NCBI RefSeq assembly: GCF_000143415.4
Contig: NW_003314355.1
Span: 205,410-269,409, forward strand
Reading direction: 5' to 3'
Source of the DNA: Selaginella moellendorffii
Lineage: Eukaryota > Plantae > Lycopodiophyta
Length of the DNA stretch: 64,000 bases
Below, piece after piece: positions 1-64,000 of this stretch; position 1 is the first letter of the stretch, and each line of letters begins with the position of its first letter. A program made the translations under genes and the position numbers. The notes beneath the pieces were generated by a model. That model searched no databases. It was not told the DNA's origin and saw only the letters and a list, made by a program, of their open reading frames with translations.

Positions 1-99
1 TGCACTTTGGTTTGTGCTCAGAGTTTTATGGTTTTCAATGTGTGCCACATTGACACGTGGCATGTGCTTTGGTGAGTTTTTCACATTGACACGTGGCAT

Positions 100-393
100 G
101 CCCTTTGGCTTGTTCTTGATCGTGCATCATCTGTAGCAACGTTAATGCATTGTGGCGCATCATGGATGTCCAAACTCCCAATTGCAAATTGAACCCGGCC
201 CTCTGTTTTAAGTGTCGCATGGTCATTATTAGATCCCGCAGTTTCTCCCGTGTGATTAATGTGAATCTGTCTCTTTTGACCAACTTGCGACCGCAGGCTT
301 TGGAGGGTGCAGTGACATTCGAGGACGAGCCACGCTCATGGGAGAAAAGGACACCGTTCAGATCAAAAACGATATAGTACTTTCGCCGTGACT
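100..393 (-). other. FCP1/NIF-like HAD-fold domain (N-terminal part)
   Basis: YIVFDLNGVL (HAD motif I variant DxN) and LGVWTSMMRHNA (motif II, WT/SS). Confidence 0.6.
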
Positions 394-2399
394 CTGAAAT
401 GAAATGCGTCAGCATGAAAAATGGTACAAGTCAATTTTACCATCTACAATATTAGCGAATGGTGCTCCCGATGGTCGTTCAGAAGGTTTTGGTCGAGGAA
501 ACGTGAAGGGCGGAAATACTCTCCTCTGCAATGTGGGGTCAATCGCATCCGATGGCGTGTGGGCACATGCCATTTCAGCTGTAGACTCTGGTACAACTGG
601 CTCAACAGTGGCATGGGGTGGTTCCGATGGCGTGTGATCACACGCCATTTCAGCTGGTGCCTCCGTTGGCAAAGTGGACATGACCGAACAGGCAGCAGGG
701 GCGGTGTAGGGAGGTTCCAACGGCGCGTAGTCAGACGATTGGGCACACGTTGGAAATGAGGATACGACTGGCTCGGCGGCTGGGGCGGCCTCATGCGGGT
801 CCAATGGCGCCTAGTCACCGTCAGTTGGATACGTGGACAAGATTGACTCAGTGGTATGGGCAGCATCAAGTGGAGCGTGGTCAGCTTGCTTGGCGTTGAT
901 ATGGATAGTAGCCTCCACCAGCTCTGATGACTCTTGCAGGCAAGTAGAGTCCACTGGCGGATCCATATGCATGTCCAAATATCTCCCTTCGATTGAGATG
1001 GTATCATCCCGTGCTACTAAAAACAAACTCATTAGCACATTGAATCGACTATACTGTATTTACCATCAACTGCTATTGAGGAACTAGGACCGATATCACT
1101 TGGGCGCACTGCTGATTCTGAAGGATTGGACATACGTTTCGACCCTTGCTTGGCACTATCCTTCCTCGACACTAAAGGCTAGAGTTTGTATCTTAATTCA
1201 ACTGAATAATCTCTACTTACCATTGCTTCTGCGACCTACATAGACAATGTTAGAAATGGTAAAAGGTTAGGAATGGATGTACTATTATTTACCTGATGGT
1301 TTGTCTTGTATGACCTTCCTCCGCTGCTCTTTGGCCACCTCAGGCTGGCCATCGTCGTCATCATCGTCATCGTCGTTATTGTGATCGTCACCATTGTGAG
1401 GACCATCCAAGTCCTCTTCGTCCTCCTCTTCTTCATCCTCCTCTTCTTCGTCCTCCTCTTCTTTGTCCTCCTCTTCGTCCTTCTGCTCTTCCTGCTCATT
1501 ATCTTTCTCTGGCTCCTCATCCCCCTCTTGCATTTCTTCCATAGGCTGCTCAGGCTGGATGGCTTGTTTTTCCAAGACCATCTTGGGAAAATCATCTGGC
1601 CGAGTCTCCATCTCAAAATACAAGACATCCATAGCCTGTTTTAGTGCGTGACCTAGGACCGTATCCTCACCCGACTGTCTTAACATGGTTTCTGCACGTT
1701 CTTGCACCCTTCGAAGACGACGAGATGAGAAAAACGTGGCCCTGACTTGAAAAGCATCCCTCATCCATTGTACCTCTCCATTGAGATTGGGGAAGGGGAG
1801 TCCGCCATAGGAATCTGAGTCAGAAGGTGGTGACTGGCTCCTTTCACTCAGCCCTTGATCTGCAATGAATGGCATGAGCACACACGCCATAACCACGAGG
1901 CATTACCTATCATCTTTTCGTTGCCCTTCTTCCTTTTCGAATCAAACGCCTCTGATCCCGACGACTGTCCAACGTGCTTTCGCTTTTTATGACCACTGTC
2001 AGTTTGAGCTTGGCTGGTGCTTGCCTGTTTTGCCTTTGAAGAAGTGTCTCCTGCAAGGAATGGCATGAGACCACACGCCATTGCAAATATAATTTGTACC
2101 TCCTTTTTTCCTATTGCTTGTCTGTTTGTCCTTCTTCGACGCGCCACCAATGCGCTTTTCAGTCCTCGTGTCTGAATATTCACAACGATCTATAATCAAA
2201 ATGGCGTGAGGCCTCACGTGACCTTACCTTGTGCAGGTTGTGACCTCGGCCTAACATCAGTAGCTGTTAACGCCGTTTCAGCATCTGGGGGTGGCCACGC
2301 TCCTGCATACAGAGCTTGTGAGATAACATTTAAACTTAAAGTGCGTACTCACCAGGTTCGTAGAGAAGATACTGTTTTTCTTTGGCAATTGTAATTATA

Positions 2400-2600
2400 T
2401 GCTCCATTGAAGTCACCTCTTCAATGGAGTTTGTCACCGCAACACACGGGACACCCTTGAGTAGTGCGGCTCGAAAGAATAGTCCGCCGCAGTTGTACTC
2501 GACAACGCATTTGCCCTTGGAGTCACCCGCTATTGCGTTGAAGACCCAGCTGAGCATTTCCTATGCTGCACCTGGAGCTTTCTTTGGATTCGAAAGCTCC
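2400..2600 (-). other. Degenerate SAM-binding segment resembling the C-terminus of beta-class N4C/N6A DNA methyltransferases
   Basis: KKAPGAA*EMLSWVFNAIAGDSKGKCVVEYNCGGLFFRAALLKGVPCVAV parallels KPxxLxxxLI...GDxVLDPFxGSGxxxxAAxxxGRxxxxxE; no clear DPPY/SPPY motif seen upstream. Confidence 0.35.
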
Positions 2601-3839
2601 ATAGCCATCTTCAGTTCCTCAGGCACGGGTAAATTGACCTCCCTCAGATCAATTCGATCGGCTTTGTTGAACGAAGCTGGGAAGTCACTCCAGTCCCATT
2701 CTGCTGTAGGACCAATAACAAGGGCGACTGTGAAGATGCGGACATTTGTCGGTATCTTCTTCTTAGCCATTATCCCATGGATCTCCCGTATCTCCTTGCC
2801 TTTCAACCGAGACTTCACCTCGTTCAAGGCCTTCCAGAACTTGTGATAGGATTCGGAGTCGTAGATCATATAGTGGACTGAAGATTCCACCTCCGCAAGT
2901 CCCACCATTAAGTCAATGATGGAGCTGACTTCGTCTGCATGAGTGATCTCCTCGTTTGTGAAGTCCATCACACAAAAGATGTTCTTGACCTGCTCATCTC
3001 CGTGGGAAACGATGCTCCTCCACCTTTGATCCTCATCCGAATTCACGTATACCCGGTAAGGTTCTCGATAGGCCTCTGCTGCGGGGTCGAGCTGTTTCTG
3101 AAGCCGGCGGTCGACATCCCTCTTAATGAAATTTGGATACTGATCCAACTTCTCAGCTTTACTTTTCGTGGCATCCCGCAGCAGATCGATGAACTTGGGG
3201 GCCCCCTTCACGTACTCGTCGATGTCTTCATTTGACAAGTCCAGCTCTTCCATCATCTCTTGTGTGGTGTCGATGCTCACCCTCGCCACGGCCACTTGCT
3301 CGAAGATCCAATCCTTCAATAGCGCACAAGCTCTCAGAGTCGTGCACAAGTCCTCGTATGTCACAATATGGCCGGGAGTCATTTTGGTCTTGTTGAAGAC
3401 TACCTCACCACGTAGAAGAGCATTAGCCACTGTCAGAAGGTTGTCGTCATCTAGAGACCGCGAGAAACGCAAGGCGTTGAGCTTCAAATCATTGGGCTTC
3501 CGGCCGTCCTCCACACCCATTGAGTTTAGCAACTCCCCGTCATGGTACCTCCTCAGCACATCTACCCATTTGTCAAAAACAACTTTTGTCGCGAGTAGAA
3601 TGTTATGGATGTTGAGTGTGTCATTGACCCCCAGTGTTTTCGAGAGAAGACTCGAGAATTCCTGCAATGGAAATGGCGTGAGGCCACATGCTATGCCACA
3701 TGCAATGAGGCTTACCTGCCAGGCGCTAGTTGCTAGTGCACGTCCTTGTCCTGGTTTTTGTGGCTTCTTCAGTTGAACCCAGAGCTTCCGTGTTCGTGCC
3801 AATGTCTCGTGCAGACCCGATTTGTAGCACGTTTCTTGC

Positions 3840-4225
3840 TTGACATTCTGCGCGTGGGAGATGTATATGATAGATCGGAGGGGCGAGTTGCCTTTTATCA
3901 GGCGGACAACTCTTGTCTTGAAGACTTTCTTCACCTCCTCGCCCACCATAATATCCACAACTATCTGTTGCATCGCCAAGCTAGAATGCTGCCCGGAGAC
4001 GGCATAGAACCGGATGTTCTGATCGTCCAACACCTTCCTATTGATCAAGTCTGGAAACCTCGTCTCGCTCTTCATTGTTCGGTAGTAGGGGATCACGTCT
4101 GCGATGTCGGGTGTTACTGGACTTGCCAGCATCTTCTGCTTCAGTTTCTCCACCCACTCATCAGATACTAGCCTGTGGTTGTATTTGCTTTGGATCTCGA
4201 TACGGCTCACGTCGATTGTATATAC
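3840..4225 (-). other. ParB/Sulfiredoxin-like N-terminal (nucleotide-binding fold) domain
   Basis: YTIDVSRI...NHRLVSDEWVEKLKQKM...FYAVSGQHSSLAM...VVRLI...ISHAQN follows the ParB pattern (IxxxxI, NxR, xxLxxSI, YxxxxGxHRxxA, terminal N); the G-x-x-R arginine is replaced by S. Confidence 0.6.
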
Positions 4226-5840
4226 TTTGTTGGAATAGTAACAAGTACTATTATCTGCGACGATTTTTGCTGCCTCTTCTTGCTCTTTCTGCTCTTTGCG
4301 GCTCTTTTTTTTGGTGGGTGTAGTGTTCGAACCCGAGGCAATGGCATCACCGAGTAGCTTCTTTTTTGGAGCAGCAGAGTTGGACGTCGGCTTGAGCTTG
4401 ACCACCCTTTTCTGCTTCGGGGTAGTTTCCAGATCGACCCCCTTCCCCTTCGCTTCGCAAACTGGAGGCACTCTCAATGGCTCAATATTGGAATATAGTT
4501 TTTGAACATCGCCGTAGGTGAGGTCCGTGGATTCCATGTGATCTTCATAGACCCGCAGTGTCTTTGAAATTGTGGGCCTCCTGGACAACCTCTCCCTAGC
4601 TCCCTCTAGGAATTCCTCATAGCCGCTGCCCCCCTCTGGGAAGCCACTAGGATGTGCAAGGTGGATCTTGAAGGCGGACGCTGTCTCTACCACAAGTGCC
4701 AGTCCATATTCTTGCATGGAACTGCATGGAGTGTCTGTCACTTGGATGAGGATCCCCATGCATTCTTTTCTCCCACCATCTGTGTTGTACAGCATTAGAT
4801 CTTCGCCTTCCATCCCGAAAGTCCAACTGGTGAGCTCCTCCCCCTTCTCTGCATCCACATTGACAGTGGCTGGAAGAAGAACGCAATTCCTCGCCTGTTC
4901 AGAAATGCACAACAATTAGAGCTGACAGATGAAAAGCTAGCAGCTGGAAATAACGTGAGGCCACACGCCATTCACCACTGCATCAGATGTCTTGAGGCTG
5001 CATCCTAAGATGGCGTGAGGCTACACGCCATCTGTAACCGGACTGCACTCGAGAGCCCAATCGGTGCATGCCAATGTTGCTACTGAATGGCATGTGGCCT
5101 CATGCCATTTTCTACTTGGTCTAAAAGACTTACCATTTGAAGCCGAATGGAGGCCGTGACAATCGAGGCCGGACTCGCTGGCGAATGTGCACTGTGTGTG
5201 CAGCAGATCGTAGCAGCAAGGCTACTCTGCCACTTACAGTTGGAGAGTGGTGCTGAAATCTCCCGGGACGCCAAGTGGGCTGCGTGTGGGTGGCGGAGTG
5301 GGCGGCGGAGTTGGCGGCGAAGTTACAAACTGGGTGTGTCTTGAAGTGGACGCCGATGCACACGAGCGTGATGCGAGCGCGAGTGTCATGCAAGCACGAG
5401 TGGACGCCAATGCACACGAGAAACCTGTAGAGAAGTGAGCGTGATCGCGAGTGGGAGTGCGATCCAAGCGGGAGCGTGAGTGTGCGAGCGCGAGTACAAA
5501 GCAAAATGCAAAACCTAACCTCACACGCGCGAAATGTCACAACGGTTGGTAATCCCGCCACGTCATCATTCCTCGGACTTGGGCGCCACCATTAATTTCT
5601 GGATTGCCGCGCGCATGCAAGCATGCAAAATCCAAAAGAAATCCGCAACGTCATCATTCCTCGGACTGCATGCACGCGAAATCCAAAAGAAAGATCATGA
5701 TTGGGATATCATTTAATACCCTCGCTATATTTATACCATGCATGATTGGATATTCCAAAGCATCTTGTATTTCCAAAAATGGCAGATGTTCAGCTAAATA
5801 AAGAAATTCTATCTGTTTCTATTTTTCTCTCAAATCAATA

Positions 5841-7200
5841 TTATAGCGTGTGGGCTCATGCAATTTTGAACCAAAGAAACCCAAAAAACGTTGGACCCAA
5901 AATATTTTGAAAAAACCCAAAAAACCCTAAACATTTTAAACCCAAAAATCCAGGCGTCCTGTGGCGTTATTCCTTGAATGGCGTGTGGGCGCATGCCATT
6001 TTCAGGGCCAAATGCTGAATGGAGAAAAATTCCCTTTCAGTGCAAATGCTGCAAGAGGCAGATGCCGAGCACAAAGGACTGTAACTACCTCACATGACAC
6101 AAATAAACTTTTCTCTATTTGGCAAAGATAAACTTTATAGCGTGTGGGCTCATGCAATTTTGAACCCAAAAAATGCACCAAAAAATTCTCGGCGTCATCT
6201 GGCGTTATCTCTTGAATGGCGTGGGGCCGCATGCCATTTTCAGGGGCACATAGGAGTATATTCCTAGGATATTCTGACACGTGCGAGATTTTTTTGAGTT
6301 TTCTGAAGATCCAACCGTTAGATCGCAACTAAATTTTACAGAATGGTATACAATGTCTTTCTTGATGACCCTGCAAAGAAGCATCTCGATCGGACACCAC
6401 AGGAGACCACACGAGCCTTACAATGTTTCAGGGGCATTTGCCATAGATCCGACTGTTATTTTGCTCCAAGATTTTACAGTTTGGTGTGCATTGACCTTTC
6501 CATCGAAACTGCAAAGGGACATCACAATCAGATGCAGGATCACAAGAAACTAACTTCACTAACTCTGGTTTCACCAAGATCTACGTAAGGAGTTATGAAA
6601 TGAAAGGACCCTCTCTATTGAAATGTGTTTATGGTCCTAGGGGCATTGTGACATATCAAAGGATTTTGCATCAAGTTCTGTATTTGCATGTTTATCAAGC
6701 TACTGAATTGCTAAACCCTAAACCCTAAACATGTGGCAAATGTTGCGTGAAGAAAGATGCCCTTTCTGGGCAAATGGTGTAAGAGGCAGATGCCGAGCAG
6801 ATGTATCTCAGGCTAGCGAAGGGGACAAACGAAAGCTAGCTATAAACATGATGGGATGCAAATAGATTACTAGGCTGGTCCTGCGAAAATCAAAAACCAT
6901 AATTGAAAACATTGAAAATGCAAAAAGAAAGGTTTATAATATTTTTGAATTTTAAGCAACCAAAGGAATGTAAGTAGGGCATGTGTTTGTAAGTTTAAAA
7001 ATGCCTCAACCACTTAAATTCCCAAGTAAATAAAGCTGTTTCTATTTTTGGTACAGGTAAACTTTATAGCGTGTGGGCTCATGCAATTTTGAACCCAAAA
7101 ATGCACCAAAAAATGCTCGACTAGCATTATTCTTTGAATGGCGTGTGGCCTTATATCGAGCATTATTCTTTGAATGGCGTGTGGCCTTATATTGCCATAA
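5841..7200. repeat. Three diverged ~100-150 bp intergenic repeat units, each carrying two palindrome variants
   Basis: TTATAGCGTGTGGGCTCATGCAATTTTGAACC at ~5841, ~6135 and ~7064, each followed by TTAT(T/C)..TTGAATGGCGTG. Confidence 0.8.
6711..6730 (+). repeat. Short plant telomere-type repeat / telo-box (CCCTAAA)
   Basis: CTAAACCCTAAACCCTAAAC; a single AAACCCTAAA also occurs near 5922. Confidence 0.5.
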
Positions 7201-8734
7201 ATGGACGTACACACACAGCATAATTATTCCTTTACACGGCGAATAATCTTGGCGCGGATCGCTGACATGGCATGGCAAAGTTCGAATCACTGACATGGCA
7301 CAGCTGGATCGAGGCAAGGACATGATGTGACAAAGTTCAACCTCCGACAGCAAAGTCTAGAAGCTACTCAGTTTGAAATTTGTCAGAGGAATCATAAGAT
7401 CTGGTTTGTCAGAGGATTTGATGTGACGTTCAAGCGTGTGTTATTTTTGAATTCTCGAACTCATTCCTAGGTCTATCATTTTTGTGCGCCGTGTTCTTGG
7501 TTCCGCTGAGCGCAGTGAGCGCTGCTTGTGTAAGCGGCGTTGTGGGCTGTGGTTTATGCGTCTACGAGCGGTTGCGGCATTGCGAGCGCCATTGCGAGCG
7601 GCAGTTTATGCGAGTGGCAGTTTGTGCGAGTGGCGCTACGAGCAGTTGCGGTGTTGCGAGCGGCGCTACGAGTAGTTGCGGTGTTGCGAGCGGCACTGTC
7701 TTTGGTGTGGCTACCGCTTCCTCTTGATATTCGGCACTTGTGCTTCCTGGTATGTTCACCATGGAATGGCTTAGGACCACATTTAGAAATGGCATGAGGC
7801 CACATGCCATCTTGGGCCCTTGCAATTTCATGGCTAGCGTATTGTCATGTATGTTTTTACTTGCCTGCAGCTGTGTGTATATCAAGATGGCATGAGGCCT
7901 CATGCCAATTTTGTGAATGCGAAATTTCACGTGGGTGTCAATAGCATGTTTGAATAATGGCATGTGGCCTCATGCTATTGAGGTTGTTTGGTATGTTATG
8001 ATTTAGGCCATTCTCCAATCATTTTTTGTATGGTCTTAACTTCTTTTCTGCACTTTCAGAATGGCCTTCAGGGTTGGGGGAAAGGTTTACATTTTGAATG
8101 GTGGGAAGAGAGTTGCAAAAGGGACCCTTGTGTCTATGGATCGGAACTTTGTTATACACTGTCAAAGGCTTGGGGAAGGCAATGCTGCTATATCAGTAGA
8201 GACTGTCTTCGATGGGAATGTGGTCGCTATTGAACGAGGAGAGATGGTCATCGGGGTAAATGTTGTTGTTGCCTTGAAAAATCTTCAGAAGAAAGCAGAT
8301 GTTGGGGACAACGCAAGTGCGACGCATGTTCCCTCCGTGGATCTTAAGAACCGTGCATGGATTCAGGCAAAGGTGTTTCTAAACAACCCCGAGGGGGAGG
8401 TGGTAGCTGAGGGCTTAGCCACAGTTGTCGATCCAAGAGATGCGGTTGCTAATCAAGAATTGGGCTGGGATGATATTGGAGTTGCGATTTTAGAGGTTGT
8501 TGACACAGAAGAAAACAGTCTGACTATTGGAAGCATTGTGCGGTGGAAATTGAGGCACTTAGTGTTTGAGAATGTGAAGGATTCACAATCAAACACCACT
8601 ACAACTGATGACAGAACATCTCTTCATGGGAAAAGAAAGTACACCTTCCTAAAGCGCAGCAAAAGGGATCTGAGCAACGAACCGAAAAGGCAGAAAATGG
8701 CGATGGAGGTTCGAATGGTCTCGACAGTTGCTTG

Positions 8735-10644
8735 TGTAAGCGACTAAATTTTCCATTCTACTTTAGTCACTTAACCACACCTCTGACCACTTGGAGGAGT
8801 CTCATTCACAACCTCCATAAGTCCAATCCAGGACTTGGGACTTGCTAGCCCCGAGAATGGCATCCATGCCACTCAACATTTGCACTTGGTCCAAGTGCTC
8901 CATGTGTCCGATCCCATGACCGACACTCAAAGGTACCACCGACATAGCAGCCCGTTACGCTAAGGCCATGCCCAATCACCTTTGCCACACTGGTAGTCCA
9001 ATACCACTTGCATCACCGTCTTGGCTCTCCAAGACTAGGCAAACCATCCGGGAGTGGTCATCTCAGATCCACTCCTTAGCATCCTTAGGATGCCCACCGA
9101 CAAGGGGAATAGCCTTCCCCAATATCCCTTGTCAGTCCCCACTAAGTCCCTTTCTGCCCCTGGCCGTGTTTGCCAACACTGCCACTGGATCGAGACCCAC
9201 AGGCCCGACCACTAAGTCCCACGGTCCTCTGGGACTTCCCCACCACACGCCTGTGTCCTTGGTCACTACCCCAGAGGACTGCTCCTCTTCCTTTCCACAG
9301 TCTGGGCCTTTGGGACAACATTTCGGAACACCGTGGCCTTACGCGAGCCACCTGGGTACTCTCCTCGCCTTCTGCCCTTGGGTGCTCTAGCCATGGGCTT
9401 AGAGCGGGTTCCATTGAGCCACACCAGGTATCCAAGTAGGTAGTGCCACCCACACTTGGACTGGGAGCATCGGCCAGTCGATCTCCCGGGGGAACTAGAG
9501 CCGGCTCTTGAACACTTCACCAAGCTAGCCCGCTTGTCGGTCTGTGTTCACTCTAGTCTTGGACTTCCCAGTGGGCAGCTCATCACCCAACACTGGGTCT
9601 GGCCTTCCTGGGCCAAACTGGCCTTTCCTGGCCAAACTGGCTCCACTGCAGTCCTCCCCCTACTATACTTTTGGAGCTCACCAAACCCCCCAGGGTCTGG
9701 GAGACGAACGCTTTGGGCTTTCACCCTCTCAGGCTCCGGTCTCGGACTCGGACTCGGACTCGGACTCGGACTCGGACTCGGACTCGGACTCGGACTCGGA
9801 CTCGGGCTCGGGCTCGGGCTCGGTCTCGGCCTCGGCCTCGGTCTCGGTCTCGGTCCCGATCTCGGTCTCGGTCTCGGTCTTGGTCTCGGTCTCGGTCCCG
9901 GTCTCGGTCTCGACTTCGGACTCCATCTCGGACTCCATCTCGGACTCCATCTCGGACTGCATCTCGGGTCCATCTCGGACTCCATCTCGGACTCCATCTC
10001 GGACTGCATCTCGGGTCCATCTCGGACTCCATCTCGAACTCCATCTCGGGTCCATCTCGGACTCCATCTCGGACTCCATTTCGGGTCCATCTCGGGTCCA
10101 CCTCGGACTCCATCTCGGACTCCATCTCGGACTCCATCTCGGGTCCATCTCGGACTCCATCTCGGATTCCATTTCGGGTCCATCTCGGGTCCACCTCGGA
10201 CTCCATCTCGGACTCCATCTCGGACTCCATCTCGGACTCCATCTCGGACTCCAACTCGGGTCCATCTCGGACTCCACTTCGGACTCCAACTCGAGTCCAT
10301 CTCGGACTCCACTTCGGACTCCAACTCGGGTCCATCTCGGACTCCACTTCGGACTCCAACTCGGGTCCATCTCGGACTCCACTTCGGACTCCAACTCGAG
10401 TCCATCTCGGACACTTCCACGTGTCATGTGTTGGTCCTTTTGGGTCCCTTTTTGGAGCCTCACTTTTTGCTCGCTTCGTGCTCGTTCCTCGAGCCCTTCG
10501 TTGGGAGTTCCACTCCCGCTCTTGACTTTTCAAGTCGGAGCTTTTGGTCCAAACGTGTTACGCTCGTTTGGCTCTCGCTTCAGCCACTACCACGTGGCAC
10601 CCTTTCCGGCTCCACTTTGGGGCATAGGGATTTTGTGTCTCACA
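8735..10644 (-). mobile_element. Solo LTR, family LTR-A
   Basis: TG...CA ends; 5-bp TSD GCTTG at 8730-8734 and 10645-10649; orientation taken from the PBS following the copy ending at 20699. Confidence 0.97.
9735..10411. repeat. LTR-internal microsatellite/minisatellite: (CTCGGA)n, (CTCGGT)n and 11-12-mer CTCGGACTCCAT / CTCGGGTCCAT; present in every LTR-A copy
   Basis: Seen directly; array length varies among copies (16860-17250, 19150-19700, 22905-23375, 26795-27320, 35343-36010, 48187-48785, 63510-64000). Confidence 0.97.
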
Positions 10645-13321
10645 GCTTGTTGCAAGAGGAGGTGCTGTCAACATGCTGATTGGGATGCTATTGAAGAGGA
10701 GAGAGCAAGATACAAGACATTGTCCTGGAAGGGAGCTCGCAATTTTGTGTATGAGGCATTACGGTCATCTGTTGATGCTTCAGAACATCACGTGGGGGGC
10801 ATGGTCTTCCAGAGGGGTTTGGTCTGCATGAAGGCATGGAGAATCATTTATGGAGTCCCTCGAACCACATTCTACAGAATCAAAACTGAGTTCGAGGAAC
10901 AAAGGGTTCAACAGGCAGTCCATGGGAACGACGGTACGCACAAAACCAGGGGTCATGTTGTATATGGAGAGGCAATCTTCAAGAGGTTTGTCGAGACATG
11001 TAGCGAGCAGCAACCACATAAAACCCGCCTCTTGGAAGATGGAACACGAGACACCCAACGAGTTCTCCCTTCCATGTATACCAAGGGGGCCATATTGGAA
11101 GATGTGAATCGGGAACTCCAGAGTAATGGCTACAGGAAGCTGAGCCAATCTAGATTTAGTAGATTGTGGAGCAACAGGTTCAGGGATGTGAGTATAGGAA
11201 AGTACTCCAGCTTTTCAAAGTGTGACAAGTGCACTGCTATCAAAATGGCTTTGTCGAAGAATTCTTGCAGCGCTCAAGAGCGAGAGACGTTGGTTAGAAG
11301 GCGGCTCGACCACAACATCGAGCAGAGAAGCTGCAGGACTGCATATTATCATAACAGGATTCTCTCCATGGAGAGACCTGACTCTTACCTCTGCATCATC
11401 CACGACAAAATGGACCAGAAAAAGACGTGCTTACCTCGACTCAATCCTGCCCCCAAGGCAATCTCTTCATCCATGCAGCTGCTTGTGTCTCTGTTTGGCA
11501 TAATCGCTCATGGGCATGGTGCCCAGAACTATAGGAACTTCTTTGTACCTCTATGGGGTGGCGGGGGTGCAAACATGATGATTGCGTCCCTAGCAAAACA
11601 CTTAAGGTCTCTGCAAAGTGCGCAGACTGAGCTGAACGGCCAACCCTTGCATAAGGCCCTTGTCGATCGAACCCCATACAGGGTTCAGCTGGAGGAGGAG
11701 CAAAGGCTTGCAGTATCGCGTGGGGCCCCATGCCATCCCAGTGAATATGTTGGCCGTCAGATTGTAGGGTTATCACGTGAGGCCTCATGCCATTCCGACG
11801 AGGCTGGTCGCCCGGTGAATGCACAGCCTCATCCAAACGAAGCAGAATCTCAAGGAAGTTCTTGCGGCCGATGTGGCCTTCCACCCCATCTTCTGCTCCA
11901 AACAGACAATGCTGGCAGTGAGAACAAAAACATGTACGTCTTCGCGTACTTGGCGATGCTTGTTGCCAAAGGCATATTTGAAACGGTTACACTTGGCTTT
12001 CTCATGGTTGGGCACACTCATGAAGACGTCGATGCCATGTTCAGTCACCTGGTAGAGTCCCTCCGGCGATCCAATGTCCTCACCCTCCCACAACTCTACG
12101 ATGAATTCCAAAATTGCATCAAAGGCATTGTTGAAGCTGCACTTCTGACAGAGGTTCCAGACTTTAAGGGGTTTGTAAGAGGCTACATCAGGGACGGATC
12201 CGAAACGCTGATTGGCCCCTCCAAGCCTCTTCAGTTTCATTTCAGCATGTGTGACGGTGCTCTAGTGATGAGGTACAAGATGAGAGAATGGGACACAGTG
12301 TGGCTGCCAGTGGACGGCATTGAACTCTTCAAGAGAGATCCCATAACTGGGGAACCTATGATTCCTCAGGGTTCCCCACGGCCGATGCACCCGGATGGAC
12401 TCAAAGACCAGGAAAGTATAGTGGCCGGGATTAGACAGCATATTGCCTTCTGGAAGAGGGGGTTGGTGTTTGGTGGAGAATCCTATTTTCAGAGGTGCAA
12501 GCCTTTGCTCGAATACTGGGAGAAGATTATATCTGCTATCCAAAATGGGCCGGTTGTATATGAAGAATTGGAAGAGTCCTTTTGGCCAGAACCCAGAGCA
12601 CCAGATAGTAGCGGAACAATGTCCTCTGGAAATGCAGTGACAGATAACGATGTTGAGGATCATTATTGTGGGCCGAGGAACAAGAAGCCGGATTCAGCAT
12701 TCAATCCAGTACAGGTCTGCAAAGGAATGGTCGTGCTTGTCAGACCCAGTAATAAAAAACAAATGATATGGGTGGGGCGCTGCATCACTGATGCAGAGGA
12801 GGACGCGGAAACTAACTCCTTCAATGTAACTGTGGAGTGGTTCAAGCCAAGTTCCGGATATACGAAGGATTGCCTAGAAAAGAGATGGGTGCTGAATCCA
12901 AGGGATCCCAGCATGAGCATATCGGTGGATAATGTTGTGCATGGTTGGATGCGGAAGCAGAGTGCCACCATCACCTTGCCAGACCATGCAAGAGATGCAG
13001 CAAGAGCATTCATAACCCGGGTTCAAGGTGAGATTCATTAATATTCCTTTACTAAGTTTCTAATGTATTTTATTTCAAGGTGAACAATCCGAATCTGAAT
13101 CAGAGGAGGCGTGATGGCATGTGGCCTGAGATGATGTGACATATGCATTTACCAATCACACGTGCATAAATCTAATAATATGGCGTGTGGCCCATATTAA
13201 TGGCACATAAACCCATATTGTGGGCTTACGTGCTTTATGTACCATCATTCCCTTGCAGCGAGTGTGTTGGTTTCCTTTTATAACACAACGAACTCCATAT
13301 TTTAGGGTGAAGAGCGTTCTC

Positions 13322-13579
13322 ATGGCAAGCACAAAATCTGTAAGTGAGGCAGAAAAGGAGACGGAGAAGGAGATAGGTGAAGATGTAGAATATATAAGTC
13401 TTCCAAACTCCCCGTACTATACTCCAGGTGATCATTTTTCTGAACAAACGGCAACATTAACAACTATCGAGAACGCCCCAGTAACGTCAGAGACAACAAT
13501 CCAAAGCAAAACAACTGACCCGGAGAAGGATGATAGTACCGTTGAGAGTACCAAAAAGGAGGTGTCCACTAGCGCTTAG
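13322..13579 (+). CDS. Short acidic S/T-rich hypothetical ORF (85 aa) between palindrome copies
   Basis: ATG at 13322 within ORF 13220-13579; no recognisable domain. Confidence 0.2.
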   Translation: MASTKSVSEAEKETEKEIGEDVEYISLPNSPYYTPGDHFSEQTATLTTIENAPVTSETTIQSKTTDPEKDDSTVESTKKEVSTSA

Positions 13580-15833
13580 GCTTATAATGGCGTGTGCCCT
13601 CATGCCATTTACTTGATCACCAAATACCTTTTTCCCTTTGCACTAGTATATCTTAATACCGGTCTGAGAAATAGAATGGCATGTGCCCTCAGGCCTTTTA
13701 CTAAATCACCTTTGAAAGAAATGCAAGCCTCTATGTCGTAAAAAAAAGGTACTAGAGAAATTCCTTAATAATATGAATGTTATTTAGTTTCATGAAAATA
13801 CACTAAGGGTCAAATGAGTTAAATGACTTCTCCAGACTAGCAATGCCTCTTGCTACACCTTCACAATTAGATTCGTTAGAAAAAGATAACATTGAATAAT
13901 ATCTAAATGTTCTCACCATTAAGTTATATGTCTGGCTAATAGGAATGACGTTCATCTTGGAAAGCTCACCACACACTCAATGAACAAACAAATAGTGTGT
14001 GCGCGCATGCCATCGCTCTTCTTTAGCTTCAGATTCAGCTTGTTCACCTTGACAATGAGATTTATTATACAACCAGATGGACTCAGTCTGGACATAAAGT
14101 CACCGCGCTAGTCACCATGCCCCAGATATGTCTAGCCCCTGGACAAAAAACATATAATTTCACGTCATTTTCAAATACTTGAAAATTTGTACCTAGTCCC
14201 ATTTTACTGAATAAATCCCACTTTAACGAAATAGAGCATTGTCATAGAGGTAGGCTCGTGGAGCCGATGGTGTGGAGACACCAAATGTGCCAAGGTGTGA
14301 TACTTTGGGGACTATGTTGGTGGGTTCATGAGAACCCCTTGCCAAAGGAATCCCAATAGAAATGGGAATGGCATAGCCTAAGCTGCAGAACATGCAGTTG
14401 GAGTGGGGTGACCCAGATAATGATGGAGGTGTGGAAGCACCAGCAATGAGTTGTAGGACATGACAACTACGAGGCAACTAAGCAAGAGGTGCAAAATAAG
14501 TGGTTAAACAGGTAGAAGGTAGCTACCCAAGCCTTCTTAATGGCATAGGGAAGTTAGATATACCCTTACGGGGGATAAGTTGCTTGTGTTGCGATATAGT
14601 AAGTCAATGTCATAAAAGGAAATACTCATTGTCAAGGAAGCCGTCATTGGGACACCCGAACACTCTAGAACACCAGGAGGTGGTGTTTGATGTCGCGAGG
14701 GCAGTAGATAAGGCCCAAGGGACTAAGTCCCTAGCGAATGATGGATAGTAGGTGCTATCCAAATGTCCAAGGTGGCGGGGACAGGAGAAGACCGTCTACT
14801 CGAATTGGACAAAGCCAAAAATGGAATTTTGGCAAGGCTAGCAATGGGCATGCAAAGGCCCGTAAGCAACAACGTAATCCCGGTATATGGGATTATAGGG
14901 TGAGCATACCTGGATTGAGGAACCACTCCCTAGGCTATCAGGTAGGTTCATCCCTAAGAATACTTGCTAAGGCATGATAGAAAGTGCAAAGCTATCCTCC
15001 TGGTCTGGAGGAGAATGACCGAAGGAAAGGTGTGAAGCCAAAAGCAAGAAGTAAGGGGATAGAACCGAACCATAGGAATCGAAGGGCATAACCAAGGTTG
15101 GTTATACCAGCTGGGAGTGGAGAATCAAGTGGGGGCTCGAGGGTGTTGCCGCTAGCAACCGTGATGCCATGGAGAGTCTAAAATATGGAATTGTCCATGT
15201 TAGACTATATGGTAATTGGAAAACTTGCAAAAAGGGGGGGCCTTAGCAAGCTAAGGGACAGAGTTCCTTCAAGGTTCCCAAAAAGGATTCTAGGTAACTT
15301 AGTACCTAGAGAGGCCAAGCGTAAAAGGTTCAAGGAACGCGCGAAATCAGAGTGGCGCAGCAGAAGTGTGGTCTTGAAGTTTGCCATGAGGCAAGGCTAT
15401 CAAGGTTAGGGAAGTAGTTCCCGAGTGTTCAAAGAGAAGGCTTTAAACGAAAGTCGATGATCAAGGGCTTTCACGCTTGTGCAGGAACCAGGTTACAGTG
15501 GTCGGCGGACTTGCCAAAGCGAGATTGGCAAGTCAGGGGAACAAATACCCTAGTTGAAGGTGATAACTTCAAAAAGGGTGGGCCATGGGGCAAGCATGGA
15601 GGAGTCCATGCATGATCACAGGCTTGTCAAGTGAGAGGACTTGGCAGTGGGGAGGAACTAGGTTCCTAAGCTGTGATCTATAGCGCGCTTTGAGTATAAG
15701 TTGGTGCACCGGCGTGGGGAGTCACGCCAGGCATCCTGGGTGATGCCGTCCGTAGATGCATATACGGAGGTTGGGTTCGAGTCCCGACCCTCTAGTGCTT
15801 GGGTTCGAGTCCCAAATCACTAGGGCGTGGTGA

Positions 15834-17491
15834 TGTAAGCGACTAATTTTTCCATTTTACTTTAGTCACTTAACTGCACTTCCGACCACTTGGAGGAGTC
15901 TCATTCACAACCTCAATAAGTCCCAATTAGGACTTGGGGCTTGCCAGCCCTGAGAATGGCATCTATGCCACTCAACCTTTGCACTTGGTCCAAGTGCTCC
16001 ATGTGTCCGATCCCATGACTGACACCCCAAGGTACCACCGACATACTAACCCATTACGCTAGGCCATGCCCATTCACCTTGGTCACACCGGTGGTCTAAC
16101 GCCACCTGCATCATAATCCCATCTCTCAAAGACTAGGCCGTCCATCCATGAGTGATCATCCCAGATCTACTCCTTAGCATCCTTAGGATGCCTGTAGACA
16201 TGGGGAATAGCCTTCCCCGACAACTCTTTTCCAGTCCCCACCAAGTCCCTTTTAGTCTATGGCCGTGTTCGCCAACACTGCCACTGGATCAAGGCCCGCA
16301 GGCCTGACCACTAAGTCCCACTATCCTTTGGGACTTCCTCACCATGTGACTGTATCCTTGGTCACTGCATTAGAGGCCTACTCCTCTTCCCTTTCACCGT
16401 TTGGGACTTTGGGACAACATTTCGGAACACCGTGGCCTTACGCAAGCCTCATGGGTACTCTCCCCGCCTTTTGCCTTTAGGTGCTCTAGCCATGGGCTTA
16501 GAGCGAGGTTCCATTGAGCCATGACAGGTATCCAAGTAGGTAGTGCCACCCACACTTGGACTGAGAGCATCGGCCAGTCGATCTCCCGGGGGAACTAGAG
16601 CCGGCTCTTGAACACTTCACCAAGCTACCCCACTTGTCGGTCCGTGTTCACTCTAGTCTTGGACTTCCCAGTGGGCAGCTCATCACCCAACACTGGGTCC
16701 GGCCTTCTTGGGCCAAACTGGCCTTTCCTGGCCAAACTGGCCTTCCCTGGCCAAACTGGCTCCACTGCAGTCCTCCCCCTACTATACTTTTGGAGCTCAC
16801 CAAACCCCCCAGGGTCTGGGAGACGAACGCTTTGGGCTTTCACCCTCTCAGGCTCGAACTCGGACTTGGCCTCGGACTCAGACTCGGACTCGGACTCGGA
16901 CTCGGACTCAGACTCGGACTCGGACACGGCCTCGGCCTCGGTCTCGGTCTCGGTCCCGATCTTGGTCTCGGTCTCGGTCCCGGTCCCGGTCTTGGTCCCG
17001 GTCTCGACTTCGGACTCCATCTCGGGTCTATCTCAGACTCCATCTCGGGTCCATCTCGGGTCCATCTCGGACTCCACCTCGGACTCTATCTCGGGTCCTT
17101 CTCGGTCCATCTTGGATTCCATCTCGGACTCCATGTCGGGTCCATCTCGGGTCCATCTCGGACTCCATCTCGGACTCCATATCGGACTCCATATCGGACT
17201 CCATATCGGACTCCACTTCGGGTCCATCTCGGACTCCATATTGGACTCCATCTCGAACACTTCCACGTGTCATGTGTTGGTCCTTTTTGGGTCCCTTTTT
17301 GGAGCCTTACTTATTGGTTGCCTCGTGCTTGCTCCTCAAGCACTTTGTTGGGAGTTCCACTCCCGCTCTCGACCTTCAAAGTCGAAGCTTTTAGTCCAAA
17401 CGTGTTATGCTTGTTTGGCTTTCGCTTCGGCCACTACCACATGGCACCGTTTCCGGCTCCACTTTGGGGCCTAGGGATTTTGTGTCTCACA
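15834..17491 (-). mobile_element. Solo LTR-A nested in an LTR-A internal region
   Basis: TG...CA; TSD GGTGA at 15829-15833 and 17492-17496. Confidence 0.97.
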
Positions 17492-18798
17492 GGTGATGGT
17501 TTGGAATATGAGGACACTCATATTTCGGTGGTCATGGACTCTCAGTGGGGAGACTGGTTTGGGCACACCGCCAAGCGAGGGATGCCTCGGAGTCGTGATG
17601 CACGGTTAGATTGCTTAGTGTGAAAGCTCGGCATATCTAACTTGAACGCTTTGGTGCAAGTGGCACCAAGGACATGGTGAGTGAGATGGGGACACCTAAT
17701 CTTAGTTGCTATGGACCCTTGGCCGGAAGGGTTGGCTTGGGTGCACCGCCAAGTGTGGGGGATGCCCCCGGGGTCATGGTCAACAACTTGAAGGTCTAGA
17801 AGACCCAATACCTATTGGCAAACTTGTTAAGGTGCCAAGGTTAGATCACTTGGTGATCTTATGGCCAAAACAAGGACAAAGTCCTTGTGAGGTTAAGGGA
17901 TAAAGTTCCAAGTTCAAAATGTTGATTGGAACTATTGATGATGGTGTGGCTTGGTTGAGGTGACCAAGTGAGAAGGACAACTTAGGGAAATGAGATATGT
18001 CCATGCAATGACATAGTGAGTCCGAGGAAAGTAGTCTCTATGAGAGACCCATGGGAGGGTCATAGAGTTGGGCCGTGGATAGAGCCCATAACAGAAAATG
18101 CTAAAAAGACGTACTAGGGGTGAACACCCTCCGGACTTGGCAAAGGAGAGTCTTTGCTATGGAACCGAAAGGATACCTCAAAAATGGAGGTAGCGATCCT
18201 ATGTTGCTGGGTGCAACAATCAACAGATAGGAGCAAAAGACTGTGGTTAAGTAAAGAGCCATGGGAATCATGGGAAAGAATCCAAATGGCAAAGTTAGGC
18301 CAAGAACACTAAAGTGTTGGGTGCTAACGGATTGTCGGAAAGGCAAGGTGTTCCTAAGGATGGATTCCCAATTGCTCCGATTTGGCGAAAGCAGAAGCTC
18401 CAAGGGTGGGAGCGGTAAGGTAGCCAAATGATAGGGCCATAGACAGCCCTAGCACAAAGTATGATAAATGGAACTTAGTGGCACGAAATAGAAGAGAGGA
18501 TGATGGTGCCCTCAAGTAAAGAACTTCCTAGGATGGGGAAGTGGAGTTGCACAAAATGTGCAATGCAAGGTGTTGGAGACACCTAGGAAATTGACTTCCA
18601 AAAGTCAAAGAGTAAAAGTTCCAAGGTACAAACGTTCCATAGATGGAAATTGAGACTACTCGAGAAGGAGTAGTGGGATTGACTTAGAGAAGGGTCTCTA
18701 AGAAGTTTAGCGAGAACTAAACCAATAAAAGGAGAGAACCACTACATGTGGTCCAATCAGTCTCTAAGTTGGAGAGACTGCCCTCCTTAGAGGATAAG

Positions 18799-18930
18799 CA
18801 AGGCATGGTGAGCCTTTGGTGTCAAACCATTAAGGAATATGCAAAAGGCATGGTGAGCCTTCAATGTCAAACCATTGATGAATACGGAGAAGGCATGGTG
18901 AGCCTTCAATGTCAAACCATTAACAAATAT
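18799..18930 (+). repeat. ~42-bp tandem repeat x3 near the 3' end of the internal region
   Basis: AAGGCATGGTGAGCCTT..TGTCAAACCATT units; three copies also at ~26327-26457 and two at ~47766-47850. Confidence 0.9.
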
Positions 18931-18933
18931 TGG

Positions 18934-20699
18934 CTAGGTCCCAAAGTGGAGCCGGAGGGGCGCCACGTGGTAGTGGCCGAAGCGAAAGCCAAACGAGAGT
19001 AACAAGTTTGGATTAAAAGCTCCGCCTTGAAAGGTCGAGAGCGTGAGTGGAACTCCCAACAAAGTGCTTGAGGAACAAGCACAAAGAGAGCAATAAGCGA
19101 GGCTCCAAAAAGGGACCCAAAAGGACCAAAACATGACACGTGGAAGTGTCCGAGATGGACCCGAGTTGGAGTCCGAGGTGGAGTCCGAGATGGATTCCGA
19201 GATGGAGTCTGAGATGGACCCGAGATGGAGTCCGAGATGGAGTTCGAGATGGGACCCGAGATGGACCCGAGATGGAGTCCGAGATGGTGTCCGAGAAGGA
19301 CCCGAGAAGGAGTCCGAGGTGGAGTCCGAGATGGAGTCCGAGATGGACCCGAGATGGACCCGAGATGGAGTCCAAGATGGAGTCCGAGAAGGACCCGAGA
19401 AGGAGTCCGAGATGAAGTCCGAGATGGAGTCCGAGATGAAGTCCGAGATGGAGTCCGAGATGGAGTCCGAGATGGAGTCCGAGATGGACCCAAGATGGAG
19501 TCCGAAGTCGAGACCGAGACCGGGGCCGAGACCGGGACCGAGACCGAGATCGGGACCAAGACCGAGACTGAGACTGAGACCGAGACCGAGGCCGAGGCCG
19601 AGTCCGAGTCCGAGTCCGAGTCCAAGTCCGAGTCCGAGTCCGAGTCCGAATCCGAGTTCGAGTTCAAGTCCGAGTCCGAGGCCGAGTCCGAGTTCGAGCC
19701 TGAGAGGGTGAAAGCCCAAAGCGTTCGTCTCCCAGACCCTGGGGGGTTTGGTGAGCTCCAAAAGTATAGTAGGGGGAGGACTGCAGTGGAGCCAGTTTGG
19801 CCAGGAAAGGCCAGTTTGGCCCAGGAAGGCCAGACCTAGTGTTGGGTGATGAGCTGCCCACTGGAAAGTCCAAGACTAGAGTGAACACGGACCGACAAGC
19901 GGGGTAGCTTGGTGAAGTGTTCAAGAGCCGGCTCTAGTTCCCCCGGGAGATCGACTGGCCGATGCTCTCAGTCCAAGTGTGGGTGGCACTACCTACTTGG
20001 ATACCAGGCGTGGCTCAACGGAACCTCGCTCTAAGCCCATGGCTAGAGCACCTAAAGGCGAAAGGTGGGGAGAGTACCCAGGTGGCTCGCGTAAGGCCAC
20101 GGTGTTCCGAAATGGTGTCCCAAAGTCCCAGACTGTGGAAAGGAAGAGGGGTAGCCCTCGGGTGGGGTGACCAAGGACACAGTCACACAGTGAGGAAGTC
20201 CTCAAGGATAGTGGGACTTAGTGGTCGGGCCGGTGGGCCTTGATCCAGTGGCAGTGTTGGCGAACACAGCCAAGGACAGAAAGGGACTTGGTGGGGACCG
20301 GAACAGAGATATTGGGGAAGGCTATTCCCCATGTCTGTAGGCATCCTAAGGATGTTAAGGAGTGGATCTGGGATGATCCCTCATGGACGGATGACCCAGT
20401 CTTTGAGAGACGGGATTGGAATGCAGGTGGTGTTGGACCACCAGTGTGACCAAGGTAATTGGGCATGGCCTTAGCGTAACTGGCCGATACGTCGGTGGTA
20501 CCTTCGGGTGTCTATCATGGGATCGGACACGTGGAGCACTTGGACCAAGTGCTAAGGTTGAGTGGCATGGATGCCATTCTCGGGGCTAGTAAGCCCCAAG
20601 TCCTGAGTTGGACTTATGGAGGTTGTGAATGAGACTCCTCCAAGTGGTCGGAGGTGTGGTTAAGTGACTAAAGTAGAATGGAAAAATTAGTCGCTTACA
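18934..20699 (+). mobile_element. LTR-A missing its first ~17 bp, shared between two tandem internal regions
   Basis: Joined to the upstream internal region at CTAGG microhomology (18934-18938) with loss of the PPT; ends GCTTACA and is followed by a PBS. Confidence 0.9.
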
Positions 20700-20702
20700 A
20701 CT

Positions 20703-20714
20703 TGGTATCGGAGC
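20703..20714 (+). promoter_or_regulatory. Primer-binding site, tRNA-iMet type (TGGTATCGGAGC)
   Basis: 3 nt after the LTR end; one mismatch to the canonical TGGTATCAGAGC; identical to 37415-37426. Confidence 0.9.
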
Positions 20715-22674
20715 TGTTCCTTAGTCCGACTTTTATTGGTGCTCAAGTATATCACCACTAGTGTTGGCATCGGAAGGTCCGAGGAGTGGGCCTATCCTTG
20801 AGGAGTAGCAAGTCGGGAAGACATGGCTCTCCATTACAGTTCATGTGTGAACTTGTAGACGAGGTGGTGGATAGAAAAGGGCCAATAATGGAACGACTTT
20901 GGGATCTTGGGAACAGTATATGGTTTTCCTCAAAGAGTTGAGGATGTGATCTAGATGAGCGTTTGACTTAGCAAACTGGCTAATGTAGTTGTGGTAAACA
21001 ACTACAGTTGGGATCACGAGAAAGATAAAGACTCCAAAGCAATAAAGGAGTTACAAGATTTTCCTCATATAGTTGAGGTTGGTGCTCATGAATGTGAGAC
21101 CAGAAGTAATGACCGTGGGAGGTCAAATACGGAAGAGGACTCAAGTCCTTGAAATGGTAGCCGGGGCTACCTCTAATAAATGCTGGAACAACCCCAGGAG
21201 TTGGGAGTGTATTAAGTGGATGAGTTGGTGTTCTCATCACATGGACAAGTAGTCTTAAGGGGCAAAGGTTGCCCTCAGAGAACAAAATCAAGTGTCGGAG
21301 TAACACTTGTGAAAATAGTCCTTTTGAGTAGGACAGGAATGCAAGAAGTGTATTCCAGTGAGCTAGTGCCTCACAAGTAGGACCTTAAGGGTCTGTGGAT
21401 TAACTAAGTCCAAAACTGCTGGATGACTCAAGTAAAGTCAACGGATGGTCCTAAAAGGACTGATGGAAGCATTTGGACTGAGGTGTGTTGTACCCCACAA
21501 AGAATGGGGGGGGATCATAGGATCCAAGGATGAGAACAGAGGGTATCTCATCGATGGCAAAATGTGCCATGCTAAAGTTATGGGAAAGGTGTTCCCAGAA
21601 GAAAACAACTTTGACATAAAGTTGTGTGTGACCTCTATGGTGCAGTGCTAACGGATGGTTGGCATGAGAAAGAGCGGTGTTAGTCTTGGCAAAGACTTAG
21701 ACACGAAGGGGAAATGTCATAGAGGTAGGCTCGTGGAGCCGATGGTGTGGAGACACCAAATGTGCCAAGGTGTGATACCTTGAGGCTATGTTGGTGGGTT
21801 CATGAGAACCCCTTGCCAAAGGAATCCCAATGGAAATGGGAATAGCATAGCCTAAGCTGCAGAGCATGCAGTTGGAGTGTGGTGACCCAGATAATGATGG
21901 AGGTGTGGAAGCACCAGCAATGAGTTGTAGGACTTGACAACTATGAGGGAACTAAGCAAGAGGTGCAAAATAACTGGTTACACGGGTAGAAGGTAGCTAC
22001 CCAAGACTTCTTAATAGCATAGGGAAGTTGGATATACCTTTACGGGGGATAAGTTGCTTGTGTTGCGATATAGTACGTCAATGTCATAAAAGGAAATACT
22101 CATTGTCAAGAAAGCCATCATTGGGACACCCGAACACTCTAGAACACGAGAAGGTGGTGTTTGATGTCGCGAGGGCAATGGATAAAGCCCAAGGGACTAA
22201 GTCCCTAGCGAATGATGGATAGAAGGTGCTATCCAAATGTCCAAGGTTGCGGAGACAGAAGAGGACTGTCTACCCGAGTTGGACAAAGCCAAAAATGGAA
22301 TTTTGGCAAGGCTAGTGATGGGCATGTAAAGCCCCATAAGCAACAATGTAATCCCAGTGTGTGGGATTATAAGGTGAGCATACCCGGATTGAGGAACCAC
22401 TCCCTAGGCTATTGGGTGGGTTCATCCCTAAGAATACTTGCTAAAGCATGATAGAAAGTGCAAAGCTATCCTCCTGGTCTGGAGGAGAATGACCAAAGGA
22501 AAGGTGTGAAGCCAAAAAGCAAGAAGTAAGGGGATAGAACCGAACCGTAGGAATCAAAGGGCATAACCAAGGTTGGTTATGCCAGCTGGGAGTGGAGAAT
22601 CAAGTGGGGGCTCGAGGGTGTTGCCGCTAGCAACCGTGATGCCATGGAGAGTCTAAAATATAGAATTGTCCATG

Positions 22675-24378
22675 TGTGAGACACAAAATCCCTAGGCCCC
22701 AAAGTGGAGCCAGAAGGGCGCCACATGGTAGTGGCCGAAGCGAGAGCCAAACGAGCGTAACACGTTTGGACCAAAAGCTCCGACTTGAAAAGTCAAGAGC
22801 GGGAGTGGAACTCCCAACGAAGTGCTCGAGGAACGAGCACGAAGCGAGCAAAAGGCAAGGCTCCAAAAAGGGACCCAAAAGGACCAACACATGACACGTG
22901 GGAGAGTCCGAGATGGAGTCCGAAGTGGAGTCCGAGATGGACCCGAGTTGGAATCCGAAGTGGAGTCCGAGATGGACCCGAGTTGGAGTCCGAAGTGGAG
23001 TCCGAGATGGACCCGAGATGGAGTCCGAGATGGAGTCCGAAGTGGAGTCCGAGGTGGACCCGAGATGGACCCGAGTTGGAGTCCGAAGTGGAGTCCGAGA
23101 TGGACCCGAGTTGGAGTCCGAAGTGGAGTCCGAGATGGACCCGAGATGGACCCGAGATGGAGTCCGAGATGGAGTCCGAGGTGGACCCGAGATGGACCCG
23201 AAATGGAGTCCGAAGTCGAGACCGAGACTGAGACCGAGACCGAGACCGAGATCGAGACCGAGATCGGGACCGAGACCGAGACCGAGGCCGAGGCCGAGTC
23301 CGAGGCCGAGCCCGAGTCCGAGTCCAAGTCCGAGTCCGAGTCCGAGTCCGAGTCCGAGTCCGAGTCCGAGTCCGGAGCCTGAGAGGGTGAAAGCCCAAAG
23401 CGTTCGTCTCCCAGACCCTGGGGGGTTTGGTGAGCTCCAAAAGTATAGTAGGGGGGAGGACTGCAGTGGAGCCAGTTTGGCCAGGAAAGGCCAGTTTGGC
23501 CCAGGAAGGCCGGACCCAGTGTTGGGTGATGAGCTGCCCACTGGGAAGTCCAAGACTAGAGTGAACACAAACCGACAAGCGGGGTAGCTTGGTGAAGTGT
23601 TCAAGAGCCGGCTCTAGTTCCCCCGGGAGATCGACTGGCCGATGCTCCCAGTCCAAGTGTGGGTGGCACTACCTACTTGGATACCTGGTGTGGCTCAACG
23701 GAACCCGCTCTAAGCCCATGGCTAGAGCACCCAAGGGCAGAAGGCGAGGAGAGTACCCAGGTGGCTCGCGTAAGGCCACGGTGTTCCGAAATGTTGTCCC
23801 AAAGGCCCAGACTGTGGAAAGGAAGAGGAGCAGTCCTCTGGGGTAGTGACCAAGGACACAGTCGTGTGGTGAGGAAGTCCCAGAGGACTGTGGGACTTAG
23901 TGGTCGGGCCTGTGGGTCTCGATCCAGTGGCAGTGTTGGCAAACACGGCCAGGGGCAGAAAGGGACTTAGTGGGGACTGACAGAGGGATATTGGGGAAGG
24001 CTATTCCCCTTGTCGGTGGGCATCCTAAGGATGCTAAGGAGTGGATCTGAGATGACCACTCACGGATGGTTTGCCTAGTCTTGGAGAGCCAAGACGGTGA
24101 TGCAAGTGGTATTGGACTACCAGTGTGGCAAAGGTGATTGGGCATGGCCTTAGCGTAACGGGCTGCTATGTCGGTGGTACCTTTGAGTGTCAGTCATAGG
24201 ATCGGACACGTGGAGCACTTGGACCAAGTGCAAATGTTGAGTGGCATGGATGCCATTCTCGGGGCTAGCAAGTCCCAAGTCCTGGATTGGACTTATGGAG
24301 GTTGTGAATGAGACTCCTCCAAGTGGTCAGAGGTGTGGTTAAGTGACTAAAGTAGAATGGAAAATTTAGTTGCTTACA
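22675..24378 (+). mobile_element. Solo LTR-A nested in an LTR-A internal region
   Basis: TG...CA; TSD CCATG at 22670-22674 and 24379-24383. Confidence 0.97.
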
Positions 24379-26564
24379 CCATGTTAGACTATGTGGCATT
24401 TGGAAGGCTTGCAGAAAGGGGGGCCTTAGCAAGCTGAGGGACAGAGTTCCTTCAAGGTTCCCAAAGACGATTCTAGGTAGCTTAGTACCTAGAAAGGCCA
24501 AGTGTAAATGGTTCATGGAACGCGCGAAATTAGAGTGGCGCAGCAGAAGCGTGGTCTTGAAGCTTGCCATGAGGCAAGGCTATCAAGGTTAGGGAAGTAG
24601 TTCCCGAGTGTTCAAACAGAGGGCTTTGAACGAAAGTCGATGGTCAAGGACTTTCACGCTTATGCAGGAACCATGTTACAGTGGTCGGAGGACTTGCCAA
24701 GTGAGATTGGCACGTCAGGGGAACAAATACCCTAGTTGAAGGTGATAACTTCAAAAAGGGTGGGCCATGGGGCCGAGCATGGAGGAGTCCATGCATGATC
24801 ACAGACATGTCAAGTGAGAGGACTTGGCAGTGTGGAGGAACTAGGTTCCTAAGCTGTGATCTGTAGCGCGCTCTAAAAATAAGTTGGTGCACCGGCGTGG
24901 GGAGTCACGCCAGGCATCTTGTGTGATGCCGTCCGTAGATGCATATACGGAGGTTGGGTTCGAGTCCCGACCCTCTAGTGCTTGGGTTCGAGTCCCAAAT
25001 CACTAGGGCGTGGTGATGGTTTGGAATATGAGGACACTCATATTTCGGTGGTCATGGACTCTCAGTGGGGAGACTGGTTTGGGCACACCGCCAAGCGAGG
25101 GATGCCTCGGAGTTGTGATGCACGGTTAGATTGCTTAGTGTGAAAGCTCGGCATATCTAACTTGAACGCTTTGGTGCGAGTGGCACCAAGGACGTGGTGA
25201 GTGAGATGGGGACACCTAATCTCAGTTGCTATGGACCCTTGGCCGGAAGGGCTGGCTTGGGCGCACCGCCAAGTGAGGGGGATGCCCCCGGGGTCGTAGT
25301 TAACAAATTAAAGGTCTGGAAGACCTAGTACCTATTGGCAAACCTGTTAAGGTGCCGAGGTGAGATCACTAGGTGATCTTGTGGCTAAATAAGGACAAGG
25401 TCCTTGTTTGGGTTAAGGAATAAGGTTCCTAGTTCAAAGTGTTGATTTGAATTATTGATGATGGTGTGGCTTGGTCAAGGTGACCAAGTGGGAAAAGCAC
25501 CCTAGGGAAATGAGCTATGTCATTGCGATGGCATACTGTGTCCAAGGAAAGTAGTCTCTAAAGAGACCCATGGGAGGGTCACAAAGTTGGGCCGTGGATA
25601 GAGCCCACAGCAGAAGATGCTAAAGAGACTTACTAGGGGCAAACACCCTAGTCTTGGCAAAGCAGAGCCTTTGCTATGGAATCACAAGAATACCTCAAGG
25701 AGGGAGGTAGAGATTCGATGTTGCTTGGTGCAACAATCAACAGATAGGAGCAAAAGATGAGTGGCCAAGATAGGGCCGTGGAATCCCTTGGAAGGAATCC
25801 AAGTGACAAAGTTAGGCGAGGAACACTAATGTGTTGGACGTTAACAAATTCCGGAAAAGGAAGTGTGTTTCCAAGGATGAATTCCGAATTGCTCTAATTT
25901 GGCGAAAGTGGAAGCTCCAAGGGAGGGAGCGGTAAGGTAGCCAAATGATAGGGCCATGGACAGCCCTAGCACAAAGTATGATAAATGGAACTTAGTGCCC
26001 AAGGTGGCACGAAATAGAAGAGAGGATGATGGTGCCCTCAAGTAATGAACTTCCTAGGATGGGGAAGTGGAGTTGCACAATCTGTGCAATGCAAGGTGTT
26101 GGAGACACCTAGGAAATTGACTTCCAAAAGTCAAAAGAGTAAAAGTTCCAAGGTGCCAACGTTCAATAGATGGAAATTGAGACTACTCGAGAAGGAGTAG
26201 TGGGATTGACTTAGAGAAGGGTCTCTAAGAAGTTTAGCGAGAACTAAACCAATAAAAGGGGAGAACCACTATATGTGGTCCAATCAGTCTCTAAGTTGGA
26301 GAGACTACCCTCCTTAGAGGATAGGCAAGGCATGGTGAGCCTTTGGTGTCAAACCATTGAGGCATATGCAAAAGGCATGGTGAGCCTTCAATGTCAAACC
26401 ATTGACGAATATGGAGAAGGCATGGTGAGCCTTCAATGTCAAACCATTGACAAATATTGGCTAGGTGCCAAGGATGGAAATGGTAACACATGCGAGTGTT
26501 ACTTTAAAAAAAAATGGTTTACCGTTCGATGAGGACATCGAACTTCGTCTATGGGTGGTGGAGT

Positions 26565-27761
26565 TGTGAGACACAAAATCCCTAGGCCCCAAAGTGGAGC
26601 CAGAAGGGCGCCACATGGTAGTGGCCGAAGCGAGAGCCAAACGAGCGTAACACGTTTGGACCAAAAGCTCCGACTTGAAAAGTCAAGAGCGGGAGTGGAA
26701 CTCCCAACGAAGTGCTCGAGGAAGGAGCACGAAGCGAGCAAAAGGCGAGGCTCCAAAAAGGGACCCAAAAGGACTAACACATGACACGTGGGAGTGTCCG
26801 AGATGGACTCGAGTTGGAGTCCGAAGTGGAGTCCGAGATGGACCCGAGTTGGAGTCCGAAGTGGAGTCCGAGATGGACCCGAGTTGGAGTCCGAAGTGGA
26901 GTCCGAGATGGACCCGAGTTGGAGTCCGAAGTGGAGTCCGAGATGGACCCGAGTTGGAGTCCGAAGTGGAGTCCGAGATGGACTCGAGTTGGAGTCCGAA
27001 GTGGAGTCCGAGGTGGACCCGAGATGGACCCGAGTTGGAGTCCAAAGTGGAGTCCGAGATGGACCCGAGATGGAGTCCGAGATGGAGTCCGAGATGGAGT
27101 CCGAGGTGGACCCGAGATGGACCCGAAATGAAGTCCGAGATGGAGTCCGAGATGGAGTCCGAAGTCGAGACCGAGACCGGGACCGAGACCGGGACCGAGA
27201 CCGAGACCGAGACCGAGACCGGGACCGAGACCGAGACCGAGGCCGAGGCCGAGGCCGAGACCGAGACCGAGCCCGAGTCCGAGTCCGAATCCGAGTCCGA
27301 GTCCGAGTCCGAGTCCGAGTCCGGAGCCTTTGGTGAGCTCCAAAAGTTTGGTGAGCTCCAAAAGTATAGTAGGGGGAGGACTGCAGTGGAGCCAGTTTGG
27401 CCAGGAAAGGCCAGTTTGGCCCAGGAAGGCCGGACCCAGTGTTGGGTGATGAGCTGCCCACTGGGAAGTCCAAGACTAGAGTGAACACGGACCGACAAGC
27501 GGGGTAGCTTGGTGAAGTGTTCAAGAGCCGGCTCTAGTTCCCCCGGGAGATCGACTGGCCGATGCTCTCAGTCCAAGTGTGGGTGGCACTACCTACTTGG
27601 ATACCAGGCGTGGCTCAACGGAACCTCGCTCTAAGCCCATGGCTAGAGCACCTAAATGCGAAAGGTGGGGAGAGTACCCAGGTGGCTCGCGTAAGGCCAC
27701 GGTGTTCCGAAATGGTGTCCCAAAGTCCCAGACTGTGGAAAGGAAGAGGGGTAGCCCTCGG
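26565..27761 (+). mobile_element. 3'-truncated LTR-A, fused to LINE copy 1
   Basis: Starts TGTGAGACAC after the PPT; similarity stops at GTAGCCCTCGG. Confidence 0.92.
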
Positions 27762-28793
27762 GCAATACTGAGGCAGTTTGCTATGTTCATAAGGATGGAA
27801 GGAATGCCAGTGGGAGACAGAGTCACGGTCAAAGTCAGGATTCCGAAAGAAGTACACATCCCCTTCGAGATAGAACTCAAGCCAGGGAAGGGGGAAGTGC
27901 CAAGAAGGATTCGGGTTATGCTGCTACCGAACCCGAGTGTGTGCATCATCTGCCGGCGAACAGGACACATTGGGAAACACTGTTTGGCCAGAGGAGCAAG
28001 CATGGGGGGAATGCCGGAAACAGGGGAAGACCGACAAAAAGCAAACAGTGGCTTGGAAGGCAAGAAACGAGGAGCAAGAGGGGAAAGGGAAGCAATAGAG
28101 AAAGCGGCCTCCAGTGGAGAAAGCAAGAAGCCTCGAACAAAAGGACAGAAGGAGGAGGGACAAGGGGAGCAATCAACAGCAGCCAAGCAGGAAAAAGGAC
28201 AGTCGGGGACATCACGAGGAAAAGAATGGAGGCCAACAGGAAGACTTTTTGAAGGACAAGCCGCGGGGGAGGCAAAGGGACCTGACACTGAAGTAGAGAC
28301 TGTTCAGGATAAAGGAGAACTACCACCTCAGCAGGCAACACAGAGGGCGCCGGGGCCAGTAGAACAAGAACAACAACAATCACATTCAAGATCAGGAAGA
28401 ACGGAAGACTTTGCAAGAGGAAACTGCCCGCCAGTGTTCACCCCACCGAGAAGAGCAGTATGTGAAGTAGAGCTCTATGTCAGTGGAACGAACCCTCCCA
28501 AGCTCCTGGGGGAATGGATTGACAACAGAGTTGGATACGCTCCGCCGGCAATTTTGATCACGCCCGGACAAGACATAGGCCGGACCCTGGAGGACATCCT
28601 GGCCTACAACTTCAACTGGAACCCGCAGAGGTTCTCGATTCGAGAAGACAATTTTGTGGAGCAAGCGCCGAACTTGTTCAGGTTCCGAGGAACGGCGAGA
28701 ATCCCGTTTGCATGGCCACTCCGACCAATGGGCCCATACCATTGGGTGGAGAGACAGCGTCTTGGCAGCGCCCGAGGATTCAGAAATGGTTAA
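27762..28793 (+). pseudogene. LINE ORF1 C-terminal fragment with CCHC zinc knuckle
   Basis: CIICRRTGHIGKHC; near-identical to the C-terminal half of 50273-52522. Confidence 0.85.
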
Positions 28794-31700
28794 CGTCAAC
28801 GTGAGAACGTGGAACGTGGGAGGCCTGAAGAAGGAGAGATCAGCGCTGAATAACAAAAAGACGAAGTTTAGACAGTACCTTAGACAAATAGAAGGTGTGA
28901 CTCAATGTTTTGATTTCCTGTGTGTGCAAGAGCATAGGCTCTCAAGTATGGACCTGGTTTATAAGTTTACGAAAGGGAAATATTTCTGGAATCCGGCAGT
29001 ATCATGTAGTGGAGGCACATTAATAGTGGTGAAAGGCCAGTGGGAATCCCTGGTCGAAGAACTTGCAATACTGGTACCGGGTAGAGCACAGTGCGTCCAG
29101 TTTAAGATAGGAGATATGCTAGTGGGCCTCCTGAATGTATACGCACCGGCAGGAAGCTCATCTGAAAGAGCAGATTTCTGGAATGAGCTGGTACACCGAA
29201 TACCAGCACAACCCTCAACATGGATGGTCACGGGAGATTTCAACTTTGTGGAAGAAGTGCTAGACAAAGACGGGGGAGAAATGAGAGATAAAAGGACAAG
29301 CAGGGAAAGAGCAATGTGGGCACAACTAGTGCTAGCGCTGGGGTTAGAGGATACGTACAACATCCCGGGTTTTGTACAACACCAGCCAAGGTTCACGTGG
29401 CAAGAGCACCAGCAACGGGGAATTCAACGAAGACTGGACCGTTTTTATGTTTCACCCGAACTGTGTCGGAATAGTGGCAAATTAGACATAACAACGGGAT
29501 ACAGAGACTTCTCGGATCACAACTCGGTGTCATTGACGCTCCCCATCTTAAAAAGGTGGGGAACAAAGAGGCCCGCTCCGGTGTCTTGGAAAAACTTTGA
29601 GGACGGAAAGTTGAATGACTATATAAAAGAAAAATGGAACCAGCAAGAAGGAGGAGACCTGCCCAAGTTCACAATCAAGATAGCCAATGAAATCCGGAAA
29701 AAGACACAGAACAAGAGAAGAAAAGTGTTCAAAAAAGTGCAAGCAATAAGAAGAAATATTGAAGCTATTAAGAGATTGATCAGGTTGGACCCGCTGGACG
29801 CGTCACTGAGAACCCAGCTCGCAAGAACCAAAGCCCAGCTTTTCACCCTGGAAGCGGAAAAAATGGAGGCGTTTATAAGGACGGGGCACCTCAAATGGCA
29901 TAACAGTGAAAATGCGCTAAACAAAGAGTTTTATAAGTCCATAAAAGCAAGAGTTACGTCCCCACCAATGTTCGGGCTCAAGGATGACCAAGGCATGATG
30001 CACACGAGCTTACAGGAGATGCATAGGATGGCTGAGACATACTACCAAGAACTGTTTAGAGCGGAACCGTGGACAGAAGAAAGGAAGATGGCTATGGAGG
30101 AAGTTCTTCAGTCGGTGCCACAGAAGGTAGATGAATCCGTAGCACGGGCCCTGTGCAGAAACTTCACCCTAGAGGAGCTAGAGGATGCAGTTAGAGATTT
30201 GAATGACGACAAGATGCCCGGAGAAGATGGGATGCCGCCAGCATACTATAAAGCAAATTGGGAATGGTTGGGGCCAGTAGTGTTGGACACATGGAAAGAG
30301 GTGATGAGAACGGGACAATGGCCCTCAGGAGCCATAGATGGAATAATTGCGCTCATCCCCAAAAAAGGGGGGGATGCATCACTAATCAAGAACTGGAGAC
30401 CAATATCGATGCTAAATACACTATACAAGATAGTAGCCAAGGCGTTAGCCAAGAGGTTACGGCCGTTATTGCCAGAGACGATACACGACACCCAGAATGG
30501 ATTTGTGGAAGGAAGACAACTAGTGGACAACATCCTGACAGTGCTGCTCACACAAGAACAAGTCAAGGACCAAGAATTAGAGATGGCAATAATACTCCTG
30601 GATTACGAGAAGGCATATGACAGAGTAGACTGGGAGTTCCTGCAAGCGACGATGAGGAAGATTGGCATTCCAGAAAAGTTTATCGGATGGTCAGCCACCT
30701 TATACCAAGGCGCATCAAGCAAGGTCACAATAAATTGGACAGTGGGGAACACGATCAAGCTGCAACGGTCGGTAAGACAAGGGTGTCCATTAGCCCCGTT
30801 TCTATTCCTATTCGTGGCCGATGCTTTAGCGCACTATTTGGCAAGGGTAGATGGGCCGGAAGGGCTGGTACTGCCTGGGTGCAGAGACTCATTGCAAGAC
30901 CTGGCAGGGACAGCAGAAAGGCAGTTGAAATCCAGTGCCTTCGCAGATGACACAGGAATCATCACGTCAGGTTCCCCGGAGAACATGAGCAAGGTCAAGA
31001 AGGATTTGGACTTCTTCAACCTGGCAGCTGGCTCAAGAATAAACTGGGGAAAATCGGTAGGAATATGGCTACCAAGCTCTGACCCGCCAAACTGGGGGAG
31101 TGAGTGGGATTTCAAGTGGCTGAAACAAGGAGAAACAACAAGGTACTTGGGGTTCCAGATAGGCCGGGCATACGACCCCCTCCCGCAGAATCAAAAAGCG
31201 GTCGGAAAGCTCAGAGATCAACTGAAATTTTGGGCGTCACGAAAGCTGTCCTTCTCGGCAAGATGTGTAGTGGCGAATAATATAGTGCTAGGGGCAATCT
31301 GGTTTCTGGCGGCATCATGGAACTTGGATAAGAAAACGTTAAGAGAAATGAACAAGCTCATCAGGACTTATGTATGGAAGGGTCAGGCAACAGTATCACG
31401 AGGAGGGGCAAAGGTTGGATGGAGCTCGGTTACAAGAGCAAAACAGGAGGGGGGGATAAACATAATAGATATAGAGGAACAATGCAAGGCGCTGCTTTTC
31501 AAGATCTTTCACCGAATGAACATGCCCGGAAACCAACCATGGAAACTCCTACTACGCCACCAACTGCTCAAAGTCATTCCAGACAGACTAGAACACACGA
31601 GGCAAAACTGGGAAAAAGATGAAAGGTGGCTGTTCACGGAAGGCGCGCTGAAAATGCCAAGACCAAATACTTTCTCTGGGAAACTGTTCAGATTGTGGAA

Positions 31701-33219
31701 AGAATTCAAGAGCAAGATGGAAAAAAGAAAACCAACAAACACCTACGAGCTGGACCGACAACCAGTATTTCTAAATAAGCTATTTCAATATAAGGGGAAA
31801 TGTTTGGGAGAAACAGAGGACAGAGGAATAGACAAAGTATGCCGGGACCTTCACAGTGCTGGGATGAGAACATTTGCAGAAGCTGACTTGATGATAAAAG
31901 TGGGGGACACAGAAATGAACAGAGATAGACTAAAGGCTTTCTATGGGCTGGAAATCTCAGCACACCGGCTGAAAAAGTTCGAAACAGCCTGGGAAGATGC
32001 GTGAGGGAACTGCAAACAGAGCATGAGGGAAGCCAGAGAAACGACACCAGCATGGTGGATAAATGAGGAAAAAGTGATATACACGGCAACTAAAGACCAG
32101 GCGAAATGTCTTGTCTTCGAGGTCGGGGTGGCTGGTAGACTGTTACCATACAAGGTGCCCGAGGAGAGCTCACGTCCGGACATGACAAGAGCAGAGCCAA
32201 TACGAGTCATACGGATAGACAAGAAAACAGCATCAATGGACCCGATGGTAACAGAGGGCCAGGAAGCTAGGATGTACTGGTTCAGGCAACAAAAATTAAG
32301 CGAGCTGGCATGGGATCCGGTGGAATGGAATTGGCGGGGAAGGCAAAAGGAAGAATTTTTTGCCTACGAAACAAGATTGGGGAGAAGGCTCATTCGACCG
32401 CGCAGTGACTCACTACTGGTATCAAGGATGAAACGAGCCAACATACAGGACAAGACACCACAGGAGATATTGAAAGAATTATGGAAAGGACGGTGGGCAG
32501 CAAAAACAAGATACTTCATGTGGTTGACAATGCAAGACCGGCTGCCATCAAAGCGGAACATACACCTCTCGGATCAAGCTTGTGACAAATGTGGAGCGAG
32601 GGAGACACAAAGGCACATACTATGGGAATGCAAAAGCGCACAGGACGTGTGGAGAAGCACGTGCTGGATGCTGCAACAGCACTCCCAAAGACAAGTGTGC
32701 CTCACATATGAAGCGGCAGTGTGGGGCGAAGCTGCCGCAGGAATGCGAAATGGAACAGACTCTTGGAAATGGGCAGCAATAGAAGAAGGGGCACCGAGGT
32801 TTGATCAACTCAACACAACTCGAACAGACACAGAAGGAATCCCAACAGAGATAATGGACCTATTGAGAGGAATTACAATGTGGGATGTATGGAAAGCCCG
32901 GTGCAATAGGATCTTTAACGACAGGGAAGAAGGACCAAGGGTGGTAGTGGCACGGGTGTGGTCTAGAATGATAACTGCAGCAGCAGCCCGGGTCCTACAA
33001 CTGGAAAAGAGAGGAGGAAGAAATGGCCCAGAAAAAGCAAAAAAAGAAGCGCAGATCTGGCATTTTTTGTGGAAGCAAGGGGAGGCAGGTACTCGGGAAT
33101 GGATGTGGACACCGCCGGATGAATGGTTCCAAGTGACGCATCTCGGAAGACCTTCGGGCGCCAGTTCACGAGCAACCCCCCTTTCTGCTGGTACTTCCAT
33201 TGTAGGCTCCTCTAGATAA
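28786..33219 (+). pseudogene. LINE ORF2 (APE endonuclease, RT, C-terminal zinc finger) with a premature TGA at 32002-32004
   Basis: TWNVGG, QEH, GDFN, RLDRFY, SDH; NWRPISMLN, LDYEKAYDRV, RQGCPLAP, FADD; CDKC...HILWEC. Confidence 0.95.
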
Positions 33220-34293
33220 AGGCTCTTTGCTGGTTTTGTGCCCAACGAAACCATGCCCAGTCTTTTTGGTTTTTTACTGGAAAATAAAAGGCCCCGTTTA
33301 ACAAAGTCGGACTAGAAGAAGAGAGAAAGGAGAGAATGGCGAGTGAAGGCGGAGAGGAGAGGGAAGGCGCTAAGGCAAGAGGAGAGTAGAGAGGCTGTTG
33401 GGAGAGAGTGGAGTGGACGCTTGGGGGCGGCGGTGGAGCTGAACAGAAGTAAGGCAAGCGGATTGATCTTTTCGGCGGCAGACAGATCCGAGAGGGTTTT
33501 TTTCACTAACTGGTTGAATAGATCTGGAAGCGCCAGGCGAAAGCACGACTGATCTGAGTGTGGCCGGGCAGTGAGTTTGTTCCTTCTCTGGGTGTGGGTG
33601 ACTCGCGCAAGTTACAGCAAAAGATTGGGTGGATAGAGCTAGTAGTGTGGTCCAAGCTGGTTTCAAGTCGGTGGCCCGGTTTTTTTCCGCGAGAGATCAT
33701 CAGACAAAGGCTAAAGATCTGAGCTAGAAGCGAAGCCTCTCCTCCAGCTGCAAAGCGCAAGAAAAAGAGAAAAGAATCGAAAGCATCCCACTGAATCACC
33801 CCCGCCGTGCATTTTTTGGCTCGAAGCTCAAGTTTTGGAATGGCTCCAAAGGACATCCTTTCTGGCCCCCCCTCGGCTGACAGTATTGGCTTGTAAGAAA
33901 GTCCTTTCGGTCCTCGGGGGAACAGGCCAGAGAGGAGTAAGATCGCCGAGTCATGAAAAGCTGAGTGAAAAGTCTCAAAAGTCCCCCAAACACTTCTCGC
34001 TGCATGCACTAAAAAAGAAAGAGCGCGTGCTGGGAGGATAAGAGGAACGGTCGCAATAAGGCAATGATCTGGAGTACTAGTCGGGGGGATCTTAGGCACA
34101 GCAAAACTGGGCTGGCCGGCTGAAATCAGCTTGGACCCGGAACTTTTGTCTGAAGGTTCAAAAGCTCTACGCGACCGAGATCTTGAGCAGAAGTAACTGG
34201 GCAAGAGGGAAGCTCCGCTTTAGTTGGAAGACCAAGCTCACTGGCCAGAGACACGCCCAAGAAAGGAAGTGCAAAGCTTGAAGCAAGATCACG

Positions 34294-35110
34294 ATGTTCA
34301 AAGGCAAGAAACCGCTGCTCTGGACGGCGAGGATGCGACCGAGAGGAGAAGAAGGGACGGAGGAGATGGTGGACACACGGCGGAACAAGATGGGAGGAAT
34401 CGGGAATGACGGGAATCCCGAGACAACGGCTAGACGGCGAATGAATGTGGGTGCGGGAAATCCAAGGAAGGAGTTAAGAGGGGAGAACGGTGGAATAACT
34501 GTCAAGATCGTAGCAAATCGGGAGAAAAACGAGGACAGTAACAACGTCATCAACACGCAGCAAGTGGGAATAAAAGCGACTGAGCAAGTCACTGTCGGAG
34601 GGGAGGGGAAGAAGGACAAGGCAACACGTGGAGATGCATGGGGGGAAAATCTAAGCATGAAATCCAGGGAAGGGACGCGTGGCGGGGCAATGTCCGAGGA
34701 GAAGCTGAAGAATCCAAGGAAACAATCATGTGCGATATCAACGTGGACAGGGAAAGGGGAAGAAAAACGTGGAGGAGTGGGCAGCAAATGGCGGAACGAC
34801 AAGTGGCAACCAGGGTCAGCGCTATTTAAAGGGGACTTGTCAATTCGGAGGGCTTTATTTTCAGTAAAAGACGAAGGGCAGCGCGAAGAAAAAGGCAATG
34901 CGGTAAGCGAGAGGAGAGGGAAAGACAAGGGGGAAAAATCTCCGAAAGGAAAGAGGGTCGTAGACAAAGTGGAGGGAACGGAAGGGAAGGAAAAGGGGGA
35001 AAAAGAGGGAGAGAGGAGAAGAGGATCGCAAGAATCAGAGGGGGAACAACGGAAAAAAGAGGAAGACACCAGAGGAAGTATGCCGCGAGCAAGGACAACG
35101 GCGAGGATGA
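34294..35110 (+). pseudogene. LINE ORF1 N-terminal part (charged, low complexity)
   Basis: In frame with 50273-52522 after removal of the insertion; reconstructed ORF1 ~1,020 aa. Confidence 0.75.
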
Positions 35111-36263
35111 TGTGAGACACAAAATCCCTAGGCCCCAAAGTGGAGCCGGAAAGGGTGCCACGTGGTAGTGGTTGAAGTGAGAGCCAAACGAGCGTAACAC
35201 GTTTGGACCAAAAGCTCCGACTTGAAAAGTCAAGAGCGGGAGTGGAACTCCCAACGAAGTGCTCGAGGAACGAGCACGAAGCGAGCAAAAAGCGAGGCTC
35301 CAAAAAGGGACCCAAAAGGACCAACACATGACACATGGAAGTGTCCGAGATGGACTCGAGTTGGAGTCCGAAGTGGAGTCCGAGATGGACCTGAGTTGGA
35401 GTCCGAAGTGGAGTCCGAGATGGACCCGAGATGGAGTCCGAGATGGAGTCCGAAATGGAGTCCGAGGTGGACCCAAGATGGACCCGAAATGGAGTCCGAG
35501 ATGGACCCGAGATGGAGTCCGAGATGGAGTCCGAGATGGAGTCCGAGGTGGACCCGAGATGGACCCGAAATGGAGTCCGAGATGGAGTCCGAGGTGGACC
35601 CGAGATGGACCCGAAATGGAGTCCGAGATGGAGTCCGAGATGGACTCGAGATGGAGTCCGAGATGGACCCGAGATGGAGTCCGAGATGGACCCGAGATGG
35701 AGTCCGAGATGAACCCGAGATGGAGTCCGAGATGGAGTCCGAGATGGAGTCCGAAGTCGAGACCAAGACCGGGACCGAGACCGAGACCGAGACCGAGACC
35801 GCGACCGAGACCGAGACGGAGACCGAGACCGAGATCGGGACCGAGAACGAGACCGAGGCCGAGCCCGAGTCCGAGTCTGAGTCTGAGTCCGAGTCCGAGT
35901 CCGAGTCCGAGTCCGAGTCCGAGTCCGAGTCCGAGTCCGAGTCCGAGTCCGAGTCCGAGTCCGAGTCCGAGTCCGAGTCCGAGTCCGAGTCCGAGTTCGA
36001 GTTCGAGTCTGAGAGGGTGAAAGCCCAAAGCGTTTGTCTCCCAGACCCTAGGGGGTTTGGTGAGCTCCAAAAGTATAGTAGGGGGAGGACTGCAGTGGAG
36101 CCAGTTTGGCCAGGAAAGGCCAGTTTGGCCCAAGAAGGCCGGACCCAGTGTTGGGTGATGAGCTGCCCACTGGGAAGTCCAAGACTAGAGTGAACACAGA
36201 CCAACAAGCGGGGTAGCTTGGTGAAGTGTTCAAGAGCCTGCTCTAGTTCCCCCGGGAGATCGA

Positions 36264-39200
36264 TGTAAGGAACCAACTCGCCGAGGTGTCGTAGGCTAAA
36301 GGAACCCCGAAAGCATGACCAAAATGACAAAGAGTTCATCGGATGGGACCAAGTCGAAGATCGAGTCCAAGACCGACTCTAGGACCGAGTTCGAGATAGA
36401 GTCCGGAATCGAGTCCGAGACCGACTCGGGGACCGAGTTCGAGTCCGAGTTCGAGACCGAGTTCGAGACGGAGTCCGAGATCCGAAATCGGGTCCGAGAC
36501 GGAGTCCGAGGTCGAGTCCGAGGTCGGGTCCGAGATCGGGTCCGAGATCGAGTCCGTGATCGAGTCCGAACCCGAATCCGAAGTCGGATCCGAAATCGGG
36601 TCCGAGATCGAGCCAGAGACTAAGTCCAAATACTAATACGGGTCAAGGGGTGAAAGCCCAAAGCGTGCGTCTCCCAGGGGGGGGGGGCTGCAGGGGGTTC
36701 CAAAAGTATAGTAGGGATAGTGAGGTCCAGGAACCAGTTTTGAAGGGACTCTCCAGTTGGGCTTCCAAACCGACTTGAGGTTGGGACTGGGACTAAGGGG
36801 CCTTGGGTGGGAGTGAGCATGGACTTGGCTGGTGCCGGAGGGGCCATCCAAGGAAGTGCTCAAGAGCAGCTCCCACTCCCGAAAGGGAAACCGATTGCGG
36901 TGCTCCCGGCTCATGTGGAGTGGTGCCCCACTTGAGTACCATGCGGCTCATTGGTCCTCGCCCTTCCTAGGGGCTTGGGCCTTCCTTCGGGACGGAAGTG
37001 GGGGGCGAGAGGTACCCATACCGGGCCGTTAGGCCACGGTGTTTCGCCCCGGCGTCCCGAAGCAAGTGTTGCACTCAAGACTTGGGATTTAGAGGGTCCC
37101 ATGATCAAGTCTTGTGGTACCAAGGGATGTTAGGAACCTGGAAGCTTGGTGTGCTTGGCTGCTTGTGCTTGCGGGGAGTGTAGCCGAACCTTAAGTCCAG
37201 TCTAACCCGGGGAGGGGGATTGGGAGTGATTTGGGAATCCGTGGAAGGATGGCTAACACTCCGTTGCTCGTGCAGTGAGTAGCTGAAACCAAGTAGGAGT
37301 TGGTACCATAGGCGAGAACCTTGGCAAGGGAACTTAGCAAAAGCCAAGGCAGTGTTGGACGGATAGACGAGGTAAGCTGGCAAATTAGAAAGGAAAAATT
37401 TGTGGCTTACAATTTGGTATCGGAGCCTTTATCTCAGTTCTAGCGAAGGATAGAGGCGGATTGCTGGGAGATGGCAAGGGCAGGGCGTAAGCGAACCCAG
37501 GCGGAGACGGAACCTCCGCCGGAGCTGGAGCCTCCGGTTGAACAAGAGGCTATGGATGAGGAATCCTTGCATGAGGAGGACTCCAGTGAGGAAACTTCCA
37601 AACAGGAGTCCGGTGGCGAGGTTCGGTCGTCCAAGGCTCGATTGGACGTGCTAGAAGGACAGTTGGCACAGACCAATGCCCTGCTGGAGACTCTCGTACG
37701 CAAGTTAAAGCGTGACGAGAAGCGGAAGAAAAAGCGAAAGACTGCGGATGCTGGCAGCGCAGAAGGTGCAGACCCTTCGGCAGGGATTGAGGCAAAACCA
37801 GACAAGGTCGAACAGACCGAAGTGGAATCAGTCCCTCAGGCAGTTCCCAAGTACAAACCAAAGCCCCCAACGGTGTTCAAGGGAGTGAACGACTATAAGG
37901 TTGTGGAGGATTGGTTTTACGATATGGAGGACTACTTCCGAGCGTTGCGGTTACCGAGCTCGGAGAAGGTCCCATGTGCAAAACCATACTTGGCAGATAA
38001 TGCCAAGTCTTGGTGGGGAACAACGGAGGCCAACGAAGGACCGGTGGCCACCTGGGACATGATGAAGGCGAGGATCCGCGCGACATACGTTCCTCCGAAT
38101 GCCACTCTGCATCTGAGAGATGAGCTGAGTAGGCTGAAGCAGACTGGAACCATCCAGGAATATGTGAATGGGTTCATGGCAAAGAGGATACTTGTCACGG
38201 ACATGGGGGATATGGATGCGTTCCATGCCTTTATATCAGGTTTGCAAACCTGGGCTCGCGGTGAGGTGATGCGCTGGAACCCGACCAACTACAAGGAAGC
38301 GTTGGATGCGGCCATCAAGGTGCATTTCAACGATAACCTGCGAAAGGGGAACACGACGGGGTCGGGATCCACGTTTCACAAAGGGGCCAAACCGAGGGGA
38401 ACATATAGCAAGGGGAAATTCAAGAAGAGTTTCTCTAAGAATGAGTCCTCGGGGTTCCGGAAAGGCAAATCCGGTGGCCAGCGAGCGAGTATGTGGGGAA
38501 GTCAAGCGAAAAAAGACAAACCCACGGATAAGAAGGTCAAGTCGTATAGCAGCGTGGGCAACAACGTATGCTACAACTGCGGCGAAGCGGGACACTTCTC
38601 AAGGGAATGTCCCTACCCGAAGAAGGCCAGAGCCAATATGGCCATCAAGTTGGGTGAAGTCCAAACTGAGGTATGTGATCCAGTCCCTAACTCAAAGTTA
38701 CTCATTACACGAGCAACTTTGGTAGAGAGTCGTTCGCGACATCTACTAGCCCTCCGAGGGAAGCTCGGAGGTAGCTTTGTTAAGATCCTTATTGACACGG
38801 GTGCTTCGGATAATTTTGTGGCTGCAGACATAGTCCGGCAAGCCGAACTAACGGTGCAGCGGCTAGGCGAACCAAGGACTATAGAGTTTGTTCAAGGTAG
38901 CCAAAGCACCGATGAGGTACTTCGACAAGCGAGAGTCGAAGTGGGGACATGGAAAGTGGACATGGATTTCACCGTCTTGGACATGGCGGGATTTGACGTG
39001 ATCTTCGGAATGGATTGGTTTAATCGGTTCGTGGTAGCCCTACATGGACAAGGTAGGAACCTTGTGGTATTGGCGAATGCCCAAGGAAGAAGATCTAGGG
39101 TGGAGGCCCAGGATCTAAAGGTAGGGCAAAGCAAGGCCAAAGAGTCATGCTTAAACCTGGTGTCCACGAGAGGACAACTCACTAAAGGAACTAAGGCAGC

Positions 39201-42200
39201 CTTTTTGTGCTTACTCTCGGTGAAGAGTGACAAAAAGACAAGAACGGAAGAAGTACCTTTAGTGATCCAGCAGGTGCTGGACCAATTCCAGGATACCATG
39301 CCAGAGGAGCTACCGGCGGGGTTGCCCCCCGCACGACCGATAGAACATAAGATTGAGCTGGTCGAGGGTGCTGAGGTGGTGGTTCGTCCACCCTATCGAT
39401 TGAACAAAAAAGAACTCAAGGAGCTCAAGAGCCAACTAGAGGAGTTGGTGGACAAAGGGTATGTTAGGTTGAGCAAGTCGCCGTATGGGGCGCCGGTGCT
39501 ATTTGTGAAAAAGAAAGATGGATCTATGCGCATGTGCATAGACTACCGGTTGCTCAACAAGTATACCAAGAAGAACAAGTACCCTTTGCCAAGGATCGAG
39601 GACCTGTTCGATAGGTTGGGAAAGGCAAAATACTTCTCGAGGATTGACCTAAGGTCAGGATACTACCAGATCAGGGTAGCTGAGGAAGATGTCGAGAAGA
39701 CAACCTGTCGAACGAGGTATGGGAGCTTTGAGTTTTTGGTGATGCCCTTTGGGCTGTGCAATGCGCCGGCAACGTTTTCGGCGTTGATGAACCACATCTT
39801 TGTACCCTATTTGGATCGCTTCGTGGTCGTCTATATTGACGACATCTTGATCTATAGCGAGACGCTAGAGGAGCATGCCGAACACTTGGCGAAGGTGTTT
39901 GAGAAACTAAGGGAACACAAACTGTATGCTAAAGAGAGCAAATGTGACTTTGCTCAACAAGAGGTAAAGTTTCTCGGGCATGTGGTGGGCCAGGACGGGC
40001 TCAAGGTGGACCCGGAGAAGGTCCAAGCGATCCAGGAATGGGAACGACCATCGAATGTACATGAGTTGAGGGCGTTCCTGGGGCTATGCAACTACTATCG
40101 AAAGTTTATCAGACACTATTCGAGAGTAGCCCTGCCCTTAACGGACCAAACAGGAAAAGGGAAGATGGTATGGACAGCGGAATGCGAGGCGGCATTCGTC
40201 CACCTCAAAGGGAAGTTGAGGAAGGCTCTGGTGTTGGCATTACCAGACTTTGGTAAGGACTTTGAGGTAGACACGGATGCTTCGGACTTTGCGTTGGGCG
40301 CAGTTTTGAAGCAAGACAACCATCCAGTAGCGTTCTTCTCGAAGAAGCTGGACAAGGCTCAACGGAAGTGGCCTGCCCACGAGAAGGAATTGTTTGCGGT
40401 GGTCAAGGCGCTCAAGGAGTGGCGACACTACCTTGGGAGACACTTCAAGGTTTACACGGACAATGTAGCAACGAAACACTTCTTGTCACAGCCCGACCTA
40501 AGGGGAAAACAAGGTCGGTGGGCCAATGCTTTGGCCGAGTTTGATTGCGAGATCCTGTACAAGCCTGGGAAGAGCAACATCGTGGCAGATGCGCTAAGTC
40601 GAAAAGCGAGCTTGAAGTTGGCGATATCTAGCGCGACAGCAACCTTTTGGGACGATGTGCGGACCGCATACGAGAGTGATGGTCTAGCACAAGAAGTGTT
40701 GCTGAGGAATCTGGAGGCGCGGGAAGCTCACCAGAGAGGTGAGCTGCCAACGGAAGAGAAAACGGGCTATGCGGAACGCAACGGACTCATATATTACAAG
40801 CAAACGAGGGTGTATGTTCCAGAAGGGGAACTAAGGAAAGTAGCCTTGGAAGAGTGTCATGACGGACCTCTTGCGGGACACGGCGGAGTGCCCAAGACGA
40901 TGGGCTTACTCAAAAGGAAGTATCACTGGCCGGATATGGCTAAGGACGTCCAAGACTACGTAAAGACATGTCCAACATGTCAGCAGGTCAAAGCCGTGAC
41001 GAAGGCTAGTGGGGGCTTGTTGCAAAGCATCCCCATTCCAGATCGTCCGTGGAAATGTCTCACGATGGACTTCATCACGGGACTACCCCCAAGCGAGGGG
41101 TTCGATGCGATATTCGTGGTGGTGGACCGATTTTCAAAGATGGCACATTTCATACCCACCACAACGGATGTGGATGCGGAAGGTGTGGCGAAGCTGTTCT
41201 TCGAACAAGTGGTTCGAGTGCGGGGAAGGCCGGAAGAGATTATCTCAGATCGAGATAAGATCTTCACCAGTAGGTTCTGGAGGACACTCCTAGAACAGTA
41301 TCGCACCAAGTTGAAATTCAGCACGGCCTATCACCCACAGACAGGTAATGGGTATTGAGTCAAGATTGAGGGCACTAACACTTCTTGACAGACGGACAAA
41401 CGGAAAGGGTGAATAGGCAGCTGGAGGATTATTTGCGATGCTATGTCTCGGGAGACCAGACCGACTGGGTAAGTCATCTGGGACTTGCGGAAATGTGTTA
41501 TAACAACTCACCACATTCGAGCATCGGGGTGAGTCCATGGGAAGTCATCAATGGGCGAGCTATTGAAGGTCCTGTGGAACTCGGCGTGGCCGAGTATCAT
41601 GGAGAGTTACCCGCAGTGGAGGCATTCACGGCGGAAAGACTCAACATTTGGAATCTAGTGAGGGATTCCTTGGAACGAGCTCAACAAAGGCAAACCAAGT
41701 ACGCGAACCTAAAGCGCCGGGATGTAGAGTTCCAAGCTGGGGAGAAGGTGTGGCTGAACACCAAGAACCTTAGGCTACCAAGTGGGATCAGCCGAAAGTT
41801 GACCCAAAGGTAAAAATGCATGTATTCCTGTAAATGAATTGATCTTGAGTTCCTTAAGCAGGTTCGCGGGGCCTTACGAGATTGAGGCACGAATCGGTAA
41901 AGTGGCTTACCGACTCCGACTTCCTCGAGAGATGGGGAAGATGCACCCAGTGTTCCATGTGAACTTACTCAAGCCGTACTTTGAGGATCCGCTTCGCAAG
42001 GACCAAGTAAGACCTTTACCTGAGGTTATCCAAGGGGAAGAGGAATACGAAGTCGAGGCCATCCTCAATGCACGCAAGAGCAAGCGACAAGGACGCGAGG
42101 GGAGAGAGTTCCATGTGAAGTGGAAAGGATTTCCACACTGCGAAGCAACATGGGAACCGGAGGAGAACCTAGCGAACGCGCGAGATCTAGTGGAGGAATT

Positions 42201-43796
42201 TCTGCAAGGCAGAACTCTATGTACTTATGCAAAGTTCAATTAAAAATATATCAATTTGCAAAGTTGAGCAAGTGGCATATGTTGGGACCCGAAGGCGCGC
42301 CGAAGGTGAGCTAATTAGCATGGGTTAGCTAGGTCGACCAGGCATAGGGAGCTACGCCCGACTCCCTGCGGGGATGTCGAAACCGTAGACGTATTCTACG
42401 GAGGTTGGGTTCGAGTCCCAACCCCCTAGTAAAGCAAGGCTGGGTTCAAGTCCCGACCCTATACTAGGACGTGGTGAGGGGAGGAGTATAGGGACACCTA
42501 TATTCCGTTGTCATGGGCTCTTGGCCGGGGAGGCTAACTTAGGCACACCGCTAAGTGGGGGGATGCCCCCGGAGACATGGTCAACAAGTCGTAGGATAAA
42601 ATGAGACGTTCGATGTGGGCATCGAACTTCTTCTATGGGTGGTGGAGTTGTAAGGAACCAACTCGCCGAGGTGTCGTAGGCTAAAGGAACCCCGAAAGCA
42701 TGACCAAAATGACAAAGAGTTCATCGGATGGGACCAAGTCGAAGATCGAGTCCAAGACCGACTCTAGGACCGAGTTCGAGATAGAGTCCGGAATCGAGTC
42801 CGAGACCGACTCGGGGACCGAGTTCGAGTCCGAGTTCGAGACCGAGTTCGAGACGGAGTCCGAGATCCGAAATCGGGTCCGAGACGGAGTCCGAGGTCGA
42901 GTCCGAGGTCGGGTCCGAGATCGGGTCCGAGATCGAGTCCGTGATCGAGTCCGAACCCGAATCCGAAGTCGGATCCGAAATCGGGTCCGAGATCGAGCCA
43001 GAGACTAAGTCCAAATACTAATACGGGTCAAGGGGTGAAAGCCCAAAGCGTGCGTCTCCCAGGGGGGGGGGGCTGCAGGGGGTTCCAAAAGTATAGTAGG
43101 GATAGTGAGGTCCAGGAACCAGTTTTGAAGGGACTCTCCAGTTGGGCTTCCAAACCGACTTGAGGTTGGGACTGGGACTAAGGGGCCTTGGGTGGGAGTG
43201 AGCATGGACTTGGCTGGTGCCGGAGGGGCCATCCAAGGAAGTGCTCAAGAGCAGCTCCCACTCCCGAAAGGGAAACCGATTGCAGTGCTCCCGGCTCATG
43301 TGGAGTGGTGCCCCACTTGAGTACCATGCGGCTCATTGGTCCTCGCCCTTCCTAGGGGCTTGGGCCTTCCTTCGGGACGGAAGTGGGGGGCGAGAGGTAC
43401 CCATACCGGGCCGTTAGGCCACGGTGTTTCGCCCCGGCGTCCCGAAGCAAGTGTTGCACTCAAGACTTGGGATTTAGAGGGTCCCATGATCAAGTCTTGT
43501 GGTACCAAGGGATGTTAGGAACCTGGAAGCTTGGTGTGCTTGGCTGCTTGTGCTTGCGGGGAGTGTAGCCGAACCTTAAGTCCAGTCTAACCCGGGGAGG
43601 GGGATTGGGAGTGATTTGGGAATCCGTGGAAGGATGGCTAACACTCCGTTGCTCGTGCAGTGAGTAGCTGAAACCAAGTAGGAGTTGGTACCATAGGCGA
43701 GAACCTTGGCAAGGGAACTTAGCAAAAGCCAAGGCAGTGTTGGACGGATAGACGAGGTAAGCTGGCAAATTGGAAAGGAAAAATTTGTGGCTTACA
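36264..43796 (+). mobile_element. Full-length young Ty3/gypsy chromovirus (family B)
   Basis: LTRs 36264-37411 and 42649-43796 (1,148 bp; I spotted only about 2 substitutions); TSD ATCGA (36259-36263, 43797-43801); PBS 37415-37426; PPT to 42648. Confidence 0.98.
37471..42243 (+). CDS. Gag-Pol polyprotein (Gag, CCHC, protease, RT, RNase H, integrase, chromodomain); exons 37471-41344, 41392-41809, 41862-42243
   Basis: [33 protein letters not shown] zinc site, [13 protein letters not shown]; splicing restores HPQTDGQTER and KLTQRFAGPY; chromodomain YEVEAIL...VKWKGF...TWEPEENL. Confidence 0.93.
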
Positions 43797-46077
43797 ATCG
43801 ACTGGCTGATGCTCCCAGTCCAAGTGTGGGTGGCACTACCTACTTGGATACCTGGTGTGGCTCAACGGAACCCGCTCTAAGCCCATGGCTAGAGCACCCA
43901 AGGGCAGACGGCGAGGAGAGTACCCAAGTGGCTCGCGTAAGGCCACGGTGTTCCGAAATGTTGTCCCAAAGGCCCAGACTGTGGAAAGGAAGAGGAGCAG
44001 TCCTCTGGGGTAGTGACCAAGGACACAGTCGTGTGGTGAGGAAGTCCCAGAGGACCGTGGGACTTAGTGGTCGGGCCTATGGGTCTCAATCCAGTGGCAG
44101 TGTTGGCAAACACGGCCAGGGGCAGGAAGGGACTTAGTGGGGACTGACAGAGGGATATTGGGGAAGGCTATTCCCCTTGTCGGTGGGCATCCTAAGGATG
44201 CTAAGGAGTGGATCTGAGATGACCACTCACGGATGGTTTGCCTAGTCTTGGAGAGCCAAGACGGTGATGCAAGTGGTATTGGACTACCAGTGTGGCAAAG
44301 GTGATTGGGCATGGCCTTAGCGTAATGGGCTGCTATATCAGTGGTACCTTCAAGTGTCGGTCATGGGATCGGACACGTGGACCACTTGGACCAAGTGCAA
44401 ATGTTGAGTGGCATGGATGCCATTCTCGGGGCTAGCAAGTCCCAAGTCCTGGATTGGACTTATGGAGGTTGTGAATAAGACTCCTCCAAGTGGTCAGAGG
44501 TGTGGTTAAGTGACTAAAGTAGAATGGAAAATTTAGTCACTTACAGATGAGTACGGCAGGAGGAGCTGATGGTGTGGAGACACCAAATGTGCCAAGGTGT
44601 GATACCTTGAGGCTATGTTGGTGGGTTCATGAGAACCCCTTGCCAAAGGAATCCCAATGGAAATGGGAATGGCATAGCCTAAGCTGCAGAGCATGCAGTT
44701 GGAGTGTGGTGACCCAGATAATGGAGGTGTGAAAGCACCAAACAATGAGTTGTAGGACTTGACAACTATGAGGCAACTAAGCAAGAGGTGCAAAATAATT
44801 GGTTGAACGGGTAGAAGGTAGCTACCCAAGACTTCTTAATAGCATAGGGAAGTCAGATACACCCTTACGGGGGATAAGTTGCTTGTGTTGCGATATAGAA
44901 AGACAATGTCATAAAAGGAAATACTCATTGTCAAGAAAGCCATCATTGGGACACCCGAACACTCTAGAACACCAGAAGGTGGTGTTTGATGTCGCGAGGG
45001 CAATGGATAAAGCCCAAGGGACTAAGTCCCTAGCGAATGATGTATAGAAGGTGCTATCCAAATGTCCAAGGTTGCGAAGACAGGAGAGGACTGTCTACCC
45101 GAGTTGGACAAAGCCAAAAATGGAATTTTGGCAAGGCTAGTGATGGGCATGTAAAGGCCCATAAGCAACAATGTAATCCCAGTGTGTGGGATTATAAGGT
45201 GAGCATACCCGGATTGAGGAACCACTCCTTAGGCTATTGGGTAGGTTCATCCCTAAGAATACTTGCTAAGGCATGATAGAAAGTGCAAAGCTATCCTCCT
45301 GGTCTGGAGGAGAATAACCAAAGGAAACATATGGGGCCAAAAGGCAAGTAGTATTGGGATGGAATTGAACCATAGAAATCGAAGGGCATAACCAAGGTTG
45401 GTTATGCCAGCTGGGAGTGGAGAATCAAGTGGGGGCTCGAGGGTGTTGCCGCTAGCAACCGTGATGCCATGGAGAGTCTAAAATATGGAAATGTTAGACT
45501 ATGTGGCAATTGGAAAGCTTGCAAAAAGGGAGGCCTTAGCAAGCTAAGTGATAGAGTTCCTTCAAGGTTCCCAAAGACGATTCTAGGCAGCTTAGTACCT
45601 AGAAAGGCCAAGTGTAAATGGTTCATAGAACGCGCGAAATCAAAGTGGCGCAGCAGAAGCGTGGTCTTGAAGGTTAGGGAAGTAGTTCCCGAGTGTTCAA
45701 AGAGAGGGCTTTGAACGAAAGTTGATGGTTAGGGACTTCCATGCTTATGCATGAACCATGTTACGGTGGCCGGATGACTTGCTAAGTGAGATTGGCAAGT
45801 TGGGGGGAACAAATACCCTAGTTGAAGGTGCTAACTTCAAAAAGGGTGGCCCATGGGGCCAAGCATGGAGGAGCCCATGCATGATCACAGATATGTCAAG
45901 TGAGAGGACTTGGCAGTGTGGGGGAACTAGGTTCCTAAGCTGTGATCTGTAGCGCGCTTTAAAAATAAGTTGGTGCACCGGCGTGGGGAGTCACGCCAGG
46001 CATCCTGGGTGATGCCGTCCGTAGATGCATATACGGAGGTTGGGTTCGAGTCCCGACCCTCTAGTGCTTGGGTTCGA

Positions 46078-46412
46078 TGAAACGTGTATGTACATTCCCC
46101 AATGTCCCGTAGGGACTAATACAAAAATTGGGCATGCTGCCCAAAGCTCATGCTACCTAGTGGTGATCTCCCTCATCTAAAGTGAGACTAGGCCTGCAGT
46201 AGAAGCGGCTGCGGTTGTCTCCGTCGTATCTCGTCCAGATCCACGTCCCCCCTTCGTGCTGACCGCAAGATCGACTCCGGGGGGCGAACCTCCTTGTGAT
46301 CTCCTCTACCAAAACATGGCAGCCATGCTTTTTGCCACTCCTCGAGCCTCTCGAGCTTCCCCCTGTCCCGGAGGATAGCATGGTGAAGCCGTATTGCCGC
46401 CAGTGTAAGTCT
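46078..46412 (-). mobile_element. 5'-truncated LINE 3' fragment (335 bp)
   Basis: 19-bp TSD CTCTAGTGCTTGGGTTCGA (46059-46077, 46413-46431); terminus similar to the insert at 48786. Confidence 0.85.
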
Positions 46413-48626
46413 CTCTAGTGCTTGGGTTCGAGTCCCAAATCACTAGTGCGTGGTGATGGTTTGGAATATGAGGACACTCATATTTCGGTGGTCATGGACT
46501 CTCAGTGGGGAGACTGGTTTGGGCACACCGCCAAGCGAGGGATGCCTCGGAGTCGTGATGCACGGTTAGATTGCTTAGTGTGAAAGCTCAGCATATCTAA
46601 CTTGAACGCTTTGGTGCAAGTGGCACCAAAGACGTGGTGAGTGAGATGGGGACACCTAATCTCAGTTGCTATAGACCCTTGGCCGGAAGGGCTGGCTTGG
46701 GCGCACCGCCAAGTGTGGGGGATGCCCCCGGGGTCGTAGTTAACAAGTTAAAGGTCTGGGAGACCTAGTACCTATTGGCAAACCTGTTAAGGTGCCGAGG
46801 TGAGATCACTAGGTGATTTTGTGGCTAAATAAGGACAAGGTCCTTGTTTGGGTTAAGGAATAAAGTTCCTAGTTCAAAGTGTTGATTTGAACTATTGATG
46901 ATGGTGTGGCTTGGTCAAGGTGACCAAGTGGTAAAAGCACCATAGGGAAATGAGCTATGTCATTGCGATGGCATAGTGTGTCCAAGGAAAGTAGTCTCTA
47001 AAGAGACCCATGAGAGGGTCACAAAGTTGGGCCAAGGATAGAGCCCACAACAGAAGATGCTAAAAGAGACTTACTAGGGGCGAACACCCTAGTCTTGGCA
47101 AAGCAGAGCCTTTGCTATGGAATCAAAAGAATACCTCAAGGAGGGAGGTAGAGATTCGATGTTGCTTGGTGCAACAATCAACGGATAGGAGCAAAAGATG
47201 AGTGGCCAAGATAGGGCCGTGGAATCCCTTGGAAGGAATCCAAGTGACAAAGTTAGGCGAGGAACACTAATGTGTTGGACGCTAACAAATTGCGGGAAAG
47301 GAAGTGTGTTTCCAAGGATGAATTCCGAATTGCTCCGATTTGGCGAAAGTGGAAGCTCCAAGGGAGGGAGCGGTAAGGTAGCCAAATGATAGAGCGATGG
47401 ACAACCCTAGCACAAAGTGTGATAAATGGAACTTAGTGCCCAAGGTGGCACGAAATAGAAGAGAGGATGATGGTGCCCTCAAGTAATGAACTTCCTAAGA
47501 TAGGGAAGTGGAGTTGCACATTCTGTGCAACACAAAGTGTTGGAGACACCTAGGAAATTGACTTCCAAAAGTCAAAAGAGTAAAAGTTCCAAGGTGCAAA
47601 CATTCAATAGATGGAAATTGAGACTACTCGAGGAGTAGTGGGATTGACTTAGAGAAGGGTCTCTAAGAGGTTTAGCGAGAACTAAACCAATAAAAGGAGA
47701 GAACCACTACATGTGGTCCAATCAGTCTCTAAGTTGGAGAGACTACCATCCTTAGAGGATAGGCAAGGCATGGTGAGCCTTTGGTGTCAAACTATTGAGG
47801 CATATGCAAAAGGCATGGTGAGCCTTCAATGTCAAACCCTTGACAAATATTGGCTAGGTGCCAAGGATGGAAATGGTAACATATGCGAGTGTTACTTTAC
47901 AAAATGGTTTACCGTTCGATAAGGACATCGAACTTCGTCTATGGGTGGTGGAGTTGTGAGACACAAAATCCCTAGGCCCCAAAGTGGAGCCGGAAAGGGT
48001 GCCACGTGGTAGTGGCTGAAGCGAGAGCCAAACGAGCGTAACACGTTTGGACCAAAAGCTCCGACTTGAAAAGTCAAGAGTGGGAGTGGAACTCCCAACA
48101 AAGTGCTCGAGGAACGAGCACGAAGCGAGCAAAAAGCGAGGCTCCAAAAAAAGGCCCAAAAGGACCAACACATGACACGTGGAAGTGTCCGAGATGGACT
48201 CGAGTTGGAGTCCGAAGTGGAGTCCGAGATGGACCCGAGTTGGAGTCCGAAGTGGAGTCCGAGATGGACCCGAGATGGAGTCCGAGATGGAGTCCGAAAT
48301 GGAGTCCGAGGTGGACCCGAGATGGACCCGAAATGGAGTCCGAGATGGACCCGAGATGGAGTCCGAGATGGAGTCCGAGATGGAGTCCGAGGTGGACCTG
48401 AGATGGACCCGAAATGGAGTCCGAGATGGAGTCCGAGATGGAGTCCGAGGTGGACCCGAGATGGACCCGAAATGGAGTCCGAGATGGAGTCCGAGATGGA
48501 CCCGAGATGGAGTCCGAGATGGACCCGAGATGGAGTCCGAGATGGACCCGAGATGGAGTCCGAGATGGAGTCCGAGATGGAGTCCGAAGTCGAGACCAAG
48601 ACCGGGACCGAGACCAAGACCGAGAA

Positions 48627-48673
<47 letters not shown>

Positions 48674-48785
48674 TCGGGACCGAGAACGAGACCAAGGCCA
48701 AGGCCGAGACCGAGACCGAGCCCGAGCCCGAGTCCGAGTCCGAATCCGAGTCCGAGTCCGAGTCCGAGTCCGAGTTCGAGTTCGA

Positions 48786-49254
48786 TGCAACGTGTATGTA
48801 CATTTCTCCAAGTCCCTTAGGGACTGATACAAAAAACAAGAATCCCTTAGCGCTGTTCACTCACCTACGCTGTCCTGCAATTCTCCACCTAATAGTGATC
48901 ACTGCCCTCCAATCGTGGCTGCTGTGGTCGTCGCCTCCGCAGTGCATCTAGTGCTAGATCGCCACGTCGAGCCTCCTTTGTTACCGTGTCCAAAGGTCTC
49001 CATTTCCACTTGACCTCCCCCTCGTGTTCAGTTCCGTAGCACGGAATCCATAGTCGTCGCCAAGCTGTGAGTGCCTCCCTGTTTTTCCCATGCTCCTGGA
49101 GCAGCGTATCCCTCAAGCGGATAGCAGCCAGTGTGAGCCTCCACCAATTCGCCATGATCACTGAAATCCGAGCGCACTGCCCTTCGAATTGGTTGCGGTT
49201 ACGAGCCTCCCAGAGTGCCTGTACCCCGGAAGCCCGCCATACCTCCCATCTCGC
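48786..49254 (-). mobile_element. 5'-truncated LINE 3' fragment (469 bp)
   Basis: 16-bp TSD CCGAGTTCGAGTTCGA (48770-48785, 49255-49270); encodes ALWEARNRNQFEG...WKWRP, similar to the ORF2 C-terminus VWKARCNRIFND...WMWTP. Confidence 0.9.
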
Positions 49255-50272
49255 CCGAGTTCGAGTTCGAGTCTGAGAGGGTGAAAGCCCAAAGCGTTCG
49301 TCTCCCAGACCCTGGGGGGTTTGGTGAGCTCCAAAAGTATAGTAGGGGGAGGACTGCAGTGGAGCCAGTTTGGCCTGGAAAGGCCAGTTTGGCCCAGGAA
49401 GGCTGGACCCAGTGTTGGGTGATGAGCTGCCCACTGGGAAGTCCAAGACTAGAGTGAACACAGACCGACAAGCGGGGTAGCTTGGTGAAGTGTTCAAGAG
49501 CCGGCTCTAGTTCCCCCGGGAGATCGACTGGCCGATGCTCCCAGTCCAAGTGTGGGTGGCACTACCTACTTGGATACCTGGTGTGGCTCAACGGAACCCG
49601 CTCTAAGCCCATGGCTAGAGCACCCAAGGGCAGAAGGCGAGGAGAGTACCCAGGTGGCTCGCGTAAGGCCACGGTGTTCTGAAATGTTGTCCCAAAGGCC
49701 CAGACTGTGGAAAGGAAGAGGAGCAGTCCTCTGGGGTAGTGACCAAGGACACAGTCGTGTGGTGAGGAAGTCCCAGAGGACCGTGGGACTTAGTGGTCGG
49801 GCCTGTGGGTCTCGATCCAGTGGCAGTGTTGGCAAACACGGCCAGGGGCAGAAAGGGACTTAGTGGGGACTGACAGAGGGATATTGGGGAAGGCTATTCC
49901 CCTTGTCGGTGGGCATCCTAAGGATGCTAAGGAGTGGATCTGAGATGACCACTCACGGATGGTTTGCCTAGTCTTGGGGAGCCAAGACGGTGATGCAAGT
50001 GGTATTGGACTACCAGTGTGGCAAAGGTGATTGGGCATGGCCTTAGCGTAACGGGCTGCTATGTCAGTGGTACCTTCGAGTGTCGGTCATGGGATCGGAC
50101 ACGTGGAGCACTTGGACCAAGTGCAAATGTTGAGTGGCATGGATGCCATTCTCGGGGCTAGCAAGTCCCAAGTCCTGGATTGGACTTATGGAGGTTGTGA
50201 ATGAGACTCCTCCAAGTGGTCAGAGGTGTGGTTAAGTGACTAAAGTAGAATGGAAAATTTAGTCACTTACAG

Positions 50273-52522
50273 ATGAGTACGGCAGGAGGAAGAGCCAGAG
50301 GTGTGCAGCTGCCGGAGGTATTGGATCCAGAAGAGGCGCTGACAGGAGAAGCTCCGGTAGTCAATGTGGAGAACAAAGGAAAAGAGGACTCGAGCGAGGA
50401 AGAGGGAGCACCCCTCACGAGAGCTCCTAGAAGAAACACCACCAACGAGTCACCGGGGACGGGGGAGGAAAATACACTGGGAAGGACGGAAAAAGAAGCC
50501 AGCGGGAAGGAAGCAGGGGTAGGGTCCCCGTCCGGGATCAAGCGAAGGGTCAAGACGTGCTGCCCGCTGGACAAGGGCCCCCCGTGTTTCAAGGCAATCC
50601 GGGAAGCCAATGCGCGTAAAGAGCAAGAAGCCAAACGTCTGGCAGAAGAGGAAGCAAAGCGGATACTGGAAGAAGAAGCTGAAAGGGAAAAGGCTACCAA
50701 AGAAAGGCAGGAACAGGAAGCCCGACAGGAAAGACCGATTGAAATGGAACAAATGGCACGAACATATGAAGAACCGGTCGGACAGGAATTCAATGGCAAA
50801 ATGAGGGATGACAAGGGCAAGGGGAAGTGGGAAGAAGCGAGACAATGGGAAGCATCGTCATCAAGAGGGAACCGGGAAGAGCTCGCGCCAGAAGTGGTGA
50901 TATCCCCAGACGGGAAGCAAGAGCCGGGAACAGGGTACCCGAAAGTACTACCGCAGTACTCGAAAATGTCTGTCTGCCCGGATGCTCCCATAGTCCCGTT
51001 CGGGCCACCACCCATGAAGATCGAGGAGATAATGCCACCAAGGAAGCCCACGAGAATGCCACATGGGCCAGCAAGTGATGTGCTAGAGGTAGACCCGGAA
51101 GAATTCATGGAGGAGTTAAACAAGCTGCAAGCCAGACGAGCGGAAGAAACCGTGCACGTGATAGTGGAGGGAGCAGTCCCGGCAGGTTTTGTAGTGTCAG
51201 ATTGGGTGTGCGCAGCGCTGGCGTACCACGACATGTTGGTCACGGTTTTAGCAGAAGATGTGAAGGACCTGGGGGAAAAGTGCTATAATGTAGTCATCAA
51301 GGATGAGAGAGCTCGGCACAAGCTACTGCGAGTGGATGCGTATGCACAGTTGGACTTTCAGCTCTTCTTCAGAGCATACCACAACAACTTCACGCCCCAG
51401 AAAAAAAGGATGCTACTCCCGCCATCCGTGATCGTGAACTTTGAGCTACAGGGAATGGACGTGGCACTGGCAGAAGACAAGATTCTGGCAGCAATACTGA
51501 GGCAGTTTGCTACGTTCATAAGGATGGAAGGAACGCCAGTGGGAGACAGAGTCACGGTCAAAGTCAGGATTCCGAAAGAAGTACGCATCCCCTTCGAGAT
51601 AGAACTCAAGCCAGGGAAGGGGGAAGTGCCAAGAAGGATTCGAGTTATGCTGCTACCGAACCCGAGCGTGTGCATCATCTGCCGGCGAACAGGACACATT
51701 GGGAAACACTGTTTGGCTGGAGGAGCAAGCATGGGGGGAATGCCGGAAACAGGGGAAGACCGACAAAAAGCAAACAGTGGCTCGGAAGGCAAGAAACGAG
51801 GAGCAAGAGGGGAAAGGGAAACAATAGAGAAAGCAGCCTCCAGTGGAGAAAGCAAGAAGCCTCAAACCAAAGGACAGAAGGAGGAGGGACAAGGGGAGCA
51901 ATCAACAGCAGCCAACCAGGAAAAAGGACAATCGGGGACATCACGAGGAAAAGAATGGAGGCCAACAGGAAGACTTTTTGAAGGACAAGCTGTGGGGGAG
52001 GCAAAGGGACCTGACACAGAAGTAGAGACTGTCCAGGATAAAGGAGAACTACCACCTCAGCAGGCAACACAGAGGGCGTCGGGGCCAGTAGAACAAGAAC
52101 AACAACAATCACGTTCAAGATCAGGAAGAACGGAAGACTTTGCAAGAGGAAACTGCCCGCCAGGGTTCACCCCACCGAGAAGAGCAGTATGTGAAATAGA
52201 GCTCTATGTCAGTGGAATGAACCCTCCCAAGCTCCTGGGGGAATGGATCGACAACAGAGTTGGATACGCCCCGCCGGCAATTTTGATCTCGGCCGGACAA
52301 GACATAGGCCGGACCCTGGAGGACATTCTGGCCTACAACTTCAACTGGAACCTGCAGAGGTTTTCGATTCGAGAAGACAATTGCGTGGAGCAAGCACCGA
52401 ACTTGTTCAGGTTCCGAGGAACGGCGAGAATCCCGTTTGCATGGCCACTCCGACCAATGGGCCCATACCATTGGGTGGAGAGACAGCGTCTTGGCAGCAC
52501 CCGAGGATTCAGAAATGGTTAA
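50273..52522 (+). CDS. LINE ORF1 (coiled-coil region, CCHC zinc knuckle), 3' part
   Basis: 749-aa open frame with CIICRRTGHIGKHC; overlaps the ORF2 ATG by 8 nt. Confidence 0.85.
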   Translation: MSTAGGRARGVQLPEVLDPEEALTGEAPVVNVENKGKEDSSEEEGAPLTRAPRRNTTNESPGTGEENTLGRTEKEASGKEAGVGSPSGIKRRVKTCCPLDKGPPCFKAIREANARKEQEAKRLAEEEAKRILEEEAEREKATKERQEQEARQERPIEMEQMARTYEEPVGQEFNGKMRDDKGKGKWEEARQWEASSSRGNREELAPEVVISPDGKQEPGTGYPKVLPQYSKMSVCPDAPIVPFGPPPMKIEEIMPPRKPTRMPHGPASDVLEVDPEEFMEELNKLQARRAEETVHVIVEGAVPAGFVVSDWVCAALAYHDMLVTVLAEDVKDLGEKCYNVVIKDERARHKLLRVDAYAQLDFQLFFRAYHNNFTPQKKRMLLPPSVIVNFELQGMDVALAEDKILAAILRQFATFIRMEGTPVGDRVTVKVRIPKEVRIPFEIELKPGKGEVPRRIRVMLLPNPSVCIICRRTGHIGKHCLAGGASMGGMPETGEDRQKANSGSEGKKRGARGERETIEKAASSGESKKPQTKGQKEEGQGEQSTAANQEKGQSGTSRGKEWRPTGRLFEGQAVGEAKGPDTEVETVQDKGELPPQQATQRASGPVEQEQQQSRSRSGRTEDFARGNCPPGFTPPRRAVCEIELYVSGMNPPKLLGEWIDNRVGYAPPAILISAGQDIGRTLEDILAYNFNWNLQRFSIREDNCVEQAPNLFRFRGTARIPFAWPLRPMGPYHWVERQRLGSTRGFRNG

Positions 52523-55500
52523 CGTCAACATGAGAACATGGAACGTGGGAGGCCTGAAGAAGGAGAGATCAGCGCTGAATAACAAAAAGACGAAGTTTAG
52601 ACAGTACCTTAGACAAATAGAAGGTGTGACTCAATGTTTTGATTTCCTGTGTGTGCAAGAGCATAGGCTCTCAAGTATGGACCTGGTTTATAAGTTTACG
52701 AAAGGGAAATATTTCTGGAATCCGGCAGTATCATGTAGTGGAGGCACATTAATAGTGGTAAAAGGCCAGTGGGAATCCCTGGTCGAAGAACATGCAATAC
52801 TGGTACCGGGTAGAGCACAGTGCGTCCAGTTTAAGATAGGAGATATGCTAGTGGGCCTCCTGAATGTGTACGCACCGGCAGGAAGCTCATCTGAAAGAGC
52901 AGATTTCTGGAATGAACTGGTACACCGAATACCAGCACAACCCTCAACATGGATGGTCATGGGAGATTTCAACTTTGTGGAAGAAGTGCTAGTCAAAGAC
53001 GGGGGAGAAATGAGAGATAAAAGGACAAGCAGGGAAAGAGCAATGTGGGCACAACTAGTGCTAGCGCTGGGGCTAGAGGATACGTACAACATCCCAGGTT
53101 TTGTACAACACCAACCAAGGTTCACGTGGCAAGAGCACCAGCAACAGGGAATTCAACGAAGACTGGACCGTTTTTATGTATCATCCGAACTGTGTCGGAA
53201 TAGTGGCAAATTAGACATAGCAACGGGATACAGAGACTTCTCGGATCATAACTCGGTGTCATTGATGCTCCCCATCCTAAAGAGGTGGGGAAAAAAGAGG
53301 CCCGCTCCGGTATCTCGGAAAAACTTTGAGGACGGAAAGTTGAATGACTATATAAAAGAAAAATGGAACCAGCAAGAAGAAGGAGACCTGCACAAGTTCA
53401 CAATCAAGATAGCCAATGAAATCCGGAACAAGAGAAGAAAAGTTTTCAAAAAAGTGCAAGCAATAAGAAGGAATATTGAAGCTATTAAGAGATTGATCAG
53501 GTTGGACCCGCTGGATGCGTCACTGAGAACCCAGCTCGCAAGAACCAAAGCCCAGCTTTTCACCCTGGAAGCGGAAAAAATGGAGGCGTTTATAAGGTCG
53601 GGGCACCTCAAATGGCATAACAGTGAAAATGCTCTAAACAAAGAGTTTTATAAGTCCATAAAAGCAAGAGTTACGTCCCCGCCAATGTTCGGGCTCAAGG
53701 ATGACCAAGGCATGATGCACACGAGCCTACAGGAGATGCACAGGATGGCTGAGACATACTACCAAGAACTGTTTAGAGCAGAACCGTGGACAGAAGAAAG
53801 GAAGATGGCCATGGAGGAAGTTCTTCAGTCGGTGCCACAGAAGGTAGATGAATCCGGAGCACGGGCCCTGTGCAAAAACTTCACACTGGAAGAGCTAGAG
53901 GATGCAGTTAGAGACTTGAATGACGACAAGATGCCCGGAGAAGATGGGATGCCGCCAGCATACTATAAAGCAAATTGGGAATGGTTGGGGCCAGTAGTGT
54001 TGGACACATGGAAAGAGGTGATGAGAACGGGACAATGGCCCTCAGGAGCCATAGATGGAATAATTGCGCTCATCCCCAAAAAAGGGGGGGATGCATCACT
54101 AATCAAGAACTGGAGACCAATATCGATGCTAAATACACTATACAAGATAGTAGCCAAGGCGTTAGCCAAGAGGTTACGACCGTTATTGCCAGAGACGATA
54201 CACGACACCCAGAATGGATTTGTGGAAGGAAGACAACTAGTGGACAACATCCTGACAGTGCTGCTCACACAAGAACAAGTCAAGGACCAAGGATTAGAGA
54301 TGGCAATAATACTTCTGGATTACGAGAAGGCATATGACAGAGTAGACTGGGAGTTTCTGCAAGCGACGATGAGGAAGATCGGCATTCCAGAAAAGTTTAT
54401 AGGATGGTCGGCCACCTTATACCAAGGCGCATCAAGCAAGGTCACAATAAATGGGACAGTGGGGAACACGATCAAGCTGCAACGGTCAGTAAGACAAGGG
54501 TGTCCACTAGCCCCGTTTCTATTCCTATTCATAGCCAATGCTTTAGCACACTATTTGGCAAGGGCGGATGGGCCGGAAGGGCTGGTACTGCCCGGGTGCA
54601 GAGACTCATTGCAAGACCTGGCAAGGACAGCAGAAAGGCATTTGAAATCCAGTGCCTTCGCAGATGACACAGGAATCATCACGTCAGGTTCCCCGGAGAA
54701 CATGAGCAAGGTCAAGAAGGATTTGGACTTCTTCAACCTGGCAGCTGGCTCAAGAATAAACTGGGGAAAATCGGTAGGAATATGGCTACCAAGCTCTGAC
54801 CCGCCAAACTGGGGGAGTGAGTGGGAGTTTAAGTGGCTGAAACAAGGAGAAACAACAAGGTACTTGGGGTTCCAGATAGGCCGGGCATACGACCCCCTCC
54901 CGCAGAATCAAAAAGCGGTCGAAAAGCTCAGAGATCAACTGAAATTTTGGGCGTCACGAAAGCTGTCCTTCTCGGCAAGATGTGTAGTGGCGAATAATAT
55001 AGTGCTAGGGGCAATCTGGTTTCTGGCGGCATCATGGAACTTGGATAAGAAAATGTTAAGAGAAATGAACAAGCTCATCAGGACATATGTATGGAAGGGA
55101 CAGGCAACAGTATCACGAGGAGGGGCAAAGGTTGGATGGAGCTCGGTTACAAGAGCAAAACAGGAGGGGGGGATAAACATAATAGATATAGAGGAACAAT
55201 GCAAGGCACTGCTATTCAAGATCTTTCACCGAATGAACATGCCCGGAAACCAACCATGGAAACTCCTACTACGCCACCAACTGCTCAAAGTCATACCAGA
55301 CAGACTAGAACACACGAGGCAAAACTGGGAAAAAGATGAAAGGTGGCTGTTCACGGAAGGCACGCTGAAAATGCCAAGACCAAATACTTTCTCTGGGAAA
55401 CTATTCAGATTGTGGAAAGAATTCAAGAGCAAGATGGAAAAAAGAAAACCAACAAACACCTACGAGCTGGACCGACAACCAATATTTCTAAATAAGCTAT

Positions 55501-56936
55501 TTCAATATAAGGGGAAATGTTTGGGAGAAACAGAGGACAGAGGAATAGACAAAGTATGCCGGGACCTCCACAGTGCTGGGATGAGAACATTCGTAGAAGC
55601 TGACTCGATGATAAAAGTGGGGGACACAGAAATGAACAGAGATAGACTAAAGGCTTTCTACGGGCTGGAAATCTCAGCACACCGGCTGAAAAAGTTTGAA
55701 ACAGCCTTGGAAGATGCGCAAGGGAACTGCAAACAGAGCATTAGGGAAGCCAGAGAAACGACACCAGCATGGTGGATAACTGAGGGAAAAGTGGTATATA
55801 CGGCAACTAAAGACCAGGCGAAATGTTTTGTCTTCGAGGTCGGGGTGGCTGGTAGACTGTTACCATACAAGGTGCCCAAGGAGAGCTCACGACCGGACAT
55901 GACAAGAGCAGAGCCAATACGAGTCATACGGATAGACAAGAAAACAGCATCAATAGACCCGATGGTAACAGAGGGCCAGGAAGCTAGGATGTACTGGTTC
56001 AGGCAACAAAAATTAAGCGAGCTGGCATGGGATCTGGTGGAATGGAATTGGCGGGGAAGGCAAAAGGAAGAATTTTTTGCCTACGAAACAAGATTGGGGA
56101 GAAGGCTCATTCGGCCGCGCAGTGACTCACTACTGGTATCAAGGATGAAACGAGCCAACATACAGGACAAGATACAACAGGCGATATTGAAAGAATTATG
56201 GAAAGGACAGTGGGCAGCAAAAACAAGATACTTCATGTGGTTGACAATGCAAGACCGGCTGCCATCAAAGTGGAACATACACCTCTCGGACCAAGCTTGT
56301 GACAAATGTGGAGCGAGGGAGACACAAAGGCACATACTATGGGAATGCAAAAGCGCACAGGACGTGTGGAGAAGCACGTGCTGGATGCTGCAACAGCACT
56401 CCCAAAGACAAGTGTGCCTCACATATGAAGCGGCAGTGTGGGGCGAAGCTGCCGCAGGAATGCGAAATGGAACAGACTCTTGGAAATGGGCAGCAATAGA
56501 AGAAGGGGCACCGAGGTTTGATCAGCTCAACACAACTCGAACAGACACAGAAGGAATCCCAACAAAGATAATGGACCTATTGAGAGGAATTACAATGTGG
56601 GAAGTATGGAAAGCCCGGTGCAACAGGATCTTTAACGATAGGGAAGAAGGACCGAGGGTGGTAGTGGCACGGGTGTGGTCTAGAATGATAACTGCAGCAG
56701 CATCCCGGGTCCTACAACTGGAAAAGAGAGGAGGAAGAAATGGTCCAAAAAAAGCAAAAAAAGAAGCGCAGATCTGGCATTTTTTGTGGAAGCAAGGGGA
56801 GGCAGGTACTCGGGAATGGATGTGGACACCGCCGGATGAATGGTTCCAGGTGACGCATCTAGGAAGACCTTCGGGCGCCAGTTCACGAGCAACCCCCCTT
56901 TCCGTTGGTACTTCCATTGTAGGCTCCTCTAGATAA
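52515..56936 (+). CDS. LINE ORF2, intact (APE endonuclease, RT, C-terminal zinc finger), 1,473 aa
   Basis: Same motifs as copy 1, no stops; ATG at 52515 (MVNVNMRTWNVGG). Confidence 0.95.
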   Translation: MVNVNMRTWNVGGLKKERSALNNKKTKFRQYLRQIEGVTQCFDFLCVQEHRLSSMDLVYKFTKGKYFWNPAVSCSGGTLIVVKGQWESLVEEHAILVPGRAQCVQFKIGDMLVGLLNVYAPAGSSSERADFWNELVHRIPAQPSTWMVMGDFNFVEEVLVKDGGEMRDKRTSRERAMWAQLVLALGLEDTYNIPGFVQHQPRFTWQEHQQQGIQRRLDRFYVSSELCRNSGKLDIATGYRDFSDHNSVSLMLPILKRWGKKRPAPVSRKNFEDGKLNDYIKEKWNQQEEGDLHKFTIKIANEIRNKRRKVFKKVQAIRRNIEAIKRLIRLDPLDASLRTQLARTKAQLFTLEAEKMEAFIRSGHLKWHNSENALNKEFYKSIKARVTSPPMFGLKDDQGMMHTSLQEMHRMAETYYQELFRAEPWTEERKMAMEEVLQSVPQKVDESGARALCKNFTLEELEDAVRDLNDDKMPGEDGMPPAYYKANWEWLGPVVLDTWKEVMRTGQWPSGAIDGIIALIPKKGGDASLIKNWRPISMLNTLYKIVAKALAKRLRPLLPETIHDTQNGFVEGRQLVDNILTVLLTQEQVKDQGLEMAIILLDYEKAYDRVDWEFLQATMRKIGIPEKFIGWSATLYQGASSKVTINGTVGNTIKLQRSVRQGCPLAPFLFLFIANALAHYLARADGPEGLVLPGCRDSLQDLARTAERHLKSSAFADDTGIITSGSPENMSKVKKDLDFFNLAAGSRINWGKSVGIWLPSSDPPNWGSEWEFKWLKQGETTRYLGFQIGRAYDPLPQNQKAVEKLRDQLKFWASRKLSFSARCVVANNIVLGAIWFLAASWNLDKKMLREMNKLIRTYVWKGQATVSRGGAKVGWSSVTRAKQEGGINIIDIEEQCKALLFKIFHRMNMPGNQPWKLLLRHQLLKVIPDRLEHTRQNWEKDERWLFTEGTLKMPRPNTFSGKLFRLWKEFKSKMEKRKPTNTYELDRQPIFLNKLFQYKGKCLGETEDRGIDKVCRDLHSAGMRTFVEADSMIKVGDTEMNRDRLKAFYGLEISAHRLKKFETALEDAQGNCKQSIREARETTPAWWITEGKVVYTATKDQAKCFVFEVGVAGRLLPYKVPKESSRPDMTRAEPIRVIRIDKKTASIDPMVTEGQEARMYWFRQQKLSELAWDLVEWNWRGRQKEEFFAYETRLGRRLIRPRSDSLLVSRMKRANIQDKIQQAILKELWKGQWAAKTRYFMWLTMQDRLPSKWNIHLSDQACDKCGARETQRHILWECKSAQDVWRSTCWMLQQHSQRQVCLTYEAAVWGEAAAGMRNGTDSWKWAAIEEGAPRFDQLNTTRTDTEGIPTKIMDLLRGITMWEVWKARCNRIFNDREEGPRVVVARVWSRMITAAASRVLQLEKRGGRNGPKKAKKEAQIWHFLWKQGEAGTREWMWTPPDEWFQVTHLGRPSGASSRATPLSVGTSIVGSSR

Positions 56937-57017
56937 AGGCTCTTTGCTGGTTTTGTGCCCAACGAAACCACGCCCAGTCTTTTTGGTTTTTTACTGGAAA
57001 ATAAAAGGCCCCGTTTA

Positions 57018-57773
<756 letters not shown>

Positions 57774-58185
57774 ATATATATGATATATGTGAGGGCCAAG
57801 TGTACGGCTACGATGCCGTATACTAATATTAGCGTAGTGGGATTTTGGTAGCCGTCGGATTGGTTTCAATCCGAACCACTTGCTCCTGTATATAAGCTAG
57901 GGTTTTTGGGCTAATTGATATGCACATTTCTGTATTCCCTTTCCATATTCCATGCACTCACATTGGTGGAGGTGAGGGGCACCTTTGATTGTTGCTTGGA
58001 TTTGGGATTTCGGTTTAGATCTAGCTTTTGCATTGTCTAGATCTAGCTTTTTCCATTTCCTTTCTTTTGTTCTTTCCTTTCAGGATTTTGGTTTAGATCT
58101 AGCTTTTTGCATTGTCTAGATCTACCATTTCTTTCCAGCTTTTTGTCATTTCTCTTCTTTTGCTCTTTCTTTTTCATTCATCTTC

Positions 58186-59118
58186 ATGGCCGATCCGCAA
58201 TCTCCTCCTTTGACTCTATAGCAGCAGTTGGTTCAATTGTTTGATGCTATGCGCTTGCAATTGAACAACCAAACTCAGTTGATGGCGGCGTTCACGGCAC
58301 ATGGTACAACTCCTCCTGCTCTTGGTGCCAATCCTCGCGTTCGGCCGGAGTTCTTTCGTGGGAGTCCTGGGGATGATGTGTACCATTGGTTCGATCACTT
58401 CACGGTGATTGCCACATATCATTCTTGGGATGATGCTCGACGTTTGCGTGAGTTCCCCACATGTCTCCAAGGGATGGCATTGCAGTGGTACAATGGATTG
58501 AGCGCAGCCACTCGTGGCGATTGGAGTGTTCTTCCGGACGTCTTCAAACGCGCCTTCGGACACGCCGATGATTGTGATGATGCCTTCCAACAATTGCATC
58601 GTCTTTGCCAAGGGCCATCTGAGTCGGTGATGCAATTTGGCATTCGTTTCCGAAGTCTTTTGCTTCGTGCGGAGCCAAATATGTCGGAGCGGATCAAGCT
58701 AGGAATGTTGTGGCCAGCACTTCGTCAAGATCTTGTCGGACTTGTGCATGCACTTGCTCCTGCCACTCTTGATGATGCTCTTCGCTTGGCACAACGTTAT
58801 GAGACGTCGCCTCTTCCACTTCTTGCTACACGTCCTTCAGTCCCACTTCCTATGAGTGATGGTCCTGTTCCCATGGAAGTTGATGCTGCTGCTACTCGAG
58901 TCCAAGGACAAGGGCGAGGACGTGGTCGTGGCCGTGATGTTCGTTGCTGGGCGTGTGATGAAGTTGGTCATACTTATCGGCGTTGTCGACGCTTTCCGGA
59001 TTGGCGACCTCCATTTCCTGGCTGGAGACCTTGGCGTCAGCAACATCCCGTTGGTGTTGCTGCGGTGGAAGGTTTGGATACCGAGGTGCATTCGGGAAAC
59101 GAGGTGTCGCGCGAGTAA
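58186..59118 (+). pseudogene. gag with a premature TAG at 58219-58221
   Basis: Capsid-like QGPSESV, PVPMEVD, CWACDEVGHTYRRC. Confidence 0.85.
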
Positions 59119-59157
59119 TGGAGGGACCTTGCGCGAATAAATCAGTGACCCTTCCAT
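59094..59157 (+). promoter_or_regulatory. -1 ribosomal frameshift signal: G GGA AAC plus H-type pseudoknot
   Basis: Slippery heptamer in gag frame, 6-nt spacer; stem 1 59107-59115/59128-59136; stem 2 59118-59125/59150-59157. Confidence 0.8.
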
Positions 59158-62100
59158 CTTTCTTTTGGGAGTATCATCAAGGGGTTCACTCGGCACTAGT
59201 TCATCCAGTGTTTACTTTCCAAGCTCGTTTTTATAACAAGAGGTCTCCTATTCTTCTCTTCATGTTGGTTGATACAGGTTTGAGTTTATCTTCTATTGCT
59301 CGACCTGTTGCCACACATTGTCGTCTACACTTGCATCGTGCGGCGGATCCAGTTTTCATTCTTTATGGCAACGGCCGTACACATGCATGTGCACGAGATG
59401 AGGCGGACCTGGTTGTGCGTGTGGGTGATCTCGAGCTTGAGTTGCAGTCGTTGCGGGTGGTGCCGAGTCAAGCTTTTGACCTCATTCTTGGTATGGATTG
59501 GTTGCAGCGCAATCATGCCAAGTGTGACTTTGAGGCTTCTCCCCCTTGTCTCATACTTCCTTATGTTTCATCCATTCCTCTCACTTCCGTACCTCTTCGT
59601 CCCTCTACTTCTACCTCTGCTTCCATTACTTTTGTTCCCCCACTGTTTCCTCTTGTGTTTCCATCTTGTTGTGCTCTTCCCTTTCCCGATCCCTCCGATG
59701 ATCTTTGTGTTGCAGCGGTTGACCGGCTCATGAAGGAGTATTCTGATTTCTTTGAATTTGACCTATCATCTGGGGCCAAGATTGCCACACGTCATCCCAT
59801 TCCAACCGGGGATGCTCGTCCAATCAAGGTTCCTGTTCGTCGTCGGTCACCCAAGGAGATCAAAATTTTACGTGCAAACGTTAAGGAGATGTTAGAGAAG
59901 GGTGTTATTCGGAAGTCGCGGAGTCCTTGGGCATGTGAACTTCATCTTGTGACGAAGCCTGATGGTAGTATTCATTTCTGCATCGACTATCGTCCATTAA
60001 ATGAAGTGACGATCCCGGATGTGTACCCTCTTCCTCACACTGCTGATCTCTTGGATCGTCTGGGGCGAAGTCGTTGGTTCACCAAGCTAGATCTTGCTTC
60101 TGGGTATTGGCAAGTACCGATGGCCAAAGACGATATTCCTAAGATTGCTTTTCGTACACCATTTGGTTTGTACAAGTTCTTGGTGATGCCGTTTGGTTTG
60201 AACAATGCTCCAGCAACTTTTCAGCGGATGATGGACGAGGTTCTTTGCGATATGCCGGAGGTGACGGCTGACTTCATTGATGATGTCTTGATCCACTCGG
60301 AGGGGACGTGGGAGGAGCACGTTCGTGATGTTTGTAAAGTGTTGGATCGGCTACGCGACGTTGGTTTAAAGCTGAAGCGGTCAAAGTGCGTGTTTGGGTC
60401 CAAAGACACAACTTATCTTAGGTACCGTATTTCTCGTGAGGGTTTGCAAGTTGATCCTGACAAACTTGTAGCCGTTCTAAAGTTCCCTACTCCGAAGTGT
60501 GTGAATGATATGCAGCGCTTTTTGGGTAAGGTGCAGTATCTCGGTCGTTTTGTGGATCATCTTTCCGATCGCACTACACCATTGCGAGCATTGCTGAAGT
60601 CATCAACGTCATCTTTCATCTGGTCTCCGGATTGTGAGCGGGTGTTCGTGAATCTCAAAGAGCTATTGACGACTCCTCCGGTTTTGGCATATCCTGACTA
60701 CACTCGGCCTTTTATTTTGCGTGTGGATGCTTCTGACATTGGTCTTGGAGGTGTGTTGATGCAAGAGAGCTCGAGTGTGCCTGGTCAGCGCCATCCCATT
60801 GCATACATAAGCCGTACATTACAACCAGCAGAGATTAACTACTCCACGACGGAGAAGGAGTGTTTAGCAACAGTCTGGGGTTTCGAGAAACTTCATGCAT
60901 ATCTACATGGTTCTCGGACGTTACTTGAAGGTGACCATGCTGCTGTTACTTCATTATTGAAGCGGAAGAACCTGGTTGGTCGTACGGCTCGATGGGCTTT
61001 GAAGCTTCAGATATATCATTTCAATGTTGTTCATCGCCCAGGGAGTTCTATGGCTGATGCTGATGCCCTTTCTCGAGCTCCTCTTCCTTCTCCACTCACT
61101 TCTTATGTTTTTGACGAACCTGTTGTTCCAGCATCTGTGGATTTTTTAGATGAGGATTCTGTGCCATCGGCAGTTGTTGTCCTTGACATTCAGTGACGTT
61201 ATTTTGTGGGGACGGATCCTGATGGTCATTTATGGCTGGTGGTGCCTTCGGTGTTTATTCCGCGGTTTCTCCATGCCTACCATGATTCTCCTGTTCTAGG
61301 TGGTCATATGGGACACCGTCGTGTCACCGAGAAGCTACGCAGATCTTTCTATTGGCCAGAGATGCGACGTGATATTATCCGGTATGTGCGTAGCTGCGTT
61401 TGGTGCCAAGCTCGTAATACTCCCCCTTGTGCTGCGGAAGGACGGTTGGAGTCAATTGCAGTTTCTCGTCCGTTTGAGTTGGTGGCATTTGATCTTATGG
61501 GACCTTTTCCACGATCGACTGCTGGCAATGAGTATGTTATTATTGCTTCTGACTACTTGACTCATTGGGTGGAAGTTGGTGCTCTTGCTAGTGCCTCTGC
61601 AACTGCTGTTGGATACTTCCTCCTCAATCGAGTGGTGTTCCAGCATTCTTGTCCAGAGCGGATTCTTTCGGATAATGGTCCTGCATTTATGGCTGAGGTA
61701 TTTCATGTTTTAACATCTCGGTTGGGGATACGCCACACTTTTACGAGTGCTTATCATCCACAATCAGACAGTCTGGTCGAACAGCTCGTTCGGACATTCA
61801 AAAGGATGATTGCGAAGTATGTGAACTTTCAGCATTCGGATTGGGATGGTTATTTGCCGTCTCTTCGGTATGCCTATGTCACAGGGGTGCAGAGTTCTGT
61901 TGGTGCTTCACCATATAAACTTCTATATGGTCATGATCCAATATTACCAACAGAGTTGGGTTTACCTTCGCGATTGCCACAAGCTCCTGATGCTAGGTCA
62001 TGGGATCAATATTTGACAAGCATTCTTCCATTTGTCCGAGCAGAGTCCGCTGAACACTTAGGCCGTGTACAAGTGGGACAACAACGGCGCTACAATTCCC

Positions 62101-62414
62101 ATCATCGTCCACCTGCAGAGTACAAAGTGGATGATTTGGTGTTAGTCCGTTTTCCCTATCTTACGGTACGTGGTTTATCTAAGGGGCTCCTTGCGCAGTG
62201 GAAAGGACCATATCGGGTGTTGCGGCAAGTTGGACCACAAGTTTATGAGGTTCGGCATGACGTTTAGCAGGCCGATCCTCCGGAGATTGTGCATGTGCAA
62301 CGGTTAAAATGCTTCATACAAAGGGATCAGGAGCAGTTAATACCATCTACAGATCCACCGATGCCTCCTCCTGACGTTCCTCCAGATCCCGGCCCTTCTA
62401 CAAGAGAACCCTGA
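59094..62414 (+). pseudogene. pol (protease, RT, RNase H, integrase) in the -1 frame, with in-frame stops at 61194-61196 and 62265-62267
   Basis: LVDTG, LDLASGYWQ, MPFGL, FIDD, VDASD, GGHMG/CVWC, SDNG, YHPQSD, KGPY, VHVQRLK; no chromodomain. Confidence 0.9.
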
Positions 62415-62510
62415 TGGCCTTCCATTATTTTGAGAGGAGGAGATGATGTGAGGACCAAGTGTACGGCTACGATGCCGTATACTAATATTAGCGTAGTGGG
62501 ATTTTGGTAG

Positions 62511-64000
62511 TGTAAGCGACTAAATTTTCCATTCTACTTTAGTCACTTAACCACACCTCTGACCACTTGGAGGAGTCTCATTCACAACCTCCATAAGTCC
62601 AATCCAGGACTTGGGACTTGCTAGCCCCGAGAATGGCATCCATGCCACTCAACATTTGCACTTGGTCCAAGTGCTCCACGTGTCCGATCCCATGACCGAC
62701 ACTCAAAGGTACCACCGACATAGCTGCCCGTTACGCTAAGGCCATGCCTAATCACCTTTGCCACACTGGTAGTCCAATACCACTTGCATCACCGTCTTGG
62801 CTCTCCAAGACTAGGCAAACCATCCGTGAGTGGTCATCTCAGATCCACTCCTTAGCATCCTTAGGATGCCCACCAACAAGGGGAATAGCCTTCCCCAATA
62901 TCCCTCTGTCAGTCCCCACTAAGTCCCTTTCTGCCCCTGGCTGTGTTTGCCAACACTGCCACTGGATCGAGACCCACAGGCCCGACCACTAAGTCCCACG
63001 GTCCTCTGGGACTTCCCCACCACACGACTGTGTCCTTGGTCACTACCCCAAAGGACTGCTCCTCTTCCTTTCCACAGTCTGGGCCTTTGGGACAACATTT
63101 CGGAACACCGTGGCCTTACGCGAGCCATCTGGGTACTCTCCTCGCCTTCTGCCCTTGGGTGCTCTAGCCATGGGCTTAGAGCGGGTTCCGTTGAGCCACA
63201 CCAGGTATCCAAGTAGGTAGTGCCACCCACACTTGGACTGGGAGCATCGGCCAGTCGATCTCCCGGGGGAACTAGAGCCGGCTCTTGAACACTTCACCAA
63301 GCTACCCCGCTTGTCGGTCTGTGTTCACTCTAGTCTTGGACTTCCCAGTGGGCAGCTCATCACCCAACACTGGGTCCGGCCTTCCTGGGCCAAACTGGCC
63401 TTTCCTGGCCAAACTGGCTCCACTGCAGTCCTCCCCCTACTATACTTTTGGAGCTCACCAAACCCCCCAGGGTCTGGGAGACGAACGCTTTGGGCTTTCA
63501 CCCTCTCAGGCTCAGACTCAGACTCGGACTCGGACTCGGACTCGGACTCGGACTCGGACTCAGACTCGGACTCGGATTCGGACTCGGACTCGGGCTCGGG
63601 CTCGGTCTCGGCCTCGGCCTCGGTCTCGGTCTCGGTCCCGATCTCGGTCTCGGTCTCGGTCCCGGTCTCGGTCTCGACTTCGGACTCCATCTCGGACTCC
63701 ATCTCGGACTCCATCTCGGACTCCATCTCGGGTCCACCTCGGACTCCATCTCGGACTCCATCTCGGGTCCATCTCGGACTCCATCTCGGACTCCATTTCG
63801 GGTCCATCTCGGGTCCACCTCGGACTCCATCTCGGACTCCATCTCGGACTCCATCTCGGGTCCATCTCGGACTCCACTTCGGACTCCAACTCGGGTCCAT
63901 CTCGGGTCCACCTCGGACTCCACTTCGGACTCCATCTTGGACTCCATCTCGGGTCCATCTCGGACTCCACTTCGGACTCCAACTCGGGTCCATCTCGGGT
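62511..64000 (-). mobile_element. LTR-A inserted in the 3' LTR of gypsy family C; runs off the window
   Basis: Near-identical to 8735 onward, beginning TGTAAGCGAC. Confidence 0.95.

Follow-up and report, generated by a model that had tools for sequence, protein, structure and literature searches.

The window analysed here is a stretch of 64,000 nt of the Selaginella moellendorffii genome (assembly GCF_000143415.4, contig NW_003314355.1, forward strand, 205,410-269,409), and all coordinates given are window positions (1 = first letter of the 64,000 nt). It holds the 3' fragments of two related LINEs that inserted independently and have no poly(A), here called inserts 1 and 2, together with empty paralogues of their target sites and a 25S-associated LINE. 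The features are as follows.

15790-15808: second empty paralogue of site 1, with a single copy of the insert 1 TSD followed by GTCCCAAATC
24973-24991, plus strand: empty paralogue of site 1 in a different copy of the host repeat, with a single copy of the insert 1 TSD followed by GTCCCAAATC
35991-36006, plus strand: empty paralogue of site 2 in a different copy of the host repeat, with a single copy of the insert 2 TSD followed by GTCTGAGAGGG
46059-46077, plus strand: left TSD copy of insert 1, 19 bp, CTCTAGTGCTTGGGTTCGA; its 3' end would be the primer end left by a first-strand nick at GTTCGA^GTC
46078-46412, minus strand: insert 1, a 335-bp LINE fragment truncated at its 5' end, identified by TSDs, empty sites and ORF2 tail
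46078-46187, minus strand: 3' UTR of insert 1
46078-46129, minus strand: conserved 3'-terminal RNA module of insert 1, identical to insert 2 at 45/52 nt
46081-46096, minus strand: invariant 16-mer of insert 1, followed by UCA-3'
46104-46116, minus strand: predicted hairpin GUCCC-UAC-GGGAC of insert 1 (GTCCC-N3-GGGAC)
46188-46190, minus strand: ORF2 stop of insert 1
46191-46412, minus strand: ORF2 tail codons of insert 1, 74 aa
46413-46431, plus strand: right TSD copy of insert 1, 19 bp, CTCTAGTGCTTGGGTTCGA, followed by GTCCCAAATCACTAG, the 3' half of a T-arm-like hairpin
48770-48785, plus strand: left TSD copy of insert 2, 16 bp, CCGAGTTCGAGTTCGA, in the GAGTTC-variant end of the host repeat's (GAGTCC)n microsatellite
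48786-49253, minus strand: insert 2, a 468-bp LINE fragment truncated at its 5' end, identified by TSDs, empty site and ORF2 tail
48786-48888, minus strand: 3' UTR of insert 2
48789-48804, minus strand: invariant 16-mer of insert 2
48812-48824, minus strand: predicted hairpin GTCCC-N3-GGGAC of insert 2
48889-48891, minus strand: ORF2 stop of insert 2
48892-49251, minus strand: ORF2 tail codons of insert 2, 120 aa
49254-49269, plus strand: right TSD copy of insert 2, 16 bp, CCGAGTTCGAGTTCGA, followed by GTCTGAGAGGG
50273-57033: 25S-associated (rDNA) LINE

A sequence-only reading of the window had proposed two independent inserts starting at 46078 and 48786, and the sequence, the TSDs and the empty sites all bear this out. 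Both TSDs are perfect as read from the sequence, and their lengths (19 and 16 bp), the lack of poly(A) and the similar 3' ends with GTCCC-N3-GGGAC are as that reading described them. The insert boundaries are fixed by the three empty paralogues in the window and by empty-site contigs in four runs; in read contigs from runs X1, X5, X6 and X7 the joint 46058->46413 skips exactly 354 bp (335 + 19), with 19 letters shared. The empty sites lack the inserts that the TSDs flank, and the two copies share their 3' end, are truncated to different extents on the 5' side and have an ORF2-encoding body. Run X1 shows both families to be multicopy, with approximately 20 contig variants across insert 1 and 10-14 across insert 2. 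The two targets lie in the contexts reported earlier: site 1 is a B-box-like (T-arm-like) hairpin and site 2 a GAGTTC variant of a microsatellite without tRNA-like context, each inside an abundant host repeat of approximately 4.9 kb.

The bodies of the two inserts, previously described as different, proved to be homologous, with a common ORF2 C-terminal tail (tblastx summed E 7e-19; 49% amino-acid identity). Comparison of the tails gave a pN of 0.35 and a pS of 0.73 (dN/dS approximately 0.2, synonymous sites saturated), and identity at third codon positions was 39%, against 61-66% at first and second positions, indicating that both lineages remained coding as they evolved after separating long ago. 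Inserts 1 and 2 thus represent two old sister lineages that have both retained the 3' RNA module and the nick site. Weak but collinear alignments place the tail at the very C-terminal end of EN+RT+zf-RVT ORF2s, matching residues 1388-1467 of the window's 1499-aa ORF2 and the ORF2 end of an ENA metagenome locus, L002 (tblastn E 0.005). Neither tail (74-120 residues) matched Pfam at E = 10. Because the insert family is represented in the window by its ORF2 tail, and no RT or endonuclease belonging to it was seen there, we infer its endonuclease type and clade; the family probably belongs to the L1 type and has an AP-like endonuclease.

The most strongly conserved part of the inserts lies downstream of the ORF2 stop. 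The UTRs are approximately 105-110 nt long, and their last 52 nt are 87% identical (45/52) while the remainder is barely alignable. In insert 1 this terminal module comprises the hairpin, a variable 7-nt linker, the invariant 16-mer and UCA-3', with no poly(A), and an A-run is absent from the 3' end of both inserts. The 16-mer AACGTGTATGTACATT occurs in the whole window only at the two inserts, even with 3 mismatches permitted. The hairpin is predicted in both copies with weak folding z-scores (-0.3 to -1.7) and has no covariation support, since its stems are identical in the two copies. No convincing complementarity of the RNA 3' end to the nicked DNA end was seen by eye. Conservation of 45/52 nt against a pS of 0.73 exceeds neutral expectation and is independent of poly(A), as is typical of a stringent-type 3' end, and we infer that the module is recognised by the RT.

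On the plus strand, both inserts begin TG(A/C)AACGTGTATGTACATT immediately after GTTCGA, and the LINE reads in the sense direction along the minus strand. Their shared orientation and register relative to GTTCGA had been noted before and were confirmed; because the 3' end of each insert joins ...GTTCGA, the first nick is placed at GTTCGA^GTC in both cases. The second-strand cut sites have no common sequence. GTTCGA^GTC corresponds to positions 53-61 (G53-C61) of the tRNA T-arm/box B, seven of which are near-universal in tRNAs. Site 1 matches the T-arm/box B consensus GGTTCGANTCC at 11/11 positions and site 2 at 9/11.

Chance was estimated by treating the 128,000 strand-positions of the window as possible nick positions. 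Pre-insertion GTTCGA hexamers number 52 and the 9-mer GTTCGAGTC 11 per 128,000 strand-positions, so the probability that a further random insertion falls in that register is approximately 4e-4 for the hexamer and 9e-5, or about 1e-4, for the 9-mer. The notion that two unrelated random insertions merely coincided draws on the small sample and on nothing else, and is barely credible given these values (p approximately 1e-4 to 4e-4), the common orientation and the relatedness of the elements.

The reading that we favour, and consider likely, is that these dead-on-arrival copies come from two sister lineages that split long ago within one non-LTR group, with a sequence-specific nick at GTTCGA^GTC. 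Assignment to a sequence-specific, stringent-type LINE is well supported: the evidence for site specificity is two insertion events, both within the 64-kb window, in which independent copies entered one motif at an identical nucleotide and with matching orientation. The specificity looks inherited, as it is common to two lineages with saturated synonymous sites. In the proposed mechanism an endonuclease, presumably recognising the motif, would nick one strand at 5'-GTTCGA^GTC-3', and the freed ...GTTCGA-3'OH would directly prime reverse transcription on the LINE RNA's 3' end, which lacks poly(A) and would be recognised in the manner of the 'stringent' type through the terminal module (hairpin plus 16-nt box). 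Such priming would leave the element antisense to the motif. The second strand would then be cut 16-19 bp away with no sequence preference, giving rise to the TSDs. The target would be the short motif wherever it is present, and not necessarily a tRNA gene; a full tRNA-like context is not required, because a microsatellite variant with only 9 bp in common with the hairpin site was used. Counting against this explanation, the window has nine unoccupied sites that match GTTCGAGTC exactly or almost exactly; the 9-mer may be insufficient for insertion, or insertion may simply be rare.

Bona fide tRNA genes, with their T-loop GGTTCGA, might instead be the normal home, the motif copies in the abundant repeat acting as accidental decoys, as the sequence-only reading had it. 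The identity of the core with tRNA G53-C61 and the 11/11 match of site 1 to box B speak for this, and LINEs specific for tRNA genes are known from animals and protists (NeSL-1_TV, LIN15_SM and LIN25_SM; PMC4640811). However, neither target is a tRNA and site 2 is a plain microsatellite variant; ARAGORN found no tRNA genes in the window, the host hairpin region had no Rfam match even at E = 10, and neither of these two copies interrupts a bona fide tRNA gene. We regard a tRNA home as unlikely.

A dispersed family with a loose nick preference (for example TTCGA/G), comparable to the TTTT/AA preference of mammalian L1, would make the 9-bp identity of the sites partly a matter of luck. Two events are few, the microsatellite unit dictates the bases around TCGA at site 2, and the majority of matching sites are empty. 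Yet given TCGA^G at both sites, four more positions agree (approximately 1 in 256), while the GTTCGA^GTT next to the nick at site 2 is unused, as are eleven GTTCGA^G sites in the window with other bases at +2/+3. The register is also common to lineages whose synonymous divergence is saturated. A loose preference is judged improbable. More doubtful still, and very improbable in our estimation, is tethering to a box-B-bound Pol III factor (TFIIIC-like), as for Dictyostelium TRE or yeast Ty3, without sequence recognition by an endonuclease. The motif does equal box B, but site 2 is a microsatellite with a 9/11 match and no tRNA-like context, and elements that are tethered insert some way off the gene instead of hitting a single nucleotide within box B.

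Searches for further copies and relatives were made at the protein and DNA levels. No matches were returned by a word search with the 120-aa tail, by phmmer with the tail as query against 1.84 billion representatives, by a protein search with the C-terminal part of the LINE ORF2 in the window, or by searches for the DNA pattern of the 3' module in contigs from metagenomes (two patterns), viruses and prokaryotic genomes. Exact-protein look-ups of the window ORFs found none on record, and an Atlas look-up of the tail gave sub-threshold leads only. Two ENA metagenome loci, L002 and L003, were rejected as family members, being distant L1-like elements in which the module is absent. An RT-domain search returned one S. 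moellendorffii gene model, whose locus (L001) contains a relative of the rDNA LINE (44-57% amino-acid identity); the 3' module and tail of the insert family were sought at this locus and neither is present. A TCGAAC 45 nt past the stop codon of the L001 LINE was considered as a third junction and rejected, because alignment to the 3' UTR of the rDNA LINE places the motif within the UTR. The L001 LINE ends approximately 50 nt beyond TCGAAC, at ...ACAAAG.

The precise antisense insertion into structural-RNA-type sequence, the lack of poly(A) and the defined 3' end of inserts 1 and 2 resemble R1/R2-type rDNA LINEs and the 25S LINE of the window. The target is a different one, however, and the earlier grouping of the inserts in one clade with the rDNA LINE was not borne out, the comparison of tails alone being insignificant (BLASTP E 0.4; hhalign probability 11%). 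Stringent-type plant and algal L1 LINEs (the maize LINE1-1_ZM lineage and Chlamydomonas L1-1_CR) are not reported to be site-specific and for the most part terminate in poly(A) repeats, whereas the inserts have no A-run and their 3' end abuts the target directly. Kojima and Fujiwara, in 2004, reportedly identified tRNA arrays as the target of Dewa. The Tx1-clade LINEs (Tx1L, Tx1-Mar, Keno, Kibi, Koshi, Mutsu and Dewa) target other transposons, microsatellites and small-RNA genes (PMC4494074, PMC4640811). Like the inserts, for which a repeat motif and a microsatellite variant were the targets and an AP-like endonuclease is presumed, these are L1-group LINEs with AP-like endonucleases that use one site of a repeated sequence. 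In the available literature, Tx1 families are described from animals only, in contrast to the plant inserts reported here; the target motif (T-arm core) and 3' module also differ, and of ORF2 the inserts hold the tail only. NeSL-1_TV, LIN15_SM and LIN25_SM likewise insert at a defined site of tRNA-type sequence, in tRNA-Pro, tRNA-Arg and tRNA-Glu, respectively (PMC4640811). These elements, from Trichomonas and planaria, have a restriction-like endonuclease and use one tRNA species each, whereas inserts 1 and 2 have a generic T-arm core as target, an L1-type-like tail and no real tRNA gene in the window.

The available literature describes sequence-specific LINEs with AP-like endonucleases in animals (PMC4640811). 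If the favoured reading is true, a plant lineage nicking the T-arm core at a single nucleotide would represent an independent origin of homing by AP-like endonucleases and would provide a natural protein recognising a 9-13-bp motif, as well as an explanation for local LINE nesting in spikemoss repeats. A broader scenario is offered tentatively: a land-plant L1-type LINE clade may have evolved sequence-specific endonucleases independently of animal Tx1/R1, one branch being directed to the T-arm/box B core, and so potentially to every Pol III box-B sequence including tRNA genes, and a sister branch to one 25S rDNA site, both with poly(A)-less, stringently recognised 3' ends. For the sites used in the window, the common part of the target is narrowed to GTTCGA^GTC.

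The region 45500-49800 was read directly, and the sequence-only reading, which had described two LINE fragments inserted right after GTTCGA, agreed with it letter for letter. Insert 1 (46078-46412, 335 bp) and insert 2 (48786-49253, 468 bp) are 5'-truncated and lie on the minus strand between identical target-site duplications (TSDs); direct reading found no A-run at the junction of either insert.

Boundaries and TSDs of the two inserts
46059-46077, + strand: left TSD of insert 1, ...CTCTAGTGCTTGGGTTCGA, 19 bp
46078, + strand reading: start of insert 1, TGAAACGTGTATGTACATT..., directly after the left TSD
46413-46431, + strand: right TSD of insert 1, identical 19 bp, then GTCCCAAATCACTAG
48770-48785, + strand: left TSD of insert 2, ...CCGAGTTCGAGTTCGA, 16 bp
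48786, + strand reading: start of insert 2, TGCAACGTGTATGTACATT..., directly after the left TSD
49254-49269, + strand: right TSD of insert 2, identical 16 bp, then GTCTGAGAGGG

Read on the minus strand, both inserts run through an open reading frame and its stop codon into a terminal UTR of about 105-110 nt. Their bodies had been called different, but a tblastx comparison shows homology between the two reading frames (summed E 7e-19). The encoded ORF2 C-terminal tails share 49% amino-acid identity over 74 residues, with stops only a few codons apart, and identity at codon positions 1, 2 and 3 is 61%, 66% and 39%. A codon-wise count gave pN 0.35 versus pS 0.73 (dN 0.47; dS about 2.5, saturated). 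The inserts therefore come from two anciently separated lineages, both of which continued as coding elements after the split. At its start the tail has a W-x-W...ARN..F motif. It is collinear with residues 1388-1467 of an ORF2 of 1499 aa (EN+RT+zf-RVT) that is intact in the window (25% identity, E 0.4), and it also matches the very C-terminal end of a complete L1-like ORF2 on a metagenome contig (tblastn E 0.005). No Pfam match to the tails was found, and two very large protein searches returned no relatives of the tail. The TSDs, the common 3' end, the unlike 5' truncation points and the ORF2-end alignments identify the inserts as dead-on-arrival LINE copies, whose source element we infer to be of the L1 type, with an AP-like endonuclease.

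Since the LINE sense is the minus strand, the reverse transcriptase primer was the plus-strand end ...GTTCGA-3'OH, which places the first nick at 5'-GTTCGA^GTC-3' in both targets. Insert 1 went into the loop (site 1) of a T-arm-like hairpin, CTAGTG-C-TTGGG-TTCGAGT-CCCAA-AT-CACTAG, the second of two such hairpins in tandem; insert 2 went into the final GAGTTC unit (site 2), where a (GAGTCC)n microsatellite ends. All positions from G-6 to C+3 agree between the sites, with scattered matches only beyond them, and a usable target can thus have no more than the 9-bp core in common with the hairpin site. Both insertion events of the window lie in non-satellite contexts. In tRNA numbering the core is G53-T54-T55-C56-G57-A58^N59-N60-C61, and the cut separates positions 58 and 59. 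The T-loop of tRNA genes had been proposed as the normal target; no tRNA gene was found in the window, nor any Rfam match for the host hairpin region at E = 10, and both targets are therefore tRNA-like in the T-arm core only.

Before insertion the window held 11 GTTCGAGTC and 52 GTTCGA sites in 128,000 strand-positions, so that a second insertion, if random, would hit this register with a probability of about 9e-5 (9-mer) or 4e-4 (hexamer). Nine full 9-mer sites in the window are empty, exact paralogues of both used sites among them, so either insertion is rare or more than the 9-mer is needed. A GTTCGA^GTT just before the used position at site 2 is unused, and 11 window sites where GTTCGA^G is followed by different +2/+3 bases are likewise unoccupied. 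No sequence is common to the second-strand cuts, which lie 16 and 19 bp away.

The last 52 nt of the inserts (the 3' module) are identical at 45/52 positions, against saturated synonymous sites and a barely alignable UTR upstream; nick site and module have been kept by the two lineages despite this divergence. The module consists of a hairpin, (A)GUCCC-N3-GGGAC(U), predicted in both inserts, a 7-nt linker with four positions unlike, and an invariant 16-mer followed by U/G-C-A-3'. Within the 64 kb, the 16-mer AACGTGTATGTACATT is confined to the two inserts with 3 mismatches permitted. The hairpin stems are identical and so offer no covariation, and folding z-scores are unremarkable. A 'stringent' LINE 3' end is known from one maize/sorghum L1 lineage and a Chlamydomonas L1 (PMC3472496), and, judged by their sequences, the 3' ends of both inserts display this pattern; the spikemoss inserts lack any poly(A). 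In behaviour and inferred mechanism they match the Tx1 and R1 clades, target-specific LINEs described from animals that carry AP-like endonucleases and insert into small-RNA genes, microsatellites or other transposons (PMC4640811, PMC4494074). The tRNA-gene-specific elements described in PMC4640811 have a restriction-like endonuclease, each element using one tRNA species. No report of a plant site-specific LINE was found in the one library searched.

Both inserts sit in an abundant host repeat whose period is about 4.9 kb and which has many copies in the window. Site 1 is uninterrupted in the paralogues at 24944-25031 and 15761-15848, each with one copy of the 19-mer, and site 2 is uninterrupted in that at 35959-36047. 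Contigs of four public sequencing runs were aligned to 45900-49400 (3,501 letters). The joint 46058->46413, with 354 bp (335 + 19) missing and 19 letters shared, was seen in three contigs of X1, the run best covering the stretch, and in one each of X5, X6 and X7. X1 contained about 20 contig variants over the insert 1 body and 10-14 over insert 2, and the inserts therefore represent multicopy families; their summed depth in X1 is two orders of magnitude below that of the host repeat. X5, X6 and X7 are labelled as runs from three other organisms. Their low-depth contigs match the empty-site host repeat at about 98-99% identity, with zero depth over both inserts, and may stem from contamination, mislabelling or close relatives.

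One copy of the T-arm-like module ACGGAGGTTGGGTTCGAGTCCC(A/G)ACCC also lies at 42395-42430, in the post-pol region of a young LTR retrotransposon (36615-43798; LTRs 99.75% identical). This element and the host repeat thus have the module and about 110 bp nearby in common, and the host repeat may be its non-autonomous derivative.

As a DNA pattern, the 3' module had 0 matches in metagenome, viral and prokaryotic genome contig collections. Protein searches with the ORF2 C-terminal region of the window's LINE gave no match, and exact-protein look-ups of window ORFs no record. An RT-domain search returned one gene model labelled Selaginella moellendorffii, at a locus (GL377632.1) sharing an LTR retrotransposon family with the window at 83-89% identity. 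The LINE there (4277-12445) is related to the rDNA LINE of the window (44-57% amino-acid identity) and does not belong to the insert 1/2 family; it is split by a 4-kb insertion (5868-9901), and its 3' UTR, a homologue of the rDNA LINE 3' UTR, ends ...GACAAAG with no rDNA flank. A TCGAAC just past its stop codon was rejected as a third junction because it lies inside this homologous UTR.

Similarity between the tails of the insert family and the rDNA LINE is insignificant. The rDNA LINE is of L1 type and has two window copies, 50273-57033 and 27579-33316. In the former both frames are intact, ORF1 with 749 aa and ORF2 with 1499 aa (EN, RT, zf-RVT), and its 3' end, ...AACAAAGTCG, adjoins a 25S rRNA fragment in antisense orientation (57034-57945; Rfam LSU positions 1497-2388). 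The latter lies outside rDNA, yet ends ...GTCGGACTAGA, and therefore includes 7 nt that match the rRNA target exactly; these reflect either transcription reading through from a master copy sited in rDNA or homology to the target within the 3' end itself. The ORF1 ATG lies 2 nt past the ...CACTTACA end inside the host repeat (44541-44564 vs 50267-50290), and the first 19 nt past that end are common to host repeat and LINE; the host repeat may be related to the LINE 5' end or be the source of its upstream region. The heptamer CTCTAGT that starts the TSD of insert 1 (46059-46065) also closes the 25S sequence targeted by the rDNA LINE (57034-57046; sense CTTGACTCTAGTC^), probably by coincidence.
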